Positions 1 to 64,000 of a stretch of 64,000 bases of DNA are shown here, piece by piece (within the stretch, counting starts at the first letter, position 1; each line of letters begins with the position of its first letter). Location: contig JAHCRG010000016.1 of the NCBI GenBank assembly GCA_020148045.1, positions 68-64,067 of the forward strand, given 5' to 3'. This DNA is from Patescibacteria group bacterium. Lineage in GTDB: Bacteria > Patescibacteriota > Minisyncoccia > Minisyncoccales > GWA2-38-27. The notes below the pieces were generated by a model that was given only the letters and a program-made list of their open reading frames with translations, had not been told where the DNA came from and did not search any database. The position numbers were made by a program, and so were the translations under genes.

Positions 1-1
1 C

Positions 2-769
2 ACTTTAGTTATTTTACATAATGTTACTCGAGAAAAATTAGTAGATAGAATGAAAAGTGAGTTTGTTACTTTAGCTGCCCATCAGTTAAGAACTCCTCTA
101 TCAGCAGTTAAATGGAGTTTAATGATGCTTTTAGATGAAGATTTAGGAAAGTTAAACAAAGAACAAAAAAGTTTTCTTCAAGACACTTATAAAACAAACG
201 AAAAGATGATTTCCTTAGTTAATAGTCTTTTAAATGTAAGTGAGATTGAAGAGGGAAAATATCTTTCTAAAATAGTTCTCTCAAGTATTGAAGATATAAT
301 TCAATCCATAGTAGATGCCCATAAGAAAGAGATGGAAAAAAGGAAACTCAGGTTTGAATTTAAAAAACCAAGAGAACAATTGCCTAAACTTATGTTAGAT
401 GTTGAAAAAATGAAAATTGCTATTAAGAATATTTTTGACAATGCTCTAAAATATACTCTTCCCGGAGGCAAGGTTTCAATTTCTCTGAAAGGGGATGAAA
501 AGGAAATAGAAGTTCAGATTCAAGACACCGGGGTAGGAATTCTTCAATATCAACAGGGGAAAGTATTTACTAAATTCTTTCGAGGTGCTAATATAATAAA
601 AATGGAGACCGAGGGGACTGGACTTGGACTTTTTATATCCAAGAATATTATTGAAGCTCACGGAGGAAGGATTTGGTTTGAATCCGAGGAAGGGAAGGGT
701 TCAACTTTCTACTTTACTATTCCGGTAAAAGAAAGATTTGGCGAGTTTCTAACCGAGGAGTTTTATTAA
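2..769 (+). CDS. sensor histidine kinase, C-terminal part (5' end outside window)
   Basis: Frame stays open from base 2 upstream of the listed Met. H-box AAHQLRTPL, then HATPase_c boxes (DNALKYT, DTGVGI, GTGLGL). Confidence 0.85.
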   Translation, partial: TLVILHNVTREKLVDRMKSEFVTLAAHQLRTPLSAVKWSLMMLLDEDLGKLNKEQKSFLQDTYKTNEKMISLVNSLLNVSEIEEGKYLSKIVLSSIEDIIQSIVDAHKKEMEKRKLRFEFKKPREQLPKLMLDVEKMKIAIKNIFDNALKYTLPGGKVSISLKGDEKEIEVQIQDTGVGILQYQQGKVFTKFFRGANIIKMETEGTGLGLFISKNIIEAHGGRIWFESEEGKGSTFYFTIPVKERFGEFLTEEFY

Positions 770-800
770 CATTGTATTTATCTTTTAAATAGAGTAAAAT

Positions 801-864
801 AAGAAATAAGAAACAAGAAACAGGAAACAAAACTCTTGTTATCTGTTACTTGCTACTTGTTACC
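801..864. repeat. heptamer-word hairpin (AAGAAAC units vs TTGTTAC units) between the kinase and receiver genes
   Basis: Left arm (AAGAAAT)(AAGAAAC)(AAGAAAC)(AGGAAAC). Right arm (TTGTTAT)(CTGTTAC)(TTGCTAC)(TTGTTAC). About 28 paired positions with periodic A-A mismatches. Ends 6 nt before ATG 871. Confidence 0.7.
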
Positions 865-870
865 TGACGT

Positions 871-1239
871 ATGGCAAAAAAAATTTTAATAGTTGAAGAC
901 GATAAGTTTCTTCGGGAGTTAATTGCTCAGAAACTTATAAAAGAAGGTTATGATATTGTTGAAGCAGTGGATGGAGAGAAGGGAATAAAAAGCGTTAAAG
1001 AGGAAAAGCCAGATTTAATTTTGCTAGACCTTATTTTACCGGGGATAGACGGATTTGAAGTTTTAGCTAAAATAAAAGAAGACCCAGTTCTATCTCAAAT
1101 TCCAGTGATTATTTTATCAAATCTCGGACAGAAAGATGATATAGAAAGAGGGTTAAAAATTGGAGCGGTTGATTATTTGATTAAAGCCCACTTCACCCCA
1201 GGAGAAATAATCGAAAAGGTTAAGGCCGTCCTTAAATAG
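871..1239 (+). CDS. single-domain response regulator (receiver only)
   Basis: CheY-like pattern: VEDD, DLILLDLILPG, SNLG, K near the C-terminus. Paralogous to 50418..50783. Confidence 0.9.
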   Translation: MAKKILIVEDDKFLRELIAQKLIKEGYDIVEAVDGEKGIKSVKEEKPDLILLDLILPGIDGFEVLAKIKEDPVLSQIPVIILSNLGQKDDIERGLKIGAVDYLIKAHFTPGEIIEKVKAVLK

Positions 1240-1347
1240 ATATTAGATATTAGATGCTGGATATTAGATAAATTGGATTTTGGATTTTAGATAGTTTCGC
1301 CTAACACCGCCTATCGCCTCACATCTATTATCCAACACCTAATATCT
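1238..1347. repeat. heptamer-word element (AGATATT/GGATATT units) with a partner arm, upstream of mutM
   Basis: Units from 1238: AGATATT AGATATT AGATGCT GGATATT AGATAAA TTGGATT TTGGATT. 1245-1269 pairs with 1323-1347 (25 positions, 3 mismatches). Confidence 0.65.
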
Positions 1348-1359
1348 GACACCCAATTT

Positions 1360-2235
1360 GTGCCGGAGCTTCCTGAAGTAGAAACAACAGTAAGAGGTTT
1401 ACGAACAAAGGTCCTTTCGAGGACCTTTATTGATGTGTGGACGGATACTAAAAAAATAATCAAGAAACCAAAAGATTTTGAGGAATTTAGGAAACAACTC
1501 AAAGGTAAAAAGATTCAAAAAATTTGGCGGAGAGGAAAAAATATTATTTTTGGACTTTCCAAAGATTATTCTCTTTTAATCCATCAGAAATTAACCGGCC
1601 ATCTTTTAGTTGGATATTGGATATTAGATAATGGATATTGGAAACCAAAAGAAAAAGGTCTCTTAGAAGAGAAAATTAACACCTACATTCACTTATTGTT
1701 TACATTAGATAATAGAAAAATGTTGGCTCTTTCTGATTTAAGGAAATTTGCCAAAGTTGAGTTGTGGAGAACAGAAGATTTAAAAAATTCAAAAGAACTG
1801 AAAAGTTTGGGGCCAGAGCCCTTAGAAAAGAGTTTTACCTTTGAAAAATTTAAGGAAGTTTTAGAAAATAAAAAAGGAAAAGTAAAACAGGTTTTAATGA
1901 ATCAAGAAATTATTGCTGGAGTGGGAAACATTTATTCAGACGAAACATTATGGGCAGCGAAAGTTCATCCATTTAGAGATGTTTCAAAATTAAAAGAAGA
2001 GGAACTCAAAAGAATCTATCAAGCCCTCAAGAAAATTCTCAAAAAAGCAATTAAGCTTCGGGGGGAAAGCATTTCTGATTATCGGGACCCGGCTGGCCGA
2101 AAGGGAAAATTTGATAAAATAAGAAAAGTTTACCGAAGAGAAGGAGAAAGATGTTCCCGTTGTGGAACAATTATCCAAAGAAAAAAAATCGGCAGCCGCA
2201 GCTGTCACTTCTGCCCTAAATGCCAAAAATTATAA
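1360..2235 (+). CDS. mutM: formamidopyrimidine-DNA glycosylase
   Basis: N-terminal PELPEVET catalytic motif. C-terminal zinc finger CxxC...CxxC (CSRCG...CPKC). GTG start. Confidence 0.9.
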   Translation: MPELPEVETTVRGLRTKVLSRTFIDVWTDTKKIIKKPKDFEEFRKQLKGKKIQKIWRRGKNIIFGLSKDYSLLIHQKLTGHLLVGYWILDNGYWKPKEKGLLEEKINTYIHLLFTLDNRKMLALSDLRKFAKVELWRTEDLKNSKELKSLGPEPLEKSFTFEKFKEVLENKKGKVKQVLMNQEIIAGVGNIYSDETLWAAKVHPFRDVSKLKEEELKRIYQALKKILKKAIKLRGESISDYRDPAGRKGKFDKIRKVYRREGERCSRCGTIIQRKKIGSRSCHFCPKCQKL

Positions 2236-2351
2236 ATTTATCCGGGGACGGGCCTCGGGCAACTATTGACAGTGGCTTCTTCATTTGCTATTTTGTTTTA
2301 TTAGGATAGTTCTTTGTAAAAACAATAAATTCAGTTAAGAAAGGAATAACC

Positions 2352-3041
2352 ATGAAAAAAAAGACCAAAAAAACGATAGCAGGTATTCTTGGGTTTGTGG
2401 GGGTTGTGGCTTTTGTGATTTTCATATTCTCACTTGTAATAGTAATAGCGGTTATTGAAGATAGAGATACACTAGTGGAGGAACAGGAATTCTCATTTGG
2501 CGGTGCTGCCATGTTTTCGTCGGCAATCAACAATAGGGTCGAGCCCCTTATCCAGACTATCTGGGAGATGTTTGAACAGGCCAATGAGGCGGAAAAGGGC
2601 TCATATATAGGATATGCAGAGGCGCGAAGCAGTTATGAAGATGCAAAGAAGGTGCTCGAAGAGACGGTGAAAGCTGGAGACGAGGATAGTTCTCCCTTAA
2701 ACCTGCAGAGACTGATTGTTGACAAGTTTGGCAAGGCCTTCGGGGATATAAAGGTAACTATTGAGGCTGCCCCTCAGAACGTCAGGATAACCGAGAACTT
2801 CCAGAAGGTTTGCAAAAAAGTTAATGATGCATACAGCGAATTGCATTCGGAGTGCACGAAGTGGATAACTGTCTGCCAGACTTATAATACCCACCGCCGT
2901 TCTGCTTTTACAAGCGTCTGCGTTTATCTCTTCTATCCCGACAGGAAGGATTTTCCAAAGAGGATTGAATATTACCAAGGTGGCTTAACTAATATTGAAA
3001 ACTACCGAATTGATGTAGAGAAGCTTAGGTCAGATGGTTAA
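2352..3041 (+). CDS. membrane-anchored protein, possibly LemA-like
   Basis: One N-terminal TM helix. C-terminal YN..R...F motif resembles LemA only weakly. Composition is clearly more GC-rich than neighbours. Confidence 0.35.
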   Translation: MKKKTKKTIAGILGFVGVVAFVIFIFSLVIVIAVIEDRDTLVEEQEFSFGGAAMFSSAINNRVEPLIQTIWEMFEQANEAEKGSYIGYAEARSSYEDAKKVLEETVKAGDEDSSPLNLQRLIVDKFGKAFGDIKVTIEAAPQNVRITENFQKVCKKVNDAYSELHSECTKWITVCQTYNTHRRSAFTSVCVYLFYPDRKDFPKRIEYYQGGLTNIENYRIDVEKLRSDG

Positions 3042-3122
3042 AATTGTATGGGTATGTGCAAAATAAAGCATATGCCCTTTTTATTTGAAATTGTTTTTTA
3101 ATTTGGGTAATATAAAATTGCC

Positions 3123-4046
3123 ATGATTATTTTTCTTTATGGTGAAGATACATATAGGATGAGGGAGAAACTGAAAGAGATAATTGAAAGATATAAGAAA
3201 ATCCATAAAAGTGGGTTGAATTTGAAGTATTTTGATGATTTTACTAATTTGAAAGATGAAATCAGGCAAACCTCAATGTTTAAAGAGAAAAAATTAGCGG
3301 TTATAACTGATGTTTTTGCAAATCCTGATTTTAAAGAAAAGTTTTTAGAAAATAAAAAAGATTTTTTGAAAACAGAAGATATAATTTTGTTTTATCAGGA
3401 AGGAGAAATCAATAAAAATAACTCTTTATTTAAATTTCTTAAAAAAAATGCTAAGTCCCAAGAATTTAAATTCCTTGGAGGCCAAAATTTAAAAACTTGG
3501 ATTAAAAAAGAATTTGATAGATATGAAACAAAGATAGATTCAGAGGTTTTGGAAAAACTTATTGAATATATTGGCAATGACCTTTGGCAGATGAGCAATG
3601 AAATAAGAAAACTGGCGAGTTTTAAAAAAAATAAAGCAGTTCAAGCAGAGGATATTGAGCTTTTAGTAAGGTCAAAAATTGAAACTGATATTTTTAAAAC
3701 CATTGACGCTATAGCTGAAAAAAACAAAAAACAGGCCTTGAAACTGCTTCATAAACATTTAGAAAAAGGCGATTCTCCTTTATATTTACTGGCAATGATA
3801 AATTATCAATTCCGAAATCTTTTAATAGTTAAAGACCTTATCGAAAAGCACAAACCATACAATATCATTTTGAGAAAGAGCGGTCTTCATCCTTTCGTGG
3901 TTAAAAAAAGTTATTATCAATCACAGAAATTTAGTTTCCAAGAACTAAAAAAAATCTACCAGAAAATTTTTAAGGTAGACCTCGATATTAAAACTGGACG
4001 AATACAACCTGAAATAGCACTTGATTTGCTAATTACGGAAATTTAA
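3123..4046 (+). CDS. holA: DNA polymerase III delta subunit
   Basis: Typical HolA length and N-terminus (IFLYGED.Y). Helical C-terminal domain pattern. Confidence 0.75.
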   Translation: MIIFLYGEDTYRMREKLKEIIERYKKIHKSGLNLKYFDDFTNLKDEIRQTSMFKEKKLAVITDVFANPDFKEKFLENKKDFLKTEDIILFYQEGEINKNNSLFKFLKKNAKSQEFKFLGGQNLKTWIKKEFDRYETKIDSEVLEKLIEYIGNDLWQMSNEIRKLASFKKNKAVQAEDIELLVRSKIETDIFKTIDAIAEKNKKQALKLLHKHLEKGDSPLYLLAMINYQFRNLLIVKDLIEKHKPYNIILRKSGLHPFVVKKSYYQSQKFSFQELKKIYQKIFKVDLDIKTGRIQPEIALDLLITEI

Positions 4047-4051
4047 CAGGG

Positions 4052-4315
4052 TTAAACTTTTTTGTTAACTAATTTTGTTATTCTTGATTTCTTTCTATCT
4101 GCAGTATTTTTCTTGATTACATTAACTTTAGCTGCTTTATCTAATATTTTATACACCTGAGGCAAAAGTTTCTTTGCTTGTTCAATTTTTTTTTCTAAAA
4201 CTAAAGTCCTAACCTTTTTTATCAGGTCTTTCATTTTCTTTTTATAAACAAGATTTCTGGCTCTTCGTTTTACATTTTGACGAAGAGCTTTTTTAGCAGA
4301 TTTTGTTATCGGCAT
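4052..4315 (-). CDS. rpsT: 30S ribosomal protein S20
   Basis: Basic 87-aa protein starting MPITKSAKKALRQ..RR..N, as in S20. Confidence 0.9.
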   Translation of the reverse strand: MPITKSAKKALRQNVKRRARNLVYKKKMKDLIKKVRTLVLEKKIEQAKKLLPQVYKILDKAAKVNVIKKNTADRKKSRITKLVNKKV

Positions 4316-4418
4316 TGCAATTGTATATTAGCAGAAACAATAATTTTTTCAAGTTTTATTAATTGTATTTTTATAATAAATAAGTTAATATCATAGAATT
4401 AGCACTTTAACATAAAAA

Positions 4419-5918
4419 ATGAACCAAAGAATGGGAGATAATATAATGGCTGAAAAAAAACAAGATAATCAGTTTTTGCTTAGAGTGATCGTCCCAGCTT
4501 ATCCAGAGGTTAATATCTATAGCCGTATTGCGAAAAAAACAACAGCTTTAGGACCTATTATGATTGCGACATCGGCAAACGAACTATCAGGATGTAGAGT
4601 AAAAGTAACTGACGAAAACAATTTTAAAGGACCTAGGGGTAAAGACGGACTGCCTGATCATAGAGCGTTGCAAAAAGAAGATAAAGCTTCGGTAGTTGCA
4701 GTATATTGCGGACTTAGTAGCACGATAGAAAGAGCTTGGGAGACAGCTTCGTTCTATCATCGGCAAGGAGTATTTGTTATTGCTGGTGGGCTTCATGCTC
4801 ATAATTGCCCCGAGGAAACTTTAAATCATGATTTTGATATAGTTGTTCATGGTGACGGAGACGTGGTTATTCAGCAAATTCTTCTTGCTTTTGAAGAAAA
4901 AAACTTTGAAAATATTCCAGGAGTCTCTTATCTTGAAGAAGGTCAATTTAAAAGAAATGGTCCGAAAAGGAATGAAATTTTAAATTTGGACTCTCTACCT
5001 TTTCCAAATTTTGGTCTTTTGGAATACAATAATAAAATAAAGACCTATCCAATAAGTCGTATTAGAGGGTGTAATGAAGGTTGTGAATATTGCGGCGTGA
5101 GGGGAAAAGTTCGTTTTGCTAGCCCAAAACATTTATTTGATACAGTTGGTTGGTTGGTGAAAACGAGAAAAGCAAAATCTTTTTTTATTGTTGATGATAA
5201 TTCTAATGCAGACCACGAAGGAACCAAAGAATTCTTTGAGATGATTTTAACAAAGTATAAGCGACTTAAATTTGCGGTTCAAGAAAGACTGGATGATGCT
5301 GAAGATATCGGATTTTTAAAGCTTATGAAAAAAGCAGGAGTTAGAATAGTTTGCATAGGAGCTGAATCGCCTATTGACGAAGAACTAGAAGCTATGAAAA
5401 AAGGATACGATTCTTCTCAAATGCTTAAATGGCTGAAGATTTGGCGATCTCTCTTTTGGACACATGTAATGTTTATCTTTGGTTATCCTTTAAAAGAAAA
5501 AGTAACACTTATTAATGCCAGAGAAAGATTCATACTTTGGAAAAGATTTATTCGTAAGGCTTCTCCAGATAGTGTTCAAATACTACTTCCCATTCCTTTA
5601 GTAGGAACGCGTCTTAGAAAGAGAATAATGAACAGAATCTTTCCTAAAATTCAGTGGAAAAAATATGATGGAAACTTTCCTTGTTTTGAACCCAAAAACA
5701 TGACTTTAAAGGAACTTCAAGAAATGCATATCAAGCTTATGAGTAGATTTTATAACCCATGGAGTATTTTTCGGATTCCTTTGAAAATTATTACTCTTCC
5801 TCTCCATTCTTTATTTTTAGGATGGGAAGACTGGCATCGTGGATGGGATGGAATCATCACAAAATATGGAGGATATTTGACTATTAAGAAATGGAAGAAA
5901 CACAACTTGAAGAAATAA
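4419..5918 (+). CDS. B12-binding-domain radical SAM protein
   Basis: CNEGCEYC (CxxxCxxC) cluster motif preceded by a B12-binding-like Rossmann segment (VIAGGLHA..VVHGDGD). The exact start (4419 or 4446) is uncertain. Confidence 0.8.
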   Translation: MNQRMGDNIMAEKKQDNQFLLRVIVPAYPEVNIYSRIAKKTTALGPIMIATSANELSGCRVKVTDENNFKGPRGKDGLPDHRALQKEDKASVVAVYCGLSSTIERAWETASFYHRQGVFVIAGGLHAHNCPEETLNHDFDIVVHGDGDVVIQQILLAFEEKNFENIPGVSYLEEGQFKRNGPKRNEILNLDSLPFPNFGLLEYNNKIKTYPISRIRGCNEGCEYCGVRGKVRFASPKHLFDTVGWLVKTRKAKSFFIVDDNSNADHEGTKEFFEMILTKYKRLKFAVQERLDDAEDIGFLKLMKKAGVRIVCIGAESPIDEELEAMKKGYDSSQMLKWLKIWRSLFWTHVMFIFGYPLKEKVTLINARERFILWKRFIRKASPDSVQILLPIPLVGTRLRKRIMNRIFPKIQWKKYDGNFPCFEPKNMTLKELQEMHIKLMSRFYNPWSIFRIPLKIITLPLHSLFLGWEDWHRGWDGIITKYGGYLTIKKWKKHNLKK

Positions 5919-5930
5919 AACAATACAGTA

Positions 5931-5961
5931 AGTGCTGAAACTAAGTTTCAGCACTTTTTTT
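5931..5961 (+). terminator. intrinsic terminator after the radical SAM gene
   Basis: 11-bp stem AGTGCTGAAAC/GTTTCAGCACT, 3-nt loop, T6. Confidence 0.8.
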
Positions 5962-6004
5962 ATTGATTTTTAGCATAAAATTCAATATACTGAAAGTACT
6001 AAAT

Positions 6005-6577
6005 ATGATAGCTTATTTAGACGGCAAAATTATTATAAAAAAAGAAAAGTTTATTGTGTTAAATGTTAATGGAGTTGGTTATAAGGTTTTTTTATCTAAG
6101 AAGTCTTTAGCCAAACTGCCGGAGATAGAAAAACCGTTAAAGCTATTTTGTTTTTTAAACGTTAAAGAAAATATAATGGATCTTTATGGGTTTCTAAATT
6201 ATAAAGAACTTGAATTCTTTGAGATTTTAGAGAGCATCCGTGGCGTTGGTCCAAAAGCAGCTCTTGAAATTTCTTCTTTAGGGTCTTTAGAAAATATTAA
6301 AGAAAGAATTTTATCTAAAGATGAAGGGTTGTTTGATGGAATCCCGGGAATTGGCAGGAAAAAAGCAATGGCGATTATTTTAGAACTTACAGGAAAGATT
6401 AGAGATATTTCTAAGAAGTCCGCCTTCACTAAAGTTTCGGCGGACGAGGCAGAACAAGACCTTGTTGGTCTTGGTTTTTCTCGCGAAAAAGCGAGGGCTG
6501 CTTTAGCAAGGGTTCCAAAAGACATAAAAGACGCTGAACAAAAAATAAAACAAGCTTTAAAAATCTTAGGGAAATAA
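6005..6577 (+). CDS. ruvA: Holliday junction branch-migration complex subunit RuvA
   Basis: MIAYLDGKI start typical of RuvA. HhH motifs (GVGPK.A, GIGRKKA). Start moved to the internal ATG at 6005. Confidence 0.9.
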   Translation: MIAYLDGKIIIKKEKFIVLNVNGVGYKVFLSKKSLAKLPEIEKPLKLFCFLNVKENIMDLYGFLNYKELEFFEILESIRGVGPKAALEISSLGSLENIKERILSKDEGLFDGIPGIGRKKAMAIILELTGKIRDISKKSAFTKVSADEAEQDLVGLGFSREKARAALARVPKDIKDAEQKIKQALKILGK

Positions 6578-6637
6578 ATAAACAGAGTTTATTTAAAAGT
6601 TGACAAGAGTTTTTGATTTGTTAGTCTAAAAGTATAA

Positions 6638-6706
6638 ATGATGTATTCGGCGACTAAAAACATTATCAACCTTATTATTTTGGGACCTCTTATTGGAAAG
6701 GGGTAA
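6638..6706 (+). CDS. candidate 22-aa Ile/Leu-rich leader peptide (MMYSATKNIINLIILGPLIGKG)
   Basis: Short ORF hand-translated from the sequence. It overlaps alternative pairing segments upstream of the terminator at 6734..6766. No strong SD. Confidence 0.3.
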   Translation: MMYSATKNIINLIILGPLIGKG

Positions 6707-6733
6707 GTTGAATTTTGATAATTTTAACTAACT

Positions 6734-6766
6734 GGCCTCTTTCCTCAAAAAGAGGTCTTTATTTTT
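6734..6766 (+). terminator. intrinsic terminator / attenuator hairpin upstream of the LeuA-domain gene
   Basis: GGCCTCTTT (6734-6742) pairs with AAAGAGGTC (6749-6757), 9 bp including one G-U, followed by TTTATTTTT. Confidence 0.6.
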
Positions 6767-6797
6767 GGTCTTTTACAATTTAGAAAGGAGAAAGAAA

Positions 6798-7208
6798 ATG
6801 TTTGAAGTAATGAGCTTTGAAGTAAGAGTAAAGGGGAATCTAAATAGTTGTTTGGAAACAGAAGCTAAAATTAGAGTTAAAACAGAGCATGGGACAAAAT
6901 ATGAAATAGCCGAGGGTAATGGGCCGGTTAATGCTTTAGATGAGGCTTTACGTAAAGCTCTTTTGCCGTCCTGCCCATTTTTAGCAGAAGTCCAGCTTAT
7001 TGATTATAAAGTATTCATAATCAACGGAGAAAGGGGGACCGCTGCTTTGGTGAAAGTGGAGATTGTTTCTTCAGATGGTGATGGTAGATGGACTAGCCGG
7101 AGTGAATCAACCAATATCATTCAAGCCAGCTTACAAGCATTGGTAGATAGTTTTGAGCAGGCAATTTTAAGAAGTTCTGCTAAAGAAATAGCAGAACAAA
7201 CCGGCTAA
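6798..7208 (+). CDS. stand-alone LeuA-type allosteric (dimerisation/regulatory) domain protein
   Basis: GNGPVNALDEALRKAL and the following beta-alpha pattern match the C-terminal regulatory domain of isopropylmalate/citramalate synthases. AGGAG RBS at 6786-6790; start moved to ATG 6798. Confidence 0.7.
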   Translation: MFEVMSFEVRVKGNLNSCLETEAKIRVKTEHGTKYEIAEGNGPVNALDEALRKALLPSCPFLAEVQLIDYKVFIINGERGTAALVKVEIVSSDGDGRWTSRSESTNIIQASLQALVDSFEQAILRSSAKEIAEQTG

Positions 7209-7272
7209 GTAAATTAGTCGGTTTTTCTTTTTTTAATTTAAAAGTTTATGCTAATATGTTAGATTAAAAGAA

Positions 7273-8451
7273 ATGGTCAAAGAATTAATTAAAAAATTTA
7301 TTCCTGGTTTTTTGTTGGGGTTTTACCACTATTCATTAGCACTAATAGGAGCTTTTTTGTATGGGTTTCCTTCTCAGAAATTGACAGTTATTGGAGTAAC
7401 TGGGACTAGTGGGAAGTCAACAGTAGTAGAATTAGCTGCTGATATTTTTCAAGAGGCAGGATTTAAGGTTGCTTCTTTGTCTTCAATTAGATTTAAAATC
7501 AGGGATAAAGAATGGGAAAACAGATTAAAAATGACTATGCCTGGCCGTCTAAAGCTTCAGAAATTCTTGAAACAGGCAGTAAAAGCTGGTTGTAAATATG
7601 TAGTTTTGGAAGTGACTTCTGAGGGGATAGAACAATATCGTCACAAATTTATTAACTTTGGTATCGCTGCTTTAACTAATTTGAGCCCAGAACATATTGA
7701 ATCTCACGGTGGCTTTGAAAAATACCGGGCAGCAAAAGCAAAACTTTTTCAACAAACAAAAAAGACTCATATTATAAATATGGATGATGGGAATGCTAAA
7801 TATTTTTTAAAGTTCCCTGCTGAGAAAAAGATAAAATATGGAATAAATGATGCAGAAATTTCCCCCAAAAATTTAAAACTTTTAGGCAATTTTAATTTAT
7901 ACAATGCTATAACAGCGAGCAAAATCGCAATGTCTCAGGGAATTTCTTTGGAAATTTGCAAAAGAGCTTTGGAAAAAATAAAAGGAATTCCTGGGAGAAT
8001 GGAGATTGTAATTAAGGAGCCATTTACAGTAATTATTGATTATGCTCATACACCTCAAAGTCTCAAAGAAGTTTATGAAACAATAAAAAATAATAAACGC
8101 ATGGTCTGCGTGCTTGGCGCGTGCGGCGGAGGCAGAGATAAATGGAAAAGACCTGTTTTGGGGAAAATAGCTGCTGAACACTGCCAGGAAGCGATTATAA
8201 CCAATGAAGATCCTTATGATGAAGAGCCAATGGAAATAATTGAACAAGTGGCGGAGGGAGCTCAAGGAAAAGCTAGAAAGATATTGGATAGAAAGGAGGC
8301 AATTAAGAAGGCATTAGAATTAGCTAATCCAGGAGATATAGTAATAATTACTGGCAAAGGTTCAGAACCCTGGATGTGTGTTGCTAAAGGCAAAAAAATC
8401 CCTTGGGACGATAGGCAAATGGTTAAGGATTTGATTTTTTCAAAAAAATAA
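7273..8451 (+). CDS. Mur ligase family protein (MurE-like)
   Basis: P-loop GVTGTSGKST, LTNLSPEHIESHG, DYAHTP, and a GKG..P C-terminal domain. Confidence 0.75.
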   Translation: MVKELIKKFIPGFLLGFYHYSLALIGAFLYGFPSQKLTVIGVTGTSGKSTVVELAADIFQEAGFKVASLSSIRFKIRDKEWENRLKMTMPGRLKLQKFLKQAVKAGCKYVVLEVTSEGIEQYRHKFINFGIAALTNLSPEHIESHGGFEKYRAAKAKLFQQTKKTHIINMDDGNAKYFLKFPAEKKIKYGINDAEISPKNLKLLGNFNLYNAITASKIAMSQGISLEICKRALEKIKGIPGRMEIVIKEPFTVIIDYAHTPQSLKEVYETIKNNKRMVCVLGACGGGRDKWKRPVLGKIAAEHCQEAIITNEDPYDEEPMEIIEQVAEGAQGKARKILDRKEAIKKALELANPGDIVIITGKGSEPWMCVAKGKKIPWDDRQMVKDLIFSKK

Positions 8452-8458
8452 ATAAAAT

Positions 8459-9862
8459 ATGATTTCTAAAAAAGATTTTATAAAAATTAATAATTGGTTA
8501 TGGGAGATCCCTAAATCTTTTAGACAAGATATGCGGGTTCCTGCAAGGATTTATACTTCGGAAAAGATGTTAGAAGATATTTTTCAAGATGACTCAATTC
8601 AGCAATTGATTAATGGAACTACTCTGCCTGGTATAGTGAGATATGGTATAGCTATGCCTGATTGCCACGAAGGTTATTCAGTGCCTATAGGTTTTGTGGG
8701 CGCAATCAAAATTCCAGACGGAGTTATTTCACCTGGAGCCTGCGGTTTCGACATTAATTGCGGAATGAGATTGTTGAAATCAGAACATGCTGAGAAAGAA
8801 ATTAAGCCGTATTTGGAAAACTTGGCAACTGAAATTCAAAAGCAAGTTCCTTCTGGATTAGGAAGAGGAAGGGGAATAAAATTGAGTATTGAACAAATTG
8901 ATAAGATTTTACGACAAGGAACTCATGTTTTACTGAAACAAGGATACGGCGAAAAAGAGGATGTTGAAAATTGCGAGGCATCTGGGAGATTAGATTGGGC
9001 AGATGCTTCTGTTGTTTCGGACCATGCTAAAAATAGAGGGAGAGATCAGGTTGGAACTCTTGGGAGTGGGAATCATTTTTTGGAGATTCAAAAAGTAGCT
9101 GAAATCTTTGATGAGAAAATAGCTGAAACTTTTGGATTGTTTAAAGACCAAGTTGTAATAATGATTCATACTGGTTCAAGAGGTCTTGGCCATCAGGTTT
9201 GCACAGATTATTTGAAAACAATGATTCCGGCTATGAGCAAGTATAATATAAAAGTTCCGGATAAAGAATTTGCCTGTGTTCCTTTTGATTCTTCTGAAGG
9301 ACAGAGATATTTTTCAGCCATGGCTTCAGCTGCTAATTATGCTTGGGCTAACCGCTATATGATTGCTCATTATGTAAGAAAGGCGTGGAAAGAGGTAATG
9401 GGGCAGAAAGAAAAACTTGAATTATTATATGATGTGGCTCACAACATTATTAAAAAAGAAAAATACAAAATTGATGGAAAAGATACTGAAGTCATTGTTC
9501 ATCGAAAAGGAGCGACAAGGGCTTTTCCTGGACAGCCAGTCCTGCTTCCCGGGAGTATGGGAACTTCTTCATATATTTTAATAGGGACAGAAAAAGGAGA
9601 AGAGGCATTTTTTTCAACCTCTCATGGGGCAGGCAGGAGAATGTCTAGACGGGAAGCAATGAGAACTATTTCGGGAAGAGAAGTGATAGATAAATTAAAG
9701 CAAAAAGGGATAATTATAAAATGTCGTTCAATGAGGGGAATTGCCGAAGAGGCGCCTCTGGCTTACAAAGATATAGATAATGTAGTAGAAGTTGTTCATA
9801 ATGCTGGTTTGTCAAAAAAGGTAGTCAAACTCGTTCCTTTAGCAGTGATAAAAGGAGAGTAG
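8459..9862 (+). CDS. rtcB: RNA-splicing ligase RtcB
   Basis: GSGNHFLE, HTGSRGLGHQV, SHGAGR motifs over the full length. Confidence 0.9.
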   Translation: MISKKDFIKINNWLWEIPKSFRQDMRVPARIYTSEKMLEDIFQDDSIQQLINGTTLPGIVRYGIAMPDCHEGYSVPIGFVGAIKIPDGVISPGACGFDINCGMRLLKSEHAEKEIKPYLENLATEIQKQVPSGLGRGRGIKLSIEQIDKILRQGTHVLLKQGYGEKEDVENCEASGRLDWADASVVSDHAKNRGRDQVGTLGSGNHFLEIQKVAEIFDEKIAETFGLFKDQVVIMIHTGSRGLGHQVCTDYLKTMIPAMSKYNIKVPDKEFACVPFDSSEGQRYFSAMASAANYAWANRYMIAHYVRKAWKEVMGQKEKLELLYDVAHNIIKKEKYKIDGKDTEVIVHRKGATRAFPGQPVLLPGSMGTSSYILIGTEKGEEAFFSTSHGAGRRMSRREAMRTISGREVIDKLKQKGIIIKCRSMRGIAEEAPLAYKDIDNVVEVVHNAGLSKKVVKLVPLAVIKGE

Positions 9863-9889
9863 GTATTTGTTTTTACAATTTCATGATTG

Positions 9890-9898
9890 TGCTATAAT
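9890..9898 (+). promoter_or_regulatory. extended -10 element TGCTATAAT
   Basis: TGn-TATAAT 43 nt upstream of the ATG at 9941. Weak -35 TTTACA at 9872-9877. Confidence 0.45.
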
Positions 9899-9940
9899 AT
9901 GTTAAAAGGTCGCTTATTTTAATATTAATTTTCTAAGATT

Positions 9941-10282
9941 ATGAGTGAAAAAACTCCTCAAACACCAGGAGCATCAACAAAACAGGGAGACCAAAATTTA
10001 ATAGCAGTTTTGAGTTATTTAGGTATTCTTTTTTTAATTCCCTTGCTTGTAGTTAAAGATAATCGTTTTGTTCAGTTTCACGCAAAACAGGGTTTGGTTT
10101 TATTTATTGCCGAGATTGCCACTGTTGTGATTGCCTGGATTCCGATTTTGGGCTGGATTGCCGGATTTATATTATGGATTGTATGGTTTGTTTTTTCTAT
10201 TATGGGAATTGTAAATGTTCTTGGAGGCAAAAAAACTCCCCTTCCAATGATTGGAAAATTCGCTGGTAAGTTTAAGATTTAA
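9941..10282 (+). CDS. small membrane protein (DUF4870-like)
   Basis: Three hydrophobic helices and an FHAKQ motif. Confidence 0.5.
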   Translation: MSEKTPQTPGASTKQGDQNLIAVLSYLGILFLIPLLVVKDNRFVQFHAKQGLVLFIAEIATVVIAWIPILGWIAGFILWIVWFVFSIMGIVNVLGGKKTPLPMIGKFAGKFKI

Positions 10283-10441
10283 TTTGGTTTAAAAAGAATA
10301 TTAAGTCAAGGGGTGGAGCAAGCCCGCTCCTTGATTTTTATTTTATTTTATACTAAAATATAAACATTATTCTTATGTGTTTATTTTTTGTTTTATACTT
10401 GGTCTCTTTGACTTTTGTAGTTGGAGTTAATTTTTTGTATT

Positions 10442-10597
10442 ATGGGGAAGAAACGTATGCCAAAATCACTTCGCAAATTTATCAGAAAAGAGAAGGCCCG
10501 AATTCGTCGGGAAGTTTTAGATATGAAAGAACAAGAAAAATTAATTTCAGAATTATACCAGAGACTTACAAAAAAAGATAAAAAACAAAATCTATGA
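10442..10597 (+). CDS. small basic protein, 51 aa (not in ORF track)
   Basis: Hand translation: MGKKRMPKSLRKFIRKEKARIRREVLDMKEQEKLISELYQRLTKKDKKQNL. Its TGA overlaps the ATG of the next gene (ATGA). The overlapping track ORF 10375..10581 looks like hydrophobic junk. Confidence 0.4.
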   Translation: MGKKRMPKSLRKFIRKEKARIRREVLDMKEQEKLISELYQRLTKKDKKQNL

Positions 10598-11538
10598 AGA
10601 TAAAAGAAATCTACAATTTAGCTATTCAGATGGGGATTAAGGCAGATTTTCGGGGGGAAGAAGGAATTAAGAAATTTTTGGAAAACAAAAGAAAGCAATA
10701 TGAGAAAATGGATGAGAAAGAAAAAGAAGAATTTGATAAGGAGGCATTGAAAAATCCCTATTTGGATTCCAGGATTTATCATATTACTGAAGATAAAGAG
10801 ATTAAAAAAATTTTAGTTGGTATTGATATTGAGCCGGCTGAAATTTTAATGGCAAAAGAAATAGGGGATATTGACTTAATTATTGGTCATCATCCTATTG
10901 GCAAGGGATTGGCTCATTTGGCAGATGTAATGGATTTGCAGTGCGATGTTTTGAATTTTTATGGCGTGCCAATAAATATTGCCGAAGGCCTGATGAAAGA
11001 AAGGATTGAAGAAGTTGCCAGAGGGGTGAATAGATTAAATCACCAAAGAACGGTTGATACCACAAAACTTTTAAAAATGAATTTAATTAATTCTCATACT
11101 CCTTGCGATAATTTAGCAGCTAAGTTTTTAAAAGATTTAATTAAAGAGAAGAAACCAGAGAGAATCAGTGATTTAATTGATTTGCTAAAAGAAATTCCCG
11201 AATACAAAGAAGCGATGAAAATTGGAGCAGGTCCTAAAATTTTTGTTGGGGTTCCAGAAAATAGATGCGGGAAGATTGCCCTAACTGAAATCACTGGCGG
11301 AAGTGAAGGTTCTCCAAAGCTTTTTGGAAAAATGGCTAATGCTGGTATTGGCACGGTAGTTGGCATGCATATTTCAGAAGAGCATAAGAAGCAAGCTGAA
11401 GAGGCTAATCTAAATGTTGTAATTACTGGTCATATATCTTCTGATTCTTTGGGAGTGAATTTATTTTTAGATGAGTTAGAAAAACAAGGAATTGAGATTA
11501 TTCCTTGTTCAGGACTTATTAGGATTCCCCGAATATAA
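10594..11538 (+). CDS. NIF3-family (DUF34) dinuclear metal centre protein
   Basis: IGHHP, HTPCDN and TGHISSD metal-ligand motifs. Confidence 0.8.
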   Translation: MKIKEIYNLAIQMGIKADFRGEEGIKKFLENKRKQYEKMDEKEKEEFDKEALKNPYLDSRIYHITEDKEIKKILVGIDIEPAEILMAKEIGDIDLIIGHHPIGKGLAHLADVMDLQCDVLNFYGVPINIAEGLMKERIEEVARGVNRLNHQRTVDTTKLLKMNLINSHTPCDNLAAKFLKDLIKEKKPERISDLIDLLKEIPEYKEAMKIGAGPKIFVGVPENRCGKIALTEITGGSEGSPKLFGKMANAGIGTVVGMHISEEHKKQAEEANLNVVITGHISSDSLGVNLFLDELEKQGIEIIPCSGLIRIPRI

Positions 11539-11604
11539 TACTCTTCCAAATCTCATGATCGTGAATTTTAGAGGAGTAAAATTCTGGAGTAGAATTTTTG
11601 ATGT

Positions 11605-11633
11605 TGGCTGAAAAGCCAGTTTTTTGGTAGAAT
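11605..11633 (+). repeat. 29-nt GAAA-tetraloop hairpin plus TGnTAGAAT module, copy 1
   Basis: TGGCTGAAAAGCCAGTTTTTTG-G-TAGAAT. Identical to 19696-19724 except for one base. Confidence 0.8.
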
Positions 11634-11668
11634 AGTTTAGTTAGGGATTAATTTATTAAGAAAATAAT

Positions 11669-13066
11669 ATGACAAAGGGCAAGGTTTTTCTTATTGTCTT
11701 AGTTTCAACAGCTATATTTTTATTGGTTTATACTCCCCATTTCGCTTATCCCTTCCCGAGCCACATAGATGAATGGCATCACATCACCGAAGCAATAAAA
11801 CTCCAGGAAGGAGAATATTCAGGAGGCACAATGGGATATCGAGTTGGTTTCCATCTTTTACTTTTATTGTTGTCTAAAATTACAAATCCTGTTTTAATTT
11901 ACCAATTTCTCCCGGCAATCTGGGCTGTTTTTTCAGCCCTTGCTTTATTTTACGTTGTTTATAAAAAAACAAACAAGCAATTTTATATAGCACTTTTAGC
12001 AGTGATTTTTTTCGCTTCAATAAAATCAAATGTCAATATAACAGGATTATGGTTTTTTACTCCTCTCACTTTTTCCCTGCCTTTTATTTTCTTGTATGTT
12101 TACTTTTTTACCGAAGGCATTGAAAAACAGAATAAAAAATTTATTTTAGCAAGCCTGGCAATAATAGTTGTCCTGTTATTTATACATTCAATATCTGTTT
12201 TATTTGCAATTCCCTTTTTGTTGATTTACTCTTTATTTAACTTTAGATATATTAAGAAAGAATGGAAATTCTTTTCTCTATTTTTAATAATTCCCGTAAT
12301 AGGTATATTATTCTATAAATTTGTGACTAAAACGCCCTGGAATTTCTTAATAAGAAATTTAATTAAGGCATTACAATTTGAGCGCGGCTGGGGCGTCTTA
12401 GAAATAGATAATTCATTTTTTGAACTCTATAGTTTGATAGGTTATATATTAGCAATTATAGGATTAATTCTTGTTTTCAGAAACGAGAAAAATCTAAAAA
12501 AATACTTAGCTTACGGATTATGGCCAATCACAGTTTTAATATTAATAATGATTTATAAAAAAACAGGCGTTTCATATCTGTCTCCTTATCAAAGAAACTT
12601 ATATTATTTTGTTATAGGTTTACCGATATTAAGCGCATTGGGTTTAAATTACTTATTTAAGTTAACAAAAAAGAAGACACTCGTGGTTATAGTTTTTATT
12701 GTAGTAATATTTTTTACTTTTAAATCTTATTGGGAAATTCCAGAACAACTTGATTTGTACCAGGTGATTGATAGTAATGATTACCAAGCCTTTTTATTTT
12801 TGTCAGCTCTCCCGAAGTCAGTAGTTATGGCAGATCCAATGGTTTCAGTAGCGATGTATCCGATTTCCCAACAGGAACCAGTTGCTACTTTATTTTTTTA
12901 TGGAAACAGAGAAGATGCTAAAATGTTCTTTTCATTAGATGATTGTAAGGCAAAACAGCAAATCTTAAATGAATATAAGGTAAGGTATGTTTTATCAAAA
13001 TTTAAGATTGATTGCGGCTGGGATTTAATATACGATAAAGAAAATTATATTTATGAAGTAAGATGA
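11669..13066 (+). CDS. polytopic membrane protein, putative GT-C-type glycosyltransferase
   Basis: More than 10 predicted TM helices plus a soluble C-terminal domain. 4-nt overlap with the following polyprenyl-phosphate GT2 gene. Confidence 0.4.
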   Translation: MTKGKVFLIVLVSTAIFLLVYTPHFAYPFPSHIDEWHHITEAIKLQEGEYSGGTMGYRVGFHLLLLLLSKITNPVLIYQFLPAIWAVFSALALFYVVYKKTNKQFYIALLAVIFFASIKSNVNITGLWFFTPLTFSLPFIFLYVYFFTEGIEKQNKKFILASLAIIVVLLFIHSISVLFAIPFLLIYSLFNFRYIKKEWKFFSLFLIIPVIGILFYKFVTKTPWNFLIRNLIKALQFERGWGVLEIDNSFFELYSLIGYILAIIGLILVFRNEKNLKKYLAYGLWPITVLILIMIYKKTGVSYLSPYQRNLYYFVIGLPILSALGLNYLFKLTKKKTLVVIVFIVVIFFTFKSYWEIPEQLDLYQVIDSNDYQAFLFLSALPKSVVMADPMVSVAMYPISQQEPVATLFFYGNREDAKMFFSLDDCKAKQQILNEYKVRYVLSKFKIDCGWDLIYDKENYIYEVR

Positions 13067-14211
13067 AAACAAAAACAAGTAATAAAAACCCAGAAGTAAG
13101 CATAATCCTTCCTTGTTTAAATGAGGAGCAATCTTTAGGTACCTGTCTTGAGAAAATAAAAAAGGTTGTTAGGAAAAATAACCTTAATGCAGAGATAATA
13201 GTTGTAGATAATGGTTCTACAGATAATAGCTGCAAGATTGCTAAAAGAAAAAAAGTTAAAATAATTTATGAACCAAAAAGAGGTTATGGTTCAGCTTTTT
13301 TAAAAGGCTTTGAGGTGGCGAAAGGGAAATATTTTTTTTGTGCTGATTCAGACGGTAGTTATGATTTTAGAGAAATTCCAAGATTTATAGAAGAACTTAA
13401 AAAGGGCTCTGATTTTGTAATTGGAGATAGATTTAAAGGAAAAGTGAAAAAAGGAGCAATGCCTTGGTTCCACAGATACATAGGAAACCCAATGCTTTCC
13501 GGGATTTTAAGATTATTTTTCAAAACAAAAATTCAGGATGTCCATTGCGGTATGAGAACTATAACTAAAAAAGCTCTTAAAGAACTTAATTTGAGGGCAA
13601 CAGGTATGGAATTTGCTTCTGAAATGGTAATTCAGGCAGTTAAAAAAAATTTAAAAACTAAAGAAATTCCAATAGACTACCACAAAAGAAAAGGAACCTC
13701 TAAATTAAAAAGTTTTCGGGACGGATGGAAACATTTAAGGTTTATGTTGTTATACAGCCCCTTATTTTTATTTTTTATCCCGGGGGTTTTATTATTTTTA
13801 ATTGGCTTGATTTCTATGCTTTGGCTTTATTTTGGCTCTCTAAATATCTTTGGAATAGAATTTCAATATCATCCGATGTTTTTATCAGCCCTGTTAATTA
13901 TAATTGGTTATCAGTTAATCATATTTTCTTTGTTTGCCAAAACTTACGCCATAAATCATTTGGGAGAAAAGCCAATATTTAATAAACTTTATAAATATCT
14001 AACAATAGAAAAAGCAGGAATTGTCGGGATAATTATCGTTTTGCTTGGAATAATAATCTTCGCAACGATATTTTTTAAATGGCTCAATACGGGTTTTGGA
14101 GAATTAGATGAAATAAAAAATTCTATCACTGCTTTAACTTTAATTATTGTAGGAATTCAAACAATATTTTCCTCTTTTATGCTAAGTATCTTAGGGATTA
14201 AAGAAAAATGA
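13063..14211 (+). CDS. GT2 polyprenyl-phosphate glycosyltransferase (GtrB/ArnC/DPM1-like) with C-terminal TM helices
   Basis: VSIILPCLNEE, VVDNGSTD, DSDG motifs, then four hydrophobic helices. Confidence 0.8.
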   Translation: MKTKTSNKNPEVSIILPCLNEEQSLGTCLEKIKKVVRKNNLNAEIIVVDNGSTDNSCKIAKRKKVKIIYEPKRGYGSAFLKGFEVAKGKYFFCADSDGSYDFREIPRFIEELKKGSDFVIGDRFKGKVKKGAMPWFHRYIGNPMLSGILRLFFKTKIQDVHCGMRTITKKALKELNLRATGMEFASEMVIQAVKKNLKTKEIPIDYHKRKGTSKLKSFRDGWKHLRFMLLYSPLFLFFIPGVLLFLIGLISMLWLYFGSLNIFGIEFQYHPMFLSALLIIIGYQLIIFSLFAKTYAINHLGEKPIFNKLYKYLTIEKAGIVGIIIVLLGIIIFATIFFKWLNTGFGELDEIKNSITALTLIIVGIQTIFSSFMLSILGIKEK

Positions 14212-14251
14212 CTGCAAGTAACATCATTATAAGAAATATTTTAAGAAGAAA

Positions 14252-16078
14252 ATGGATATAATAGTTAATTTTATTTTAAGAATACTTGGAACTCTAATCT
14301 TTTTCCTGCCGGGCGTTCTGCTGAGCTATGTTATTTTCAAAAAAAAGAATTTGATTGAAAGAACTGCTTACTCAATCGTCTTGGCTGTCTCTGTGGCTAC
14401 TATTTTAGGCATGGCTTTGGCAAAATTAGGAATATTTACTCCTTTTTTTATTATAGTTGGAGTAAGCGTAATAAATATCATACTCTTAATTATTGTCGTT
14501 ATTCAAAGCAGGAATACAGAATTCAAAACAGGCAAGATGGATACTTCTTTCAGATTGATTTGCCTCTTCTCTTTAATTGGTCTTCTGTGGAGACTTTATT
14601 TTGTATCTAAAGTGAACCAATGGGGAGATGGCATAACGAGCCACATAGAACATCTTATTGGAAATAGCATTAGAGGGAGTGGGAGTGCATTGATTTCTAC
14701 ACCTAATCTTAATTTTTATACCGGCATGGTAAGAGATCGTGCAAATTTTATTGGAGGTATTTTGTCAAAAAATATATTAAACCAGCTGTCATTTAATCAT
14801 TCCATTATGAACATAATACTATCTGTTTTTCTTTTATGCAGTTTTACCTATGTAGTTATAAAATTATTCACAGAAAATGAGAAACTAGCTTTGTTCGGCG
14901 CTGCTGTTATGGCTATAGGGCTAGTAGAAATCTGGCAGAATACGTTTGGTTTTATTGGGGGTAATCTTTCATATGTAGCGTTAATCTCTCTTTTCATATT
15001 CTATAAGAAAGAGAATAAAGCCTATTTCTGGTTTTTACTCTTGATAGCTATAATAATGATGTTTAGCTATTATACCGGTTCTTTGGTAATGATTATCACT
15101 TCTGTTGGGTTTGCTTTTGCGCTAATTCTAAAAAATGTAAGGTTTAATGGAAGTATATTCCGGATATTTTTGAAGTCACTAATACAAAGGAAGGTGATTG
15201 CGTATTTATTTATTGCTTTGTTGTTATCTTCGTTTATTTTCTTATTTTCGAGTGAAACGGTTTCTGTCTATACTTCTGAAAACGTTCGTGCGGTTGCAAG
15301 CGAGATAAAAAGTGGTGAAGAGAGCGAAAAAATATCAATACCGGAACCTACAAGGCCATATAAATCTAAAATCAGGTTTCTTGGTCTGCCCATAATAAGC
15401 TGGCAGAATATTTTTTTCATCTTTCTGGGGTTAACATTTGCACTTTATTTTATCTTTAGAAAAACTGACAGTTATGACAAAGATATAGCCTATGCTTCTA
15501 TACCTGTTATTACGTTGGCTCTTGTTTTTTTGAGTGTAAATATGCCTGAAAGAGCTTTTTCATATCTTGCTTTTTTTGGAATTCTCGCAGCTAAAATACC
15601 TAAGAGAGTATTTAGAATTTTTGTAGTTATCTCACTGATTTTTTTAGTCTCGACAACCTTTTTAGTAGCCTCGCAAAGAATAAAATTTTTTACGAACTCA
15701 GACGGCGAAATTAAAGCGGCAAAATGGGTAAGTGAAAATCTCAATGAGATAATTCTTAGTGATGAGCGTTTTATAAGTTTGGTTATACAAAATAATTATT
15801 TTAAAGTTAATGGTTTTGAGGATAATTCTCCATATATGTATCCTACTTTTTATAGAAATGATCCTGAAGAAGTCAGGATGGTTATGCGAGAACTAAGAGC
15901 GGGTTATTTTGCAACGACCAAGAGAATGAGGGACGATTATATCTTGATGCTGAATTTTCCTCAAGTCCCGATGGAGAACGGGCAGATGTATGAAGAAAAT
16001 TTTACTAAAGTTTATGACAATGGAGATGTCAAAGTTTATAAAATAAATCAAGAACCTTGCTGCGTGCAAGAACCTTAA
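14252..16078 (+). CDS. polytopic membrane protein, putative GT-C-type glycosyltransferase
   Basis: Many TM helices followed by a soluble C-terminal domain. Call rests on glycosylation-cluster context. Confidence 0.4.
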   Translation: MDIIVNFILRILGTLIFFLPGVLLSYVIFKKKNLIERTAYSIVLAVSVATILGMALAKLGIFTPFFIIVGVSVINIILLIIVVIQSRNTEFKTGKMDTSFRLICLFSLIGLLWRLYFVSKVNQWGDGITSHIEHLIGNSIRGSGSALISTPNLNFYTGMVRDRANFIGGILSKNILNQLSFNHSIMNIILSVFLLCSFTYVVIKLFTENEKLALFGAAVMAIGLVEIWQNTFGFIGGNLSYVALISLFIFYKKENKAYFWFLLLIAIIMMFSYYTGSLVMIITSVGFAFALILKNVRFNGSIFRIFLKSLIQRKVIAYLFIALLLSSFIFLFSSETVSVYTSENVRAVASEIKSGEESEKISIPEPTRPYKSKIRFLGLPIISWQNIFFIFLGLTFALYFIFRKTDSYDKDIAYASIPVITLALVFLSVNMPERAFSYLAFFGILAAKIPKRVFRIFVVISLIFLVSTTFLVASQRIKFFTNSDGEIKAAKWVSENLNEIILSDERFISLVIQNNYFKVNGFEDNSPYMYPTFYRNDPEEVRMVMRELRAGYFATTKRMRDDYILMLNFPQVPMENGQMYEENFTKVYDNGDVKVYKINQEPCCVQEP

Positions 16079-16174
16079 TTCGCTCCTGCCCGCATTGTTA
16101 TGCAAAGCCTTGCAGGCGGGAAGGTATAAATATATATTCTTGAATTAAGGAAGCCAAATAAACTAAAAACGAAA

Positions 16175-17257
16175 ATGAAAATAGCCATCTTCCATAATTT
16201 TATGGACAATATTGGAGGAGCAGAAATAGTTGGTTTGACCTTAGCCAGAGAATTAAAGGCGGATTTCTATACTACAAATATAGATGAAGAGAAAATCCGA
16301 AAAATGGGTTTTTCTAATATAGAATTAAAATCTATTGGAAAAGTTCCAACAAATGCACCTTTTAGGCATCAGGCAGCTTTAAGAAAATTTAGAAAACTTA
16401 ATTTGGGAAACAAGTATGATTTTTATATTATTGATGGTGACTGGGCAATGTCAGGAGCAGTTAACAATAAACCAAATCTTTGGTATGTTCATTCACCAAT
16501 AAGAGAAATCTGGGATTTGTATAAACATACAAGAAAGAATAATGTCCCGTTGCCCTTAAGGCCTATTTTTGACACCTGGGTATATTATAATCGCTATTTA
16601 AACAAAAAATATGTCCAAGAAGTTGATAAAATAGTTTGTAATTCAAAAAACACTCAAAAAAGAGTTAAAAAATATCTAAATAAAGAAGCTACGGTAATTA
16701 ATCCTCCAATAGAAACATCTAAATTTCATTATAAAAAAACTGGGGATTTCTGGCTTTCTGTTAACAGATTAATTAGTCATAAAGGAATTGATTTGCAAAT
16801 AAAAGCATTTTCTAAATTACCGGATGAAAAACTAATTATTGTTGGAAGTTATGAAAAATCAAGACATTTTAAACAATATGCAAATTACATTAAATCAATA
16901 AAACCAAGAAATGTAGAAATATTAAGCTGGCTTAATTCTAATGAATTGGTTGATTTGTATACAAATTGCAAAGGTCTCATCGCAACTTCAAAAAATGAAG
17001 ATTTTGGTATGGCTTCTGTTGAAGCAATGGCCTCTGGCAAGCCGGTCATAGCTTCAAATGAAGGTGGCTACAAAGAGACAGTTCTTGATGGTGTTACCGG
17101 AAAGCTGATTGATAATATTAATGAAGATAAATTATTAGAAGCAATCAAAGAAATTGGCAAAAATCCTGAAAAATATAAAGAGGCCTGCATAGAACAGGCA
17201 AAAAAATACGATGTCAAGATTTTTATTAAAAAAATTAAAGAGCAGATTGAAAAATGA
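16175..17257 (+). CDS. glycosyltransferase family 4 (GT-B)
   Basis: C-terminal EDFGMASVEAMASGKPVIA..GG..E motif. Confidence 0.8.
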   Translation: MKIAIFHNFMDNIGGAEIVGLTLARELKADFYTTNIDEEKIRKMGFSNIELKSIGKVPTNAPFRHQAALRKFRKLNLGNKYDFYIIDGDWAMSGAVNNKPNLWYVHSPIREIWDLYKHTRKNNVPLPLRPIFDTWVYYNRYLNKKYVQEVDKIVCNSKNTQKRVKKYLNKEATVINPPIETSKFHYKKTGDFWLSVNRLISHKGIDLQIKAFSKLPDEKLIIVGSYEKSRHFKQYANYIKSIKPRNVEILSWLNSNELVDLYTNCKGLIATSKNEDFGMASVEAMASGKPVIASNEGGYKETVLDGVTGKLIDNINEDKLLEAIKEIGKNPEKYKEACIEQAKKYDVKIFIKKIKEQIEK

Positions 17258-18120
17258 AGCAATTAATTTCAATAGTTATTCCAACGTATAATGCAGAAAA
17301 AACACTAAAGCAATGTTTAAACTCTATCTTAAATCAGACTTATAAAAATTATGAGATTATTGTTGTAGATAATAATTCTACTGATAAAACTGAAAAGATA
17401 ATTAAGGAATTGCAAAGAAAGAATAAAAAAATAAAATACCTATTTGAAAAAAGAAAAGGAAGGGGTGCTGCAAGAAATACAGGAGAGAAAAAAGCAAGAG
17501 GAAAGATTATTTTAATGACAGATAGTGATTGTATTGTTCCTAAGAACTGGGTCAGCGAGATGGTTAAAGCCATTAAAGAATATGATGCAGTACAGGGTTT
17601 TGAACAAGCTGTTTCTGATAATTTTTGGAGCAGATGTTATCAGATGGATTCTAAAAAAAAATATGAAAAAGAAAGTATGAAAAACCCAATTGGAAAAATC
17701 GATACAAAAAACTTTGCAATAAAAAAAGAAGTATTAAAAAAAATAGGATTCACCTCCCGAAAATACATAAGTGGGAATGATACTGATCTTTCAATAAAAC
17801 TTGCAAAAAATAATTGTAAGGTAAGATTTATGAAAAATATAAAAGTTAAACATTCTCATGTTGATTCATTAAAAAAAATTTTTAAAAAAAGAGTCCATCA
17901 TGCAAAATGGACTTCTATAATCTCTCGCGATCATAAAAAATTTCTTAAAAATACAAGTTTTTTAGCAGATACTTGCCAAACCCCTTGGACATTTATTAAA
18001 TTTTTCCCCGGAATCTTCGGAACTTTAATAAAAAAAGGTTTTAGATATGCTTATTATGATTTTGTTGTGGGAATTTCCTGGAGAATTGGGTTAGTTTATG
18101 GCTGGATAAAACAATCTTAA
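17254..18120 (+). CDS. glycosyltransferase family 2
   Basis: ISIVIPTYNAE, VVDNNSTD, DSDC motifs. 4-nt overlap with the upstream gene. Confidence 0.8.
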   Translation: MKQLISIVIPTYNAEKTLKQCLNSILNQTYKNYEIIVVDNNSTDKTEKIIKELQRKNKKIKYLFEKRKGRGAARNTGEKKARGKIILMTDSDCIVPKNWVSEMVKAIKEYDAVQGFEQAVSDNFWSRCYQMDSKKKYEKESMKNPIGKIDTKNFAIKKEVLKKIGFTSRKYISGNDTDLSIKLAKNNCKVRFMKNIKVKHSHVDSLKKIFKKRVHHAKWTSIISRDHKKFLKNTSFLADTCQTPWTFIKFFPGIFGTLIKKGFRYAYYDFVVGISWRIGLVYGWIKQS

Positions 18121-18139
18121 ATCCGAAGGAATCAAGGTT

Positions 18140-18165
18140 CTACAAGCGCGGCTTGTAGGTTTTTA
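18140..18165 (+). terminator. intrinsic terminator after the GT2 gene
   Basis: CTACAAGC-GCG-GCTTGTAG stem-loop followed by GTTTTT. Confidence 0.7.
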
Positions 18166-18172
18166 TTATTGA

Positions 18173-18892
18173 TTATTGTTTATATCCCATAATAATCCTT
18201 CTTGGCTCCCCTTCTTTGATAATTCTGCCTTTATCAAGCAAAATAACCCTGTTGCAGTATTTTTCAATCATCCATAATTCATGACTTACCAATAAGACCG
18301 TTGCCCCTTTATTTACTAATTCTTTTATTTTGTTTGCACTTTTAATTTTAAAATCCTCGTCTCCAACTTCAAGAACCTCATCAAGCAGAAGAATGTCCGG
18401 ATTGCAATGAATTGCAATTGAAAATGCCAACCTTTGTTTCATTCCCTCTGAAAACTGATATATTTTTGTGTTGACAAAATTTTCAAGTTCTGCAAATTCA
18501 ACTATTGAATTGAATTTCTTTTTTATTTCCTTTTTGCCTAAATCAAAAAGAGAACAACACAAATAAATATTATCTCTGGTTGTTAATCTTTCTTTCGGCC
18601 CAACTTTCAAATTTATTAGAGAGATTAATTTCCCATTAATTTTGACTGTCCCATCATCTTTATCATATATTCCTGCGATAATTCTTAATAAAGTACTTTT
18701 ACCAGAGCCATTTTCACCAATAATTCCAATTATTTCTCCTGCCTTTGCTTTAAACGATACATTCTTTAAAGCCCAGATGATTTTTCTGGGCTCTTTTCCG
18801 GAAAAAAAAGAAATAAATCTGGCTAAAGCTCCTTGATTTTTTTTAAATCCTATTTTAAATTTTTTTGATATATCTTTGACAATTATTCCCAT
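18173..18892 (-). CDS. ABC transporter ATP-binding protein (Wzt/TagH-like polysaccharide exporter)
   Basis: Walker A GENGSGKST, signature FSEGMKQRL, Walker B LLLDE. Confidence 0.85.
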   Translation of the reverse strand: MGIIVKDISKKFKIGFKKNQGALARFISFFSGKEPRKIIWALKNVSFKAKAGEIIGIIGENGSGKSTLLRIIAGIYDKDDGTVKINGKLISLINLKVGPKERLTTRDNIYLCCSLFDLGKKEIKKKFNSIVEFAELENFVNTKIYQFSEGMKQRLAFSIAIHCNPDILLLDEVLEVGDEDFKIKSANKIKELVNKGATVLLVSHELWMIEKYCNRVILLDKGRIIKEGEPRRIIMGYKQ

Positions 18893-18893
18893 T

Positions 18894-19664
18894 TTAAATC
18901 ATCTCAGCGGATTTAATTTTTAATTTATTAAAAATTAACAAGCCAATTATTAAAGACAATAAGCCATAAACTATTACTCCTAAAATCATCCATATTTCAG
19001 GCATCTTATTATATATAATTAAGTCCCTTGCTGCCGTAATAAAATAATACATTGGATTAAATAGATTAATATAAAAAAGACGAGTTTGTCCCTTGATAGC
19101 GTAAAAGATAGGGGTTCCAAACCATATTAACTTAGAAGCAAAAAGCCAGATATTTTCCAGGTCTATAAAATAGATTGTTAGGATCGCTAAGATAAGAGAG
19201 GCCCCAAAAATAAAAAAACAGAAAAATACTAATATTATAGGATAGAAAATTATCCCAATTAAAGAGTTTTTAAAGATTAAAAGAAGTATAATAAATAAAA
19301 TTATTTCAAATAAATGCGAAAAAAGAGTTTTCAGAACAATTGAAGCTATAAGAGATTCTTTTGGGAAATTTATTGATTTTATAACCTCCCTATATTCCAG
19401 GGTAATAACTCTAGTGGATTCGGTTGTTGTTTGTTGAAAAAAATTAAACATAATTATACCAAGTAATAAATATAAAGGATAGTTCGGAATATCAGCTCCA
19501 AGTCGGTCTGAAAAAACTAATAAGAGCAGGATAAAGACGAGTAAAGGATTTAATAAGTACCACAAAATACCCAAATAACTGCCTTCATTTCTTAACTTAA
19601 ACCCGGCTTTTGCTAAAGATAAGCTTAATCCTAATATGCCTTTTATTTTATGATAAATTTTCAT
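18894..19664 (-). CDS. ABC-2 type transporter permease (Wzm/TagG-like)
   Basis: Six hydrophobic helices. Sits immediately upstream of the ATPase gene. Confidence 0.75.
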   Translation of the reverse strand: MKIYHKIKGILGLSLSLAKAGFKLRNEGSYLGILWYLLNPLLVFILLLLVFSDRLGADIPNYPLYLLLGIIMFNFFQQTTTESTRVITLEYREVIKSINFPKESLIASIVLKTLFSHLFEIILFIILLLIFKNSLIGIIFYPIILVFFCFFIFGASLILAILTIYFIDLENIWLFASKLIWFGTPIFYAIKGQTRLFYINLFNPMYYFITAARDLIIYNKMPEIWMILGVIVYGLLSLIIGLLIFNKLKIKSAEMI

Positions 19665-19695
19665 AGTTTCTAACTACTTTATTCTAATAAAAAAC

Positions 19696-19724
19696 TGGCT
19701 GAAAAGCCAGTTTTTTGATAGAAT
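19696..19724 (+). repeat. 29-nt GAAA-tetraloop hairpin plus TGnTAGAAT module, copy 2
   Basis: TGGCTGAAAAGCCAGTTTTTTG-A-TAGAAT, between divergent gene starts at 19664 and 19733. Confidence 0.8.
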
Positions 19725-19732
19725 TAAGGAAC

Positions 19733-20851
19733 ATGCCAAAAGTTGGTATCGCTACAATTCCACTTGATTATGGCCGGTGCCCGCGTTGGTTATTTGAAAG
19801 GATGAAGCGGCTTTCCCGAGGGATAATGTTGGCTATCCGGGAAGAGTTTGGGCCAGAAGAAATTTTGAAAAGATTATCTGACCCGGTTTGGTTTCAGAGC
19901 TTGGGGTGTGTAATTGGATTTGACTGGAATAGTTCCGGTTTAGCCACTACTACTTTAGGGGCTTTAAAAGTTGGGCTTTTTGATATTCAAGATGAATTAG
20001 GTATTTATGTTTGTGGAGGTAAGAAAGAATCAAGAAAAACACCCCAAGAAATTGAGGCCTATGGAATTTCTCGTGGCTTTCCATTTGCTCCAAATTTAAT
20101 TTATGCCTCAAAAATGGCAGCCAAAGTTGATAGCTCGGCTTTGCAGGATGGTTTTCAAATTTATGCCCACAATTTGATTTTTTCAAAATCAGGTCAGTGG
20201 ACAGTAATCCAGCAGGGAATGAATATTAATGTCCAAAAAGCTCGGCGTTATCATTGGTTGTCTTCCGGAATTAAAGATTTCGTTGAGGAGCCGCATTCAG
20301 GGATTATTTCTGATGCTCGGGGTAAGCCCTTAAATTTAACTGCTAAAGAGAGCAATAAAAATAGGGAGGTTTCAACCGGCTTGGTAGCAGAGGAGCCAAA
20401 AACATTTTTAAAAGATTTAGATTTAATTCAGACCAAAAGGTCAAAAAATCTTACCCTAATGGAACTTAGAGATATTGAGTTTTATTGGCATCCAGTTGTG
20501 CAGGAGAAATTTGATTTAAAGCGGCTTGAGAAAACTATTTTCTTCGCCAATGCTTTAAAGCCAAAAAACTTTGAACAACTCTTAGCCTTAAAAGGCATTG
20601 GTCCCAAAACAATTCGTGCTTTGAGTTTAGTTTCCGAATTAATCTACGGCGCCAGACCCTCTTACGAAGATCCTGCAAGGTATTCATTTTCAGTAGGCGG
20701 GAAAGACGGCACTCCTTTTTTCGTAGAAAGAGATGTTTATGATAAGGTATTGGATGTAATGGAAAAAGGCATTAAAAAAAGCAAAATCTCCTTACGCGAA
20801 AAAGTTGAAGCCCAAAAAAGATTGAATAGTTCATATATTCGTGGGGTATGA
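19733..20851 (+). CDS. DUF763 family protein
   Basis: IPLDYGRCPRWLFERM, DPVWFQSLGCVIGFDWNSSG. Start moved to ATG 19733 (the track used a TTG). Confidence 0.6.
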   Translation: MPKVGIATIPLDYGRCPRWLFERMKRLSRGIMLAIREEFGPEEILKRLSDPVWFQSLGCVIGFDWNSSGLATTTLGALKVGLFDIQDELGIYVCGGKKESRKTPQEIEAYGISRGFPFAPNLIYASKMAAKVDSSALQDGFQIYAHNLIFSKSGQWTVIQQGMNINVQKARRYHWLSSGIKDFVEEPHSGIISDARGKPLNLTAKESNKNREVSTGLVAEEPKTFLKDLDLIQTKRSKNLTLMELRDIEFYWHPVVQEKFDLKRLEKTIFFANALKPKNFEQLLALKGIGPKTIRALSLVSELIYGARPSYEDPARYSFSVGGKDGTPFFVERDVYDKVLDVMEKGIKKSKISLREKVEAQKRLNSSYIRGV

Positions 20852-21321
20852 AAAAATTGTCATTTTATGTTGTTTGTGATAATATACGGAGTTTAGAGAA
20901 TATTGGTTCTATTTTTAGAACTGCTGACGCTTTGAATGTTGATAAGATTTTTCTTTGCGGAATTTGCGGGAGACCACCTAGTCAGAAGATATCAAAAAGC
21001 GCGCTGGGCGCGGAAAAATGGATTGCTTGGGAGTATTGCGGCAAGACTTGGCGAGCAATAGAGAGGTTAAAAAAAGAGAATGTTTTTATTGTGGCTTTGG
21101 AGCAAGAAGAAAATAGTTTAGTTTATACTAAATTCAAGCCAAAATTCCCTTTAGCTTTAATAATAGGGAATGAAGTCAAAGGAGTTTCGCCCTCTGTTTT
21201 AAAAAGAGCAGATAAAATAATATCTTTACCAATGTTTGGCAGAAAAGAATCTCTGAACGTGGCAGTTGCTTTTGGCATAGCAGCTTACAGAATTCGCTGC
21301 CCCCATAGTTCAATTGGATAG
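20848..21321 (+). CDS. SpoU/TrmH-family RNA 2'-O-methyltransferase
   Basis: ENIGSIFRTA, IIGNEVKGVS, SLNVAVAFGI motifs. The last 23 nt of the ORF lie inside tRNA-Arg(CCG). Confidence 0.8.
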   Translation: MKKLSFYVVCDNIRSLENIGSIFRTADALNVDKIFLCGICGRPPSQKISKSALGAEKWIAWEYCGKTWRAIERLKKENVFIVALEQEENSLVYTKFKPKFPLALIIGNEVKGVSPSVLKRADKIISLPMFGRKESLNVAVAFGIAAYRIRCPHSSIG

Positions 21322-21371
21322 AACATCAGCTTCCGGAGCTGAAAATATAGGTTCGAGTCCTATTGAGGGCA
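21299..21371 (+). tRNA. tRNA-Arg(CCG)
   Basis: Cloverleaf folded by hand: acceptor GCCCCCA/TGAGGGC (one C-A mismatch), anticodon loop TTCCGGA, T-loop TTCGAGT. No CCA. Confidence 0.85.
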
Positions 21372-21381
21372 CACGGATGTT

Positions 21382-21467
21382 GGAGGGGTGCTCCGAATGG
21401 TAAGGAACCGCTCTCGAAAAGCGGCGCCCGCTCAGCGGGCTTGTGAGTTCGAATCTCACCCCCTCCG
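21382..21467 (+). tRNA. tRNA-Ser(CGA)
   Basis: Acceptor GGAGGGG/CCCCTCC, anticodon loop CTCGAAA, long variable arm, T-loop TTCGAAT. Confidence 0.85.
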
Positions 21468-21469
21468 CT

Positions 21470-21853
21470 ATGTTTAAATTTTTTCAAAAAGGCAAAGAGC
21501 CGAGGAGTTTGAAGGAGGCTTTGAAACAGTTTGAAGATTTGAAAAAAGAAGTTGAGAGAATTTCTCAAGGGCTTGAAAATTTGAAAGAAAAGGGTAAGCT
21601 TTCTATTCAGAAAGTAGGGATAGTTAGATATAATCCTTTTTCTGAAGTCGGAGGCGACCAGAGCTTTTCTGTTGCTTTGCTTGATGAGAACAATGACGGA
21701 GTAGTGGTTACCAGCTTATACTCCCGAGAAGGAAACAGGGTTTATGGGAAACCAGTGAAGAGTGGTATTTCTGAGTATTCCTTGTCTAATGAGGAGAAGA
21801 AGGCGATTGAGAAAGCCGTAAGCTCTAAAATCCCAAATCCTAATGGTCAATGA
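21470..21853 (+). CDS. DUF4446 family protein
   Basis: VRYNPFSEVGGDQSFSVALLD..GVVVTSLY motif. First ATG is 2 nt after the tRNA-Ser 3' end. Confidence 0.6.
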   Translation: MFKFFQKGKEPRSLKEALKQFEDLKKEVERISQGLENLKEKGKLSIQKVGIVRYNPFSEVGGDQSFSVALLDENNDGVVVTSLYSREGNRVYGKPVKSGISEYSLSNEEKKAIEKAVSSKIPNPNGQ

Positions 21854-21919
21854 CCAATCAAGCCCCAATTATTTAAATCCCAAACAATATATTCTGGTCA
21901 TTGGGGCTTTTAATTAATT

Positions 21920-23410
21920 ATGGTTGAAAAAAAACAACAAAACTTAATATCTCGTCCTCCAGTTGTAGTAGTTTTAGGTCATGTTGATCATGGCAAGAGC
22001 TCTATTTTGGAAAAAATTAAGGATTTGAAGATTACAGAGAAAGAATCAGGAGGGATTACCCAGCATATTGGAGCTTATGAGGTTGAACATCAAGGCAAGA
22101 AAATTACTTTTATTGATACTCCTGGTCATGAGGCGTTTTCAGCCATGCGTTCCAGAGGGGCAAAAGTAGCTGACATCGCGATTTTAGTAATAGCTGCTGA
22201 AGAAGGAATAAAGCCGCAAACTAAAGAAGCAATTTCTCATATTAAGAAAGCTGGAATTCCAATGATTGTGGCTATTAATAAAATGGATAAGCCAGGAGCT
22301 GATCCTGAAAAGGTTAAAAGAGAATTATCAGTCCAAGATATTTCAGTTGAATCAATGGGAGGCAAGATTCCTTCAGTAGAAATATCGGCAGAAACAGGCA
22401 AGGGAATTCCCGAGCTTTTAGAATTAATTTTGTTAGTGGCTGAAATGGAAGGTTTTAAAGCAGATGTTTCCAAACCAGCTGAAGGAGTGATAGTTGAATC
22501 ATATTTAGATTCTCAGCGAGGACCAACAGCTACTTTAATTTTGCAAAATGGAATCTTGAAAAGAGGCGATATATTAGGAACTTCTTCTGTTGTTGGCAAA
22601 ATTAGAATTATGGAAGATTTTCAGGGCTTATCTATTAAGCAGGCTTCTCCGTCAATGCCGGTTATTGTTTTAGGATTTGAAAATGTCCCTAGAGTTGGGG
22701 AGAGATTTAAAGTTTTTACTGATATTGAAACGGCTAAGAGAAGACTTGAAGGAATAGTTAAGCCGGGCCCTCAAGTGCTTGATATTGAGCCAGATAAGAA
22801 AGTTTTAAATTTGATTTTAAAAGTTGATGTTTTAGGGTCGCTTGAAGCAATTGAAGAGGTTTTGAAAAAGCTTCCTCAGGAGAAAGTTATTTTAAGAATT
22901 TTGAAGGGGGAAGTGGGGGAGATAAATGAGTCAGATGTGAAGTTAGCCGGAGGAGCTAAAGCTATAATAGTCGGTTTTAGAGTGAAAACAAATCCAATTG
23001 CCCAAAAATTAGCCTTGAGGGAAAAAATAAAGATAATGTGTTTTGAGGTAATCTATGAATTAGTTCAAGAAGTTAGAGGGGTTTTGGAAAAAAAGGTCAG
23101 ACCCGAAGTAGTGAGGATTGATTTGGGAAAAGTTAAAATTTTAGCAATTTTTCGAACAGAAAAAAATCGCCAGATTATTGGAGGAAAAGTAATTGAAGGT
23201 GAGGTGAAAAGAGGGGCTTCTCTGGAGGTTTTCCGAAATGAGGAAAAAGTTGGCAGAGGGAAAATTGTTAATCTTCAGCGAGATAAAAAAGAGGTTGAGG
23301 AATTAGCAAAGGGAGCAGAATGCGGAATACTTTATGAAGGAGACATTAAGATGGAAGAAGGGGACGTGCTGTGGGTATACACAGAGGAGAGAAGAAAAGG
23401 AGAATTATAA
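21920..23410 (+). CDS. infB: translation initiation factor IF-2 (short form lacking the N-terminal region)
   Basis: G-domain GHVDHGKSS, DTPGH, NKMD, followed by IF-2 domains II-IV. Confidence 0.9.
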   Translation: MVEKKQQNLISRPPVVVVLGHVDHGKSSILEKIKDLKITEKESGGITQHIGAYEVEHQGKKITFIDTPGHEAFSAMRSRGAKVADIAILVIAAEEGIKPQTKEAISHIKKAGIPMIVAINKMDKPGADPEKVKRELSVQDISVESMGGKIPSVEISAETGKGIPELLELILLVAEMEGFKADVSKPAEGVIVESYLDSQRGPTATLILQNGILKRGDILGTSSVVGKIRIMEDFQGLSIKQASPSMPVIVLGFENVPRVGERFKVFTDIETAKRRLEGIVKPGPQVLDIEPDKKVLNLILKVDVLGSLEAIEEVLKKLPQEKVILRILKGEVGEINESDVKLAGGAKAIIVGFRVKTNPIAQKLALREKIKIMCFEVIYELVQEVRGVLEKKVRPEVVRIDLGKVKILAIFRTEKNRQIIGGKVIEGEVKRGASLEVFRNEEKVGRGKIVNLQRDKKEVEELAKGAECGILYEGDIKMEEGDVLWVYTEERRKGEL

Positions 23411-23411
23411 T

Positions 23412-23759
23412 ATGAGTAATCGCATTCAACGCGTTAATGCGTTGATAAAAAATGAGTTAAGTCAGATTCTTTTAAAAGAGGTTGGTTTTCCAAAGGATAC
23501 TTTAGTAACTATTACCCGGGTGGAAAGTTCGGTGAATTTGAATCAGGCAAAAATATATATTTCAGTAATGTCTGAAGATAATATTGATGAAGTTTTCGAG
23601 ATTTTAAATAGAAGAATTTATGATATTCAGCAGACCCTAAACAGACGTTTAAAAATGAGACCAATTCCTAAAATAGAATTTAAAAAAGAAGAAAAAACTG
23701 AGGAAGCAGCAAGGGTTGAGGAGCTTTTGGAGGAGATAAAAAATGAAGAGAAGGGTTGA
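23412..23759 (+). CDS. rbfA: ribosome-binding factor A
   Basis: R.QRVN.LIKNELSQIL start. Start moved to ATG 23412. Confidence 0.85.
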   Translation: MSNRIQRVNALIKNELSQILLKEVGFPKDTLVTITRVESSVNLNQAKIYISVMSEDNIDEVFEILNRRIYDIQQTLNRRLKMRPIPKIEFKKEEKTEEAARVEELLEEIKNEEKG

Positions 23760-23775
23760 AAAAAGAGTAAGAAAA

Positions 23776-23784
23776 TGTTATAAT
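23776..23784 (+). promoter_or_regulatory. extended -10 element TGTTATAAT directly upstream of tRNA-Cys
   Basis: Only 8 nt separate the hexamer from tRNA nucleotide 1 (23793). Confidence 0.4.
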
Positions 23785-23792
23785 AAAATAGT

Positions 23793-23865
23793 GGCCTGGT
23801 AGCCAAGTAGCTAAGGCGGCAGTTTGCAAAACTGTTATACGCGAGTGCAAATCTCGCCCAGGCCT
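23793..23865 (+). tRNA. tRNA-Cys(GCA)
   Basis: Acceptor GGCCTGG/CCAGGCC, discriminator U, anticodon loop TTGCAAA. Unusual T-loop TGCAAAT and D-loop AGTAGCTA. Confidence 0.85.
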
Positions 23866-23873
23866 CAAGACAT

Positions 23874-23959
23874 GCCGGGGTGATGGAATTGCTAGACATG
23901 AAGGACTTAAAATCCTTTGGAGATAAAACTCCGTGCGGGTTGGAGTCCCGCCCCCGGCA
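23874..23959 (+). tRNA. tRNA-Leu(UAA)
   Basis: Acceptor GCCGGGG/CCCCGGC, anticodon loop CTTAAAA, long variable arm. Unusual T-loop TTGGAGT and D-loop GAATTGCTAGA. Confidence 0.85.
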
Positions 23960-23963
23960 CAAA

Positions 23964-23997
23964 TAAAAAAAGCCCCCGTCTTGGCGGGGGCTTTAAG
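23964..23997. terminator. bidirectional terminator between tRNA-Leu(UAA) and the 3D-domain gene
   Basis: AGCCCCCG/CGGGGGCT 8-bp stem flanked by an A-run and a T-run. Confidence 0.75.
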
Positions 23998-24007
23998 GTT
24001 TTATGTT

Positions 24008-24517
24008 TTAGTTTTCTAAAATTTCGGCTTCAACTATTTTTACCCCAAAGCTTTTGGCTTCTTCATAAGAATCCATCCAGATATCAAAATGATAAGATCC
24101 TTTTTTCCAATTCATTCGGTCCTCGACTACAAAAACTTTATCTCCGTAAATCTCAGGAAATCTTATCTCGGTCCCAAAGGAGTACCTATTATTAGCTACA
24201 ATTCCTTGTTCAACTGTTTTTCCTGAAGCGGTTAGAAATGGAGTATTGTCTGTCTGCCAAGTAGTACTGGAATAAGCAGTGACTACCACTTTTACTTTCT
24301 TGACTTTAACAGGAGCTTCGGGATTAGATACTGCTAAGAGAGAATTTTCTTGGATTGTAGCCAGTTCTAAAGCAGAAGCCGGCTCATCGGCTTTTGCCTG
24401 CTGCATTTTTGTTATTCCTAATCCTAAACCACTGGCAAGAATTCCAGCCGTTATTAAAATAACTAAGATTTTTTTGGCTCCCAGATAAGGATCCTCTTTT
24501 TCAATATAAATATCCAT
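24008..24517 (-). CDS. 3D-domain (RlpA/MltA-like double-psi beta-barrel) secreted protein
   Basis: N-terminal TM/signal segment. VTAYSS...TASG...GIVA...FVVEDR....FDIW pattern. Confidence 0.7.
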   Translation of the reverse strand: MDIYIEKEDPYLGAKKILVILITAGILASGLGLGITKMQQAKADEPASALELATIQENSLLAVSNPEAPVKVKKVKVVVTAYSSTTWQTDNTPFLTASGKTVEQGIVANNRYSFGTEIRFPEIYGDKVFVVEDRMNWKKGSYHFDIWMDSYEEAKSFGVKIVEAEILEN

Positions 24518-24546
24518 TCTAAAACCCCAATTTTAGGGGTTTTATC

Positions 24547-24574
24547 ATATTAACTTATCCACAGGCCTTGTCAA
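24547..24574 (-). promoter_or_regulatory. sigma70-type promoter of the 3D-domain gene
   Basis: Minus-strand reading: TTGACA (24574-24569), 16-nt spacer, TAATAT (24552-24547). Confidence 0.55.
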
Positions 24575-24598
24575 GTCTTTTTAGGTATTTTTCGAGTG

Positions 24599-24670
24599 AG
24601 CGGGTGAGCGGAATTGAACCGCCATCTCAACCTTGGCAAGGTTGCATAATAACCACTATACGACACCCGC
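24599..24670 (-). tRNA. tRNA-Gly(GCC)
   Basis: Acceptor GCGGGTG/CACCCGC, anticodon loop TTGCCAA, T-loop TTCAATT. Confidence 0.85.
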
Positions 24671-24732
24671 CTTCGTCAGCCGTAGCTGGCTTCGGCGGGC
24701 GAAGCCCGCAGAGACAGCGTAGCTGGACTTAG

Positions 24733-24806
24733 TGCCGCGAGTCAGACTTGCACTGACCACCCCAGCTTTTTCAGAGCTGTGCTCTAACTACCTGAGCTAT
24801 CGCGGC
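24733..24806 (-). tRNA. tRNA-Phe(GAA)
   Basis: Acceptor GCCGCGA/TCGCGGC, anticodon loop CTGAAAA. Unusual T-loop TGCAAGT and D-loop AGGTAGTTA. Confidence 0.85.
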
Positions 24807-24844
24807 CTAATTAAATTTTATTACATTTTTCCAAAAATTTCCAG

Positions 24845-24920
24845 TGGTGGGCGGTGAAGGATTCGGACCTACGACCTCCTCGGTGTAAACGAGGCACTCT
24901 AACCACTGAGCTAACCGCCC
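24845..24920 (-). tRNA. tRNA-Val(UAC), the only tRNA here with an encoded CCA
   Basis: Acceptor GGGCGGT/ACCGCCC, anticodon loop TTTACAC, T-loop TCCGAAT. 3' ACCA is encoded (24845-24848). Confidence 0.85.
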
Positions 24921-24923
24921 ATG

Positions 24924-25006
24924 TGCCCAGGGTGGGACTTGAACCCACACGCTCTTACGAGCCATGGCCCTCAACCATGTATGTATACCGATTCCATCAC
25001 CTGGGC
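24924..25006 (-). tRNA. tRNA-Leu(GAG)
   Basis: Acceptor GCCCAGG/CCTGGGC, anticodon loop TTGAGGG, long variable arm, T-loop TTCAAGT. Confidence 0.85.
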
Positions 25007-25428
25007 TCTTCTTTTTTCTCTTCCGTTGGTTTTTCTCTAACGATTTCTTCTTTTGGTTCTTCCTCAGCTATTGCTTCAGTAAATTCTTTCCTTTTTAGCC
25101 GGGCTTTTTTGCCTTTCGCTTTTCTTAAGTAATAAAGCTTTGCCCTCCTAACTTTTCCTCTTTTTAAAATTTCTATTTTTTCAATAGTCAGGGAGTGAAT
25201 AGGAAAAATTTTCTCTACTCCAATCCCAGAAATCACTTTTCTTACAGTTATTGTAGCAGAAATTCCTTTTCCATGCTTTTTGGCAAGAACTATACCCTCA
25301 AAGGCCTGAAGTCGCTCCTTATCTTTTTCTTTGACCTTTTGATAAACCCGAACAGTATCACCTGGACGGATGTCAGGCAGACCTTTTTTTAATTGGGTTT
25401 TGGTAAAAGTTTCAATTTTTGTAGGCAT
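24997..25428 (-). CDS. rplS: 50S ribosomal protein L19 with low-complexity C-terminal tail
   Basis: RPGDTVRV..KV.E....R.Q.FEG.V core. The reading frame only stops 10 nt inside tRNA-Leu(GAG). Confidence 0.9.
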   Translation of the reverse strand: MPTKIETFTKTQLKKGLPDIRPGDTVRVYQKVKEKDKERLQAFEGIVLAKKHGKGISATITVRKVISGIGVEKIFPIHSLTIEKIEILKRGKVRRAKLYYLRKAKGKKARLKRKEFTEAIAEEEPKEEIVREKPTEEKKEEPR

Positions 25429-26033
25429 AATTTTAAATCATCTGGCAATGCTGACTTAAATTCTTTTATTTCTCCATCTGGCAGCTTTATTTTAATGTAG
25501 CTGGCATGTAAAAATTGGCGTTTCAATCCTTCTGGGCAGGGCTGATTTTTAAAACCATACATTTTATCTCCAGCAATTGGATGGCCAAGATAAGAAAAAT
25601 GGCATCTGATTTGATGCTTTCTTCCTGTTTTGGGAGCAACTTCAACTAAAGTGTAATCTTTAAATCTTTCTATCACCTTATATTCACTAATTGCTTCTCT
25701 TTTTCCTTTGGAGCCAGGCTCAGCAGGAAGATAAACTTTTTGCTTTTTTCTGTCTTTCGGAGCTCTACCAATTAAGGCTTCAATCACCCCTTGATTATTT
25801 TTAAGATTTCCAACAACTAAAGTAATATATTTCTTTTTTACCTTTCTATTTTTAAATTGTTTTTGCAAAAAAATCAAGGCCTTATCATTTTTTGCGATTA
25901 GAAGAACTCCCGAAGTTTCTTTATCTAACCTATGAACTTTTTTCAAATCAGGATATAAATCACTCGTTACAATCCCTGCTGGTTTATCAATCACCAAGAC
26001 ATCATTATCCTCATAAATTATTTTCGTCTCCAT
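25389..26033 (-). CDS. RluA-family pseudouridine synthase
   Basis: VIDKPAG, HRLDKETSGVLL catalytic motif. ATG lies 1 nt after tRNA-Val(GAC). Confidence 0.85.
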   Translation of the reverse strand: METKIIYEDNDVLVIDKPAGIVTSDLYPDLKKVHRLDKETSGVLLIAKNDKALIFLQKQFKNRKVKKKYITLVVGNLKNNQGVIEALIGRAPKDRKKQKVYLPAEPGSKGKREAISEYKVIERFKDYTLVEVAPKTGRKHQIRCHFSYLGHPIAGDKMYGFKNQPCPEGLKRQFLHASYIKIKLPDGEIKEFKSALPDDLKLCLQKLKLLPKPN

Positions 26034-26034
26034 G

Positions 26035-26107
26035 TGGGCGCTGAGGGATTCGGACCCACGACCTTCTCGATGTCACCGAGACGCGCTAACCACTGCGCCA
26101 AGCGCCC
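26035..26107 (-). tRNA. tRNA-Val(GAC)
   Basis: Acceptor GGGCGCT/AGCGCCC, anticodon loop GTGACAT, T-loop TCCGAAT. Confidence 0.85.
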
Positions 26108-26114
26108 ATTATTG

Positions 26115-26186
26115 TGCGCACGGATGGATTCGAACCATCAACCTCGGCCTTATAAGGACCTTGCTCCGCCATTGAGCTACGTGCGC
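26115..26186 (-). tRNA. tRNA-Ile(UAU)
   Basis: Acceptor GCGCACG/CGTGCGC, anticodon stem AGGTC/GGCCG (one mismatch, one G-U), loop CTTATAA, T-loop TTCGAAT. Confidence 0.75.
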
Positions 26187-26193
26187 ATAATAA

Positions 26194-28098
26194 TTATCTT
26201 ACCTCTTTCATTTTGATTTTCAAGGAGGGGACAGGTTTTCTGCTTGGTTTTTTATTTTTTTGTGGGACGAAGGCGGGTGCCCTCTGTTTTACTAATCTCT
26301 CAAATTCTTCTTTTTCAATGGTTTCTTTGACAATTAAGGTCTGGGCAATTTTATTAAGTAATTTTTTTCTTTTAGTTAAAATTTTTGTTGCTTGTTTTTC
26401 TGCGTTTTTAACAAATTTTTCAACTTCTTTGTCAATTTGGGCAGCTACTTTTTCAGAATAATTTCTCTGTTCTGAAATTTCTTTTCCTAGAAAAACTAAT
26501 TCTTCCTTTTCTCCAAAGGAGATTGGTCCTAATTGAGACATCCCGTATTCTTTAACTAATTTTCTAGCTAAGTCAGAAGCTCTTTTTAAATCATTAGCTG
26601 CTCCAGTGGTAATTTCTCTAAATTTCAACTTTTCAGCGCAGTAACCACCAAGTAAAGTCGCTAGTTCAGCTAAAAATTCTTTTTTTGTTTTAATTTTCCT
26701 TTCCTCGGCTGGCATTTTTAAGGTGTAGCCAGCTGCCATACCTCTGGCAATAATTGAGATTTTCCTGACTGGTTCAGCTTCAGGCAGAGAGGCAGAAACT
26801 AAAGCATGGCCTGCTTCATGGAAAGCAGCAATTTCCTTTTCTTTTTTGGATAAAATATGGCTTTTTCTTTCAGGCCCTAATAAAACCTTTTCAATCGATT
26901 CTAAAAACTCTTTTTGATAAACTTGATTTTTATTTCTTCTGGCAGCTAAGATAGCTGCTTCATTAACAACATTAGCTATGTCAGCACCAGAAAATCCTGG
27001 AGTTCTTTCAGCAATTTCTCTTAAATTAACACTTGAAGCCAAGGGCTTGCCCTGACAGTGAATTTCCAAAATCTGTTTCCGGCCATTAACATCTGGCAGG
27101 TCCAAAACTACTTTTCGGTCAAACCTGCCAGGTCGCAAAAGAGCTGGATCCAAAATATCCGGGCGATTCGTCGCAGAGATAACTATGACCTGGGTTTCTC
27201 TTTCAAAACCGTCCATTTCTACTAAAATTTGATTTAAAGTTTGTTCCCTTTCATCATGTCCTCCACCAAGACCAGCTCCTCTGTGTCTGCCAATAGCATC
27301 AAGTTCATCAATAAAAATAATTGAAGGAGCTGCTTTTTTGGCGGTAGAAAAGAGATCACGTACTCTTCCTGCGCCCACTCCTACAAACATCTCTACGAAT
27401 TCTGAACCTGAAATATGAAAAAAAGGTACATTAGCCTGCCCTGCCACGGCACGGGCCAAAAGGGTTTTTCCTGTGCCGGCTGGGCCCATTAAGAGGACTC
27501 CTCTTGGAATCCTTGCCCCTATTTTTAAATATTTTTTAGGATTTTTTAGAAAATCAACAACCTCTTTCAATTCTTCTTTGGCCTCTTTTAAACCAGCCAC
27601 ATCCTTGAAAGTGATTTTTTCTTTAGGATGTCCTTCAGCGCCGAAAAGTCGAGCTCTGGCTTTGGTAAAACTAAATGCCTGGGTAGCTCCAGCTTTTGCC
27701 TGGCGGAAAATCATCCAGAAAAATAGACCAAAAAGCAAAAGAGGAAGTCCAAACATCAAGACAGGTCCTAACCAGAGCCAGGTTCCTTGCTCTTTTTTTG
27801 CCTCAATTTCTACTTTTTTTAATTTTTCTGAATCTATCCCCAGATTCATCAAAGACTCAGAAAGAGAACTTTCTGTTTCTTTTCTTGATTTTGCCGTTGT
27901 TTCATCTTGATATAAGATAGAAAGCTCTGAGCCAGAAACAGTAATTTTTTTAATTTTTTCCTGATTAATCTCCTCAACTAATTGTGTCAAAGAAATTTCT
28001 TTTTCCTTTTTAAAGGGCTGGGAAAATAAAGCAAAAACTGCTGAAATTATCAGAAAGATAAGCAGAATAAAAACAAAATTTTTAACCAGAGATTTCAT
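26194..28098 (-). CDS. ftsH: ATP-dependent zinc metalloprotease FtsH
   Basis: Two N-terminal TM helices, Walker [12 protein letters not shown] region, HEAGHA zinc site. Confidence 0.95.
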
Positions 28099-28274
28099 AA
28101 TTGTAAGTTAACTTGTCATATTACTTAATTTACCATATTTTTCAAGAGATTTCAACTATAAAGAAAAGCCCCTGCTATTTTAATGCCAGGGACTACCGGA
28201 CATGGAGATAAAAAATATTTTTTTGTCGGAATTCTTCTACGGGGTCAAGCCCATTACTACCAATTTCATTGGTG

Positions 28275-29369
28275 TCAGGGTAAAAGTTTCAGGGTCATTC
28301 GGTGTTCAGCCGGCTCAATTAATAAGATTTTAAAGTCGCATTTTTCTCCAATTTTCAGAGTTTCCTCCATTTTTTTCTGAGAACCAAATTCAGAAACATG
28401 GCACAATCCCTGAATTTGGGGAGAGATTTTAATAAAAGCGCCAAAGGGATTAAATTTTGTTACTTCCCCTTTTGCAATATCACCCTTTTTATATTTTTTT
28501 TCAATATTCTTCCAAGGGTCTTTTTTCAGGGCTTTTAGAGATAAGGAAACCTTACCATTTGAAATATCAATAATTTTTGCTTTAACTTTTTGGCCAACTT
28601 TAACTATTTCTGAAGGGTCTTCAATTAGTTGCCAATCTAATTCAGAGATGTGAATAAGGCCTTCTAAGTTTTCCGGAGTTTCCTCGGCGGGACCTCCTTT
28701 CGTTGCCGCTACGGAGGGCGAGAATTTTATAAATGCGCCGAAATTTACAACACCAGTAATTTCTCCTTCAACCGCATCTCCTATTTTGTAATTTTTTAAG
28801 ATTTCTTTTATTTTTTTGGTTTCTTTTGCCTTCTCAGATAAAATGAGTTTTTCTTCCTTTTGGTCAAAGTCAAATATTTTTACTTCCATCTCTTTTCCAA
28901 TAAATTTCTGAAGGGCTCTTAAAATTTTCTGAGTATCCCCTCCTTCTATTTTAGGATAATTAGCAAGAGAGAGCTGAGAGACCGGCAGAAAGGCAGGAAT
29001 TCCCGATACCTCTGTTAAGAGTCCTCCCTTGTTTGCTCCTGAAATTTTTACAACGATACTTTCATCTTCTCCCTTTTTCTCTGAGAGCTGCGCCCAGGCA
29101 AGTTCTTTCCCTGCTTTAGTTAAAGAAAGTTCAATGTAACCTTCTTCATTTTCAAGGTCAGTTATTTTTGTAAAGACACTATCCCCGATTTTTAAATCTT
29201 TCAATTTATCTTTTGCTTCGTAAAATTCTTTCCCATAAATTATTCCTGTTCCCAAAGTTCCCAAATCCAAAAACACCGAGGCCTTGCCTTTTCCTACAAT
29301 TTTTCCCTGAACAATCTCGCCAACCTTGGGTGGTTTTAATAAATCATTTTTTTCAATTATTTCTTTCAT
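28275..29369 (-). CDS. S1 RNA-binding domain repeat protein (ribosomal protein S1-like)
   Basis: Four repeats of the S1 pattern (G..V.G.V......GAF...). Confidence 0.8.
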   Translation of the reverse strand: MKEIIEKNDLLKPPKVGEIVQGKIVGKGKASVFLDLGTLGTGIIYGKEFYEAKDKLKDLKIGDSVFTKITDLENEEGYIELSLTKAGKELAWAQLSEKKGEDESIVVKISGANKGGLLTEVSGIPAFLPVSQLSLANYPKIEGGDTQKILRALQKFIGKEMEVKIFDFDQKEEKLILSEKAKETKKIKEILKNYKIGDAVEGEITGVVNFGAFIKFSPSVAATKGGPAEETPENLEGLIHISELDWQLIEDPSEIVKVGQKVKAKIIDISNGKVSLSLKALKKDPWKNIEKKYKKGDIAKGEVTKFNPFGAFIKISPQIQGLCHVSEFGSQKKMEETLKIGEKCDFKILLIEPAEHRMTLKLLP

Positions 29370-29499
29370 ATCAATATATATAACATAGAATTTGTATTAT
29401 GGCAACATTTATTTAACGTTTAAATCGACGATTTAAACACTTGAAGGATTGAAACTAAGTTTTATTTATGATAAAATAAAAAAATATAGTAATATAATT

Positions 29500-30156
29500 A
29501 TGAACATTACTTGGTACGGACAATCTTGTTTTCAAATTTCCTCAGCGCAGGGGAAAAACAATCACGTCTCAATTATAATTGACCCCTTTGGAGGGGATAT
29601 TGGCTTAAAGCTTCCCAGAAAGCTTGAAGCTGATGTTGTGTTGGTCAGCCACGACCATTTTGACCATAACAATATTAAGGCAGTTTCTGGTCAGCCCTTG
29701 GTTATAAAAGGACCTGGTGAATATGAAATAAAAGGAGTCTTTGTTCAAGGGATTTCTGGTTTTCATGATAACTCTCAAGGAGCAAAAAGAGGAAATGTAA
29801 CAATTTATACTATTGAGACAGAGGGAATGCGAATGTGCCATTTAGGGGACCTGGGTCAAAAAGAATTAAGTTCTGACCAACTTGATAAAATTGGTGAAGT
29901 TGACATACTAATGATTCCGGTTGGAGGAATTTATACAATTGACGCTGGCGAGGCAATAAAAGTAATGGCTCAGATTGAACCCAAAATTACAATACCAATG
30001 CATTATCAAATTCCCAAACTTAAAATCAAGCTTGAAGGAATAGGTAAATTTTTAAAAGCTCTGGGGATAAAATCCTTAGAGCCATTACCTAAGTTATCTA
30101 TTAGGAAAAAAGACATTTCTTCTGAGGAAGCAAAAATAATTGTGTTGAAACCGTAA
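29500..30156 (+). CDS. MBL-fold metal-dependent hydrolase (UPF0173-like)
   Basis: ITWYGQSCF, VLVSHDHFDH. Start moved to ATG 29500. Confidence 0.8.
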   Translation: MNITWYGQSCFQISSAQGKNNHVSIIIDPFGGDIGLKLPRKLEADVVLVSHDHFDHNNIKAVSGQPLVIKGPGEYEIKGVFVQGISGFHDNSQGAKRGNVTIYTIETEGMRMCHLGDLGQKELSSDQLDKIGEVDILMIPVGGIYTIDAGEAIKVMAQIEPKITIPMHYQIPKLKIKLEGIGKFLKALGIKSLEPLPKLSIRKKDISSEEAKIIVLKP

Positions 30157-30158
30157 TC

Positions 30159-30359
30159 GTGAATATCTTAAAAAAACTTCAGAAACAGCCAGAACATGTA
30201 AGAAAGATGATTCTTTGGTCAGTGGTCATTATAGTGGGTTTGGTTTTAGCAGTTTTATGGATTAATAGCTCGTATAAAGGAATTCAAAAGCTTGAATCAC
30301 AAAACATTATTCAAGAATTAAATGTTCCTAAAATAGAGATGCCTGCAATCAATGAATAA
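30159..30359 (+). CDS. small membrane protein
   Basis: One TM helix. GTG start. 8-nt overlap with gyrA. Confidence 0.4.
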
Positions 30360-32832
30360 AGAACAGAAAACAACAAGCAAAGTGGGGAGTATAAGGGATC
30401 GGGAGATAACCGAAGAGATGAGAGAGTCCTACATTGATTACGCAATGTCAGTTATTATTTCGCGAGCCCTTCCTGATGTTCGCGATGGCTTAAAACCTGT
30501 TCATCGCCGAATTTTGTATGCCATGCACGAGATGGGACTAGGATATACTGCTAAATTTAGAAAATCGGCTGCCGTAATTGGAGAAGTTCTTGGGAAATTC
30601 CATCCTCACGGCGACCAGGCAGTTTATGATGCTGCAATGAGAATGGCTCAAGATTTTTCATTAAGATATCCTTTGATTCAAGGACAAGGGAATGTAGGCT
30701 CTATTGACGATCCGAGCGAGTTTGCAGCTATGAGATATACCGAGATGAAGCTCTCAAAAATTGGCGAAGAAATGTTAAGAGATATTGGAAAAGATACAGT
30801 TGATTTTAGACCTAACTATGATGGTACAAGAAAAGAACCAATAGTTTCACCCTCTCCTCTGCCTCAACTTCTTTTAAATGGTTCTTTGGGAATTGCCGTT
30901 GGGATGGCTACTAATATCCCTCCTCACAATCTTTCTGAAGTTTCAGACGCTTTAATTTACTTGATTGACCATCCTAAGGTAACAATCGAGGACCTTTTTA
31001 AATTCATCAGAGGTCCGGATTTCCCAACCGGAGGGGCAATTTTTGGCAAAAAAGAAATAATTTCCGCCTATTCTCAAGGGAAAGGGCCAATTGTAGTTCG
31101 TGGGAAAGCAGAGGCAGTGGAAAAAAAGGAACGGCGTCAACAAATTATTATTACTGAGATTCCTTTCCAAGTTCAAAAGTCAAGTTTAATTGAGCAGTTT
31201 GCCAAATTGGTTCAAGACAAAAGAATTCAAGGGATAAAGGATATCAGGGATGAATCAGACAGAGAAGGGATGAGAATTGTGCTTGACCTTCAAAGAGACG
31301 CTTATCCCAAGAAGGTTTTAAACCGGCTTTACAAGTTTAGTGATTTGCAAAAAACCTTTCATCTAAATATGTTAGCCCTGGTAGATGGAATTCAGCCAAG
31401 GGTATTATCGCTTGTTGACTTTTTAAATTATTTTATCGTTCACAGGAAAGAAGTGGTTGTTAGAAGGACAAAATATGATTTAGAGCGGGCCAAAGAAAGA
31501 ACCCATATTTTAGAAGGTTTAAACAAGTGCCTGACAAAGATTGATGCGGTAATAAAAACGATTAAGGCCTCAAAAAATAGAGAGGAAGCTCAGAAGAATT
31601 TAATCAAGAAATTTAAATTAACTGAAATTCAGGCTAATGCTATTTTAGAAACAAAATTAGCTGCTTTGGCAAAGTTAGAAAGAAAGAAAATTGAGGATGA
31701 ACTTAAAGAAATGCGGGCTAAAATTAAAGAGTTTACGGCAATTCTTAAAAGCCCTCAGAAAATAAAAGAAGTTGTCAAAAAAGAATTAGAAGAACTTAAA
31801 GAGAATTTTGGGGATGAAAGGAAAACAAAAGTTTTTGCTCAAAAAGTTGGAGAGATTGCAGAAGAGGATTTAATCCCCTTAGAGGAGACAATTATTACCT
31901 TAACCCGGGGGGGTTATATTAAGAGAATAAATCCTGCCACTTATAAAATTCAAAGAAGAGGAGGAAAGGGGATTTTGGGAATGAAAACCTTACAGGATGA
32001 TGTTGTTGAGCATTTTCTTTTAGCTCAGACACACGACTCATTGCTTTTCTTTATTGATTCGGGAAAAGTTTTCAGAACTTTGGTTTATGAAATTCCTGAA
32101 GGGGCACGGGTGGCTCGGGGCAGAGGCCTTTTGAATTTCATTGAGGTTTCCCCTGAAGAAAAGGTTTTATCTTTAATGACTCTCGGTAAGGAGGACATCA
32201 ATCTGGGGATAAAAAATTTAGTAATGGTAACCCAAAATGGTATAATAAAGAAAACTGCTTTGGGGGAGTTTAAAAATGTTCGGAGGTCCGGCTTGATTGC
32301 AATAAAACTTAGAAAAAGCGACCTTTTAAAAAAAGTTGCCAAGAGCACCGGCCAAAATGAGATAATTATAGTAACAAAAAAAGGCCAATCCATCCGATTT
32401 AAAGAGCAAGATATAAGAGAAATGGGGAGACCGGCTTCGGGTGTCAAGGGAATTAGGTTAAGAAAGGGAGATAAGGTGGTGGGGATGGACATGATAGAAC
32501 AAGAAACAAGAAACAAGAAACAAGAAACAAGAAAATATTTATTAGTAGTGACAGAGAATGGGTATGGGAAGAGAACAGATTTGAGAGAATACAAATTGCA
32601 AGGAAGAGGAGGAACGGGCATTAAAACAGCTAATATTACTACCAAAACCGGAGAACTGGTTGCCTCAAGGCTTTTAACAGGCGAGGAGGAAGATTTGATT
32701 GTTATTTCTCAAAAGGGTCAGGTAATTAGGGCAAAGATTTCCTCAATTCCCAAAATCAGCCGAGCAACTCAAGGAGTAAAAATAATGAGATTAGACGAAA
32801 GAGACAAAGTTGCTTCAGCCACCTGCATTTAA
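30352..32832 (+). CDS. gyrA: DNA gyrase subunit A
   Basis: [19 protein letters not shown] (catalytic Tyr), C-terminal beta-pinwheel repeats. Contains an in-frame heptamer repeat at 32497-32535. Confidence 0.95.
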
Positions 32833-32834
32833 AC

Positions 32835-33362
32835 ATGAATCAGTCTTTTCTAAATCCAGAAGAAGTATTAGACCAACTTGAGCTGCGTCTGGATATGGTT
32901 GCAGCTGAGTTTGGTTGTGGTTCAGGCGGTTTTGCTATTCCTTTGGCAAAAAGATTGGAAGAGGGATTAGTTTATGGTTTAGATATTCAGCGAGCTCCCC
33001 TCTCTGCTTTAAAAAGCCGAGCCCTTTTGGAAAATATCACTAATATTAGAACTATCTGCTCTGATTTAGAAAAACCAAAAGGTTCAACATTAACTAGATC
33101 TTCAGTGGATTTGGTATTTATCCCCAACGTACTTTTTCAAATAAAAGATAAAAATGCTATAATATCAGAAGCAGAGAGAGTTTTGAAAAATAAAGGGAAA
33201 TTAGTAGTAATTGACTGGGCACCCAAGGCGCCCCAAGGACCTGAGGAGGGAAGGATTTCTCCAAAAGAAGTAAAAAAAATCACGGAGAAAATAGGATTTA
33301 AATTAGAAAAAGAATTTGAAGCAGGAAAATATCATTTTGGACTTATTTTTGAAAAACCCTAA
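32835..33362 (+). CDS. class I SAM-dependent methyltransferase
   Basis: AEFGCGSGGF motif I. Typical small methyltransferase length. Confidence 0.75.
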   Translation: MNQSFLNPEEVLDQLELRLDMVAAEFGCGSGGFAIPLAKRLEEGLVYGLDIQRAPLSALKSRALLENITNIRTICSDLEKPKGSTLTRSSVDLVFIPNVLFQIKDKNAIISEAERVLKNKGKLVVIDWAPKAPQGPEEGRISPKEVKKITEKIGFKLEKEFEAGKYHFGLIFEKP

Positions 33363-33365
33363 AAT

Positions 33366-33419
33366 CATTTTAACATTTTAACATATGCTTGCATGTTTAA
33401 ATGTTTATATGTTAGAATG
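33366..33419. repeat. octamer array: CAT every 8 nt, then ATG every 8 nt
   Basis: CAT at 33366, 33374, 33382. ATG at 33393, 33401, 33409, 33417. Upstream of the gene at 33428. Confidence 0.75.
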
Positions 33420-33427
33420 AATCATTA

Positions 33428-33781
33428 ATGAAACCCTATCTATCCAAATTAATATTTTTCTTGCTGTTAATTTCTTTTCTTATTCCCTTAACAGTTCAAG
33501 GAGTTACAATTGAGAATCCTTTAAAAGCTCAAAGTTTCTGGGATTTGATAGATAAACTTATTGATTTTATATTTTACCTTGCCATAGCCATAGCTCCGAT
33601 AATGTTTATTGTTGCTGGATTTTACTTTATAACAGCAGCCGGCGACCCAGAAAAAATCCAGACAGCTAAAAAAATGATTCTCTGGGTTCTAATTGGATTA
33701 CTTATTGTTTTTTTAGCTAAAGCATTGATTGTATTTTTTGTAGAAATGTTTGGTATACCAATACCGCCAACAACACCTTAA
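33428..33781 (+). CDS. TrbC/VirB2-like small pilin-type membrane protein
   Basis: Signal peptide plus two TM helices joined by AAGDPEK...AKK. Paralogous to the next gene. Confidence 0.45.
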   Translation: MKPYLSKLIFFLLLISFLIPLTVQGVTIENPLKAQSFWDLIDKLIDFIFYLAIAIAPIMFIVAGFYFITAAGDPEKIQTAKKMILWVLIGLLIVFLAKALIVFFVEMFGIPIPPTTP

Positions 33782-33840
33782 AATTATAACCGTTATAAAT
33801 TATAAAGGTCGACCTCAAACTTAATAACTTTGACAAAAAA

Positions 33841-34176
33841 ATGAAAAAAGTTTTAGTAAGCTTGATTTTAACAAGTCTTCTATCTATTCCAGTATTGGCA
33901 TTAGCACAGGCACAACCAGGTCCTATTACTGCGCCCGGCTGGTTAACTTACGATGTCGTAGATACGCTCGACAGTGTCACTAATTACCTTTTTGGATTTT
34001 TATTAGTTATAGCTGCTATCGCCATTATAATTGCTGCTTACTTTTTTGTTACAGCAGCCGGAGATCCCGATAAGACAAAAAGAGCAAGAGATTTTGTTAT
34101 GTATGCTGTGATTGGAGTGTTAGTAGCTTTCCTTGCCAAAGGATTAGTGATGCTTGTAAGTTATGTAGCAAGGTAA
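33841..34176 (+). CDS. TrbC/VirB2-like small pilin-type membrane protein
   Basis: Signal peptide, two TM helices, AAGDPDKTKRARD loop. Confidence 0.45.
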   Translation: MKKVLVSLILTSLLSIPVLALAQAQPGPITAPGWLTYDVVDTLDSVTNYLFGFLLVIAAIAIIIAAYFFVTAAGDPDKTKRARDFVMYAVIGVLVAFLAKGLVMLVSYVAR

Positions 34177-34219
34177 CATAATCTTTTTAGGTAGACTAAA
34201 AGAATAATATTTGTATTGT

Positions 34220-34290
34220 AACCCCGTTAGAGGTTCTTTCGTTTTGTGCTTTCATCTTAGCGTTGTAACCTCTAACGGGGTTGATTTTTT
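34220..34290 (+). terminator. long-stem terminator after the second mini-pilin gene
   Basis: Perfect 16-bp inverted repeat AACCCCGTTAGAGGTT (34220-34235) / AACCTCTAACGGGGTT (34267-34282), followed by GATTTTTT. Confidence 0.65.
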
Positions 34291-34315
34291 ATATAAAAAA
34301 GGTATAATAAAAAAA

Positions 34316-34397
34316 GCCCTCGTGGTGGAACTGGAATACACGCGTGGTTTAGGACCACGTCCTGAAAAGGTTGCGGGTTCGAATCCTGCCGAGGGCA
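34316..34397 (+). tRNA. tRNA-Leu(UAG)
   Basis: Acceptor GCCCTCG/CGAGGGC, anticodon loop TTTAGGA, long variable arm, T-loop TTCGAAT. Confidence 0.85.
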
Positions 34398-34398
34398 C

Positions 34399-34426
34399 AA
34401 AAAACCGCCCGATAAGGCGGCTTTTG
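34399..34426 (+). terminator. terminator after tRNA-Leu(UAG)
   Basis: CCGCC...GGCGG stem followed by CTTTTG. Confidence 0.6.
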
Positions 34427-34461
34427 TTTACTGTTTACTGTTTACTGTTTACTGTTTGCTG
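34427..34461. repeat. tandem heptamer repeat (TTTACTG x4 plus one variant)
   Basis: Read directly, in the convergent spacer between the tRNA-Leu terminator and the hsp20 stop. Confidence 0.85.
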
Positions 34462-34464
34462 TTA

Positions 34465-35061
34465 CTATTCTCTCACAGCTATCTTTCTTTTCTTTTCTCT
34501 TTCAATTTTTGGTATTCTAATAGTTAAAATTCCATTTTCTATTGTGGCTTCAGCTCTTGAGCTGTCAACTTCTGCAGGTAGAATAATCTCTCTGGAAAAC
34601 CTGCCCCAATAACATTCTTGATAAAAATAATTTTTTTTCTCTTCTGTAAATTTCCTTTCTCTATTTCCCCTTATGATGACTAAATCATTTTCAATAGTGA
34701 TATCTAAATCTTCTGGCTCTATTCCAGCAATAGCTGACTGAATAATAATTTCTTTATCTGTTTGATAAACATCAATCGTTAATTGCCCCTCTGGTTCAAA
34801 CCATTTTTTTTCCTTTCCTGTTTCAATCTTTTTCTTTTCAGTTTTTTCCTTTTTTATTTCAATCTTTTTGGCTTTCTTTACCCCGTTAGAGATTTTCTTT
34901 CTTGGTGTTTCTTCTTTACCTTTGTAATCTCTAGCGGGATTTACTGGCTTTTTTCTTTTCTCTGGTTTAGTTTTAGCAGCAGCCAAAACAACGGAAGATT
35001 CTTCTTCTGGTAATTCTTCAACATCCATTCCTTTTTTAAGTTTCTCAAAAAAATCTGTCAT
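34465..35061 (-). CDS. Hsp20/alpha-crystallin small heat-shock protein with K/E-rich N-terminal extension
   Basis: C-terminal alpha-crystallin domain (LTIDVYQTD..., F.R...LP..VD....A....GIL.I..PK). Confidence 0.85.
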   Translation of the reverse strand: MTDFFEKLKKGMDVEELPEEESSVVLAAAKTKPEKRKKPVNPARDYKGKEETPRKKISNGVKKAKKIEIKKEKTEKKKIETGKEKKWFEPEGQLTIDVYQTDKEIIIQSAIAGIEPEDLDITIENDLVIIRGNRERKFTEEKKNYFYQECYWGRFSREIILPAEVDSSRAEATIENGILTIRIPKIEREKKRKIAVRE

Positions 35062-35825
35062 TTTATCTTGCAGACACTTGCCATTTTCTTAAGTTTCCTA
35101 AAGCCGAAGGAAACAAAAAAGGCAAGACCGCTTAAAATAATAACTAAAGAGATAACTGAGGAAGTTAATAAGAGAGAATTTTGACTCGTTAGTCCTTCCT
35201 CAATTCCTATTATAGAAATATTGAAGAGACCATGCAAGAGAGTAGCAATTACTACTCCTTTGATAATTAATTTCAGCCGTTTTTTAGATTCAAAAAAAGA
35301 TAGAGCCAAAAAATAGCCCAGAGTTCCGGAACATAAAGCATGCAAAAAAGTAGCTCCGATAAAACGGAAAGAAGTAATAGCTATGGCTTCACCAAAAAGA
35401 AGAGGCCCTTTTCCGGAAAATAAAACCAGGATATTCTCCAAAGCAGCAAAACCTAAAGCTATAATAATCATATAAAGTATAGTATCTACAGGTTCATCAA
35501 ATTCTGGATTATTTATTACTTTTTCTCTAACAATTAGATATTTAGAGCACTCTTCCACCAAAGCTATTATAAGGAAGTGGTATAAAGCAAAAAATAAAAA
35601 AGGGAAAGTTTTAAACCAGTTTTCGCCAACTATAACTAAAGCTCCGGAAATTCCTATTTCTATCAGGGCAGCTATTATAGCTGCTAGCATTCCATAAAAG
35701 AAAATTTTTAAAATCATTCTGTTTGATTCAGGATGAGCATCTTTTCGCAAGTAAAAGAGAAGCCAGATAACACTGGGAGCTAAACCAAGAAAGATGTAGA
35801 GGAGATAAATCATGATTTTGGCCAT
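35058..35825 (-). CDS. PrsW-family intramembrane protease
   Basis: Polytopic protein with VEECSKYL and HALCSG / HGLFN motifs. Confidence 0.65.
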   Translation of the reverse strand: MAKIMIYLLYIFLGLAPSVIWLLFYLRKDAHPESNRMILKIFFYGMLAAIIAALIEIGISGALVIVGENWFKTFPFLFFALYHFLIIALVEECSKYLIVREKVINNPEFDEPVDTILYMIIIALGFAALENILVLFSGKGPLLFGEAIAITSFRFIGATFLHALCSGTLGYFLALSFFESKKRLKLIIKGVVIATLLHGLFNISIIGIEEGLTSQNSLLLTSSVISLVIILSGLAFFVSFGFRKLKKMASVCKIK

Positions 35826-37855
35826 TTTTCAATCATTAAGCATTTCGTTTTGTTCTTAATGGGTATTTTCTGATAAATTTCTTCTGTTATAAATGGAATA
35901 AATGGATGTAAAAGTTTTAAAGAAGATGATAGAACATAAAGTAAAATCTTTTGAGTTTTTTTATTATCTTGCTTTTTAGATGCTTCAATATATACATCAC
36001 AAAAATCATGCCAAAAGAAATTATATAAAGTATGGGTTGCCTTCCCAAACCGAAAATTCTCCAAATCATTATTAACTGACTTTGTTGTTTTGTTTAACTG
36101 TTTTAAAATCCTTTTATCCGCAGAGGTTAAATTCTTCTCCTTGGGTTTAGAAATTAGAAATTCGAAATTAGAAATTCCGATTTGTCCCAAGACAAATCGG
36201 CTTGCATTCCATATTTTATTACAAAACTTTTTCCCCATTATCATATTATCTTTTACAAATCTCATATCTTGGCCTCCCATAATTTGGTAGGCAATTCCAA
36301 AACGAGTAGCGTCAGCGCCATAGTCATTGATAAGATTTATCGGGTCTACGCCGGTGCCAAGGGACTTTGACATTCTTTTTCCCTCTCTGGTTAGGATAGT
36401 GCTATGAATATAAACATCTTTAAATGGAATTTTTTCCATAAACTCTATTCCAGAAAAAATCATCCGGGCAACCCAAAGATTTATTATATCTCGAGCAGTA
36501 CTCAAAACATCGGTAGGATAAAAAGTTTTAAGGTCTTTAACCGAAGAGGGCCAGCCGAGCGTGGCAAAAGGCCAGAGAGCAGAGCTAAACCAAGTATCTA
36601 AGACATCTTTTTCTTCTTTTAAGGGAATCTTATGGCCCCACCAGATTTGGCGGGAAATACACCAATCTTTTATATTTTTCAGCCAATCAAAATATGGTTT
36701 TTCAAAACTTTTGGGATGAAATTTTATTTTACCCTCTTTTACTGGTTTTTCTGCCATTTTAGCTAATTTGTCCATTTTCAAAAACCATTGCTTAGAAAGA
36801 ATTGGTTCCAGAACAGTATTACATCTATAACAACGGGCAATATTATGGGTATATGGTTCTGTTTTCTCCAAAATTCCAATTTTTTTCATATCTTCTACAA
36901 TCTGCTTTCTCGCTTTCATCACCGTGAGCCCAGCATATTTTTCAGCCAGTTTTGTCATTCGTCCATCCGGACCGATTACTTGTTTTTTTTCAAGTTTGTA
37001 TTTTTCGCCTATTTCAAAATCATGAAGATCATGGGCAGGTGTTACCTTCATAGCGCCGGTACCAAAACTCATATCAACTGCTCTATCTCCAATAACCTTC
37101 ATTTTATTTTTACCTAAAACGGTTTGAATAACAATGGTTTTACCAATGTATTTTTTATATCTCGGGTCTTTCGGATTCACCGCCACGGCGGTGTCACCTA
37201 ATTTTGTTTCCGGCCTAACCGTAGCAATGGTAATAGGCCCGTATTTAATGTAATACATTTCAGCTGGTTCTTCTTTATATACAACCTCAAGGTCTGACAA
37301 ACTTGTGTAACATCTTGGACACCAATTAACAGCTCTTTTTCCCCGATAAATCCACCCCTTTTTATAATAATGTAAAAAGGCCTCTTTAACTGCAAGAGAA
37401 TAATCTTTATCCATAGTGAATCTGGTTTTGGACCAATCGCAAGAGCAGCCCAATTTTTTTAACTGGTCTAAAATAATATCTCCGTATTTATCTTTCCATT
37501 TCCATATTTCCTTGATGAATTTTTCTCGGCCCAAATCAAATCTGGTTAAGCCCTCTTTTTTAAGTTTTTTCTCAACTACGTTTTGGGTAGCAATTCCGGC
37601 GTGGTCTGTTCCAGGGAGCCAAAGGGCTTTAAATCCCTGCATTCTTTTCCAACGAATTAGAGTATCTTGAATAACTGCATTCAGAGCATGGCCCATATGA
37701 AGTCCGCCAGTAACATTTGGTGGAGGGATAACAATTGTATATGGCTTTTTGTGGCGTTTGGGAAGTTTATCTGGATTGAAAAAACCACTCTTAAGCCAGA
37801 GCTTATAGATTCTGTCTTCAACGTCTTTAGGACTATAAGTTTTAGATAGTTTCAT
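35810..37855 (-). CDS. valS: valine--tRNA ligase (short form)
   Basis: PPPNVTGGLHMGH (HIGH) and KMSKSLG motifs, plus the CP1 editing region. Confidence 0.95.
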   Translation of the reverse strand: MKLSKTYSPKDVEDRIYKLWLKSGFFNPDKLPKRHKKPYTIVIPPPNVTGGLHMGHALNAVIQDTLIRWKRMQGFKALWLPGTDHAGIATQNVVEKKLKKEGLTRFDLGREKFIKEIWKWKDKYGDIILDQLKKLGCSCDWSKTRFTMDKDYSLAVKEAFLHYYKKGWIYRGKRAVNWCPRCYTSLSDLEVVYKEEPAEMYYIKYGPITIATVRPETKLGDTAVAVNPKDPRYKKYIGKTIVIQTVLGKNKMKVIGDRAVDMSFGTGAMKVTPAHDLHDFEIGEKYKLEKKQVIGPDGRMTKLAEKYAGLTVMKARKQIVEDMKKIGILEKTEPYTHNIARCYRCNTVLEPILSKQWFLKMDKLAKMAEKPVKEGKIKFHPKSFEKPYFDWLKNIKDWCISRQIWWGHKIPLKEEKDVLDTWFSSALWPFATLGWPSSVKDLKTFYPTDVLSTARDIINLWVARMIFSGIEFMEKIPFKDVYIHSTILTREGKRMSKSLGTGVDPINLINDYGADATRFGIAYQIMGGQDMRFVKDNMIMGKKFCNKIWNASRFVLGQIGISNFEFLISKPKEKNLTSADKRILKQLNKTTKSVNNDLENFRFGKATHTLYNFFWHDFCDVYIEASKKQDNKKTQKILLYVLSSSLKLLHPFIPFITEEIYQKIPIKNKTKCLMIEKWPKS

Positions 37856-37866
37856 GTAGGTTCATT

Positions 37867-38919
37867 TTAACATATTTTTAAATTAGCATCAGCTTTAATT
37901 TTCTTCCAGGGTTTGCCCTTTCCTTTGAGCCAATTGAAATATCCTGCTATTCCTATCATTACTGCATTGTCAGTACAGAACTTAAAACTTGGAACCTGAA
38001 ACCTGAAACTTAATTTTTCTTTTTGAATTCTTCGTTGGAATTGCTTACGGAGTTCTTTATTGGCTGAAACGCCGCCCCCTAAAATTATGCTTTCCGCTTT
38101 ATAATCTTTTGCTGCTTTGATGGTTTTTTTAACCAGGACATCAATAATTGCTTGTTGAGTTTCTTTACACATTTCCCGAATATATTTCTTACTTTTTCTT
38201 ATCCTTTGGGGCTGGGTTTTAAAATTATACAAAACAGCAGTTTTCAGGCCAGAGAAACTAAAATCATAATTTTTCTGCTTTATCATCGGCCTCGGCAAAC
38301 TGACAGAGGACGGGCCTCTGTTCGTTCTGCTCGCTTCAATGGCGATAGCTGGTCCTCCGGGATATTCAAGGCCTAAAATCTTAGCTACTTTGTCAAAACA
38401 TTCTCCTGCCGCGTCATCCCTTGTTTCTCCAAGAATTTTGTATTTCCCAAAATCTTTCATTAATATCAATTGCGTATGCCCCCCGCTTACCACTAAACAA
38501 ATCGCCGGAAATAACTGTTCTTTGTTCTTTGTTTTTTGTTCTTTGATGAAGTTGGCAAAGATGTGCGCTTCAATATGGTTAACTGGTACAATCGGCAAAT
38601 TCCAGAAATTCGCCAGGGCTTTGGCAAAGTTTACTCCTACCCACAAACAAGGCTCCAAGCCAGGCCCAACGGTTACTGTGATTAAATCAATTTTAGGGTT
38701 TTTTGCTTTCTTTAATGCTTTTTCCAACACAAGAGGCAGATTCTTTTGGTGTTCTCTTTTGGCTAGAGTAGGGTATACTCCTCCCCATTTTTTATGAATT
38801 TCTACTTGCGAAGAAACAATATTTGATAAAATATTAAAACGAGGACGTCTTTGTCCTTTTGCTTCTATAATTGCTACGCAAGTATCATCGCAGGATGTCT
38901 CTATTGATAAAATATTCAT
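37867..38919 (-). CDS. tsaD: tRNA N6-adenosine threonylcarbamoyltransferase TsaD
   Basis: ILSIETSCDDT, VSGGHT, GGVSAN, CTDNAVMI motifs. Two in-frame heptamer-repeat tracts. Confidence 0.9.
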   Translation of the reverse strand: MNILSIETSCDDTCVAIIEAKGQRRPRFNILSNIVSSQVEIHKKWGGVYPTLAKREHQKNLPLVLEKALKKAKNPKIDLITVTVGPGLEPCLWVGVNFAKALANFWNLPIVPVNHIEAHIFANFIKEQKTKNKEQLFPAICLVVSGGHTQLILMKDFGKYKILGETRDDAAGECFDKVAKILGLEYPGGPAIAIEASRTNRGPSSVSLPRPMIKQKNYDFSFSGLKTAVLYNFKTQPQRIRKSKKYIREMCKETQQAIIDVLVKKTIKAAKDYKAESIILGGGVSANKELRKQFQRRIQKEKLSFRFQVPSFKFCTDNAVMIGIAGYFNWLKGKGKPWKKIKADANLKIC

Positions 38920-38962
38920 ATTCCATTATCTTATCTAAAAACTTGATTTTTTTCAATTTTTA

Positions 38963-38971
38963 TGATAGAAT
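38963..38971 (+). promoter_or_regulatory. extended -10 element TGATAGAAT upstream of tRNA-Glu
   Basis: 12 nt separate the hexamer from tRNA nucleotide 1 (38984). Confidence 0.4.
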
Positions 38972-38983
38972 AAAAAATAAATT

Positions 38984-39055
38984 GGCCCCATCGTCTAGTG
39001 GTTAGGACATTTGATTTTCAATCAAAAAACCGGGTTTCGACTACCCGTGGGGCCG
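38984..39055 (+). tRNA. tRNA-Glu(UUC)
   Basis: Acceptor GGCCCCA/TGGGGCC, anticodon loop TTTTCAA, T-loop TTCGACT. Confidence 0.85.
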
Positions 39056-39091
39056 CAAAAATTAAAAATACCACAAAAAAGCCCAAAGGGC

Positions 39092-39119
39092 TTGACAAAA
39101 TATATAGGTATGCTATAAT
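39092..39119 (+). promoter_or_regulatory. near-consensus sigma70-type promoter
   Basis: TTGACA (39092-39097), 16-nt spacer ending in TGC, TATAAT (39114-39119). Upstream of the gene at 39188. Confidence 0.7.
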
Positions 39120-39187
39120 ACAGGTGTACTTTGAAAATTAAACAATGGGTGTAAATGGTAACCTTTTAAAGAAAGAGAGGTAGTAAA

Positions 39188-39721
39188 ATGAAACGCTTAA
39201 TTTTGACAATCACAATAGGATTAGTACTGATTGGCATTAACACAGATGTGGCAAATGCACAAGTTAACTGGGGATACATTGCACGGAGTGAAGTGACACG
39301 TCATACCGGATGTTTTCCACGTATAGGTGGCGGCTATAATTTGTCGCGTCTAATACGTGGTGGGTTCGGTGGCCGCCGCTATTATGGCGGATATGGCTGT
39401 GGGCGTGATCGTACGCTCAGGAGAGTAGTAGGTTATGGCGGATTAGCAATGGATGTGCTTCAAATGCTAGACCAGAATTCAGCAAACAATCGAGTATTAA
39501 ACAGTCAGATATCAGCAACCAATCGAACGCTGACTATGGCTGAAAGAGAACAGCGGTTTAGGCATCAACAAATCAGAACCCGGAACAATAGGGTCTTGGT
39601 GAGAAAAGGGTCAATAGCCCAGGGAAACGAAGAACTTCGGAAAGAAGTAGAGAAGTTAAGGCTGGAAGTGGAGAAATTAAATCTCCAGCAAGAAATCAAG
39701 AAAGAAGCGGAAAAACAATAA
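39188..39721 (+). CDS. secreted Gly/Arg-rich protein with coiled-coil tail
   Basis: Signal peptide, GGYG/RR-rich middle, heptad-like E/K tail. Driven by a near-consensus promoter. Confidence 0.4.
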   Translation: MKRLILTITIGLVLIGINTDVANAQVNWGYIARSEVTRHTGCFPRIGGGYNLSRLIRGGFGGRRYYGGYGCGRDRTLRRVVGYGGLAMDVLQMLDQNSANNRVLNSQISATNRTLTMAEREQRFRHQQIRTRNNRVLVRKGSIAQGNEELRKEVEKLRLEVEKLNLQQEIKKEAEKQ

Positions 39722-39814
39722 CACATTACACCCGCAACACAAAGTACCAGGGCGATCCCAAAATATTGGATCGCCTCTTTTTTTTCTAAAAAAAGTGCTA
39801 TTATACAGGATATA

Positions 39815-41359
39815 ATGGAACAAAAAAATTACTATCTTAAAATTGGCAGAGCTACAGATTTAAAAAATCCAAGAGAGAGGTTTCTTTTTAGATTATTTGA
39901 AATTTTTCCCGGAGCCCTATCTTGGGGAATTTTATTTTTAGCTATTTTTCTTTCTTGGAAACAGCCCTTTTGGGTTGCTGTTTTTATTATAATTTTTGTA
40001 ATATTTTGGTTTTTCCGGACGATTTATTTTTCTTTACATCTTTGGTCAGGCTATAAAAAAATGGCAGAGCACGAAAAAATTAACTGGCTTGGAAAACTTA
40101 GTAAATTACTGGCTACAAAGAATTGGAAAACCCTTTATCATTTGATTGTTATTCCAATGTATGAAGAATCTTTAGAAATTGTTCGGGATACTTTTAAAAG
40201 TTTAGAGAATACGAATTATCCGAAAGATAAAATGATTATAGTTTTAGCTTGCGAGGAAAAGGTTAGGGGCTCTATAGAAAAGACAGTTAAAGAAATTGAA
40301 AAAGAATTTAGCTCAAAATTTTTTAAATTTTTAGTCACCTGGCATCCAGCTAATTTACCGGGCGAAATCGCAGGTAAGGGTTCAAATGAAACCTGGGCAA
40401 CTAAAAAAGCAAAAGAAGAGATTATTGACTCGCTGAAAATCCCTTATGAAAATATAATTTTTTCCTCTTTTGATGTTGATACCTGTGTTTTCCCAAAATA
40501 TTTTAGTTGTCTGACTTACCACTATTTAACTTCGGAAAAACCAACTAAAACCAGTTTTCAGCCAATCCCCCTTTTTGTCAATAATATCTGGCAAGCCCCG
40601 GCGATTTCCCGAGTTTTTTCTTTTTCCTCAAGCTTCTGGCATGCTATGAATCAGGAAAGGCCGGAAAAACTGGTAACCTTTTCCTCTCATTCAATGAGTT
40701 TTAAGGCATTAGTTGATGTTGATTTTAAGCAAACAAATGTTGTTTCAGACGACTCAAGAATTTTCTGGCAATGCTTTTTGAAACATAATGGAGATTACCG
40801 AGTTCAACCCTTATACTACCCAATTTCTATGGATGCTAATGTAGCGAAAAGTTTTTTTAGAACTTTGTTTAATATTTTTCGGCAGCAAAGAAGGTGGGCT
40901 TATGGAGTGGGGGATATCGCCTATTTTCTCTTTGGCTTTTATAAAAATAAAAAAATCCCTTTTCTTAAAAAACTTTCTTTGGGACTTGAATTGATTGAAG
41001 GGCATCTTTCTTGGGCTACTACTAGTATTATAATTTTTGTATTGGGTTGGCTTCCCCTAACTTTGGGAGGACCTGAGTTTTCTCACACCTTAATTTCTTA
41101 TAATTTACCAAAGATAATCAGCCGACTTATGACTTTAGCTATGATTGGTTTATTAAGTTCTATTTATTTGAGTTTTCTTTTGCTTCCGCCCAAACCTCCA
41201 GAGTATGGTCGCTTTAAGTATTTAGTTTTTATTTTTGGCTGGCTTCTATTCCCTATAATGATGATATTTTTTACTGCCCTTCCAGCTCTGGACGCCCAAA
41301 CCCGTTGGCTGCTGGGAAAATATATGGGCTTCTGGGTTACTGAAAAAGTTAGGAAGTAG
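39815..41359 (+). CDS. membrane-embedded processive GT2 glycosyltransferase (cellulose/chitin-synthase-like)
   Basis: N- and C-terminal TM bundles. FDVDT (DxD) and RQQRRWAYG (QxxRW) motifs. Confidence 0.6.
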   Translation: MEQKNYYLKIGRATDLKNPRERFLFRLFEIFPGALSWGILFLAIFLSWKQPFWVAVFIIIFVIFWFFRTIYFSLHLWSGYKKMAEHEKINWLGKLSKLLATKNWKTLYHLIVIPMYEESLEIVRDTFKSLENTNYPKDKMIIVLACEEKVRGSIEKTVKEIEKEFSSKFFKFLVTWHPANLPGEIAGKGSNETWATKKAKEEIIDSLKIPYENIIFSSFDVDTCVFPKYFSCLTYHYLTSEKPTKTSFQPIPLFVNNIWQAPAISRVFSFSSSFWHAMNQERPEKLVTFSSHSMSFKALVDVDFKQTNVVSDDSRIFWQCFLKHNGDYRVQPLYYPISMDANVAKSFFRTLFNIFRQQRRWAYGVGDIAYFLFGFYKNKKIPFLKKLSLGLELIEGHLSWATTSIIIFVLGWLPLTLGGPEFSHTLISYNLPKIISRLMTLAMIGLLSSIYLSFLLLPPKPPEYGRFKYLVFIFGWLLFPIMMIFFTALPALDAQTRWLLGKYMGFWVTEKVRK

Positions 41360-41412
41360 GCCAGGCCTACTTTTATTCTAAGAAACCAAAAAGTAAAAAA
41401 ATATCATGGGAT

Positions 41413-41535
41413 AAAAAAAAGAAACCCTAACACATGGGCACTCATGTATTGTTAGGGTTTTAAGAAGTACCTCTCCAGTCGGTTCTCGCGGCATTCAGGC
41501 CGCGACTGGAAGACCTGAGCACCGTATTTCTTTTG
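41413..41535 (-). ncRNA. candidate orphan small RNA (about 120 nt), class unknown
   Basis: Bounded by the near-consensus promoter at 41542-41569 and a stem-loop plus U8 terminator (stem 41421-41460, A-run 41413-41420 on the plus strand). GC-rich core helix CCAGTCGCGGC...GCCGCG...CGACTGG. No plausible ORF. Confidence 0.5.
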
Positions 41536-41541
41536 TATTCC

Positions 41542-41569
41542 ATTATAGCAAACTCCCAGAATTTGTCAA
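41542..41569 (-). promoter_or_regulatory. near-consensus sigma70-type promoter of the candidate sRNA
   Basis: Minus-strand reading: CTTGACA, 16-nt spacer ending TGC, TATAAT. Same architecture as the promoter at 39092. Confidence 0.65.
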
Positions 41570-41686
41570 GGTTTTTCATCTGAACTTCTTCTCTGATTTG
41601 AAAAAAATTCTGTAAGCACTACAGAAAACATATAGTACATCAGGATTCGTATCATTGGTATATCATTCGTATATTGATATCGCTGT

Positions 41687-43810
41687 TTATTCTAAGTGGA
41701 TGCGTTGGCGGAATCTTGATAATTTATCCTGCAGAAAAGGATATTTTTTTAATTGGGGGTCTTCTAATAGAATTTGTTTTGCTGATTCTCTGGTTTTTTC
41801 AACCAAAGATATATCTTTTAGAGAATTCATCATCAAATCAGGAATTCCCCATTGTCTGGTGCCGCTAAAGTCACCAGGCCCTCTGATTTCCAAGTCCTTT
41901 TCAGCTAAAGCAAATCCATCTTCAGAAGTAATTAAAGCTTTTAGGCGCTGGTGAGTTTTTTTGGCAGGCGAGTCAGTAAATAACAAACAATATGATTGAT
42001 AACCTGCTCTACCAACTCTTCCTCTAAACTGATGAAGTTGAGCTAAGCCAAAACGTTCTGCTCCCTCAATCATCATTACCGTAGCGTTAGGGACATCAAT
42101 TCCTACTTCAATTACTGAAGTTGAAACCAAGATATCAGTTTTTTTGTTTTTGAAATCCTTCATTATATTTTCTTTTTCTTTGGTTGCCATTTTTCCATGA
42201 AGCATTTCTACTTTTAAATCGGGGAAGATTTCTTTTGAAAGTTTTTCATATTCTTCTTTTACTGCTTTTACTTCTGACCAACCTAAAACGTCTGTTTCAT
42301 TTGCTTCCTTATTACCAGCCTCGATGCGAGGACAAATTACAAAAACCTGTCTTCCTTTTTTAACTTCTTTTTCGATAAACTCATGGGTTTTTTCTCTTTC
42401 TTTTGGGTTAATTACCTTGGTAATTATTTTTTTTCTGCCTTTTGGTAATTCATTAATTAAAGAAAGGTCCAGGTCGCCATAAACAGTTAAAGCAAGAGTA
42501 CGGGGGATAGGAGTGGCAGTCATAGATAGAAGATGAGGCAAAATTTTAGCCTGTCCGTTCTGCTTGCAGAGGCGGGCTCGCTGCTCTACTCCAAAACGGT
42601 GCTGCTCGTCCAAAATAACCAGTCCCAATTTCCCGAATTTTACCTTGTCTTGGATTAAAGCGTGAGTGCCAATTAAAATATCCAGTTCGCCATTTATTGT
42701 TTTTTCTAATAATTTTTTTCGGGAAATCTCTATTACCTCGTTTTTTAATTTTTTTGAACGAAACTGGTCTTGTTTCCCGGTTAATAAACCAATATTTACT
42801 TTAAAATCTTTAAGGAGCTTAGCTACTTCCTGGAAGTGTTGCTTAGCTAAAATTTCAGTGGGAGCCATAAAAGCAGCTTGATATCCTTGCTTAATAGTAT
42901 TTAAAGCAGCCATTGCAGCAACAACAGTTTTTCCAGAACCAACGTCTCCTTCAAGAAGACGGTTCATTGGTATTGGCCTTTCCAAATCCTTTAAAATCTG
43001 CCAGGCAGATTTTTTCTGCGCGTCAGTTAGTTTAAATGACAATGACTTAACAAAATCCTGAATTGTTTCTAATTTAATTGGAAGAGAAACTGATTTTTCC
43101 TGATTAAGACGGTTTCTTTCTCTTAAAACAAAGAGCTGGATATAGAAAAGTTCTTCAAAAGAAAATCTCTCTTGGGCTTTTTGCGATAATTTTACAGAGC
43201 TCGGGAAATGAACCTCCCAAAGAGCTTTCTTAACTGGCATAAGATTATATTCTTTTATTATTTCTTTAGGCAGGGTTTCATTGATTTGATTTTCAAGATT
43301 GGTTAATAAAGGTTTTAGAATAAACCTGAGCCATCTTGAAGACAAGCCAGCTGTTTCCGGATAAACCGGAATGAGCCGGCCAGTATGAGTTAAATCAGAT
43401 GACAAATCTCCTTTTTCATAAATAGGGCTTGATAAATACACGCCGTTTTTTGATATTATTGCTTTTCCTGAAAGAAAAACATTATCTTCTTTTTTTAAAA
43501 CTCTGGTTAAATAGGGCTGGTTAAACCAGGTTACTTTTATTGCTCCGGTTTTGTCTTCTATAATTGCCTGGGTTAGAAACATTTTTCTCTTCCAGGTTTT
43601 GGCGGTTTTAATTTCCAGAATTTTTCCATAAACTGTACAAATTTCATTTATTTTTACTTTTGAAATAGGAATTAAATTAGAAAAATCCTCGTAGCGGCGA
43701 GGAAAATGAAAAAGCAAATCCTGAACTGTTTTAATGCCTAATTTCTTTAATTTCTTCTGAAAAACAGGCCCAATCCCAGAAATATTTTCAATAGGAGTAG
43801 AGAGAGTCAT
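41687..43810 (-). CDS. recG: ATP-dependent DNA helicase RecG
   Basis: Wedge domain, GDVGSGKT, DEQHRFG, TATPIPRT, QLHQFRGRVGR. Confidence 0.95.
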   Translation of the reverse strand: MTLSTPIENISGIGPVFQKKLKKLGIKTVQDLLFHFPRRYEDFSNLIPISKVKINEICTVYGKILEIKTAKTWKRKMFLTQAIIEDKTGAIKVTWFNQPYLTRVLKKEDNVFLSGKAIISKNGVYLSSPIYEKGDLSSDLTHTGRLIPVYPETAGLSSRWLRFILKPLLTNLENQINETLPKEIIKEYNLMPVKKALWEVHFPSSVKLSQKAQERFSFEELFYIQLFVLRERNRLNQEKSVSLPIKLETIQDFVKSLSFKLTDAQKKSAWQILKDLERPIPMNRLLEGDVGSGKTVVAAMAALNTIKQGYQAAFMAPTEILAKQHFQEVAKLLKDFKVNIGLLTGKQDQFRSKKLKNEVIEISRKKLLEKTINGELDILIGTHALIQDKVKFGKLGLVILDEQHRFGVEQRARLCKQNGQAKILPHLLSMTATPIPRTLALTVYGDLDLSLINELPKGRKKIITKVINPKEREKTHEFIEKEVKKGRQVFVICPRIEAGNKEANETDVLGWSEVKAVKEEYEKLSKEIFPDLKVEMLHGKMATKEKENIMKDFKNKKTDILVSTSVIEVGIDVPNATVMMIEGAERFGLAQLHQFRGRVGRAGYQSYCLLFTDSPAKKTHQRLKALITSEDGFALAEKDLEIRGPGDFSGTRQWGIPDLMMNSLKDISLVEKTRESAKQILLEDPQLKKYPFLQDKLSRFRQRIHLE

Positions 43811-43812
43811 TG

Positions 43813-43885
43813 TGCGCCTAGTAGGAATCGAACCTACGACCTCGAAGTCCGCAACTTCGCGCTCTATCCACTGAGCTACAGGCGC
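43813..43885 (-). tRNA. tRNA-Arg(GCG)
   Basis: Acceptor GCGCCTG/TAGGCGC, anticodon stem CGAAG/CTTCG, loop TTGCGGA, T-loop TTCGATT. Confidence 0.8.
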
Positions 43886-43946
43886 ATTTACTTTTTTAAT
43901 TTATCATAAAATTTCCCAAAAATCAATTGACGCCGACAGATTTATT

Positions 43947-43955
43947 TGATAAAAT
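43947..43955 (+). promoter_or_regulatory. extended -10 element TGATAAAAT upstream of tRNA-Ser(GCU)
   Basis: 8 nt separate the hexamer from tRNA nucleotide 1 (43964). Confidence 0.4.
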
Positions 43956-43963
43956 AAAGATAC

Positions 43964-44054
43964 GGAGAGGTGCCTGAGTGGTTGAAAGGGGAAGTTTGCT
44001 AAACTTCTATAGGGTGTAATAGCCTTATCGAGGGTTCGAATCCCTCCCTCTCCG
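43964..44054 (+). tRNA. tRNA-Ser(GCU)
   Basis: Acceptor GGAGAGG/CCTCTCC, anticodon loop TTGCTAA, long variable arm, T-loop TTCGAAT. Confidence 0.85.
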
Positions 44055-44059
44055 CATAA

Positions 44060-44146
44060 GGCGGGATGCTGGAGTCTGGTTTAACAGGGCTGTCTTGAAA
44101 ACAGTTGTACCGAAAGGTACCGTAGGTTCGAATCCTACTCCCGCCG
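44060..44146 (+). tRNA. tRNA-Ser(UGA)
   Basis: Acceptor GGCGGGA/TCCCGCC, anticodon loop CTTGAAA, long variable arm, T-loop TTCGAAT. Confidence 0.85.
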
Positions 44147-44222
44147 CAGATGTTGCATGTTTGCCACTTCTGAAGTTGGATAGATGCAACCCCTGATTCA
44201 TCTCTAACGAATCAAAAAATTT

Positions 44223-44639
44223 ATGAAAATATATTTTGCAGGATCAATTCGTGCTGGAAGAGAAGATCAAAATACCTATTTTAAAATAATTGAATATCTT
44301 AAAAAATACGGACAGGTTTTGACCGAACATATTGGAGAGAAAAATTTAACTGATTTAGGAGAGAAAGATATATCTGAAGAAGAAATTTATGAAAGGGATC
44401 TGTCTTGGCTTAAGGAGGCAGATGTTTTTGTTGCAGAAATTTCAACCCCTTCTCTTGGTGTTGGTTATGAGATAGCAAAAGTTGAAGAATGGGGGAAAAG
44501 AATTTTGTGTCTTTGTAGGAAACCAGAAGACGGGAAGAAAATATCTTCTATGATGAAAGGAAATAAGAACATAATATTGAAAGAGTATAATGATTTAGAT
44601 GAAGCATTTCAATGTATTAATGATTTTCTAAAACAATAG
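44223..44639 (+). CDS. nucleoside 2-deoxyribosyltransferase-like / DNPH1-like protein
   Basis: MKIYFAGSIRAG start and ...E.S.PSLGVGYE pattern of the DNPH1/Rcl family. Confidence 0.65.
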   Translation: MKIYFAGSIRAGREDQNTYFKIIEYLKKYGQVLTEHIGEKNLTDLGEKDISEEEIYERDLSWLKEADVFVAEISTPSLGVGYEIAKVEEWGKRILCLCRKPEDGKKISSMMKGNKNIILKEYNDLDEAFQCINDFLKQ

Positions 44640-44702
44640 ACCTTGTCTAGATTCGAACGTTGTCCAAGAGAGATACTGATCGGGTTTTTTTTAAAATATT
44701 TT

Positions 44703-45128
44703 ATGGCAGAGAAATATGAAAAATTTCATATAGGAATAAATGTTTTTGTTGTAAGAAACAAAAAGTTATTATTAGGAAAAAGAAAAAATGTATACGGTGC
44801 AGGGACCTGGGGTTTACCAGGTGGTCATTTGGAATACGGAGAAAGTATGAGGGGAGCTGCTGCTCGGGAGCTGGAAGAGGAGGTAGGGTTAGAAGCACGT
44901 GAATTTAAATTCGCAGGACTTATAAACGATGTACGTAAAGACGAACATTACCTCCAAGTAGGGTTCTTAGCCAAAGATATGGAAGATAAAGAACCTATAT
45001 TAAATGAGCCCGAAAGATGTTACGAATGGAAATGGTTTGATTTGGATAATCTACCAGAAAAAATTTTCCCCGGACATATTAAACAAATTCAGATTTTTAA
45101 GAAGGAAAGTTATTTTTCGGATAAATAG
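44703..45128 (+). CDS. NUDIX hydrolase
   Basis: Nudix box GLPGGHLEYGESMRGAAARELEEEVGL. Start moved to ATG 44703. Confidence 0.85.
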   Translation: MAEKYEKFHIGINVFVVRNKKLLLGKRKNVYGAGTWGLPGGHLEYGESMRGAAARELEEEVGLEAREFKFAGLINDVRKDEHYLQVGFLAKDMEDKEPILNEPERCYEWKWFDLDNLPEKIFPGHIKQIQIFKKESYFSDK

Positions 45129-45162
45129 GTTTGAACGTCGTCCACGAGGCCCCGCCAAGAAC

Positions 45163-45188
45163 AAAAAACCGGCTTCGCCGGTTTTTTT
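45163..45188. terminator. bidirectional terminator between the NUDIX gene and comF
   Basis: A6-CCGGC-TTC-GCCGG-T7. Confidence 0.75.
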
Positions 45189-45189
45189 G

Positions 45190-45903
45190 TTACCCCCTGG
45201 CGACGACTATGCCCCAGACTTCTTTGGCGCCCGCCTCCTGAAGGAGGCGGGCGCATTGTTCCATTGTTGAGCCGGTGGTGAAAATGTCATCGATTAGAAA
45301 AATTTTTTTACCCATTACTAATTCTGGTTTTTGACATAAAAATACTCCTTTGATATTTTCTTCTCTTTCTTCTTTTTTTAATTCCACTTGGGCTGGGGTC
45401 TGTTTTATTTTTATTAAGATATCATCAAAAAATGGAATCTTCAAAACCTTTGAAAGTTCTTTGGCGATTTCGCTTGCCTGGTTAAATCCCCGTTTTTTTA
45501 ATTTCTTTTTATGAAGGGGAATGGGGATGAGAATAAAATCATTAAATGTAGTTACTTTGTTTAGATTAATAAAATGAGCTATAATTGAAGAAGATAATGG
45601 TTTTGATAGTTCTTTAATATAGGGTTCATATTTGAATTGGTTTATCAGTTTTTTGACAATGAAATTATTGTAAGAAGCAGCACAGTAAAGACCATTTAAA
45701 CTTTTTGACCTCTTGCAAAAATTACAGGTTTTGCCATCAATAACAACTTTTGGCTGGGGGCAAAAAGGACAGTATTGTCTTTCTAAAATATCAATTAAAG
45801 AAAAACAATCTTGGCAGAGATAACTTCCTTCTTTACCGCAGCTGATACAAAATTTCGGAAAAAGAAGGTCAAGAATAAACTCTTTAGTTGAGGATAGATT
45901 CAT
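45190..45903 (-). CDS. comF: ComF-family phosphoribosyltransferase-domain protein
   Basis: N-terminal CxxC...CxxC zinc ribbon. C-terminal PRT motif IFLIDDIFTTGST. Confidence 0.8.
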   Translation of the reverse strand: MNLSSTKEFILDLLFPKFCISCGKEGSYLCQDCFSLIDILERQYCPFCPQPKVVIDGKTCNFCKRSKSLNGLYCAASYNNFIVKKLINQFKYEPYIKELSKPLSSSIIAHFINLNKVTTFNDFILIPIPLHKKKLKKRGFNQASEIAKELSKVLKIPFFDDILIKIKQTPAQVELKKEEREENIKGVFLCQKPELVMGKKIFLIDDIFTTGSTMEQCARLLQEAGAKEVWGIVVARG

Positions 45904-45963
45904 ATTAACATATTAACATTTTAACAAAATGTTTGGATGTTTAAATGCTAAAATGTTTAAATG
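45901..45963. repeat. octamer array: CAT every 8 nt, then ATG every 8 nt
   Basis: CAT at 45901 (the comF start codon on the minus strand), 45909, 45917. ATG at 45929, 45937, 45945, 45953, 45961. Confidence 0.8.
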
Positions 45964-46014
45964 AGCTGGTTTTTCCACATAGTCCTTTTCGTTTTAATAT
46001 GATATGATTAAGTA

Positions 46015-47109
46015 ATGTTTCAAGATATACGCGGTTTTTTTAAACTCCGACCTAAAAAATTCTTAGGGATAGATATCGGAACCTCATCAATAAAAATTGT
46101 TGAGATGGGACGCCAAGGCAAGAGTCGCAGACTTGAGAACTACGGAGAAATAAAAACTTCATCTTTTAAAAAGAGACGCTTTAGGGTTTTTCAAAAAAAC
46201 ACTCTTTCACTTTCTAATAGAGAAGTAGCCAAAGCTATTCAGGCTGTCTGTAAAGAAACGGGAATCCAGACCAAAGAAGTTAGTTTTTCCATCCCTGATT
46301 TTTGTAGTTTTTTTACTGGTTTTAAACTTCCTGTGATGGGTAAAGACGAGATTCCCCAGGCAGTTAAATACGAAGTTAGGCCGTATATTCCTCTTCCGCT
46401 TCCCGATGTCACTTTAGATTGGTCAATAACTGAAGGAGAGGTTTCTAAAACTCCTCTTAAGGTTTTGGTAGCAGCTATTCCCAATGATATTATTAATCAA
46501 TATCAGCAGATTGCCCACTTTGCGAATTTAAAATTAAGGATTTTAGAATCAGAGGTGTTTGCTTTAGTTAGAGCTTTAACTAAAAAAAATGAAAAAGAAA
46601 AAAAAGCAATAGGTTTGATAGACATTGGAGCTCGGAGTACTACCTGTAGTGTTCTTGAACAAGGAATTTTAAAAACAAGCTATAGCTTTAATGTTGCTGG
46701 GAATGAATTGACAGAGATTATAGCCAAATCTTTAAATATTGATTATAATGAAGCTGAGGAGATGAAAAGAAAGCATGGATTGCTTTTTAAGAATGGGCTT
46801 GAGGAATCCCAAAGAAATATTAGAAAAATTTTACTTCCTTTAATTGATTCAATTTTAGAAGAGATTAAGAAAGCTTTTCGGAATTTTTATCGCGATGAAG
46901 GAAAAGAAGTAGGGAAGATTATTTTGGCCGGAGGGTTAACTTCAATGCCTGGTTTAAAAGAGTACTTTTCTACAGAGTTAAAAAAAGAATTAGATATTGC
47001 CGATCCCTTTTTTAACATTGCTTGCCCAGTAGTTCTTACCAATACTCTAAAAGAAATAGGACCGAGTTATGCTATTAGTGTTGGTTTAACATTAAAGGGG
47101 CTGGAATAA
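46015..47109 (+). CDS. pilM: type IV pilus assembly protein PilM
   Basis: Actin-like ATPase fold pattern (GIDIGTSSIK..., IDIGARST). Heads the pil block. Confidence 0.85.
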   Translation: MFQDIRGFFKLRPKKFLGIDIGTSSIKIVEMGRQGKSRRLENYGEIKTSSFKKRRFRVFQKNTLSLSNREVAKAIQAVCKETGIQTKEVSFSIPDFCSFFTGFKLPVMGKDEIPQAVKYEVRPYIPLPLPDVTLDWSITEGEVSKTPLKVLVAAIPNDIINQYQQIAHFANLKLRILESEVFALVRALTKKNEKEKKAIGLIDIGARSTTCSVLEQGILKTSYSFNVAGNELTEIIAKSLNIDYNEAEEMKRKHGLLFKNGLEESQRNIRKILLPLIDSILEEIKKAFRNFYRDEGKEVGKIILAGGLTSMPGLKEYFSTELKKELDIADPFFNIACPVVLTNTLKEIGPSYAISVGLTLKGLE

Positions 47110-47113
47110 GAAC

Positions 47114-47638
47114 ATGGCTATAAAAATTGCTCCCAGAGGAAAAATTAAACTACCTCTTTGGATAATTATTCTTGGAGTTTTTACTATAATTTTGCTTATA
47201 GGTTTTTTGGGCAGCTATTTTTATTTAGAAATATCCATAAGAAAAATGTCTCAGGAGATTCAAGAAAAAGAGCCGATACTTACTCCTTTGGAAGAAGCCA
47301 TAAAGAAGAAAGAGGAAGAACTTAGTCCTGTTGGGGAAAAAATAGATGATTTTGGTGAATTGCTCCAAAAACATAAAATCCCATCAAATATTTTTAATTT
47401 TTTAGAAAAAATCTGCCTTCCTACTGTTTGGTTTTCTGATTTCAGTCTCACTTCTGAAAATGGAGAGGTAACCGTTTCCGGCCACACAGATAATTTTGTG
47501 ACCCTTGAGCAACAAATCCTCGTTTTAAAACAAGACCTCCTCGTAAAAAATTTAAATATATCTGGGGTTTCAATAAGCGAGGAAGGAAAAGTTAATTTCA
47601 CCTTCCTACTTGCTTTTGCCCCCCAAATATTTAGATAA
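47114..47638 (+). CDS. PilN-like bitopic pilus assembly protein
   Basis: One N-terminal TM helix, coiled coil, ferredoxin-like C-terminus. Position after pilM. Confidence 0.5.
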   Translation: MAIKIAPRGKIKLPLWIIILGVFTIILLIGFLGSYFYLEISIRKMSQEIQEKEPILTPLEEAIKKKEEELSPVGEKIDDFGELLQKHKIPSNIFNFLEKICLPTVWFSDFSLTSENGEVTVSGHTDNFVTLEQQILVLKQDLLVKNLNISGVSISEEGKVNFTFLLAFAPQIFR

Positions 47639-48237
47639 TGCAGCGACCTATTCCTGTTATTATTATTGTTAGCATTTTAATCCTTTTGATTGTAGGAGGA
47701 TATTTTTTGGGGTGGCCTAAATATCAGGAGTTTGGAGATAAGAAATTAGAGGTTGAAGGAAAAGATACAGAGATAAGACAAAAACAGGAATATCTTTCAA
47801 AATTAGAAGTTTTTTCTGATAGACTGTCAGAGTATAGTGATGAGCTTGCCGAAATTGATTTCGCTCTTCCCACCGAGCCCTCAATAGCTGCCCTCTTTAT
47901 TTTTTTTCAGAAGATAAGCTCGGAAAATGGTTTAATTTTAAAAGATACTGATTTAGGCGAACTTTTTTCTTCAGAGACCCCAGAAACCCCAGAGACCCCA
48001 GGGACTCCTGGGGAGAGAATTCAAAAAATGCCTTTCTCTATTTCGGTCACGGGCTCTTATCCTGCTTTAAAAAATTTCCTCTCTGTTGTTTATAGAAACA
48101 CTAGATTAATTGAAGTAAATTCTATTAGTTTTTCTTTTCCCGAAGAAGAAGAAGGCCTGTTTACTTTTAATTTGGCATTGGAAACCCATGCTTATCAACC
48201 AAAGGCGGAGAAAGAAGAAGCAGAAACCCCCGAGTAA
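47638..48237 (+). CDS. PilO-like bitopic pilus assembly protein
   Basis: One TM helix, coiled coil. ETPETPETPGTPGE linker encoded by 9-nt repeats. Start overlaps the previous stop. Confidence 0.55.
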   Translation: MQRPIPVIIIVSILILLIVGGYFLGWPKYQEFGDKKLEVEGKDTEIRQKQEYLSKLEVFSDRLSEYSDELAEIDFALPTEPSIAALFIFFQKISSENGLILKDTDLGELFSSETPETPETPGTPGERIQKMPFSISVTGSYPALKNFLSVVYRNTRLIEVNSISFSFPEEEEGLFTFNLALETHAYQPKAEKEEAETPE

Positions 48238-48249
48238 AAATAAAAAACT

Positions 48250-48522
48250 ATGGCTGTTAAATTTATTAAAGAAAGAAAAAAACAAAGGTATTTAATTATA
48301 GGTTTTGGGATAATGCTTGTAGCTATTAGTATTGTTTTGTGGTCAGGATATTTTAAAAAGGAAGAGCCTATCGCTCCTCCAGTTTCGGTCATTCCTCTTA
48401 GAGAAATAAAAATAAATTTTGAAGTTTTAGAAAATCCGTTCTTGAAAGAACTTCAACCTTTTGTAGAGATTTCTCCCTTTGTAGGTGAAAAGGGACGAGA
48501 GAATCCATTCTTACCGTATTGA
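48250..48522 (+). CDS. small bitopic membrane protein of the pilMNO operon
   Basis: One TM helix. Its stop codon forms the base of the 27-bp hairpin preceding pilB. Confidence 0.4.
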   Translation: MAVKFIKERKKQRYLIIGFGIMLVAISIVLWSGYFKKEEPIAPPVSVIPLREIKINFEVLENPFLKELQPFVEISPFVGEKGRENPFLPY

Positions 48523-48610
48523 AACTTGAAACTTGAAACTTGAAACATTATTGATTGATAAGAATGTTTTCAAAATAAAATAAGTTTTAAGTTTTAAGTT
48601 TTAAGTTTCA
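48520..48610 (+). repeat. 27-bp hairpin of heptamer words (GAAACTT)n / (GTTTTAA)n spanning from stop codon to start codon
   Basis: 48520-48546 pairs base-for-base with 48584-48610: 24 Watson-Crick pairs plus 3 G-U pairs. 37-nt loop. Confidence 0.85.
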
Positions 48611-50331
48611 TGACATTAGTTCAGCAATTAGTTAAAAAAGGGGCATTGGAAAAGTCAAAGGCTACTGCCCTGGAATACGAAATCAAGACTTCCGGACGAA
48701 GAGAAGAGGAGGTAATCTTAGAAAAAAGAATAGTTTCTGAGGATTTTCTATTTGGTTTAAAAAGCGAAAGCCTAAAAATACCTCTAAAGATAGTTTCTCC
48801 TAGAGAGGTTCTCTTGAAAGTTTTAGAAACAATCCCTGAGGAATCAGCCAAATATTACCGGATGATACCTTTAACCAAAGAAGACAGTCGTTTGGAGATA
48901 GGAATGGTTTATCCTGAGGATTTGAAAGCTCGAGAGGCCTTGGAGTTTTTAGCTCGCCAAAACAAATTTAGCTACCGGATTTTCTTAATTACCTTAACGA
49001 ATTTTAACGAACTTTTAAAGAAATACCGGACCCTAAGGAAAGAAGTAACCAGGGCTTTGGAAGAATTAGAGACCGAACTCAAAGTAGAGAAGGTTAAAAA
49101 GGTTGGAATAGCTGAGGTTGAAAGAATGGTAGAGGAAGCCCCGATTTCAAAAGTGGTGGCAGTTATATTAAGACACGCTGTTGATGGAAATGCTTCTGAT
49201 ATTCATATTGAGCCGGGCAGGGAAAAATTACGAGTCAGATTCCGATTAGACGGCGTATTACATGCCAGTATTTTTTTACCCCTTAGAATTCTTCCTGCCG
49301 TAGTAGCCAGGGTTAAAATCCTTTCTAATCTAAAAATAGATGAGACCCGAGTTCCCCAAGATGGCCGATTTTCTACTAAAATTGAGGATAGAGGTATTGA
49401 TTTTCGGGTTTCTACTTTTCCAACTACCTTGGGAGAAAAAGTAGCAATAAGAATTTTAGACCCTGGTCAAAGGAAAGTGGAATTTAAAGAACTGGGGATA
49501 ACTGGAAGAAATCTTAAAGTAATAGAAAAAGCATTGAAAAAACCTTATGGGATGATTTTAGCTACCGGCCCGACAGGTTCAGGTAAAACCACTACCCTTT
49601 ATGCTGTTTTAGGACTTTTTAATAAAGAAGAGGTAAATATAATGACTCTGGAAGACCCGGTAGAATATTTTATGGAAGGAGTTAACCAATCTCAGGTAAA
49701 ACCGGAAATTGGCTATAGTTTTGCTAACGGTCTTCGCTATACTTTAAGACAGGACCCTGATATTTTAATGGTAGGAGAGATTAGAGATGAAGAAACTGCC
49801 TCTTTAGCTATCCATGCAGCTTTAACCGGGCATATCCTGCTTTCTACCTTACATACGTCAAATACTCTTGGAGTAATCCCAAGATTGGTTGATATGGGGA
49901 TACAGGCATTTTTAATCCCCCCTACTTTGAGTTTGGCTCTTGCTCAAAGGTTAGTAAGAAAGCTTTGTCCTCATTGTAAAAGAAAGGTGAAAGCAAATGA
50001 AGAAGCAAGAAAATTACTTTTGGAAGAAATAGAAAAGTTTCCGTCAACTATTAAAAAGAGCGTTGGGCCGACCAAAACCCTTTATGTTCATGAGCCAGTG
50101 GGTTGTAAAAGGTGTAATAATGTAGGTTATTCCGGGCGAATTGGAATTTTTGAAATTTTGGAAATGACTGACCGGCTCGGAGAAGTAATTTTAAAAGAGC
50201 CCTCTGAAGCTAAAATTCAAGAAGAAGCTAAAAATCAAGGAATGATAACAATGAAACAGGATGGAATATTAAAAGTTTTGGAAGGTACTACATCTATTGA
50301 GGAAGTGCTGAGAGTGGCCGAAGAGAAGTAA
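48610..50331 (+). CDS. pilB: type IV pilus extension ATPase PilB (GspE family)
   Basis: Walker A GPTGSGKTT, Asp/His boxes, tetracysteine CPHC...CKRC, N-terminal MshEN-like domain. Confidence 0.95.
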   Translation: MTLVQQLVKKGALEKSKATALEYEIKTSGRREEEVILEKRIVSEDFLFGLKSESLKIPLKIVSPREVLLKVLETIPEESAKYYRMIPLTKEDSRLEIGMVYPEDLKAREALEFLARQNKFSYRIFLITLTNFNELLKKYRTLRKEVTRALEELETELKVEKVKKVGIAEVERMVEEAPISKVVAVILRHAVDGNASDIHIEPGREKLRVRFRLDGVLHASIFLPLRILPAVVARVKILSNLKIDETRVPQDGRFSTKIEDRGIDFRVSTFPTTLGEKVAIRILDPGQRKVEFKELGITGRNLKVIEKALKKPYGMILATGPTGSGKTTTLYAVLGLFNKEEVNIMTLEDPVEYFMEGVNQSQVKPEIGYSFANGLRYTLRQDPDILMVGEIRDEETASLAIHAALTGHILLSTLHTSNTLGVIPRLVDMGIQAFLIPPTLSLALAQRLVRKLCPHCKRKVKANEEARKLLLEEIEKFPSTIKKSVGPTKTLYVHEPVGCKRCNNVGYSGRIGIFEILEMTDRLGEVILKEPSEAKIQEEAKNQGMITMKQDGILKVLEGTTSIEEVLRVAEEK

Positions 50332-50337
50332 TGATCA

Positions 50338-50406
50338 ACGCAAGATTAAAGGCAAGATTAACACAAGATAAAATAATCTGCGTTAATCGTGTTAAAAATC
50401 TTGCGT
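50338..50406 (+). repeat. long imperfect hairpin between pilB and the receiver gene
   Basis: Perfect outer 10-bp stem ACGCAAGATT (50338-50347) / AATCTTGCGT (50397-50406). Inner CAAGATTA-type words pair partly. Confidence 0.7.
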
Positions 50407-50417
50407 AAATCAAATTT

Positions 50418-50783
50418 GTGAAACAAATTTTATTAGTTGAAGACGACCCATTCTTGGTAGAGATTTATACTACCAAACTCAAAGAGGCTGGATTTTCTGT
50501 AGAGGTAGCTACTGATGGAAACGAGTGTTTAAAAAAAATGAAAAAGAAATCTCCTGACCTCTTACTTTTAGATGTTGTTTTGCCCAGTTTTAATGGTTGG
50601 GAAATTCTTAGAGAAATTAAAAAAGATAATAAATTAAACAGTTTAAAAGTAATTATTCTTTCTAATCTTGGCGAGAAAGAAGAGATAGAAAAAGGATTAA
50701 AACTTGGAGCAGTAAGATATTTAGTAAAAGCCCACTACAGCCCAAGCGAAGTAGTGGAAGAGATTAAAAAGATACTTAAGTAA
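50418..50783 (+). CDS. single-domain response regulator embedded in the pil operon
   Basis: Receiver motifs VEDD, DLLLLDVVLP, SNLG, K. GTG start. Paralogous to 871..1239. Confidence 0.9.
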   Translation: MKQILLVEDDPFLVEIYTTKLKEAGFSVEVATDGNECLKKMKKKSPDLLLLDVVLPSFNGWEILREIKKDNKLNSLKVIILSNLGEKEEIEKGLKLGAVRYLVKAHYSPSEVVEEIKKILK

Positions 50784-50789
50784 ATTTCT

Positions 50790-51857
50790 ATGAACTACTC
50801 ATCTTTATTAAAAGAACTTCTTAGTGCGACCCTTACCCAGAAGGCGTCGGATTTACATATTTCAGTTGGTCATCCCCCGGTTTTACGAATAGGCGGCAGA
50901 TTAGTCTTTTTAGTTAGAAGGAAAAAAGTTTCCCCAGAAGATTCTAAGGGACTTGCTTTTGAATTAATGACCGAAAAACAGCAAGAAAGATTTCTTAAAA
51001 ACAAAGAGATTGATTTTTCTTACAATTTTGAAGGAAAAGCCAGATTTAGGATTAATATTTTTTATCAGAGAGGAGATATTTCTTCTGCTCTTCGTTTAAT
51101 CCCGGCTAAAATTCCCACCGTTGAAGAATTAAATCTTCCCCCGATTTTACATGAGTTTATTAGACCTTCTCAGGGGTTTGTTTTGGTTACCGGTCCTTCC
51201 AGCCAGGGAAAATCTACTACTTTAGCTGCTTTGGTTGACGAGGTAAATCATACCAGGGCTGTTCATATAATTACGGTTGAGGATCCCATTGAATATGTTT
51301 TTGAGGATGACAGGTCAATTATTGACCAGAGGGAGCTGGGCCGAGATACTTTAAGTTTTGCCAAGGCATTAAAATCTACTTTTCGTCAGGACCCGGACGT
51401 AATTATGGTAGGGGAAATGAGGGACCCTGTGACTATCTCTACTGCTATTACTGCAGCTGAGACAGGCCACTTAGTTTTAGCTACCTTGCATACTAATTCA
51501 GCTTCTCAAAGTATTCATCGAATTGTTGATACCTTTCCCGGTGCCCAACAGGGCCAAATTCGAGCTCAACTTTCAGGGTCTTTGCTTGGAGTAGTTTCTC
51601 AAAGATTAGTGCCTAGAATTAAAGGAGGATTAATACCTGCCTGTGAAATAATGATGAATACGCCGGCTATAGCCAATTTAATACGGGAAAATAAAATTCA
51701 TGAAATGCCTTTAGTTATTGAAACCTCAGCTGAAATAGGAATGGTTTCTTTAAATAGGTATTTGGCTAATTTAGTCAGGGCAAAGGAAATTGCCTTAGAT
51801 ACTGCCCAAAATTATTCCTTAAATCCAGCTGAATTGAGAGGCCTCGTTAGGAGATAA
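50790..51857 (+). CDS. pilT: type IV pilus retraction ATPase PilT
   Basis: ASDLHI, Walker A GPSSQGKST, GEMRD, ATLHTNSA. Confidence 0.95.
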   Translation: MNYSSLLKELLSATLTQKASDLHISVGHPPVLRIGGRLVFLVRRKKVSPEDSKGLAFELMTEKQQERFLKNKEIDFSYNFEGKARFRINIFYQRGDISSALRLIPAKIPTVEELNLPPILHEFIRPSQGFVLVTGPSSQGKSTTLAALVDEVNHTRAVHIITVEDPIEYVFEDDRSIIDQRELGRDTLSFAKALKSTFRQDPDVIMVGEMRDPVTISTAITAAETGHLVLATLHTNSASQSIHRIVDTFPGAQQGQIRAQLSGSLLGVVSQRLVPRIKGGLIPACEIMMNTPAIANLIRENKIHEMPLVIETSAEIGMVSLNRYLANLVRAKEIALDTAQNYSLNPAELRGLVRR

Positions 51858-51858
51858 T

Positions 51859-53064
51859 ATGAAATTTAACTATCAAGCGAGAGATGAAACAGGAGAAATT
51901 CAGTCAGGGGTTGTGGAAGCTTCTAACCGAGAGGCTGCTTTTAATGTTTTAAAAACTCACGGGCTTTACGTAACTGCTTTAGAAGAAATAACAGCTGTTC
52001 CTATTTATGCTAGAAAATTGAAAATTTTCGAGAGAGTTACCAAAAAAGACATTGTCCTTTTCTCTCGGCAAATATCAATTATGTTCAAATCCAAGGTGCC
52101 GGTAGTTGAGACCCTCCAGACCATTGCTAAGCAGACAAGAAAATCTACCCTCAGGGAGAAAATTTTAAAAATAGCCGGGAAAGTGGAAGGAGGAACACCT
52201 CTTTCTGGGGCCCTCAATATTTATCCAAAACTTTTTTCTCCTTTTTATATTAATATGGTGAAGTCCGGTGAGGCCTCTGGTAAACTGAGCGATGTTTTTA
52301 TGTATTTAGCTGATTATTTGGAAAGAGAGCATTCTTTTCACGGAAAAGTAAAAGGGGCACTGGTCTATCCTTTTTTTATTTTATTTGTTTTTTTAGCGGT
52401 GGTCACAATAATAATGGTTTATGTTATTCCTCAACTAGCCGAGGTTTTAAAAGAAACCGAGCAAGAGCTTCCTTTAGTTACCCGGGTAGTAATGGCAATT
52501 TCAGATTTCTTGAAAACGCAAGGCATAATCGCAGCTTTAATTTTTCTTGGCTTAATAGTTGCTCTTGTCCGATTTGTAAGAAGTAAAGCGGGAAAAAAGT
52601 TTTTTGATAGAAACTTACTAAAATTACCTTTATTAGGTGGTTTCTTAAAAAAACTTTATCTTGCTCGTTGCGCTTTAAATCTTTCTACTTTAATTTCTGG
52701 AGGTCTTCCTATAGCTCAGGCCTTAGAAATTACTGGCGAGGTAGTGGGTAATAACCTTTATAAAGAAGTTATTCTTAAAACCAGGGACGAAGTTAAAAGA
52801 GGAGAACCAATAAGCTCAGTTTTGGAGAGATATCCCAACCTTATCTTCCCTCTTTTTTATCAAATGGTAATGGTGGGAGAAAAAACAGGTACTTTAGATT
52901 CTTCTTTAATGAATGTGGTAGAGTTTTATCAGAGGGACGTAGACCGGGCCTTAGATGGTTTTATAAAACTTCTTGAACCAATCTTTATTATACTTTTGGG
53001 AGGAGTGGTAGCTGGTTTAATGGGAGCAGTTTTAATGCCCCTTTACTCAATTGGAGTCGTATAG
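51859..53064 (+). CDS. pilC: type IV pilus platform protein PilC
   Basis: Duplicated GspF domains and three TM helices. Confidence 0.9.
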   Translation: MKFNYQARDETGEIQSGVVEASNREAAFNVLKTHGLYVTALEEITAVPIYARKLKIFERVTKKDIVLFSRQISIMFKSKVPVVETLQTIAKQTRKSTLREKILKIAGKVEGGTPLSGALNIYPKLFSPFYINMVKSGEASGKLSDVFMYLADYLEREHSFHGKVKGALVYPFFILFVFLAVVTIIMVYVIPQLAEVLKETEQELPLVTRVVMAISDFLKTQGIIAALIFLGLIVALVRFVRSKAGKKFFDRNLLKLPLLGGFLKKLYLARCALNLSTLISGGLPIAQALEITGEVVGNNLYKEVILKTRDEVKRGEPISSVLERYPNLIFPLFYQMVMVGEKTGTLDSSLMNVVEFYQRDVDRALDGFIKLLEPIFIILLGGVVAGLMGAVLMPLYSIGVV

Positions 53065-53066
53065 AA

Positions 53067-53145
53067 TCTTGAAACTTATAACTTGAAACCTATTTCAAAT
53101 CATCGTGAAACTGTGACATAAAATTTCAGGTTATAAGTTTTAAGA
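53067..53145 (+). repeat. 22-bp hairpin of heptamer words between pilC and the 1387-aa gene
   Basis: 53067-53088 pairs with 53124-53145: 20 Watson-Crick pairs plus G71-U41 and U83-G29 wobbles. Confidence 0.8.
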
Positions 53146-53182
53146 AGTATGACTATGGAAATTACTCCCAAAGGAAAAATTC

Positions 53183-56100
53183 ATGAGGACTAAACCAATA
53201 ACAGTTATTTTGGTGAGTGTAGTAGCACTATTGATAACAGTGTCTGTGTTGGCTAATGAGGAGCTACCAGAATTAGAACCATTAATGCCAGGAAGAATAG
53301 AGGGAAGTGGTATCTATTTTAAAATTGAAGATAGCGAATACCTTAACCTTGTTCTAAAAAGCAACGAGGAAATAAAAGTAGTTTTAGAGTCAATTCCAAG
53401 AATGATAAGTCTGGAGATTGAAGCTACCTTTTCTGCTTCTTCCACTCTCTTAACTATCGAGGGGTTAGAACCAAACAAAACCTATTATAAATATCAAGAC
53501 AGCTACAAAAACGAAGCTGTTTTTATTTCGTCTGAAAATGGAAGTTATAGCTGGACCCAAGATTTAACCAAATCCCATCACATCTGGATTCAAGAAGGAA
53601 GAGGAACAATATTTATTAATACAGATACTATATTAACTTCTGATTTGAGTGAGAGCGTAGAAATAACTGCTGACAATATTAGTTTGGATTGTAATGGTCA
53701 TAGTATAACTGGTTCCAGCACAGGGTACGGAGTTTATTTGAACAATAGAAAAGGCGTTACCATTAAAAATTGTAATCTTACCAATTTCTCTTATGGCATT
53801 TTTTTATACTCCTCTTTGAATATTGAGATTGATAAAAACGATATATCAAATGCAAGGTATGGCATAAGACTTGATTATTCCCCAAATAACAAATTAACCA
53901 ATAATATTGCCAGTTCAAATATTTATAGCGGAATATGTTTGATGCGCTCAGGTGATAACATCTTAATTGACAATACGGCTAACTTAAATAAAAAACATGG
54001 AATATTCTTGTGGGAAGATTCTTCTCATGAATATACTAATGATAATACCTTAACCAATAATACCGTAAACTCCAATGATGACTATGGAATATTTTTGTAC
54101 AACTCTTGCAACAATACTCTCACAAACAATAAAGTTGCTAATAATAATCATGGATTAGTAGTAGATTCAGCTTCTTATAATAATACATTAACCGGTAACT
54201 TAGTAAGCTCAAATAATTATGGGATATGGTTGCTTAGAGGTGCACGGAACAATACCTTAACTAATAACACAGCTTCTGATAACCATTATTATGGCATCTA
54301 CTTATGGTGGCGCATTTCAAACAGTCAGATTAACAACAACATATTATCGAATAACGGAGTTGGCATCTACCTGGGTAATTCCTCGGACAACAGTATCTAT
54401 CACAATAATTTTATAAATAATTGGCACCATCAAGCTATTATTGATCATCGGGGTGTTAATAACCTTTTTGACGATGGCTACCCATCTGGAGGGAATTACT
54501 GGTCAGATTATATTGGAGTAGATTTATACTCGGGTCCAAATCAAGACGAGCCCGGAGGCGATGGAATGGGTGATAGTCTTTATACTTTCCTTGGTGGAGA
54601 AGATAGATATCCGTTTATGGAGGAGAGTGGATGGGGGGTGCCTCCGGTTCCAAGTTACAATGTTGCTGTGATTTTAGCTGAACCGAATAATATTAGTCAT
54701 GATTCTTCATCGACTTCCGCTCAACCCTGTAAACTTCTTCCTGAGAAAACTTATCCAAATGGTCGTAGTAAAGAGTATTACCAAGACTTAGTTTATTGCG
54801 TTGCCGATTATAACAAAGAAAATTCTTTTGAAACAATCGATTTAGATTTTGAGATTTTTGATGATAATGGTAATTGGTTTAAAACAGATAAAAATGAACA
54901 AGATTATTTGGGCAAAGAACATGAATTTGTTGCCGAAGCTATAGATTTAGCAACGGATAAAGGCGTTGATTTATCTGATAAGGATATAATTATTGTTATT
55001 CATTCAGGGGAAGCTGCTAGAACAAAAGAAGATATAGGCAAAAAACTGATTACCATGACTTGGGGGCTTATATCTCAACCATTAGAATATCCTCCTTATA
55101 AAATTATAGTTGCTGAAGATGATTTTGTTGGAGCTTGGGCTCACGAAATTGGACATATTATTGGAGCATTAATAACACCCCAAAACACAATAACACCCGA
55201 CCTTTATAAAATGGGAAACGTGGGGAAATGGGATGTTATGGCTATGGGCTCTCGGAATGATGATGGAAAGAACCCGCCGTATATGAGCTCTTATACAAAA
55301 GAATTTCTCCAATGGTTAAATTATGATATTCATCCCAAATCTGCTTATGGTGAATACTGGATAAATTCTTTAGAAACAAGTAAGTCCGGAGATGGTGTTT
55401 TTAGATATAATTTAAGCGATGATACAGATGATCTTTCGCCAAAATATTATATTTTAGAAGGACGAAACAGAAACTTAGAAACTTGGGACTCTTCTTTACC
55501 AGAAGAAAAAGCACTTGTTCTTTATAAAGTTGATACCAGAAATTATCCAGAATATGGCTATGCCCCAGATGGTGTAATGAATAATCAGTATCGAACGATT
55601 GATATTCCATTTTTTGATAGTATTTTAACCCCTGATGGAGATTCACATTTAGACATGAGAAATCTCGTCTACATTACCGCCCTTTCAGATGAACAAACAG
55701 CCGAGATATATAGAATCAAATCAAAAATAGAAAAAGTAGATTATGATTTCTTTGAAGATAGATTTCGTGGTGTTATTTTAGAACCATCTTCTCAATTTTA
55801 TCAAAAGATTATTCAATATCTTCCTTTTCATCATTATCCATTTAGATTCGAACTTGAATACCGAAAAGCTTTTAGGGAACATGGGGCACTAATAGAACTA
55901 CCACATCCTGATGTGGCAAGGAAACAGATAATTGAGGAAATTTCAGTAATATTGGCTTCCTTTGTTTTATTAAATCTTTTATTGATTTTATTAAAAATAA
56001 AAGTTATTCCTCGTTTGAAATCAGAATCCCGAAAAAGAATAACACAAATTCTCTTAAGAATATTCTGGATTATTTGTATAGTTGTCTTTATTATTTTGCT

Positions 56101-57346
56101 TTATCTATACTTTTTTGAGATGCGTACCCTAGCGGATATTTTTGAATATATTATAGGAACCCCTGGAATAGAAACTTCCACTATTGTAGAGGATATAAAA
56201 GCACTAGAATGGGGGGTAGTAAATTTTTCTTTCGGGTTATTAATTCTTTTTATCCCATTAAGCCTTTCATTGCTATTTATAGATAAAGTAATTATTTCAA
56301 GATGGAAATTAGAAAGAGGAAGGGGGACAATAAAAACAATTTTTAGAATAGTATGGCTAATTACTTTAGTTGTTTTTATTATATTTATTATTTGTTTTGC
56401 CCTACCAAAAATATCTTTTAGTAGAGAAATAGAGGAGTCCAATACCAATACTAATATTATAAATCCACAACCGAAAGGTCTTTCTGCTCCATTACTACAA
56501 TCTGTTTTTCCCGATCTTGACCTTCATCTTTATTGTGAGGATGGTAAGCATATTGGAATGAATTATGAGACTGGAGAATATGAAATTCAGATATCTGGGG
56601 CGATGGTATCTGGCGATAATCAGGATGCACCAGAGTGGATATTTATTCCTGAAGATATAACTGGCTGTCATTTTGTAGTTTCCTCTTATGATAATCAAAA
56701 ATTCTTAGAGGAAAACCCAGAAATTGCTCAAGAAATAGAAGATACTACTGATGGTTATGATGTTTATGCTCGCTATATTGACCCTGCTACTGATATTTAC
56801 ACCTCAACTATTATTTCAGAAAATATCCAACCCGCTACAGAACTAGAACATCCAATTAGTGGTACTCACGATGTTACTATAGAGCCAGGAATTTTACTTG
56901 CTCGTGTTGATCTTGATCCCGATACCTTAAATCTAAAGAGCAAAGGAAAATGGCTAACAGTTTATATTGAGTTGCCAGTAGATTATGATGTCAATGATAT
57001 TAATTTAGAAAGCATTAAGTTAAACGGCCAAATTCCGATTGAAACAAAGCCAACTGAGATTAGTGATTACGATGGGAATGGTATACCTGATCTAATGGTC
57101 AAATTTGATCAATCAGCTGTTCAGGCTATTCTTGAAATAGGAGAAGAAGTAGAAATAGTAATTACCGGTGAGCTGATTGACGGAAGATTGTTTCAGGGTA
57201 GCGATATTATTAAAGTGATTTCAAAAGGTAATCAAAAAGAGGCTCTGGCTGTAGTAATTTTAGCTTGTTTTGCGGTAGGAGGATTGTTAGTTTATAGACG
57301 GAGATTTAGGAAAATAAATAGAGTTCTTAATGAAAAATCAGAATAA
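53183..57346 (+). CDS. 1387-aa polytopic surface protein: NosD-like parallel beta-helix, M6/InhA-like HExxH metalloprotease, 4-TM block, C-terminal ectodomain, C-terminal TM anchor
   Basis: N-terminal signal/anchor. About 12 N-rich PbH1-type repeats ending GNYWSDY...DGMGD..Y. HEIGH at 55142-55156 followed by GKWDVMAMG. Four hydrophobic helices (about 55930-56420) that look internally duplicated. DYDGNGIPD loop. Terminal TM helix plus RRRFRK. Confidence 0.7.
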   Translation: MRTKPITVILVSVVALLITVSVLANEELPELEPLMPGRIEGSGIYFKIEDSEYLNLVLKSNEEIKVVLESIPRMISLEIEATFSASSTLLTIEGLEPNKTYYKYQDSYKNEAVFISSENGSYSWTQDLTKSHHIWIQEGRGTIFINTDTILTSDLSESVEITADNISLDCNGHSITGSSTGYGVYLNNRKGVTIKNCNLTNFSYGIFLYSSLNIEIDKNDISNARYGIRLDYSPNNKLTNNIASSNIYSGICLMRSGDNILIDNTANLNKKHGIFLWEDSSHEYTNDNTLTNNTVNSNDDYGIFLYNSCNNTLTNNKVANNNHGLVVDSASYNNTLTGNLVSSNNYGIWLLRGARNNTLTNNTASDNHYYGIYLWWRISNSQINNNILSNNGVGIYLGNSSDNSIYHNNFINNWHHQAIIDHRGVNNLFDDGYPSGGNYWSDYIGVDLYSGPNQDEPGGDGMGDSLYTFLGGEDRYPFMEESGWGVPPVPSYNVAVILAEPNNISHDSSSTSAQPCKLLPEKTYPNGRSKEYYQDLVYCVADYNKENSFETIDLDFEIFDDNGNWFKTDKNEQDYLGKEHEFVAEAIDLATDKGVDLSDKDIIIVIHSGEAARTKEDIGKKLITMTWGLISQPLEYPPYKIIVAEDDFVGAWAHEIGHIIGALITPQNTITPDLYKMGNVGKWDVMAMGSRNDDGKNPPYMSSYTKEFLQWLNYDIHPKSAYGEYWINSLETSKSGDGVFRYNLSDDTDDLSPKYYILEGRNRNLETWDSSLPEEKALVLYKVDTRNYPEYGYAPDGVMNNQYRTIDIPFFDSILTPDGDSHLDMRNLVYITALSDEQTAEIYRIKSKIEKVDYDFFEDRFRGVILEPSSQFYQKIIQYLPFHHYPFRFELEYRKAFREHGALIELPHPDVARKQIIEEISVILASFVLLNLLLILLKIKVIPRLKSESRKRITQILLRIFWIICIVVFIILLYLYFFEMRTLADIFEYIIGTPGIETSTIVEDIKALEWGVVNFSFGLLILFIPLSLSLLFIDKVIISRWKLERGRGTIKTIFRIVWLITLVVFIIFIICFALPKISFSREIEESNTNTNIINPQPKGLSAPLLQSVFPDLDLHLYCEDGKHIGMNYETGEYEIQISGAMVSGDNQDAPEWIFIPEDITGCHFVVSSYDNQKFLEENPEIAQEIEDTTDGYDVYARYIDPATDIYTSTIISENIQPATELEHPISGTHDVTIEPGILLARVDLDPDTLNLKSKGKWLTVYIELPVDYDVNDINLESIKLNGQIPIETKPTEISDYDGNGIPDLMVKFDQSAVQAILEIGEEVEIVITGELIDGRLFQGSDIIKVISKGNQKEALAVVILACFAVGGLLVYRRRFRKINRVLNEKSE

Positions 57347-57370
57347 AAATTTGGAAATTAAGTTCCATTA

Positions 57371-57422
57371 AAAACCTAAAACCTGAAACTTTTAAATAAT
57401 ATGTTTTAAGTTTTGGAGTTTT
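57371..57422 (+). repeat. imperfect heptamer-word hairpin (AAAACCT units vs GTTTTAA/GTTTTGG units)
   Basis: Roughly 19 paired positions with 2 mismatches, 2 wobbles and 1 bulge. Lies downstream of the 1387-aa gene. Confidence 0.5.
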
Positions 57423-57528
57423 CCACACCCCTGTTTGATATAGATGTGCTACAATTTAAATAACGGTAACTAAAAAACCTAAAAGGTCGAAGGTTTAATA
57501 ATTAGCAAAGTAAAAAATTAAAATTAAA

Positions 57529-57921
57529 ATGACTAAAAAATATAGAGGATTTACTCTGATTGAATTATTAGTGGTAATTGCTATTATTGGAATTCTTGCC
57601 TCAATCGTTTTGGTTTCTTTAACTACTGCTAGATCCAGGGCTTATGACGCTGAAATAAAGAGTGAATTATCTCAAGTAAGAGCTGATGCAGAAATGTATT
57701 TCATTGATAATGACACATACGTAGCCTATAGTGTGCCAGGCACTTTACTTCCTCCAGATTGCAGTAACGACAGTCTCTATCAAGTTGGCACAAGTGCTAC
57801 AGCATATGCGGCTTGGGCTGGCTTATGTTCAACCACTGCAAACGATTGGTGTGTTGATTCTGCTGGAATGTCTAAAGAAGTAACTGGTGGGGTAACTGCT
57901 GGCGCAACTGTTTGTCCGTAA
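57529..57921 (+). CDS. pilA: type IV major pilin
   Basis: Class III signal MTKKYRG|FTLIELLVVIAIIGILA. C-terminal Cys pair. Followed by a terminator. Confidence 0.85.
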   Translation: MTKKYRGFTLIELLVVIAIIGILASIVLVSLTTARSRAYDAEIKSELSQVRADAEMYFIDNDTYVAYSVPGTLLPPDCSNDSLYQVGTSATAYAAWAGLCSTTANDWCVDSAGMSKEVTGGVTAGATVCP

Positions 57922-57941
57922 AGATATAAAATTTATTTAAT

Positions 57942-57973
57942 CAAAACCCGTTGTTAGCGGGTTTTGGTTTATT
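57942..57973 (+). terminator. terminator after the major pilin gene
   Basis: CAAAACCCG/CGGGTTTTG 9-bp stem followed by GTTTATT. Confidence 0.7.
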
Positions 57974-58022
57974 CACAGCTTATATTATTGGTATCTGAAT
58001 TTATTTCTGTTACAATAAATTA

Positions 58023-58445
58023 ATGAAATCCTTCACTTTAATTGAAGTATTAGTAGTGGTTACTATCATAGCATTACTCATTAGTATTAATTTGGTTGCT
58101 ATTGGCCATTATCAAGATAAGGCTAGGGACACAGCAATTGCAGCTGGTTTGAGCCAAGTAAGAAAAGTGGCAGCAATGATTTATACTGATGAAAATTCTT
58201 ATGAATTTATCTGTGCTGCGGACAACACTCTTAATGATAGCTATCCGGCTCTGAAAATGATTGAAGATGATGTTAATAAATTCACTGGTGAAAACCCTAC
58301 TTGTTATTCTGAAAGAACTGCTTATTGTGTTCAATCATCTTTACTTTCAGCTGGTGGAGGTTATTTCTGCATAGATTCTACTGGGTTTGCCGACAAGATA
58401 GATGGAGATTATTGTACAGGTACTAGTAAAAATTGCTCTCCCTAA
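58023..58445 (+). CDS. pilin-like protein with atypical MKS|FTLIE leader
   Basis: FTLIEVLVV N-terminal helix, but Ser rather than Gly at position -1. An in-frame stop at 57996-57998 precludes a longer leader. Confidence 0.6.
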   Translation: MKSFTLIEVLVVVTIIALLISINLVAIGHYQDKARDTAIAAGLSQVRKVAAMIYTDENSYEFICAADNTLNDSYPALKMIEDDVNKFTGENPTCYSERTAYCVQSSLLSAGGGYFCIDSTGFADKIDGDYCTGTSKNCSP

Positions 58446-58453
58446 AACTTATT

Positions 58454-59245
58454 ATGGGAATTTTTTTTTATCCGATTATTTTTATTTTTGGTTTAGCTGT
58501 AGGTAGTTTTTTGAATTGCGTGATTTACCGGCTTGCCTTTCCAAGGGGCAGGTCTTTTTGTCCCTATTGCAAACACATATTATCTTGGCAAGACCTGATT
58601 CCGGTTTTAAGCTTTTTTATTTTACGAGGCAAATGCCGTTATTGCCTGAAAAAAATATCCTGGCAGTATCCATTAGTGGAGTTAGCTACAGGAATTTTGT
58701 TTATCTTGATATTGAATTATGAATTAGGAATTATGAATTATGAATTTTTTGATTTTAGAACTATTCTTAATTCTTTATTCTTAATTCTTACTTCCTGTTT
58801 TTTAATAATAATTTTTGTTTATGACCTGAAACATTTTATCATCCCCGATAAAATAATCTACCCAGCAATCGTAATTACTTTTTTATATAATTTAATTCTT
58901 AATTCGCAATTCATAATTCATAATTCAATTTTCGCTGCCTTGGGCGCAGCTCTATTTTTTTTATTTATTGTTCTTGTATCCCGGGGTCGCTGGATGGGTC
59001 TCGGCGATGTTAAGTTAGCATTTTTTATTGGTCTTTTTCTTGGCTTCCCCGATATCTTAATTGCCCTATTTTTTGCTTTTCTAATTGGTGCTATAATAGG
59101 AGTAGGACTAATTTTAGCAAAAAGGAAGACCTTAAAAAGCGAAGTGCCCTTCGGACCATTTCTGGTAACCGGCACATTTATTGCTTTATTTTGGGGTCCA
59201 ACAATTATTGATTGGTATCTTAATTTTGTAACCTATAACCTATAA
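58454..59245 (+). CDS. pilD: prepilin peptidase (A24 family)
   Basis: N-terminal CxxC...CxxC. Two Asp motifs (VYDLKHFIIPD, GLGDVKL). Start moved to ATG 58454. Confidence 0.85.
   Translation: MGIFFYPIIFIFGLAVGSFLNCVIYRLAFPRGRSFCPYCKHILSWQDLIPVLSFFILRGKCRYCLKKISWQYPLVELATGILFILILNYELGIMNYEFFDFRTILNSLFLILTSCFLIIIFVYDLKHFIIPDKIIYPAIVITFLYNLILNSQFIIHNSIFAALGAALFFLFIVLVSRGRWMGLGDVKLAFFIGLFLGFPDILIALFFAFLIGAIIGVGLILAKRKTLKSEVPFGPFLVTGTFIALFWGPTIIDWYLNFVTYNL
58714..58746. repeat. heptamer-word arm (GAATTAT units) inside pilD, left arm
   Basis: GAATTAT GAATTAG GAATTAT GAATTAT GAATT. Complementary to 58894-58926 at 29 of 33 positions, plus one wobble. Confidence 0.8.
58894..58926. repeat. heptamer-word arm inside pilD, right arm
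   Basis: AATTCTT AATTCGC AATTCAT AATTCAT AATTC. Confidence 0.8.
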
Positions 59246-59251
59246 CTCATA

Positions 59252-59869
59252 ATGACTTGTTCCACGTTTCACTTAATTGCGAAGCAATTACAAGGAGCGA
59301 AGCGACTGGTTCGTGCTTCAAGTTTCAAGAAGAAGGGGTTTTCTCTAACTGAATTTCTGATAGTAATAAGCATTATTGGTATTTTTTCAGCAATAACTTT
59401 TCCTAATTATCGCTCCACTCAGCAGCAACTTATTCTTCAACGCTCAGCAAGTAAATTAGCCCAGAATATAAGGAAAGTTCAGGAGATGGCAATATCGGCA
59501 AAAGAGTGTCCTCCCTCAATCTGTGGAGGGCCGGGGTCAATAATTCCACCAGGATATGGAATTTATCTGAAAAAAGATGATTTAGATTATTTACTATATG
59601 CTGATGTCAATCCAGCAGCTGGAAATGAAAAATACGATTCTGGCAATGATAAAGTAGTAGAAACTATTCCCCTGGAAACAGGAGTAGAAATAAAGAGTGT
59701 TTCCCCGGCCTCTATGAGCATAAATTTTAAGCCACCTGACCCTGAAGTAAAAATATCTGGAACTGATACTGATGATGCCGCCGAGGCAGTAATTACTCTC
59801 GTCGTTGAAGGTACTTCATTTGAGAAAAAAATTATAGTTAATAAAGCAGGCCTAATTTATGTGGAATAA
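59252..59869 (+). CDS. minor pilin (FimT/GspH-like) with 29-aa leader
   Basis: KKKG|FSLTEFLIVISIIGI prepilin site. No in-frame ATG closer to the site. Confidence 0.65.
   Translation: MTCSTFHLIAKQLQGAKRLVRASSFKKKGFSLTEFLIVISIIGIFSAITFPNYRSTQQQLILQRSASKLAQNIRKVQEMAISAKECPPSICGGPGSIIPPGYGIYLKKDDLDYLLYADVNPAAGNEKYDSGNDKVVETIPLETGVEIKSVSPASMSINFKPPDPEVKISGTDTDDAAEAVITLVVEGTSFEKKIIVNKAGLIYVE
59259..59331 (+). repeat. 73-nt module shared by two minor-pilin 5' ends, copy 1
   Basis: 70 of 73 nt identical to 59911-59983. Contains two GCGAAGC mini-hairpin motifs and GTTTCAAGTTTCAAG words. Confidence 0.85.
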
Positions 59870-59910
59870 TAACTTAAAACTTTATTTTTATTCAAAGTTT
59901 CAGGTTTCAG

Positions 59911-59983
59911 GTTCCATGTTTCACTTAATTGCGAAGCAATTACAAGGAGCGAAGCGACTGATTCGTGTTTCAAGTTTCAAGAA
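59911..59983 (+). repeat. 73-nt module shared by two minor-pilin 5' ends, copy 2
   Basis: See copy 1. The remainders of the two genes are dissimilar. Confidence 0.85.
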
Positions 59984-60476
59984 AAGAGGATTCACTATTC
60001 TTGAAGTTATGATTGCTATTTTCGTTGTTACAATTGGAGTATTGGCTGCTCATACTGTGACCCAACAAATAATTTCTTATACTCATCGTTCTGCTTCCCG
60101 GCTTACTGCTATTTACCTTGACAAGGAGGGGATTGAAATTGTCAGGAATATAAGGGATACAAACTGGCTGGAAGAAGAATCCTGGAATTATGGTTTAGGA
60201 GCTGGAGATCGGGAAGCTGATTATACGAATGATCAGAATTTGTATGTTTGTTCTTCTCCTTGTGATCCTGATAATAATCTTAGATTTCTTAAGCTTGGGG
60301 CGGGTGGATTTTATAACTATTCCTCTGGAGTTGATACGAAATTTAAAAGAAAAATTACAATTACACCTGTTGGCAATACCTTGGAAGTTTCTGTTGAAGT
60401 ATGGTGGGAATATAAAGGTGACACTTATGGACCGATTAAAGCTCAAGAAAATTTATATGATTGGTATCCAGAATAA
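59916..60476 (+). CDS. minor pilin (PilV-like) with 25-aa leader
   Basis: KKRG|FTILEVMIAIFVV. Start taken at ATG 59916. Confidence 0.65.
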   Translation: MFHLIAKQLQGAKRLIRVSSFKKRGFTILEVMIAIFVVTIGVLAAHTVTQQIISYTHRSASRLTAIYLDKEGIEIVRNIRDTNWLEEESWNYGLGAGDREADYTNDQNLYVCSSPCDPDNNLRFLKLGAGGFYNYSSGVDTKFKRKITITPVGNTLEVSVEVWWEYKGDTYGPIKAQENLYDWYPE

Positions 60477-60492
60477 CAATCATCTAAACATT

Positions 60493-60543
60493 ATGTTTAA
60501 ATGTTAGAATGTTAAAATGAGGAAATGTTTAAATGTTAAAATG
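60493..60543 (+). repeat. octamer array: seven ATGs exactly 8 nt apart
   Basis: ATG at 60493, 60501, 60509, 60517, 60525, 60533, 60541. The last is the MNRG|F prepilin start. Confidence 0.85.
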
Positions 60544-61059
60544 AATAGGGGTTTTACCTTAGTAGAGATGATGGTTACTGTGCTTATCTTTTCTATAGTT
60601 ATCGGAACTGTTATCGGGGTTTTTGTCTCAGCTCTTCAAATACAAAGATATAATTTAGCTTATCAACAACTTTTGGACCAGACCAGCTATGCCATGGAAT
60701 ATATGAGCCGGGCAATAAGAATGGCAGTCAAAGATGAGGGTGTAGGTTGTATAAGCTCAGGATTAAATTATCAGAGTGATGCCTCAGGAATAAAATTTGT
60801 AAATTATAAAAGCCAATGTCAAGAGTTTTTATTGGAAGGCGGTCAGCTAAAAGTAGAATTTGATTCAGGAGGTAAAATTCCTCTAACCTCAGATGATTTT
60901 AATGTAACTTCTCTTAGTTTTGGAATTTCTGGCGAATCAGACGAAGATAATCTTCAGCCAAGAGTAACAACCTTTATGGAAATACAAGGGAAGGGCTCGA
61001 AACTTCAGCCAAAAGTAACCATTCAAACTACTATTTCCCAAAGAAACCTTGATTTTTGA
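60541..61059 (+). CDS. minor pilin (PilW-like)
   Basis: MNRG|FTLVEMMVTVLI. The alternative in-frame ATG at 60517 is part of an ATG-octamer array. Confidence 0.65.
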   Translation: MNRGFTLVEMMVTVLIFSIVIGTVIGVFVSALQIQRYNLAYQQLLDQTSYAMEYMSRAIRMAVKDEGVGCISSGLNYQSDASGIKFVNYKSQCQEFLLEGGQLKVEFDSGGKIPLTSDDFNVTSLSFGISGESDEDNLQPRVTTFMEIQGKGSKLQPKVTIQTTISQRNLDF

Positions 61060-61115
61060 CATTGTGGAAAACCCCTTTATTATTATTTTTAAAAATGGTA
61101 AAGTAATGTAGTAGT

Positions 61116-61409
61116 ATGATACCTGAGAAAATAGATAAAAAATCTCTTTTATACTTTATAATTTTTGTAATAACTATCCTTGTTTTTGTTGGCTTTTTCT
61201 ATTATCTTTCTCAAATACTGGAAATGGAAGAAGGGAGGGAGCCGATTAAAGAGGAAAGAATTACCGAAGAGATTCTGAAGCAATTCGGAGCTCCTAATGT
61301 GGAAGGAAGAGAAATCCCAAAAGAAACTTTAAAACAATTCGAAGCTCCCAATGTGGAAGGAAAGGAAATTCCAGAGGAGATTTTAAGACAATTTGGAACT
61401 TCTGAATAA
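61116..61409 (+). CDS. small bitopic membrane protein with tandem 16-aa repeats
   Basis: One TM helix, then about 2.5 copies of E.LKQF.APNVEG.EIP. Confidence 0.4.
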   Translation: MIPEKIDKKSLLYFIIFVITILVFVGFFYYLSQILEMEEGREPIKEERITEEILKQFGAPNVEGREIPKETLKQFEAPNVEGKEIPEEILRQFGTSE

Positions 61410-61506
61410 ATATACCAACCTTTCAACATAAAAAAATAACTAAATTATCGAGGCGGGATCTCCATAACTAATATTATTGAGGTCCAACCTCAATAATTAT
61501 TAAAAT

Positions 61507-61950
61507 ATGAATAAAAAAATCTCTCCAAAATTAGTTGCTTTAATCTTTGCTATTTTAGTTATCTGTTTTGCGATAGGTTTTTATGTCTTTGCCTGGACAG
61601 AGCCGGAAGAAGGTCCTCCCGAAGAAAATGTCTTTGCTCCTTTGAATGTTAGCTCCAACGCCCAAGTTAAAGTTGGTGGTTTAATTCTTAATACCGGCGG
61701 ATTCTCTGTTGGTTTAGCTGTTGATCAGGGCAGCGTCGGCATCGGGACACTAACTCCGGCGGCTGGTTATAAGCTTGACGTAGAAGGAAAGATTCAGGCA
61801 ACCGCCTTTGATACAGGAGATATCACTTTCAGGAACCAGGAAACTAATCAGATACTCTGGAGAATGTTTGAAGATGAAGATGGATTATATCTAGAGAATG
61901 CAAAGACAGGGAAAGTTTACAAGTTTGTCTTAGAGGAATTATCAGAATAA
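61507..61950 (+). CDS. N-terminally anchored pilus-locus protein
   Basis: One TM helix, then WTEPEEGPPEENVFAPLNVS...QVKVGGL motif. Confidence 0.4.
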   Translation: MNKKISPKLVALIFAILVICFAIGFYVFAWTEPEEGPPEENVFAPLNVSSNAQVKVGGLILNTGGFSVGLAVDQGSVGIGTLTPAAGYKLDVEGKIQATAFDTGDITFRNQETNQILWRMFEDEDGLYLENAKTGKVYKFVLEELSE

Positions 61951-62016
61951 TTAAAAAAATAAGGTCAACTCTATTTTTTAAGGAAAAATAACAGGAACAG
62001 TTCCCGTTATATAAAT

Positions 62017-64000
62017 ATGAAAAAGAAAATTTTAGTATTTTTAGTTACAATTATTTTACTTGTTGGCTTTATTGTTCTAAAAGAAGTAAAAGCCGGGAGC
62101 TGGGATAATGTTTATGGCTGGGCTTGGTCAGAAAGGATTGGCTGGATTAGTTTTAATTGCTATAACGATTATGATGGAGACGGGAATTTAGAAAGTCACT
62201 GTACTGATGCTGGATATAATTCAGATTACGGAGTTGATATTAACCTTTCTACAGGTGTTTTTTCCGGCTATGCTTGGTCAGAAAGGATTGGCTGGATTAG
62301 TTTTAATTCTGGAGATCTTGCTGGTTGTCCAAGTGCGCCTTGTGAAGCCCGGTTTGATTCTGATGGAACAACTTGTGGTGCAGTTGGACAGGTTTGTGGT
62401 TGGGCAAGAGCATATCGAGCAATAGAGCCGGAAGGGCAAACCCTTGGCGGTTGGGACGGCTGGATAAAATTAAGAGGAATTGATCAGAACGGTGATCCCT
62501 ATGGAGTTTCTTTTGATTCTGATACTAATGAATTTGAGGGCTGGGCTTGGGCTGGCAACGATAGTTCCGAAGAGGCGGTAATCGGCTGGATTAGTTTTAA
62601 CTGTAAAGACGGAGGTTATGTAGAAGAACATTTCCCCTCCATCACAGGAGAAGCATCGGATGGATTTATTTCGGCATACTCTTCAAGCTATTCAACAGCA
62701 CACTCAACTTCTGATTCTTTTAATATAACAGGTTCTACTCTTAGAGTTGGACAAGAATATATTGAAGCTGGAGTCGGAGAATGTACTGGGACAGCATATG
62801 ATTGTGGGTTGGGTTGGGCGGATCGAATTCATTGTGAACTTACATCTGGTTGTATTTGGGTCGCTTGTGAAGGGACAGCAGCTACTTGCGATAGTTGGGA
62901 TAACAATTATGGTGGTTGTTTAGGTCACGATGGCTGTTATTGGGATGGTTGTACTGGAACAGCAACCGATTGTGAAGATTTTTGGAGTTGGGGAAGTTGT
63001 ACAGGCCAGGATGGTTGTGAATGGATAGAATCAGGGTATGGTGATTATTGTGATGGAACACCAGATTCTTGTGATAACTATGGTGGTGAATGGTCTTGTA
63101 CAGGTCAGGATGGCTGTTCTTGGGATGGTTGTAGTGGGACAGCAACCGATTGTGATAGCTATGATGACGATTGGGCATCTGGCCTTAAATGGGCTTGTGA
63201 AGCTCAATTTGGTTGTTCTTGGCCAGGTTGTTTTGGGGCACCAGATCCTTGTGATAGTTTTGGTAGTGAATCTGATTGTAATTCTCAACCTGGTTGTTCT
63301 TGGGACGAGGGTGAAGATGAAGAGTTTGGTATTAATAGAGGTTATCTTGATTTTGATACTTCAAGCATTCCTGATGGTGCTACTATTACCGATGTAAAAT
63401 TAAGTTTAAAGGCAAGTCAGGATAAATCAGATACTAATTTTGATATAGAAATATATAAATTCAATTGGGCAGAGCCGATAACTTCAGGTAATAGAGAAAC
63501 TAGTTACGATGCTGGTGGAGCTGTTTATGATGGAGATTGGAGAAATACAAGTGGAATGTCGACAGGAGTTTATTATGATTCTCCTTCTTTAGACAACTCT
63601 TGGGTAAATAAAACAGGTGATACAAAATATCAGTTGAGAAGCGGTAGGGATGTAGATGAAGATGCACCTTATGGGGATGAATATATTGAATTTTACTCTG
63701 CAAATTCAGCAGGAAATAAACCCATACTTAAAGTTACTTATACAATAGAAGCTGCTCCAGCAGGAGAACATTATAGTGTCTGTGGAGATTCAAATTACAA
63801 AGTAAAGAGTACTTTAAATCAATCACCCGATAAACCCACAAACCTGAACGAAAGCTGGGGGTGTTGCGGAGGAATGCCCCAGGTAGCTCTTCGCACCTGC
63901 CTAATTTTAAATTGGTCCTATTTTGATCCAGATGGCGATCCCCAGGCAGGATATGAGGTCTGGGTAGATGAAAGTTCTGATTTTAGTAGTCCAAAATTCA
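62017..64000 (+). CDS. large secreted Cys-rich repeat protein, 3' end outside window (absent from the ORF track)
   Basis: Frame 1 hand-translated from ATG 62017 to base 64000: 661 codons with no stop. Signal peptide MKKKILVFLVTIILLVGF. Three W(S/A)ERIGWISFN-type repeats. Six tandem 4-Cys repeats (C.GTA.DC...C...GC.W). Confidence 0.75.
   Translation, partial: MKKKILVFLVTIILLVGFIVLKEVKAGSWDNVYGWAWSERIGWISFNCYNDYDGDGNLESHCTDAGYNSDYGVDINLSTGVFSGYAWSERIGWISFNSGDLAGCPSAPCEARFDSDGTTCGAVGQVCGWARAYRAIEPEGQTLGGWDGWIKLRGIDQNGDPYGVSFDSDTNEFEGWAWAGNDSSEEAVIGWISFNCKDGGYVEEHFPSITGEASDGFISAYSSSYSTAHSTSDSFNITGSTLRVGQEYIEAGVGECTGTAYDCGLGWADRIHCELTSGCIWVACEGTAATCDSWDNNYGGCLGHDGCYWDGCTGTATDCEDFWSWGSCTGQDGCEWIESGYGDYCDGTPDSCDNYGGEWSCTGQDGCSWDGCSGTATDCDSYDDDWASGLKWACEAQFGCSWPGCFGAPDPCDSFGSESDCNSQPGCSWDEGEDEEFGINRGYLDFDTSSIPDGATITDVKLSLKASQDKSDTNFDIEIYKFNWAEPITSGNRETSYDAGGAVYDGDWRNTSGMSTGVYYDSPSLDNSWVNKTGDTKYQLRSGRDVDEDAPYGDEYIEFYSANSAGNKPILKVTYTIEAAPAGEHYSVCGDSNYKVKSTLNQSPDKPTNLNESWGCCGGMPQVALRTCLILNWSYFDPDGDPQAGYEVWVDESSDFSSPKF

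Follow-up and report, generated by a model that had tools for sequence, protein, structure and literature searches.

A candidate isoleucine/leucine leader-peptide attenuator upstream of a stand-alone citramalate synthase-type regulatory domain in Patescibacteria

Leader-peptide attenuation is a classical mode of transcriptional control, described chiefly in Proteobacteria and Actinobacteria, as well as in a few Firmicutes, and located nearly always in front of biosynthetic operons. The enterobacterial ilvGMEDA, ilvBN and leu leaders, which follow the trp paradigm, contain a short ORF with a run of cognate codons overlapping segment 1, a 1:2 hairpin, a 2:3 antiterminator and a 3:4 terminator with a U-tract, and the multivalent ilvGMEDA leader mixes Ile and Leu (and Val) codons; the leader analyzed here has candidates for the same parts and is likewise mixed. 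In the ilvB, leuA and trp attenuators of Corynebacterium, the transcript begins at or next to the start codon and short branched-chain-rich peptides are followed by hairpins, again as proposed for the present locus. Transcription of the C. diphtheriae ilvB leader (MNIIRLVVITTRRLP) starts at the leader start, i.e., the leader is leaderless (PMC5784534), and leader peptides were also reported in C. glutamicum (PMC3890552). The Leu-rich attenuator peptide of S. aureus ilv-leu was identified largely from conservation of the peptide and of the terminator and antiterminator hairpins (PMC5794164).

We analyzed a 220-nt spacer (pos. 6578–6797) between ruvA (pos. 5963–6577) and a LeuA_dimer gene (pos. 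6798–7208) in the window, the whole stretch of 64,000 nt of Patescibacteria DNA under study; the parts of the element described below lie on the + strand. The original prediction had read this spacer as a candidate attenuator of the trp/leu type, and every sequence feature that it named was found in place. Taken by itself, the sequence of the window does no more than hint at this reading; what decides in its favor is conservation at related loci, where the mini-ORF, its Ile/Leu codon run and the pairings were recovered in all eight distinct leaders, supporting the attenuator interpretation. The element is probably a ribosome-mediated attenuator of transcription, akin to those of trp, leu and ilv, through which the availability of charged tRNA-Ile and tRNA-Leu is sensed; it most likely switches the gene on upon shortage of Ile or Leu.

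The cassette and its encoded protein

The comparison set consisted of eight distinct leaders (the window and seven further loci) from about five Patescibacteria lineages, and the proteins encoded downstream share 50–96% identity with the window protein. Common to all eight are a promoter, an ATG, an ORF, an Ile/Leu codon block, four segments capable of pairing, a terminator hairpin with its U-tract and a Shine–Dalgarno (SD) motif. In the closest relatives, whose Mur ligases are 84%, 79% and 74% identical, ruvA and murE overlap, and both the leader and the LeuA_dimer gene are missing; promoter, leader, gene and terminator therefore form a unit, a cassette of roughly 690 bp that these relatives lack. 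The cassette is always located immediately 5' of murE. At one locus (L101), the upstream neighbor is rpsT, not ruvA, and the cassette promoter is still kept. The mini-ORF and the LeuA_dimer gene co-occur in every case. A repeated or mobile element was rejected, since the leader motif is present in a single copy in the 64 kb and elsewhere solely upstream of LeuA_dimer genes. Neither sequence reading nor a terminator scan revealed a terminator between ruvA and the leader element, and the scan placed the cassette-closing terminator at pos. 7198–7234, where it overlaps the last codons of the gene (Q-T-G-stop) and forms a hairpin kept in relatives. Stand-alone proteins with this leader constitute a very small family, with 9 clusters among the 5.8 billion proteins searched; scans of genomes and metagenome contigs by protein alignment returned only full-length citramalate or isopropylmalate synthases of ~530 aa (L009–L091).

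The regulated gene (pos. 6798–7208) encodes 136 aa, made up solely of a citramalate synthase/LeuA-type regulatory domain with predicted binding of branched-chain amino acids. The gene caller used ATG 6810, which gives 132 aa. The product matched Pfam LeuA_dimer (PF08502) with 69.3 bits (cut-off 24.9; E 3.8e-19), and positions 394–519 of the citramalate synthase model TIGR00977 with 110 bits, compared with ~34 bits for isopropylmalate synthase models. It is not a full enzyme, as the TIGR00977 score lies below the cut-off of 450 bits and the catalytic HMGL-like barrel is absent. The best PDB fold matches of its AlphaFold2 model (pLDDT 93) were 3F6G/3F6H, the regulatory domain of Leptospira citramalate synthase with isoleucine (Foldseek TM 0.68–0.82, probability 1.00), followed by M. 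tuberculosis LeuA; weak matches to tandem dsRNA-binding domains were also returned (E 5e-5, TM <0.4, rmsd about 17 Å). A PDB sequence search with the single protein found nothing, and a profile search only a marginal match to 3F6G (E 0.075). By these scores and the Ile-bound structures, the domain is nearest to the C-terminal regulatory domain of citramalate synthase, which belongs to the isoleucine pathway, and isopropylmalate synthase, whose leucine domain had been the original assignment, fits less well. Its predicted ligand is Ile or Leu.

The flanking genes encode RuvA and a Mur ligase (murE) and no catalytic domain adjoins the gene, in agreement with the earlier statement that no catalytic LeuA domain lies beside it. 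No gene for Ile/Leu biosynthesis was present among the 27 of 68 window ORFs (at least 110 aa) scanned against Pfam, and Patescibacteria are not generally known to have such genes. The theme of the regulated product is related to the amino acids presumed to be sensed; the product is no enzyme and not biosynthetic.

Promoter, leader ORF and pairing segments

The predicted leader promoter (pos. 6600–6627) consists of a -35 box TTGACA (pos. 6600–6605), a 16-nt spacer and a -10 box TAGTCT (pos. 6622–6627). TTGACA is invariant in the eight leaders and is followed after 16–17 nt by TAnnnT, with TAATAT, TAAACT and TAATCT as the variants among relatives. A consensus scan did not list this promoter because TAGTCT fits only three of the six positions. 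The ATG of the mini-ORF is located 8–13 nt downstream of the promoter in all eight leaders, and transcription presumably starts only a few nt before the mini-ORF. An SD-like motif precedes only ~6 of the 58 window genes and many genes carry a -10-like box 7–15 nt before their start; a near-leaderless mini-ORF is therefore ordinary in this genome. The stop codon (TGA) of ruvA is located inside the -35 box at loci L005 and L102 and, by reading of the sequence, likewise at L004 and L008.

The mini-ORF MMYSATKNIINLIILGPLIGKG (pos. 6638–6706) has 8 Ile or Leu among its last 14 residues and stops at TAA (pos. 6704–6706), as originally described; its start was refined to the second ATG (pos. 6641; 21 codons), which is the conserved one and makes the ORF nearly leaderless. 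An ORF of 21–26 codons with an invariant ATG is open in all eight leaders, including L003, in which the first ATG is lost and the second kept. Stops occur in the +1 frame of three leaders and in the +2 frame of all eight. The distance between the ATG and the end of segment 2 is 63 nt in five leaders and 69, 60 and 66 nt in the others, so that all indels are multiples of 3 (+6, +3 and -3 nt), and the stop codon shows one TAG/TAA swap. A short 5' leader ORF with its start is thus kept as a reading frame. An open frame of 21 codons is not rare in sequence of this composition, and a coding test for third-codon-position excess in the leader ORFs gave no signal (changes 19/15/14).

As control codons we propose CTT ATT ATT TTG (Leu Ile Ile Leu; pos. 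6671–6682), which lie directly 5' of segment 1. Four consecutive Ile/Leu codons occupy the same position in all eight leaders, each with at least one Ile and at least one Leu codon; in this block the second codon base T is kept and the first base varies (Ile/Leu/Val), and Phe and Met codons are absent. The peptide N-terminus is freely variable across leaders, and a C-terminal motif (E/G)-P-L-x-G-K-G beside the stop codon is conserved. Analysis of amino acid composition revealed that the Ile/Leu richness of the window ORF has P = 0.002 against the proteome and that, at the 35% GC of this window, 5.6% of random short ORFs beginning with ATG are equally rich, i.e., richness is weak evidence. The hydrophobic run of the peptide spans about 8–12 residues, with Asn/Ser, Gly/Glu and Pro interrupting it. 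A type I toxin or small hydrophobic membrane peptide fits poorly, as an unbroken hydrophobic segment of ~18 or more residues and a conserved peptide sequence would be needed and the N-terminal half is variable.

Segment 1 (GACCTCTT; pos. 6684–6691) is located within the ORF and can pair with segment 2 or segment 4. Segment 2 (GGAAAGGGGT with the extension AAGTTG; pos. 6695–6710) comprises the last ORF codons and the stop, and its partner is segment 1 or 3. Segment 3, an inner-extension partner plus GGCCTCTTTCC (pos. 6729–6744), supplies the 3' arm to the antiterminator and the 5' arm to the terminator, and segment 4 (AAAGAGGTC; pos. 6749–6757), the 3' arm of the terminator, runs into the U-tract TTTATTTTT (pos. 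6758–6766). The predicted cores CCTCTT (pos. 6686–6691), AAAGGGG (pos. 6697–6703) and CCTCTTT (pos. 6736–6742) were present, and the predicted 9-bp hairpin (pos. 6734–6742/6749–6757) followed by TTTATTTTT was independently found by the terminator scan, with four G-C pairs in its stem. The calculated energy of this 3:4 hairpin is -11.7 kcal/mol for the window sequence and ranges from -7 to -10 kcal/mol among relatives, and a T-tract is located 3' of it in all eight leaders. Thus, as in known attenuators, a predicted intrinsic terminator separates the leader ORF from the structural gene.

Helix 2:3, the candidate antiterminator, is stabler at -14 to -26 kcal/mol than 3:4 in each of the eight leaders. 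The predicted 2:3 pairing was recovered, but its size of 7 bp was an underestimate, as the window helix comprises 10 + 5 bp (-18 kcal/mol). Two positions show compensatory changes (A-U to G-C, G-C to A-U); in one case the peptide is altered (Gly to Glu) with the pair maintained. The inner extension covaries (AGUUnA:UnAACU vs. UUUAGA:UCUAAA). Formation of 2:3 excludes the terminator. Hairpin 1:2 (-7 to -9 kcal/mol in all eight leaders) keeps six to seven pairs with wobble-type changes only and no compensatory change, and segment 1 pairs equally well with segment 4; a single G-C/A-U swap backs 3:4 and 1:4 equally. The predicted hairpins 1:2 and 3:4 are thus backed by conservation and not by compensatory change, because the four core segments are nearly invariant in this limited sample of eight leaders from about five lineages. 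Leader L003 has mismatches in both 2:3 and 3:4. The pair table was built by anchoring on the segments; MAFFT alignments misregistered segment 3 of the window, and RNAalifold on the MAFFT alignment still recovered the nested hairpin described next.

The fourth pairing, 1:4, is conserved as well as the others, and the untranslated RNA is therefore expected to fold as one nested hairpin. Computational folding produced the alternative pairings of the original prediction, but the lowest-energy structure was not 1:2 + 3:4; it was a long nested hairpin of 1:4 and 2:3 (pos. 6682–6759). The fold is significant, with z = -4.6 and none of 200 shuffles folding equally well. When a ribosome-sized mask was moved along the leader, the probability that segment 4 is paired exceeded 0.85 save with the A site on 2–4 codons (0.00–0.3), and these codons fall within the Ile/Leu block in every leader with footprint edges of +10 to +16. 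A modeled stall elsewhere essentially never freed segment 4, and with the ribosome at the last codons or the stop codon the terminator remained formed. In this model, a ribosome stalled on the codon run thus hides segment 1 and leaves segment 2 exposed.

Downstream of the terminator and ahead of the ribosome-binding site, a TAnAAT box (TACAAT; pos. 6775–6780) is aligned in seven of the eight leaders. This box might function within the 5'-UTR or as a second promoter, though a weak one, and as a separate promoter it could drive the gene from behind the terminator. Reading of the sequence found no -35-like hexamer 16–18 nt upstream of it, and the sole promoter-like site reported there by the scan was TTTACA/GAAAAT (pos. 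6772–6799), overlapping the start codon. The SD motif AGGAG (pos. 6786–6790) and ATG 6798 were confirmed, and an AGGAG/GGAG-type motif precedes the start in all eight leaders. A strong AGGAG in an SD-poor genome fits translation from a long 5' leader, with the start ~160 nt inside the transcript.

Proposed mechanism and alternative explanations

From the observed parts, their conservation, the 2:3 covariation and the computed geometry, we infer the following course of translation, termination and read-through. The promoter at pos. 6600–6627 would start the transcript, and the mini-ORF would be translated as a leaderless or near-leaderless message. A ribosome reaching the stop at pos. 6704 would cover segments 1 and 2, so that the 3:4 terminator forms and polymerase stops at pos. 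6758–6766. With no ribosome loaded, the RNA would adopt 1:2 + 3:4 or nested 1:4 + 2:3; segment 4 is paired beside the U-tract in both folds, and the default state would therefore also be OFF. A stall on the Leu-Ile-Ile-Leu block (pos. 6671–6682) would cover segment 1 only and allow the 2:3 antiterminator to form, which would leave segment 4 single-stranded and let polymerase read into the gene at pos. 6798. The product would be a free-standing citramalate synthase-type regulatory domain, a predicted Ile/Leu binder.

It is unlikely that the mini-ORF is instead an independent gene for a hydrophobic peptide of 21–26 aa, e.g., a small membrane protein or toxin-like peptide, with its own promoter and terminator, in which case the LeuA_dimer gene would owe its transcription to the TAnAAT box (pos. 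6775–6780) or to leaky read-through, with the alternative pairings being fortuitous. Such a gene would account for the conserved ORF, the strong promoter and the good terminator directly 3', and -10-dominated promoters like the TAnAAT box found in seven of the eight leaders seem common in this genome; however, the box has no -35 hexamer, the N-terminal half of the peptide is not conserved, and an interrupted hydrophobic stretch of 8–12 residues is too short for a membrane helix. Furthermore, the Gly-to-Glu change tracks RNA pairing and not peptide conservation, the last seven ORF codons themselves make up segments 1 and 2, whose four-way complementarity with segments 3 and 4 is conserved in all eight leaders, the gene is accompanied by the mini-ORF in every case, and the strong SD of the downstream gene, rare in this genome, fits a long leader. 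Similarly unlikely is a non-coding structured RNA, in which the long hairpin (pos. 6682–6759) with its U-tract would act as a small RNA or as a strong terminator or insulator for ruvA and the cassette promoter and the ORF would be an AT-rich by-product. A plain hairpin requires no likeness between segments 1 and 3 or 2 and 4, yet 1:2 and 3:4 are kept in all eight leaders, and it would leave unexplained the constant spacing between the conserved promoter and the invariant ATG, the in-frame indels, the frame open in all eight leaders, the four-codon Ile/Leu block outside the hairpin and the dedicated promoter, which is kept even in L101 without ruvA. On the other hand, the nested hairpin is both the lowest-energy and the consensus structure, with a z of -4.6 and compensatory pairs, sub-threshold Rfam matches were only to generic long hairpins (miRNA precursors), and the stretch from ruvA to the element lacks a terminator; a nested-hairpin thermodynamic optimum would suit a plain long terminator, too.

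Arrest of translation by the nascent peptide in response to a small molecule, either free Ile/Leu (as tryptophan for TnaC) or a ribosome-targeting antibiotic (as in erm/cat leaders), in place of tRNA charging, with the stall still switching the hairpins, appears decidedly improbable. In its favor, the hairpin geometry would answer a stall of any cause, and the peptide motif (E/G)-P-L-x-G-K-G next to the stop is conserved. However, segments 1 and 2 specify this motif; RNA pairing therefore accounts for its conservation, and the peptide changes where the RNA covaries. The modeled ribosome at the last codons or the stop leaves the terminator formed, the gene under control does not belong to the resistance genes, and interchange of Ile, Leu and Val codons is more readily reconciled with sensing of codons than with arrest by a specific peptide. 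Even less probable is attenuation by an Ile/Leu-responsive protein, in the manner of TRAP or PyrR and perhaps by the encoded domain protein itself, with the mini-ORF being secondary. Conservation of the segments beyond the needs of pairing (CCUCUU / AAGGGG / CCUCUU / AAGAGG) is compatible with protein binding, and the encoded protein is a predicted Ile/Leu binder with a tandem beta-beta-beta-alpha fold and weak dsRBD matches. However, the dsRBD similarity is poor (rmsd about 17 Å), a LeuA_dimer-type regulatory domain is not known to bind RNA, no PyrR/TRAP-type Rfam match was significant (PyrR E 1.9), and the conserved reading frame and Ile/Leu codon block would be left unexplained.

If leader-peptide attenuation does operate here, transcription and translation in Patescibacteria would be coupled tightly enough for it although SD-led initiation is largely absent, and an organism probably unable to make Ile and Leu would still monitor the charging of their tRNAs. 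The allosteric domain of citramalate synthase could then be an independently regulated protein, and the locus would offer a concrete entry point to nutrient-supply sensing in reduced, host-dependent bacteria. It would also provide a hypothesis for a tiny orphan protein family (the 9 clusters among 5.8 billion proteins) and, for annotation, an RNA/short-ORF element that is not in Rfam. A broader proposal, which we put forward tentatively and regard as rather doubtful, is that an amino-acid-auxotrophic, ultra-small bacterium senses Ile/Leu starvation by a near-leaderless leader peptide and responds by producing the freed Ile/Leu-binding domain of citramalate synthase, repurposed for signaling or buffering instead of amino acid synthesis. 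Since the cassette is always 5' of murE, it may link cell-wall synthesis to the amino acids that the host or environment provides. In a still bolder version, the encoded domain would bind its own leader hairpin in an Ile-dependent manner.

Relation to known attenuators and regulatory domains

An Rfam search of the whole window at the gathering score returned no family except tRNAs, and at E values up to 10 the only matches were Trp_leader_2 (25 bits, cut-off 100, E 0.36, covering the terminator alone) and generic hairpin models. No T-box match was obtained in this search, and tRNA, riboswitch and T-box identities were rejected. A full-text literature search found no paper on this element and nothing relevant on attenuation in CPR/Patescibacteria or on stand-alone LeuA regulatory domains.

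Compared with the enterobacterial leaders, the window element has no homology in sequence or structure, in that it matches no Rfam leader family, and its mini-ORF is nearly leaderless, lacks an SD motif and resides in a Patescibacteria host. Moreover, it has an additional 1:4 pairing, which leads to a nested ground state, and its target is not a biosynthetic enzyme. In S. aureus, ilv-leu is a biosynthetic operon whose regulation was tested experimentally, whereas the present leader precedes a stand-alone sensor domain. The Corynebacterium attenuators, which resemble it in the position of the transcript start, belong to an unrelated phylum, have unrelated sequences and control the biosynthetic operons ilvBNC and leuA, in contrast to the single regulatory domain presumably controlled here. 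That domain has the fold and signature in common with the C-terminal regulatory domains of CimA and LeuA (PF08502; 3F6G/3F6H Ile-bound, 3FIG Leu-bound), but the window protein dispenses with the catalytic barrel and linker and is 136 aa long, compared with about 525 aa.

Anatomy of the leader and its conservation

The 220-nt spacer (6578–6797, forward strand) separates ruvA (5963–6577, forward strand) from a gene encoding a 136-aa protein (6798–7208, forward strand) whose sole Pfam match is LeuA_dimer (E 3.8e-19), and a Mur ligase gene of the murE type follows on the 3′ side (7273–8451). All elements listed in the original prediction of an Ile/Leu attenuator were located at their places on the forward strand: the mini-ORF MMYSATKNIINLIILGPLIGKG (6638–6706 from its first ATG), the cores of segment 1 (CCTCTT, 6686–6691), segment 2 (AAAGGGG, 6697–6703) and segment 3 (CCTCTTT, 6736–6742), a 9-bp terminator hairpin (6734–6742/6749–6757) followed by TTTATTTTT and independently found by a terminator scan, and an AGGAG ribosome-binding site (6786–6790) before ATG 6798. 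That list had missed a canonical −35 box, TTGACA (6600–6605), which stands on the same strand 16 nt from a −10 box, TAGTCT (6622–6627); both mini-ORF ATGs lie close to the latter, 10 and 13 nt downstream. The leader motif occurs once in the 64-kb window. The public gene call for the LeuA_dimer gene starts at ATG 6810 (132 aa, P0001); an AGGAG at suitable spacing (7 nt) precedes ATG 6798, which also serves as the start in a 96%-identical relative (136 aa, P0002).

The single window sequence beats chance only partly. Eight Ile/Leu among 14 residues of the mini-ORF gave P = 0.002 against the proteome composition (I+L = 20%), and an equal count was found in 5.6% of random ATG-initiated short ORFs (18–30 codons) of the 35%-GC window. 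The RNA fold of 6676–6768 (−31.2 kcal/mol, z = −4.6) was equalled by no shuffle; the significant fold is, however, a single nested hairpin that joins segment 1 to segment 4 and segment 2 to segment 3, and not the pair of hairpins 1:2 and 3:4 proposed earlier. Segments 1 and 3 have CCUCUU in common, and segments 2 and 4 AAGRGG, which allows any of the pairings 1:2, 2:3, 3:4 and 1:4. No Rfam family matched the leader, tRNAs alone reaching the gathering score in the window; at E values up to 10 the matches were generic long-hairpin models and Trp_leader_2, the latter scoring 25 bits where the cut-off is 100 and aligning to the terminator alone.

A profile search of 5.8 billion proteins revealed a very small family of stand-alone LeuA_dimer proteins, comprising nine clusters, seven at 201–265 bits and two at about 170 bits, followed by a gap, below which pieces of full-length synthases score no more than 142 bits. 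The cluster contigs yielded eight distinct leaders, that of the window and those of seven related loci, whose downstream proteins are 96% (L003), 66% (L004), 63% (L008), 63% (L005), 61% (L097), 66% (L101) and 50% (L102) identical to the window protein; relatives include Candidatus Nealsonbacteria. All eight share a promoter (TTGACA, 16–17 nt, TAnnnT, 8–13 nt, ATG), an ORF of 21–26 codons, four segments, a U-tract and an AGGAG/GGAG-type ribosome-binding site 5′ of the regulated gene. The predicted leader peptides are MYSATKNIINLIILGPLIGKG in the window (from ATG 6641), MYSATKNIINLIILRPLIGKR in L003, MVKQTQILLSIILLELLLEKG in L004, MVKQTQILLSIILLGLLLEKG in L008, MVKQVQNLVNIIILEPLAGKGYFR in L005, MVKQVQNLVNIILIILEPLVGKGYFR in L097, MEKIIKNLLLIILGPLKGKGRFR in L101 and MSSLVWNILSLIILIEPLSGKG in L102.

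Across these leaders the mini-ORF behaves as a reading frame; conservation in homologous loci was a check named by the original prediction. Its frame is open in all eight, and stops occur in the +1 frame of three and the +2 frame of all eight. Counted from the ATG, segment 2 ends after 63 nt in five leaders and after 69, 60 and 66 nt in the other three, and therefore three independent indels (+6, −3, +3) are all multiples of three. The conserved, invariant start is 6641, since L003 lost the first ATG of the window and kept the second; the stop codon is swapped (TAG/TAA) between L004 and L008. The N-terminal third of the peptide varies freely. Beginning at codon 7 or 8 comes a series of NTN codons with a constant second-base T and any of A, C, G or T in first place, so that they encode Ile, Leu or Val; Phe and Met codons are absent from this run in the eight leaders, though TTT would be the easiest outcome at this composition. 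The Ile/Leu codon run was likewise retained in the homologous loci: four consecutive Ile/Leu codons, with at least one Ile and at least one Leu codon, directly precede the (G/E)-P-L codons, which constitute segment 1, in every leader. Changes showed no third-position excess (19/15/14), so the classical coding test is uninformative; chance coincidence of the open variable part, the in-frame indels and the fixed ATG is roughly estimated, by judgement rather than as a computed statistic, at below 1e-3.

Alternative pairings and ribosome position

Predicted energies across the eight leaders were −7 to −9 kcal/mol for the 1:2 hairpin, −14 to −26 for the 2:3 helix, −7 to −12 for the 3:4 terminator and −28 to −41 for the nested hairpin. 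Pair changes, read from an anchored pair table and RNAalifold, revealed compensatory changes in helix 2:3: L004 and L008 replace two adjacent A-U/G-C pairs by G-C/A-U, and L102 has one pair changed to G-C; one change in this helix converts Gly to Glu in the peptide with the base pair preserved. Its inner extension differs by lineage (AGUUnA:UnAACU versus UUUAGA:UCUAAA). This covariation makes the putative antiterminator 2:3 well supported. Terminator 3:4 is supported by conservation, the U-tract and one G-C to A-U swap (window versus the rest) common to helices 3:4 and 1:4. The case for the candidate 1:2 hairpin is conservation, its changes being wobble-type only. The complementarity behind 1:2, 2:3 and 3:4 was kept in the eight leaders. 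Mismatches were found in L003, A.C in 2:3 and C.A in 3:4.

The alternative structures were also folded computationally, each leader being taken to the end of segment 4 and a ribosome-sized region barred from pairing, its centre stepped from codon to codon. Without a ribosome, or with one on nearly any codon, the modelled probability that segment 4 is paired was 0.85–0.98, either within the terminator or at the foot of the nested hairpin adjoining the U-tract. When the A site occupied any of two to four particular codons, this probability dropped to 0.00–0.3, because segment 1 was covered and 2:3 formed. In all eight leaders, with footprint edges from +10 to +16, these sensitive codons lay within the four-codon Ile/Leu block, which in the window is CTT ATT ATT TTG (6671–6682), and a ribosome at the last codons or the stop codon left the terminator formed. 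In this thermodynamic model the leader behaves as would be expected of a trp/leu-type attenuator.

The downstream protein and the cassette

The 136-aa protein had been described as the leucine-binding domain of isopropylmalate synthase. Its assignment as a regulatory domain held, but the closest enzyme is citramalate synthase: TIGR00977 aligned at positions 394–519 with 110 bits, compared with about 34 bits for isopropylmalate synthase models, and among full-length proteins the closest to it are TIGR00977 citramalate synthases (about 525 aa). The best structural matches of its AlphaFold2 model (pLDDT 93) were 3F6G/3F6H (TM 0.68–0.82), the Leptospira citramalate synthase regulatory domain crystallised with isoleucine, and the next was leucine-bound M. 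tuberculosis LeuA. These comparisons point to an Ile/Leu-type regulatory domain closest to that of citramalate synthase, an isoleucine-pathway enzyme, which fits the Ile codons of the control block. Among the 27 of 68 window ORFs (at least 110 aa) scanned against Pfam, none was identified as a gene for making branched-chain amino acids. Weak Foldseek matches below the true hits were tandem dsRNA-binding domains (MLE, TARBP2; E about 5e-5, TM below 0.4, rmsd about 17 Å), which involve a tandem beta-beta-beta-alpha fold in the predicted structure of 6798–7208; this is probably a similarity at the level of topology only.

Within 6578–7272 of the window, the promoter and leader together with the gene and its terminator make up a cassette of roughly 690 bp. 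Neither leader nor gene was present in the closest relatives by Mur ligase (84%, 79% and 74% identical), in which the end of ruvA and the start of murE have a few bases in common (L092, L093 and L094, each 2440–2530); more distant lineages (Mur ligase 66–68% identical) contain the cassette, directly 5′ of murE wherever the downstream gene is visible. In L101, rpsT replaces ruvA upstream, with promoter and leader intact. The ruvA stop TGA lies inside the −35 TTGACA in L005 (2792–2797) and L102 (1863–1868) and, by reading of the sequence, in L004 (91–96) and L008; the window ruvA stops 22 nt earlier (6575–6577). A conserved intrinsic terminator (window 7198–7234; L005 3380–3410) overlaps the last codons of the regulated gene, which explains the invariant Q-T-G-stop. 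The murE start lies only about 20 nt past it in L005, L097 and L101. Such scattered occurrence is consistent with an ancient insertion that was lost several times, and transfer is a possible alternative.

Other gene content around these loci also varied. In one lineage, homologues of fpg and holA flank an IS200/IS605-type Y1 transposase gene (131–850 in both L097 and L098), which is absent from the same place in L005. The genes beside rtcB differ among relatives (L093 4875–5684; L094 4082–4456): L093 contains an ORF with a faint LAGLIDADG match, Nealsonbacteria loci an archease gene, and some loci a glycoside hydrolase family 130 gene between murE and rtcB. The tRNA cluster of the window (24598–26186) includes a tRNA-Ile with anticodon UAU (read as 'tat'; 26114–26186, minus strand), which is uncommon in bacteria, most of which decode AUA via a modified CAU tRNA.

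Initiation signals and competing explanations

The mini-ORF has no Shine-Dalgarno sequence, at face value a point against its translation. However, over all gene starts of the window (among them 7273, 33428 and 60517 and, on the minus strand, 35810–37855 and 45190–45903), an SD-like motif was found at only about 6 of 58 predicted genes. Many start codons are preceded at 7–15 nt by a −10-like box (TAATAT, TAGAAT, TAAAAT). Few SD motifs together with these boxes suggest that most mRNAs of this Patescibacteria genome are leaderless or have a very short leader. Leaderless leader peptides have a precedent in Corynebacterium (PMC5784534; PMC3890552). The LeuA_dimer gene is among the few with a strong AGGAG, as would be expected where the transcript begins about 160 nt before the start codon, which argues for expression from the leader promoter rather than its own. 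A conserved TAnAAT box (6775–6780) between terminator and SD, TACAAT in the window and TATAAT in L005 and L097, is what chiefly favours the rival with a separate promoter for the regulated gene; it has no recognisable −35 partner, and may act either as a weak promoter within the unit or as a 5′-UTR element.

A ribosome-mediated Ile/Leu attenuator is the best explanation of the leader and, on the comparative and modelling evidence, a reasonably probable one. The rival readings, namely a separate small-protein gene with a terminator after it, a long hairpin of purely structural role, ribosome arrest dependent on a peptide or ligand, and protein-mediated attenuation, each account for fewer of the conserved features; a plain long hairpin would not require segments 1 and 3 to be alike, and this likeness is kept in all eight leaders. 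Full-text searches on attenuation in CPR/Patescibacteria and on stand-alone LeuA regulatory domains turned up nothing relevant. The attenuation mechanism itself is classical; this candidate draws its interest from its phylum, from being nearly leaderless, from a ground state that is nested, and from acting on a sensor domain instead of an enzyme.

Follow-up and report, generated by a model that had tools for sequence, protein, structure and literature searches.

Probable alternative tRNA elbow contacts in a Patescibacteria bacterium and the covariation of their residues across bacterial and phage tRNAs

Five of the 15 tRNA genes in a 64-kb stretch of DNA (hereafter, the window) from an ultra-small Patescibacteria (CPR) bacterium depart from the canonical T-loop. 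We consider that they probably encode working elongator tRNAs in which the elbow is made with alternative contacts selected together, a reading to which we give a probability of roughly 0.78. The textbook view holds the residues G18, G19, T54, Psi55 and C56 to be invariant, and Psi55 ranks among the most conserved RNA modifications. In tRNA-Cys and tRNA-Phe of the window, G18 and U55 are replaced by A18 and G55; in tRNA-Leu(UAA), the G19:C56 pair is reversed to C19:G56; and the two tRNA-Val genes carry C55. The alternative pairs look like a working second tRNA elbow design, and they covary almost perfectly in hundreds of related bacterial and phage tRNAs.

Results

ARAGORN and the Rfam model RF00005 identified the same 15 tRNA genes in the window, all of which scored 49-69 bits on RF00005 (gathering score 29). 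A canonical TTC(R)A T-loop together with a D-loop GG was present in ten of them and a non-TTC T-loop in the other five, the same division that the initial annotation had made. Seven of the 15 lie within positions 23793-26107 and the remaining eight elsewhere in the window. The five variants scored 51.5-66.7 bits, and ARAGORN called all of them. Each retains U54, and in each the 'universal' set G18, G19, U54, U55 and C56 is incomplete. Anticodon loops have 7 nt with U33 according to both Infernal and ARAGORN, T-stems of the variants counted as fully paired when rival explanations were compared, and cloverleaf energies differ from the minimum free energy by no more than a few kcal/mol in variant and canonical tRNAs alike. 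Neither the 64-kb window nor the syntenic loci described below contained a second gene for tRNA-Cys, tRNA-Phe, tRNA-Leu(UAA), tRNA-Val(UAC) or tRNA-Val(GAC).

Separately, the Rfam alignment revealed a sixth T-arm deviation, absent from the initial annotation. tRNA-Glu(UUC) (38984-39056, + strand) has a canonical D-loop GG and a canonical UUCGACU T-loop, and the pair that closes its T-loop is U53:A61 instead of the conserved G53:C61. U:A at 53:61 is rare, occurring in 3 of 1024 unique tRNAs sampled.

tRNA-Cys(GCA) (23793-23866, + strand; ARAGORN and Rfam, 62.0 bits) has the D-loop AGUAGCUA, in which A18 is at 23809 and G19 at 23810. Its T-loop UGCAAAU (U54 G55 C56 A57 A58 A59 U60) occupies 23846-23852, with G55 at 23847. 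tRNA-Phe(GAA) (24732-24806, - strand; ARAGORN and Rfam, 59.0 bits) combines the D-loop AGGUAGUUA, with A18 at 24789 and G19 at 24788, with the T-loop UGCAAGU at 24752-24746, where G55 is at 24751. The numbering of residues 18 and 19 in these two genes had at first been uncertain; it is settled because orthologues have D-loops of equal length, L016 reading AAGUGGCAA with UUCGA and L003 reading AAGUAGCAA with UGCAA. Infernal alignments placed the loop boundaries exactly where they had first been drawn. A shift of register that would give back GG/TTC was ruled out by these alignments together with the canonical orthologues of equal D-loop length.

We then compared the window with 19 syntenic loci of relatives, in which the tRNA order is unchanged. 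Every syntenic locus spanning the site has one tRNA-Cys and one tRNA-Phe in the same place. Within this clade, tRNA-Cys reads NAG with UGCAA in five lineages and UGG with UUCGA in three, and tRNA-Phe has A18 with G55 in three lineages, with three different T-loops. The genes thus toggle between G18/U55 and A18/G55 with zero mixed states, the nearest relative, L002 (FtsH 96.8% identical), included. The covariation looked for in orthologues of related genomes was therefore found. The D-loop/T-loop combination of the tRNA-Phe in the window also occurs in L136 and L122, and further A18:G55 variants of this tRNA were seen in L010 (T-loop CGCACGU) and L015 (AGCGUUA). Compared with L002, the tRNAs of the window are 67-94% identical and the flanking DNA 80-95%; tRNA-Cys and tRNA-Phe are 72% and 68% identical. 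At these identities, replacement at the Cys and Phe loci may have occurred. The difference from L002 does not require horizontal gene replacement, since in-place divergence accompanied by numerous compensatory changes in the stems suffices. The variant states are present in independent assemblies (JGI, ENA, NCBI and Logan).

To measure the linkage between positions 18 and 55 we used 618 unique tRNAs, for the selection of which neither position had been used. States were counted directly as motifs under explicit rules, because A:G falls outside the standard pairs and variable D-loop length would make MAFFT columns unreliable. The D-loop GG was absent from 81 of 83 G55 tRNAs, 79 of which had AG, and was present in 528 of the 535 tRNAs without G55. 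The association between G55 and loss of GG spans 20 isoacceptor families (Fisher p = 2.5e-90, n = 618, a statistic that ignores shared ancestry). Phage contigs provided an independent replicate, in which GG was absent from 24/24 G55 tRNAs and present in 166/168 with U55 or C55. The association is far beyond chance, and it recurs in 20 families and in phage tRNAs. In the reverse direction, a genome-wide scan for tRNA-Cys in which A18 was fixed and the T-loop left free returned G55 in 115 of 119 genes. The proposal that G55 of tRNA-Cys and tRNA-Phe is partnered by A18 thus held both among syntenic relatives and in the wider samples.

A18:G55 is not peculiar to this genome, a point that the initial annotation had missed. 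Most unique tRNA-Cys genes of the sampled CPR contigs have it (31 of 39), and it occurs in phage tRNA arrays too. Two tRNAs of L096 vary at both elbow pairs, tRNA-Arg(UCU), with UGGAAAU and the dinucleotide AC, and tRNA-Arg(UCG), with UGAGAGU and AU; these matching double covariants confirm the 18:55 and 19:56 register. The tRNA array of L096 consists entirely of variants, and blastn of this array against INPHARED yielded only a trivial 56-nt tRNA-Asp match. Mixed states are few: A18 occurs with U55 in tRNA-Cys of L077 and L261, and GG with G55 in tRNA-Ile of L151. These exceptions make 18:55 a strong rule rather than an absolute one.

tRNA-Leu(UAA), a class II tRNA (23874-23960, + strand; ARAGORN and Rfam, 51.5 bits), has the D-loop GAAUUGCUAGA, with G18 at 23891 and C19 at 23892, and the T-loop UUGGAGU at 23940-23946, with G56 at 23942. 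Its cloverleaf is its minimum-free-energy fold. The C19:G56 swap was also seen in L098. In a metagenomic sample of tRNA-Leu(UAA) genes selected solely on a residue other than C at 56, unique genes with G56 had G18 C19 in 64 of 67 cases; those with U56 had G18 A19 in 8 of 11 and GC in none. These counts bear out the proposal that the two sides of the Watson-Crick pair 19:56 were exchanged in a compensatory change. C19:G56 tRNA-Leu(UAA) is represented in the metagenomes by more than 60 distinct natural sequences, and A19:U56 was also found in tRNA-Val of L050 and tRNA-Ala of L139. In Aquifex tRNA-Leu, charging is killed by G19C and restored in the double mutant G19U:C56A (PMC2377443). In that system, charging by LeuRS requires a Watson-Crick pair at 19:56 without requiring G:C, and the natural C19:G56 tRNA-Leu(UAA) would follow the same logic. 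The Aquifex pair is a laboratory U:A, whereas that of the window is a natural C:G common in metagenomes.

The T-loop UCCGAAU is found in both tRNA-Val genes, each with a normal G18 G19. In tRNA-Val(UAC) (24845-24920, - strand; ARAGORN and Rfam, 66.7 bits) it lies at 24867-24861, with C55 at 24866; in tRNA-Val(GAC) (26034-26107, - strand; ARAGORN and Rfam, 61.2 bits) it lies at 26054-26048, with C55 at 26053. Both genes have a U50-U64 mismatch in the T-stem. Among the tRNAs of the window, tRNA-Val(UAC) is the only one with an encoded CCA. C55 was seen again in tRNA-Val(UAC) of L002, L003 and L016. The tRNA-Val(GAC) gene is identical to that of L003, and its orthologue in L002 has UUCAAAU in a gene that is otherwise 92% identical. 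The initial annotation had described C55 with GG kept, and all 18 C55 tRNAs of the unselected set likewise retain GG. C55 thus stands uncompensated, a point that speaks against our main reading.

Position 55 is G in tRNA-Cys and tRNA-Phe and C in both tRNA-Val species, so these four tRNAs lack the uridine that is the substrate of TruB. Judging from this residue, Psi55 could not be made on them, as had been proposed at the outset. Gm18 would likewise be impossible in tRNA-Cys and tRNA-Phe, because residue 18 is A. tRNA-Leu(UAA) keeps U55, next to G56. No Pfam domain of TruB, TrmA or TrmFO was detected among roughly 50 ORFs of the window, and tblastn with an E. coli TruB query gave no match at E<=1 in the window and 1.94 Mb of related loci. 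A regular expression for truB motifs found nothing, and truB does not follow rbfA, its usual place, in the window or the related loci.

Finally, we compared the G55 loops with T-loops of other RNAs. Among 190 G55 T-loops, U54 is present in 180 (95%), A58 in 95% and U60 in 92%. Position 57 is always a purine (A 73%, G 27%), and the residue at 59 varies (96 U, 58 A, 27 G, 9 C). Because they retain U54, a purine at 57, A58 and U60, the G55 loops match the generic UGNRA T-loop. The tRNA-Cys and tRNA-Phe of the window have the generic YGNRA features U54, G55, A57 and A58. Outside tRNA, T-loops are UGNRA (88.7%) or CGNRA, with the consensus UGNRA/UGNAA; the intercalating residue is almost exclusively adenosine, and C or U is tolerated at position 2 (bioRxiv 10.1101/2022.12.26.521914). 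When two T-loops interdigitate, the inserted residue touches residue 2 of its partner, and in the canonical elbow G18 lies between 57 and 58 with one hydrogen bond to Psi55 (PMC4810234). A18 accompanies G55 in 79-81 of the 83 unselected tRNAs; its intercalation is a three-dimensional property that we infer from sequence. Some G55 loops depart from YGNRA, among them CGCACGU (C58) and AGCGUUA (A54, U58), and the generic T-loop analogy leaves some G55 variants uncovered.

Discussion

The evidence points to tRNAs that would serve in translation with a changed but functional elbow. In tRNA-Leu(UAA), the outermost tertiary Watson-Crick pair would be flipped from G19:C56 to C19:G56, which should preserve the flat stacked face used by the ribosome, RNase P and synthetases. 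In tRNA-Cys and tRNA-Phe, A18/G55 would take the place of G18/Psi55 in a loop that probably remains a T-loop of the generic (U/C)GNRA type, and by analogy with other T-loops A18 is predicted to slot between positions 4 and 5 of the loop (57/58) and touch G55 (position 2). In the tRNA-Val species, C55 may be a tolerated single substitution for U55 with the partner unchanged, C being known at position 2 elsewhere. Fast tRNA evolution and a reduced elbow-reading machinery in CPR may permit such switches.

Elbow residues are called universally conserved in reviews (PMC4810234, PMC9023262). With the canonical bacterial elbow the variants share the cloverleaf, the loop sizes, U54, a purine at 57, A58, U60 and G53:C61, as well as a purine 18 able to intercalate and a Watson-Crick 19:56 pair. 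The canonical elbow has G18/Psi55, G19:C56 and a T54-A58 reverse Hoogsteen pair, whereas the variants have A/G, C:G or C55; a canonical tRNA offers TruB a uridine at 55, and the G55 and C55 variants do not. The T-loops of riboswitches (FMN, cobalamin), RNase P and rRNA share with the G55 loops G2, a purine at 4 (A favoured), A5 and two trailing nucleotides with U7. Their intercalating adenosine comes from the partner element, and in the tRNAs, which read UGC(A/G)A-N-U, A18 of the D-loop would be its counterpart. Unlike in riboswitches, the docking partner would be the D-loop of a tRNA, which retains the 19:56 Watson-Crick pair as well; the setting would be a translating tRNA, and the common geometry is deduced from sequence motifs. 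Covariation between the D-loop and T-loop is itself known: one strong and two weaker covarying interactions have been reported, with a caution that pseudogenes may contribute, and without base identities, a lineage or the A18:G55 rule (PMC7657543). Our search of the open-access literature yielded no account of A18:G55 or of elbow variants in CPR bacteria, which is weak evidence of novelty.

An alternative explanation is relaxed constraint: in this reduced genome the elbow would be decaying, much as it has in many mitochondrial tRNAs of animals, and would adopt no specific structure in exchange. Such decay would fit the very fast evolution of these tRNAs (67-94% identity to L002, while the flanks have 80-95%), the uncompensated C55, the lack of a TruB, TrmA or TrmFO domain in the window, and U53:A61 in tRNA-Glu. 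Decay is expected to produce uncorrelated changes, however, and 18:55 and 19:56 shift jointly with almost no intermediates. U54, R57, A58, U60 and G19 or C56 are kept, and loop sizes are normal. We therefore regard decay as improbable.

The variants might instead be specialized tRNAs with a role outside translation. There is a precedent in the NP1-3 tRNA-Gly of Staphylococcus aureus, cell-wall tRNAs that have neither G18-G19 nor U55 and are barred from translation (PMC13443448; PMC4574755). The likeness of the NP1-3 tRNAs of S. aureus and S. epidermidis to the variants is that of bacterial tRNAs without these residues. The staphylococcal tRNAs alone have an uncompensated U18/U19, its partner unmatched (PMC4574755), an extra 31-38 pair, weak EF-Tu determinants and coexisting proteogenic paralogues. 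The changes described here, in contrast, are compensatory, anticodon loops are of the normal 7 nt and T-stems are fully paired, and the variants replace the canonical gene at the syntenic site rather than standing alongside it. Nor are they confined to one amino acid: those of the window belong to Cys, Phe, Leu and Val, and in all 20 isoacceptor families are involved. A non-translational role is thus quite improbable.

A third explanation concerns structure. Instead of forming T-loops, the G55 loops could fold into GNRA-like tetraloops (G55-C56-A57-A58), in which a 54:59 pair closes the loop, residue 60 is bulged and the elbow is of another kind. Such a pair is possible in tRNA-Cys (U54/A59) and tRNA-Phe (U54/G59) of the window and in tRNA-Phe of L010 (C54/G59) and L015 (A54/U59). 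Across the 190 G55 loops, however, position 59 is mostly U, the commonest 54/59 combination is a U-U mismatch and there is no covariation between the two. Moreover, the linkage of A18 with G55 is accounted for by the T-loop model only and not by a closed tetraloop. The tetraloop hairpin was rejected as very improbable.

The reading of the variants as pseudogenes, assembly or sequencing errors or misplaced loop boundaries, in favour of which stands nothing except the deviation from consensus itself, is effectively refuted by normal bit scores, intact stems, identical states in independent JGI, ENA, NCBI and Logan assemblies, Infernal boundaries that agree with the initial ones and equal-length canonical D-loops that fix the numbering. 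Normal scores, near-minimum-energy cloverleafs, syntenic orthologues and strong covariation all bear out the original view of functional genes.

Beyond our preferred reading of working tRNAs with alternative, jointly selected elbow contacts, we tentatively raise a broader proposal that we consider rather unlikely. CPR/Patescibacteria and some phages would routinely use a 'riboswitch-type' elbow (A18 in UGNRA, without Psi55), fixed in most tRNA-Cys, spreading to other isoacceptors and enabled by a reduced or altered elbow-reading machinery. This machinery may comprise TruB, TrmA, the elbow domains of synthetases and perhaps the contacts made by RNase P and L1. Selection might also favour the alternative elbow for its own sake, and not just tolerate it, for example as a discrimination mark or as an escape from an enzyme or toxin directed at the elbow or T-loop.

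Residues 18 and 55 are normally invariant, and we know of no earlier comparative support for their tertiary contact; natural covariation on this scale would supply it. A tRNA T-loop would be able to adopt the solution of UGNRA plus adenosine used by riboswitches and RNase P, which would link tRNA to the general motif family. Annotation of CPR and phage tRNAs, pseudogene calls and modification predictions should not penalize variant elbow states, and for synthetic biology these tRNAs may offer ready-made orthogonal elbow designs. Natural tRNAs without Psi55 would be useful for asking what TruB and Psi55 do. If the variants are working tRNAs, entire natural sets of tRNAs have to do without Psi55, and those with A18 without Gm18 as well.

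Five tRNA genes with altered elbow residues

ARAGORN predicted 15 tRNA genes in the AT-rich window (35% G+C), and Rfam recovered the identical 15 tRNAs with no other matches, all scoring 49-69 bits where the gathering score is 29. Ten of the 15 show the canonical pattern, with GG in the D-loop and UUC(R)A in the T-loop. The remaining five are tRNA-Cys(GCA) (23793-23866, + strand; D-loop AGUAGCUA, T-loop UGCAAAU), tRNA-Leu(UAA) (23874-23960, +; D-loop GAAUUGCUAGA, T-loop UUGGAGU), tRNA-Phe(GAA) (24732-24806, -; D-loop AGGUAGUUA, T-loop UGCAAGU) and, both with a normal GG and the T-loop UCCGAAU, tRNA-Val(UAC) (24845-24920, -) and tRNA-Val(GAC) (26034-26107, -). This division is exactly that of the initial annotation, whose loop boundaries are also those of the Infernal alignments. 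The five variants score 51.5-66.7 bits, and their cloverleaves lie near the minimum free energy, at the same distance from it as those of the canonical tRNAs in the window. They have no pseudogene-like trait, which supports the earlier view that these are functional genes.

We further noticed that the T-stem of each tRNA-Val contains a U50-U64 mismatch, and that a 3' CCA is encoded by tRNA-Val(UAC) only, being absent from the other 14 tRNAs. A sixth T-arm deviation, previously unlisted, is found in tRNA-Glu(UUC) (38984-39056, +), where U53:A61 replaces the near-invariant G53:C61 pair closing the T-loop; U:A was present at 53:61 in 3 of 1024 unique tRNAs sampled.

Elbow states of positional orthologues

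We fetched 19 loci of relatives via L19 homologues. Gene order is conserved, running FtsH, tRNA-Ile(UAU), tRNA-Val(GAC), an RluA-family synthase, L19, tRNA-Leu(GAG), tRNA-Val(UAC), tRNA-Phe, tRNA-Gly, and then tRNA-Leu(UAA), tRNA-Cys, RbfA and IF2, so that the tRNAs can be compared as positional orthologues. In tRNA-Cys, a ..NAG.. D-loop accompanies a UGCAA T-loop in five lineages (the window and loci L003, L007, L013 and L015), and ..UGG.. accompanies UUCGA in three (L002, L010 and L016). No mixed states of positions 18 and 55 were found in tRNA-Cys among the syntenic relatives; the comparison of orthologues suggested in the initial annotation thus revealed covariation of 18 with 55. Cys D-loops of equal length (AAGUGGCAA versus AAGUAGCAA) differ by G18 to A18 with G19 retained, which settles a numbering that had been uncertain by one residue. 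A18 and G55 also occur together in tRNA-Phe of three lineages, each with its own T-loop: UGCAAGU (window), CGCACGU (L010) and AGCGUUA (L015), while tRNA-Phe of the remaining syntenic lineages combines GG with UUC or UCC. C55, first noted in tRNA-Val beside a normal GG, recurs across the syntenic set in Val(GAC), Val(UAC) and Phe, with GG every time. C19:G56 in Leu(UAA) is confined to the window within this set.

In L002, the nearest relative of the window (FtsH tree; 96.8% amino-acid identity), Cys, Phe, Leu(UAA) and Val(GAC) are all canonical, so little evolutionary distance is needed for elbow states to flip. Between these two loci, tRNAs are 67-94% identical and flanking DNA 80-95%. The divergence of tRNAs in this clade is unusually fast, equalling or exceeding that of flanking protein-coding DNA in this comparison. 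Examples are Cys (72% identical), Phe (68%) and Ser(CGA) (67%), and a large share of the substitutions compensate one another within stems.

Two further observations concern the relatives. In one syntenic cluster of Patescibacteria CR_Bin_021 (L050), 6 of 11 tRNAs have non-canonical elbows: A18:G55 in Cys, Leu(UAA) and Phe, A19:U56 in Val(UAC), and C55 in Ile(UAU) and Arg(CCU). An intein (Pfam Intein_splicing) is present in gyrA of some close relatives (L002, 1239-4349; L010-L012, 1-4024) and absent from the gyrA of the window (30352-32832).

Covariation of position 18 with 55

A tRNA-Cys D-arm carrying A18 G19 was sought in 185,579 species genomes, with the T-loop left unconstrained. Among the matches listed, 115 of 119 A18 tRNA-Cys had U-G-C at 54-56; the four others comprise a gene that in fact contains GG, a pair of damaged-looking Firmicutes genes and a single true A18/U55 combination. 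The listed matches were mostly from CPR bacteria (Saccharibacteria, Parcubacteria/Paceibacterota, Peribacteria and others), among them the complete CPR chromosomes OY969803.1 and CAVZXD010000001.1. Also listed were WOR-3, MAGs with a Cyanobacteria label and a single MAG assigned to Verrucomicrobiia. The other tRNAs of all fetched loci provided a set unselected on 18 or 55 (618 unique sequences). G55 was present in 83 of these, from 20 isoacceptor families, and 81 of the 83 lacked the D-loop core GG (79 had AG). U55 or C55 was present in 535, with GG in 528. The association of G55 with absence of GG is strong (Fisher p = 2.5e-90, a value that ignores phylogeny), and its spread over 20 families implies many independent origins. 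Four of the seven non-G55 tRNAs without GG are covariants of 19 and 56 (C19:G56 twice, A19:U56 twice). The proposal that G55 is matched by A18 in tRNA-Cys and tRNA-Phe therefore holds in the syntenic set, in the listed Cys matches and in the G55 tRNAs of the unselected set.

Running the Cys A18 pattern on IMG/VR returned 24 phage contigs. Among their other tRNAs, GG was missing from 24/24 with G55 and present in 166/168 with U55 or C55, an independent replicate of the rule. The register of 18/19 against 55/56 is confirmed by double covariants in the tRNA array of L096, in which Arg(UCU) combines UGGAAAU with an AC dinucleotide and Arg(UCG) combines UGAGAGU with AU.

A18:G55 was found in 31 of 39 unique tRNA-Cys and 13 of 42 tRNA-Phe of the unselected sample, and C55 mostly in Val and Phe. 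A18:G55 is therefore the form that tRNA-Cys usually takes in these bacteria and no oddity of the window genome. Some phage or mobile tRNA arrays consist nearly throughout of A18:G55 tRNAs (L265, 12/13; L277, 12/21; L096, 14/14). L265 and L277 are IMG/VR viral contigs, and L096, with its array at 3136-5909, is a contig of 14.7 kb that carries the label Verrucomicrobiia. Among the tRNAs of these three arrays are double covariants with A18 C19 and G55 G56, as well as AGCGUUA/AGCGUAA loops, in which the 54:58 pair is swapped to A54 with U58. Dense arrays were also seen in MAGs labelled 'Cyanobacteria bacterium' (L035, 1379-4486, 28 tRNAs within ~3 kb; L106, 6834-7951), with A18:G55 limited to Cys, Glu(CUC), some Met and Gly(UCC); Phe of L106 has the A54 loop AUCGAGA.

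Covariation of position 19 with 56

A metagenome scan requiring that position 56 of tRNA-Leu(UAA) be other than C, with the D-loop left free, revealed G56 together with G18 C19 in 64 of 67 unique sequences. This upholds the compensatory C19:G56 change proposed for Leu(UAA). With U56, 8 of 11 sequences had G18 A19 and none had GC, the remainder being G:U wobbles; A56 was rare.

Modification enzymes and ValRS

Four of the five variant tRNAs lack U55, so Psi55 could not form on them, as the initial annotation had stated; A18 could likewise not carry Gm18. No TruB, TrmA or TrmFO domains were found in about 50 ORFs of the window, and tblastn with an approximate E. coli TruB query gave no match across the window and 1.94 Mb of related loci. 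In most bacteria, truB lies downstream of infB-rbfA. Throughout the clade (window 23334-23960; L002-L017) truB is not at this site, where rbfA is followed by tRNA-Cys and tRNA-Leu(UAA).

The ValRS of the window (35810-37855, -; 681 aa; NCBIfam valS, 950 bits) stops at the anticodon-binding domain, lacks the C-terminal coiled-coil domain and has a gap of ~120 profile positions after residue 411. In the Thermus ValRS-tRNA complex (1GAX), this coiled-coil reportedly touches the tRNA-Val elbow. ValRS is counted among elbow-binding proteins in a review of the elbow (PMC4810234). The short enzyme would be compatible with reduced reading of the elbow. Both tRNA-Val of the window have C55.

Other RNA-related genes were also present. 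An RluA-family pseudouridine synthase (25389-26033, -; 214 aa, without the N-terminal S4 domain) separates tRNA-Val(GAC) from L19, as it does in all relatives. A SpoU-type 2'-O-methyltransferase (20848-21321, +; 157 aa), whose end adjoins tRNA-Arg(CCG), matches RlmB and TrmH weakly and below cut-off, leaving its specificity unassignable. About 11 kb upstream of the earliest tRNAs in the window (tRNA-Arg at 21299) lies the gene for a full-length RtcB RNA ligase (8459-9862, +; Pfam RtcB E = 1.6e-162). A tRNA-Ile with a UAU anticodon (26114-26186, -) has the same position and anticodon in every syntenic relative (L001-L019). The codon AUA is decoded in most bacteria by a CAU tRNA bearing lysidine, in place of which this clade appears to rely on the UAU tRNA.

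A proposed generic T-loop in tRNA

In the canonical elbow, G18 lies between residues 57 and 58 with a single hydrogen bond to Psi55, and G19:C56 is an exposed flat pair (PMC4810234). Loops with G55 keep U54 (95%), A58 (95%), a purine at 57 (A, 73%) and U60 (92%), and are therefore still T-loops. A GNRA tetraloop with 54 and 59 as its closing pair was ruled out, position 59 being mostly a U facing U54. A large comparative and genetic study found that T-loops outside tRNA have the consensus UGNRA (88.7%) or CGNRA and receive almost exclusively an adenosine as the intercalating residue, that C or U at position 2 is tolerated in some contexts, and that tRNA, with U at position 2, is the exception (bioRxiv 10.1101/2022.12.26.521914). 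The A18/G55 tRNAs are best read as a switch to this generic type, with an inferred geometry in which the tRNA-specific UUCRA with an intercalating G would give way to UGNRA with an intercalating A. C55 would be a tolerated position-2 variant, and the C19:G56 swap would keep a Watson-Crick pair. Such a pair-preserving swap agrees with Aquifex tRNA-Leu, in which charging was abolished by G19C and regained with G19U:C56A (PMC2377443).

The nearest bacterial precedent for missing G18-G19 and U55 is the non-proteogenic tRNA-Gly of staphylococci, which has uncompensated U18/U19 and an abnormal anticodon loop, stands alongside proteogenic paralogues and is excluded from translation (PMC13443448, PMC4574755). 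The window variants differ from it on every one of these traits testable here. In reviews, G18, G19, U54, Psi55 and C56 are given as residues conserved by every tRNA analysed (PMC9023262, PMC4810234), and statistics on the Rfam tRNA seed detected D-loop/T-loop covariation without base identities or lineage (PMC7657543). We found no description of the A18:G55 rule or of CPR elbow variants in the open-access literature; an earlier account elsewhere is possible.

Together, these results confirm the original observation and support its interpretation. The sequences support the view that the window variants are ordinary tRNAs, functional in appearance, whose alternative elbow contacts covary in nature. 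They also support such contacts being widespread in CPR bacteria and phage tRNA arrays, where they would match the generic T-loop motif.

Follow-up and report, generated by a model that had tools for sequence, protein, structure and literature searches.

In the tRNA punctuation of animal mitochondrial DNA, excision of tRNAs by RNase P and RNase Z (ELAC2) makes the mRNA ends; spacers measure 0-2 nt, start codons lie at the 3' border of a tRNA, Shine-Dalgarno (SD) sequences are missing and some ORFs have no intact stop codon outside the tRNA. In Escherichia coli, tRNAs and protein genes likewise share transcription units such as thrU-tyrU-glyT-thrT-tufB and secG-leuU, whose transcripts are split by RNase P, RNase E or RNase Z-type cuts. 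The spacers of these classical operons span tens to hundreds of nucleotides and carry an SD leader, and we know of no classical bacterial case with an AUG 1-2 nt from the discriminator or a stop codon inside a tRNA. Transcription of tRNAs is itself leaderless in Nanoarchaeum equitans, where transcripts begin at or near the mature tRNA 5' end. Primary leaderless mRNAs, which have no SD, an AUG near the 5' end and a -10 box about 6-7 nt before the ATG, are known in Actinobacteria, Deinococcus and archaea (PMC4007540, PMC3898074). Leaderless mRNAs made by MazF in E. coli (Vesper et al. 2011) (cited in PMC4681348) are ascribed to a stress-induced toxin with ACA specificity, a pathway that is contested; there, too, an endonuclease cuts just 5' of the AUG, whereas at the locus described here the cut would belong to constitutive tRNA maturation.

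Here we analysed a stretch of 64,000 nt (the window) from a bacterium of the Minisyncoccales (Patescibacteria), in which several genes begin or end directly at the border of a tRNA. Comparison with dozens of uncultured relatives suggests that, in this small-genome bacterium as in these relatives, several genes probably become translatable as leaderless messages only after tRNA excision. The borders of the tRNAs were set with ARAGORN and Rfam (49-69 bits), which agree once the extra 3' C reported by ARAGORN is removed, and those of the ORFs by an ORF list and direct reading of the sequence. By these means, all coordinates of an initial annotation of the window proved correct. The relevant features are:

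20848..21321, plus strand: SpoU-family RNA 2'-O-methyltransferase ORF, Pfam domain ending at residue 147 of 157
21299-21371, plus strand: tRNA-Arg(CCG), ARAGORN and Rfam
21382-21467, plus strand: tRNA-Ser(CGA), ARAGORN and Rfam
21470..21853, plus strand: DUF4446 gene, ATG 2 nt ('CT') past the discriminator of tRNA-Ser(CGA)
23969-23994: bidirectional terminator downstream of the 169-aa gene
24008..24574, minus strand: 169-aa gene with its own promoter-like site, TTGACA-16-TAATAT (24574 to 24547), in the spacer after tRNA-Gly(GCC)
24599-24670, minus strand: tRNA-Gly(GCC), ARAGORN and Rfam
24733-24806, minus strand: tRNA-Phe(GAA), ARAGORN and Rfam
24845..24920, minus strand: tRNA-Val(UAC), 3 nt past tRNA-Leu(GAG)
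24924..25006, minus strand: tRNA-Leu(GAG), ARAGORN and Rfam, 50.7 bits
24997..25428, minus strand: rplS (L19), stop TGA 24999-24997
25389..26033, minus strand: rluA, RluA-family pseudouridine synthase without S4 domain, ATG 26033-26031
26035..26107, minus strand: tRNA-Val(GAC), ARAGORN and Rfam, 61.2 bits, discriminator A26035
26115..26186, minus strand: tRNA-Ile(UAU), ARAGORN and Rfam, 64.4 bits
26193-26187, minus strand: 7-nt spacer from the ftsH stop to tRNA-Ile(UAU)
26194..28098, minus strand: ftsH, stop TAA 26196-26194
41687..43810, minus strand: recG, ATG 2 nt ('CA') past the discriminator of tRNA-Arg(GCG)
43813..43885, minus strand: tRNA-Arg(GCG), ARAGORN and Rfam, 69 bits

Three of the six spacers between a tRNA and a downstream gene in the window measure 1-2 nt and the other three 76-132 nt; the 169-aa gene (24517 gene), with a normal 81-nt spacer after tRNA-Gly(GCC), is a contrast case. 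At the abutting junctions, 1, 2 and 2 nt separate the tRNA 3' end from the following ORF, while the ORFs ahead of a tRNA stop at +7, -10 and -23 nt from its 5' end. By direct reading, C26034 is the sole base between tRNA-Val(GAC) and the rluA ATG. Over positions 24777-27016 the window is matched exactly by an independent Logan assembly (L165).

In the relatives, the spacer histogram showed a sharp spike at exactly 1 nt. The spacer between tRNA-Val(GAC) and rluA was scored as 0-2 nt in 28 of 49 non-redundant orthologous loci, with all '0' cases being 1 nt in fact (T74), and about 32 of the 49 have precisely one base there, C or T. RluA identity among these loci is only 68-91% and the neighbouring spacers are highly variable. 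The distance from tRNA-Ser(CGA) to DUF4446 is 1-3 nt in five lineages. Further cases in relatives include tRNA-Val(UAC) followed after 1 nt by a 139-aa ORF with a Nudix-like N-terminus, tRNA-Glu followed after 1 nt by the gene of a 540-aa protein, and tRNA-Ala followed after 4 and 8 nt by a gpsA-like gene. Longer spacers also occur in relatives (11-120 nt at 15 rluA loci; 18-329 nt for DUF4446; for recG as much as 268 nt, compared with 2 nt in the window), so abutment is not obligatory.

The abutting start codons are well supported by their orthologues. An alignment of 37 RluA proteins gave the N-terminus M-x-x-K-(I/V)-IYED, 15 DUF4446 orthologues begin with MFxFFKK and more than 110 RecG orthologues with M(N/T/D)LSTPIE, and solved RecG structures align from residue 2 of the query. 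In the relatives, all abutting starts are ATG. Public gene calls P0026, P0055, P0123, P0125, P0147 and P0184 extend through the abutting tRNA; annotation of CPR genomes is thus affected, as public callers read through abutting tRNAs or miscall starts (P0026, P0055, P0123, P0147). The initial annotation had placed all three downstream starts (rluA, DUF4446, recG) directly at the tRNA and named alignments shifting them to sites with normal leaders as evidence to the contrary; no such shift was seen, and the geometry is real, conserved over many lineages and no artefact of start-codon choice. Chance, misassembly and wrong start codons were rejected in view of the conserved 1-nt spacer, the N-termini at the ATG and the position of the rplS stop.

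The 12-20 nt 5' of the three ATGs consist of tRNA acceptor and T-arm and contain no GGAG, GAGG or AGGA. The earlier statement that these starts have no room for an SD has no diagnostic value, given that some 88% of the clade's ORF starts have none: about 6 of 54 window genes have an SD-like 4-mer, as do about 12% of clade ORF starts, compared with 30% in non-CPR controls. Instead of an SD-bearing spacer of the tufB type, the abutting junctions have 1-2 nt. In the clade, an extended -10 box, TGNTANNNT, ends 5-9 nt (peak 6-7) before gene-start ATGs. Pairs of motif and ATG fall into this 5-9-nt range in 10 of 20 cases in the window and in 45 of 104 in relatives, and the motif occurs at 98.7 per 1000 ORF starts compared with 16.8 in non-CPR loci, with a 4-6-fold enrichment at 6-7 nt before the ATG. 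This spacing is a strong signature of leaderless primary transcripts. Extended -10 boxes precede at least nine window genes; like the following ones, these promoter assignments are motif-based.

Promoter-like sites also lie ahead of tRNAs, where -10 boxes peak 8 nt before +1. TTGAAA-16-TAAGAT (26223 to 26196) is located in the last codons of ftsH and ends 9 nt before the tRNA +1, TGGAAA-17-TAAAAT (24843 to 24815) ends 8 nt before that of tRNA-Phe(GAA), and a -10-like TGATAAATT ends 12 nt 5' of tRNA-Arg(GCG). In N. equitans the promoter is likewise close to the tRNA; here, by contrast, a leader of 1-2 nt seems to remain and many tRNAs lie inside clusters, so RNase P would still be needed. No promoter-like hexamer was found in the tRNA 3' halves, and neither a promoter-like hexamer nor a terminator fits between a tRNA and an abutting ATG. 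In recG relatives without an abutting tRNA, a -10-like hexamer is found 6-12 nt before the ATG instead, and an SD never; the long spacers of relatives contain a well-placed -10 box only sometimes.

On the 5' side of the tRNAs, the first 10 nt of tRNA-Leu(GAG) double as the last codons and stop of rplS, whose TGA (24999-24997) occupies tRNA positions 8-10. In most relatives the rplS stop lies 0-9 nt ahead of tRNA-Leu(GAG), and in four lineages 10 nt inside it. The 3'-most 23 nt of the SpoU-family ORF fall within tRNA-Arg(CCG). The Pfam domain of the 143-residue L19 stops at residue 113, beyond which the protein has a K/E-rich tail, and the overlapped C-terminal residues of both L19 and SpoU are outside the Pfam domains. 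Among 181 ORF-to-tRNA junctions, 76 have a gap of 0-7 nt and 24 overlap, 14 of the latter at exactly -10; these 14 are independent junctions involving six tRNA types and proteins including L19, SpoU and FtsH. The recurrent 10-nt overlap arises because tRNA positions 8-10 (U8-A9-G10) read TAG or TGA in 53% of 365 tRNAs. At position 74, directly behind the discriminator, 87% of tRNAs have a C; this would account for the one-base minimum spacer on the 3' side.

Junctions between protein genes are equally tight, with about 17 same-strand ones in the window at 11 nt or less or overlapping; rluA (26033-25389) and rplS (25428-24997) overlap by 40 nt. Compaction alone thus predicts many short spacers, and abutment might be a neutral by-product of deletion bias, with inefficient expression and a pattern owed mostly to common descent of a single junction. 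The orthologous rluA junction indeed contributes most of the 1-nt spike, and many relatives have lost abutment with no evident signal in its place. We nevertheless regard this as improbable: about 32 lineages have kept exactly 1 nt while the spacers next to it vary between -23 and +29 nt or more, at least five gene families unrelated to each other have acquired abutment, and overlaps are enriched for -10, the shortest possible, with 14 of 24 there compared with about 18% expected for a random reading frame. The neutral account moreover concerns origin, not mechanism, and is largely compatible with the processing reading developed below. More improbable still are own promoters hidden in the tRNA genes, from which primary leaderless transcripts would begin at the ATG. 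The clade clearly has promoters from which transcription begins at the ATG, and coding sequence elsewhere harbours promoter-like sites, for example at the 3' end of ftsH and spanning the stop of rbfA. Directly before the abutting ATGs, however, the 12 nt are G+C-rich acceptor stem (ctcagcgcccac, accccctccgct, ctaggcgcaca) with no TANNNT hexamer 5-9 nt before the rluA, DUF4446 or recG ATG, which argues against an internal promoter; the T-loop TCGAAT is 14-15 nt off and hence beyond the observed 5-9-nt range, and the only nearby match in a scan that gave no well-placed site (26032-26004) lies inside rluA, past its ATG.

The alternative that the uncut precursor is translated, with maturation of tRNA and mRNA being mutually exclusive, appears unlikely, though less so than the two preceding ones. 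Ribosomes would then start internally and without an SD at the AUG beside the tRNA, which would shield the message from 5'-exonucleases and mature only after 3'-to-5' exonucleases have removed the mRNA. As genes inside operons have no SD, internal initiation that does not depend on one is evidently widespread in this genome, and ORFs with a stop inside a tRNA are necessarily read on uncut RNA. For such ORFs, the mutually exclusive maturation proposed in the initial annotation is partly right, as an RNase P cut would remove the stop. At the starts, only 1-2 nt would lie between the AUG and a 7-bp acceptor stem that is stable: the cloverleaf is the minimum-free-energy fold even with mRNA flanks attached and the AUG sits at the foot of the stem, while the mRNA channel of the 30S subunit accommodates the stretch of about 12 nt ahead of the P-site codon only if it is unpaired or missing altogether. 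Translation of the precursor would also leave the sharp preference for exactly 1 nt unaccounted for, and tying maturation to mRNA decay would be costly, the tRNA probably being the sole gene for its anticodon. On the nuclease side, CPR bacteria reportedly retain RNase J, RNase III and PNPase (PMC12641178). RNase Z reportedly cleaves immediately behind the discriminator and is suppressed by cytidines right after it (PMC7479834); with C74 conserved in 87% of tRNAs, the 3' pathway may differ from the textbook one, and an exonucleolytic route is possible.

The reading we favour, at somewhat better than even chances, is that tRNAs and mRNAs are co-transcribed, that 3' cleavage would free near-leaderless mRNAs and that overlapping ORFs would be translated before RNase P cuts. 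The tRNA genes would lie within protein-gene transcription units whose spacers have shrunk as far as a tRNA allows: 3' of it a single base is left, normally C74, and 5' of it either no base at all or a short overlap. RNase P would cut the precursor at the tRNA +1; the other cut, at the discriminator or immediately behind it, would be made by a 3' endonuclease, with RNase Z as the obvious candidate. The downstream fragment would begin with (C/U)AUG, CUAUG or CAAUG and could be translated by ribosomes that are probably used to leaderless, SD-less messages. It would carry a 5'-monophosphate from processing, unlike the leaderless mRNAs of Actinobacteria, Deinococcus and archaea with their 5'-triphosphate from initiation. 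Upstream ORFs would end 0-9 nt before the tRNA or, having lost their own stop, run on to U8-A9-G10 (UAG/UGA); the latter would terminate normally only on the uncut precursor, and their RNase P-cut message, left without a stop, would need ribosome rescue. A search of the window and some 0.7 Mb of related loci detected no tmRNA, SmpB, RNase Z, RNase P (RNA or protein) or CCA-adding enzyme.

The proposal that leaderless mRNAs arise by tRNA 3' processing receives strong, if indirect, support from the lack of promoter-like hexamers in the tRNA 3' halves, the stably folding acceptor stem next to the AUG and the clade's sequence signature of leaderless expression. The label 'mitochondrion-like' was too strong: here a bacterium has many promoters and only a minority of its genes are flanked by tRNAs (15 tRNAs per about 60 genes in the window, with several promoter-like sites in the region), so that punctuation is not a general rule of this genome. 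Differing from mitochondria, U8-A9-G10 within the tRNA is borrowed as a stop and a single C74 spacer is conserved. We know of no polyadenylation here that would complete stop codons as in mitochondria. We lean slightly towards a partial bacterial tRNA punctuation in a Nealsonbacteria-like lineage of the Minisyncoccales. More tentatively, and with the odds rather against it, tRNA maturation might be obligatory for mRNA biogenesis across the clade, a C74-constrained 3' cut yielding 5'-monophosphate leaderless mRNAs and U8-A9-G10 serving as the upstream stop; termination, tRNA folding and RNase P cleavage would then compete for the same shared nucleotides.

If true, this would give mitochondrial tRNA punctuation its first free-standing counterpart in bacteria, and biology a natural system with leaderless initiation on processed 5' ends as the norm. 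It would show that a solution deemed an organelle peculiarity has evolved in small-genome bacteria as well, and would provide a natural setting for testing how ribosomes of bacteria initiate on 5'-monophosphate messages with a 0-2-nt leader and how translation competes with tRNA processing over shared nucleotides.

Apart from the junctions, C74 is near-universal in tRNAs without an encoded CCA (in the window, tRNA-Val(UAC) alone encodes CCA, at 24847-24845), -10 boxes lie 8 nt before the tRNA +1 and 6-7 nt before the ATG, and SD sequences are almost absent. These side observations are testable leads on the organisation of transcription and RNA processing in a huge, uncultured section of the bacterial tree.

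Throughout the window, ARAGORN predicted 15 tRNA genes, all of which were confirmed by Rfam with scores of 49-69 bits. The borders returned by the two programs differed solely by a C appended after the discriminator and were equal after refinement by acceptor-stem pairing. The initial annotation had described several ORFs that abut or run into tRNA genes, and direct reading of the sequence, together with the ORF list and the ARAGORN and Rfam predictions, showed all of its coordinates to be correct:

26196-26194, minus strand: stop codon of ftsH, 7 nt upstream of position +1 of tRNA-Ile(UAU) at 26186
26035-26033, minus strand: discriminator A26035 of tRNA-Val(GAC), followed by C26034 and the rluA ATG at 26033
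24999-24997, minus strand: stop codon TGA of rplS, 10 nt within tRNA-Leu(GAG), whose position +1 is 25006
20848-21321, plus strand: SpoU-family ORF, the final 23 nt of which lie within tRNA-Arg(CCG)
21467 and 21470, plus strand: end of tRNA-Ser(CGA) and ATG of DUF4446
43813 and 43810, minus strand: end of tRNA-Arg(GCG) and ATG of recG

An assembly artefact was ruled out by many independent metagenomes and by a separate Logan assembly (L165), which is identical base-for-base over window 24777-27016. The window has a G+C content of about 35%, and the closest named relatives of its RecG belong to Candidatus Nealsonbacteria and Minisyncoccales. Within the same cluster, rluA and rplS overlap by 40 nt (window 25389-25428; 10624-10663 in the related locus L082), with the rplS start lying inside the rluA 3' end, an arrangement kept in the closest relatives.

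Wrongly assigned start codons were excluded by the N-termini of orthologues. The 37 RluA orthologues (70-86% identity) share the N-terminus M-x-x-K-(I/V)-IYED in the same alignment column, all DUF4446 orthologues start with MFxFFKK, and the RecG orthologues (n > 110) start with M(N/T/D)LSTPIE; the alignment to solved RecG structures begins at query residue 2. The N-termini thereby fix the three ATGs, and orthologues do not move the starts to downstream codons with normal leaders, a possibility raised in the initial annotation. Some public gene calls extend into the tRNA: the N-terminal extensions of two RluA calls (P0026 and P0055) are translated T-arm and acceptor stem, and four RecG calls (P0123, P0125, P0147 and P0184) read through the abutting tRNA. 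Two further starts of mechanically called ORFs in the window are probably wrong. For DUF763 (19715-20851), the likeliest ATG is at 19733, with TGATAGAAT 8 nt upstream; for rbfA (23334-23759), it is at 23412, 1 nt past the infB stop, and residues 4-106 of this shorter version match the Pfam RBFA domain.

A metagenome scan with the rluA-specific C-terminus identified 80 orthologous loci, and exact-protein look-ups added four. Among the matches listed in a profile search of genome contigs with the RluA alignment, there were solely distant RluD-like genes from other phyla (at most 45% identity). These loci served as a weak control, which is underpowered for tRNA junctions because its 1.18 Mb of non-CPR sequence contains just 43 tRNAs. 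In 49 non-redundant loci, rluA was preceded by tRNA-Val(GAC), with a scored spacer of 0-2 nt in 28, 3-10 nt in three and 11-120 nt in 15 of them. On inspection, the spacers scored as zero turned out to be one-base ARAGORN shifts; about 32 lineages truly have a single C or T between tRNA and ATG, and one lineage has two bases. In the same loci, the interval between the rplS stop and tRNA-Leu(GAG) varies from -23 to +29 nt and beyond, so that the rluA spacer is unusually constant.

Synteny of tRNA-Ser(CGA) and DUF4446 was found in more than 15 loci, with a spacer of 1-3 nt in five lineages and of 18-329 nt in others. That of tRNA-Arg(GCG) and recG is likewise conserved, the spacer measuring 2 nt in the window, 7 nt in the related locus L169 and 147 or 268 nt elsewhere; in some relatives, two opposite-strand genes are inserted in between. 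Relatives also showed close junctions at other, unrelated gene families: tRNA-Val(UAC) lies 1 nt from a 139-aa ORF with a Nudix-like N-terminus, tRNA-Glu 1 nt from the gene for a 540-aa protein, tRNA-Leu(GAG) 3 and 7 nt from acetyltransferase-like and DUF523-like genes, and tRNA-Ala 4 and 8 nt from a gpsA-like gene. As abutment is absent from many relatives, it is tolerated or favoured, not essential. The long tRNA-Val(GAC)-rluA spacers contain a duplicated tRNA 3' half at or near the ATG (L158, L162), a perfect palindrome of roughly 70 nt (L143, L163) or a recurring CACTTCGAC repeat (L094, L145, L151), and resemble small insertions or duplications that arose at the 3' ends of tRNAs.

On the 5' side of tRNAs, 181 non-redundant junctions with ORFs of at least 90 codons were evaluated. 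The gap was 0-7 nt in 76 of these (zero in 16), and ORF and tRNA overlapped in 24. An overlap of exactly 10 nt accounted for 14 of the 24 cases and involved six tRNA species and a number of proteins, among them L19, SpoU and FtsH; this share of 58% compares with about 18% expected for a random frame. In 365 distinct tRNAs, positions 8-10 (the invariant U8 and two purines) form TAG in 181 cases and TGA in 13 (together 53%), and the 10-nt overlaps recur because these triplets stop ORFs that enter in that frame. An ORF that lacks its own stop codon would thus terminate at tRNA positions 8-10 if it arrives in the right frame. The tRNA-encoded residues lie outside the Pfam domains, which end at residue 113 of 143 in L19 and 147 of 157 in SpoU. 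A role of TGA as a sense codon was ruled out, as rplS of relatives ends with TGA outside the tRNA.

For such ORFs, only the uncut precursor would contain the stop codon. Ribosomes terminating there would block formation of the acceptor stem, so that translation and RNase P cleavage are predicted to compete, and messages cleaved by RNase P upstream of the borrowed stop would be non-stop. Of the two outcomes proposed in the initial annotation, leaderless mRNAs created by tRNA 3' processing or mutually exclusive maturation of mRNA and tRNA, the latter would thus apply to these 5' junctions; for the 3' junctions, we favour the former.

The 3' ends of the tRNAs themselves may be constrained. Position 74, which follows the discriminator, is C in all 15 tRNAs of the window and in 348 of 402 tRNAs (87%) whose 3' flanks were collected from the related loci (L081-L164), of which just 21% encode CCA; positions 74-75 read CA in 47%, CC in 26% and CT in 12%. 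Seven loci from other CPR classes likewise have C74 in 20 of 20 tRNAs. This frequency suggests a constraint from RNase P or an unusual 3' pathway: C74 may serve recognition by RNase P RNA, which contacts the tRNA 3' end (CCA-L15 contact), or a non-canonical 3' pathway. In the arrangement A73-C-AUG, C74 is the lone spacer base and position 75 is taken by the A of the start codon; given such a constraint, one base is thus the smallest compatible spacer. Where studied, RNase Z cleaves immediately after the discriminator, giving the trailer a 5' phosphate, and cytidines after the discriminator were reported to suppress it (PMC7479834), which makes the conserved C74 awkward for this enzyme. An RNase Z-type cut 3' of the discriminator would generate the 5' ends (C/U)AUG, CUAUG and CAAUG, while a cut after C74 would yield an exact 5'-AUG.

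The absence of room for a Shine-Dalgarno (SD) sequence, pointed out in the initial annotation, holds at the three abutting genes but is not special to them, since SD motifs are rare across the clade. An SD-like 4-mer or longer occurs within 20 nt of the start in about 6 of 54 window genes, and such motifs precede 12% of the ORF starts in the clade versus 30% in the noisy non-CPR control. The end of the extended -10 box TGNTANNNT lies 5-9 nt, most often 6-7 nt, upstream of gene-start ATGs; this range covers 10 of the 20 motif-ATG pairs found in the window and 45 of the 104 found in 497 kb of relatives. The box was found at this distance at 98.7 per 1000 ORF starts, compared to 41.7 at 12-20 nt as internal control; the values were 16.8 in the non-CPR loci and 125 in the seven loci of other CPR classes. 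Judged from the promoter motif, a six-base gap would put the transcription start on the A of the ATG, the signature of primary leaderless mRNAs. Window genes with this motif 6-9 nt before the ATG include those at 7273, 33428, 37855(-), 45903(-), 46015, 58023 and 60517.

A similar arrangement was found at tRNA genes. In 407 flanks from relatives, TANNNT ended exactly 8 nt before tRNA position +1 in 39 cases, compared to about nine at neighbouring positions, and the extended form TGNTANNNT ended there in 17 of about 40 cases; primary tRNA transcripts would therefore have a leader of just 1-2 nt. Examples in the window are 23756-23792 (tRNA-Cys), 24815-24843 (tRNA-Phe), 43940-43963 (tRNA-Ser(GCU)) and 34296-34315 (tRNA-Leu(UAG)). 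The 12 nt before the abutting ATGs consist of G+C-rich acceptor stem and contain no -10-like hexamer at the right distance, and a promoter scan at these ATGs gave no suitably placed site. The abutting genes are therefore probably transcribed through the tRNA. At 23969-23994, a perfect bidirectional intrinsic terminator separates the convergent tRNA-Leu(UAA) unit from the minus-strand gene 24008-24517. It is the sole strong downstream minus-strand terminator-like hairpin in 20.5-29.6 kb, the other minus-strand matches being weak stems of 5-7 bp.

Four tRNAs with 60 nt of mRNA flank all kept the cloverleaf as the minimum-free-energy fold, and no alternative pairing between tRNA and mRNA flank was found by this folding. 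With the cloverleaf folded, the AUG sits 1-2 nt from a stable helix, which, given the mRNA path on the 30S subunit, is a poor site for internal initiation. Taken together with the leaderless signature of the clade, this makes the release of near-leaderless, translatable mRNAs by tRNA 3' processing the most economical reading. It is supported by relatives in which recG lacks an abutting tRNA; there, the ATG instead follows a -10-like hexamer at 6-12 nt, and never an SD. At long spacers, where a -10 box would be expected 6-8 nt upstream of the start codon, the pattern held for recG and was patchy at rluA and DUF4446, and we dropped the notion of two routes to a leaderless 5' end as a general rule. 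Deletion bias in a compact genome would yield part of the junction pattern anyway. The abutment itself is solid and conserved, and processing at the tRNA 3' end is a well-motivated mechanism, as far as sequence comparison can suggest one.

RNase Z, SmpB, RNase P protein, CCA-adding enzyme, ArfB and RNases J, Y, III and R were sought by motif scans in about 0.7 Mb of related loci; none of them was found, and the one protein to turn up was a conserved UPF0173-type MBL hydrolase. The window likewise contains no RNase Z, RNase P, CCA-adding enzyme or SmpB. This MBL-fold hydrolase (Pfam Lactamase_B_3, HxHxDH) is encoded at window 29449-30156 on the plus strand, adjoins the S1 gene and is kept in about 20 related loci; as an RNase Z it was rejected, being too short and scoring too low. 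ARAGORN detected no tmRNA in the window or the related loci, and Rfam neither tmRNA nor RNase P RNA in the window. The 16S rRNA 3' end with the anti-SD was present in none of the loci examined, that is, the window and the about 0.7 Mb of related loci.

Among known systems, mitochondrial tRNA punctuation comes closest; it shares the geometry and the leaderless mRNAs proposed here. Unlike in mitochondria, punctuation in the window organism is not genome-wide, and stop codons are borrowed from the tRNA, whereas mitochondria complete them by polyadenylation. Classical bacterial tRNA-mRNA operons differ in having spacers that carry an SD, and in the primary leaderless mRNAs of Actinobacteria and Deinococcus the 5' end arises differently from the one proposed here. 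A full-text literature search returned no account of leaderless genes that abut tRNAs, whether in CPR or in other bacteria.

Several further features of the window were recorded. IF2 (21920-23410) is short, with 496 aa and without N-terminal domains, and S1 (28275-29369) comprises 364 aa with four S1 domains; both proteins bear on initiation that is leaderless or independent of an SD. Two tRNAs have unusual anticodons: tRNA-Ile(UAU) (26115-26186), which 57 related loci have kept, would decode AUA without lysidine, and tRNA-Arg(GCG) (43813-43885) replaces the usual bacterial ACG (inosine) tRNA. An RtcB-family RNA ligase, a family that joins 3'-phosphate and 5'-OH ends, is encoded at 8459-9862 on the plus strand. 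Two small genes at 33428-34176 are T4SS-pilin-like (TrbC/VirB2), and the genes at 46015-61950, as judged from their N-termini, resemble a long cluster for type IV pili that includes several prepilin genes.
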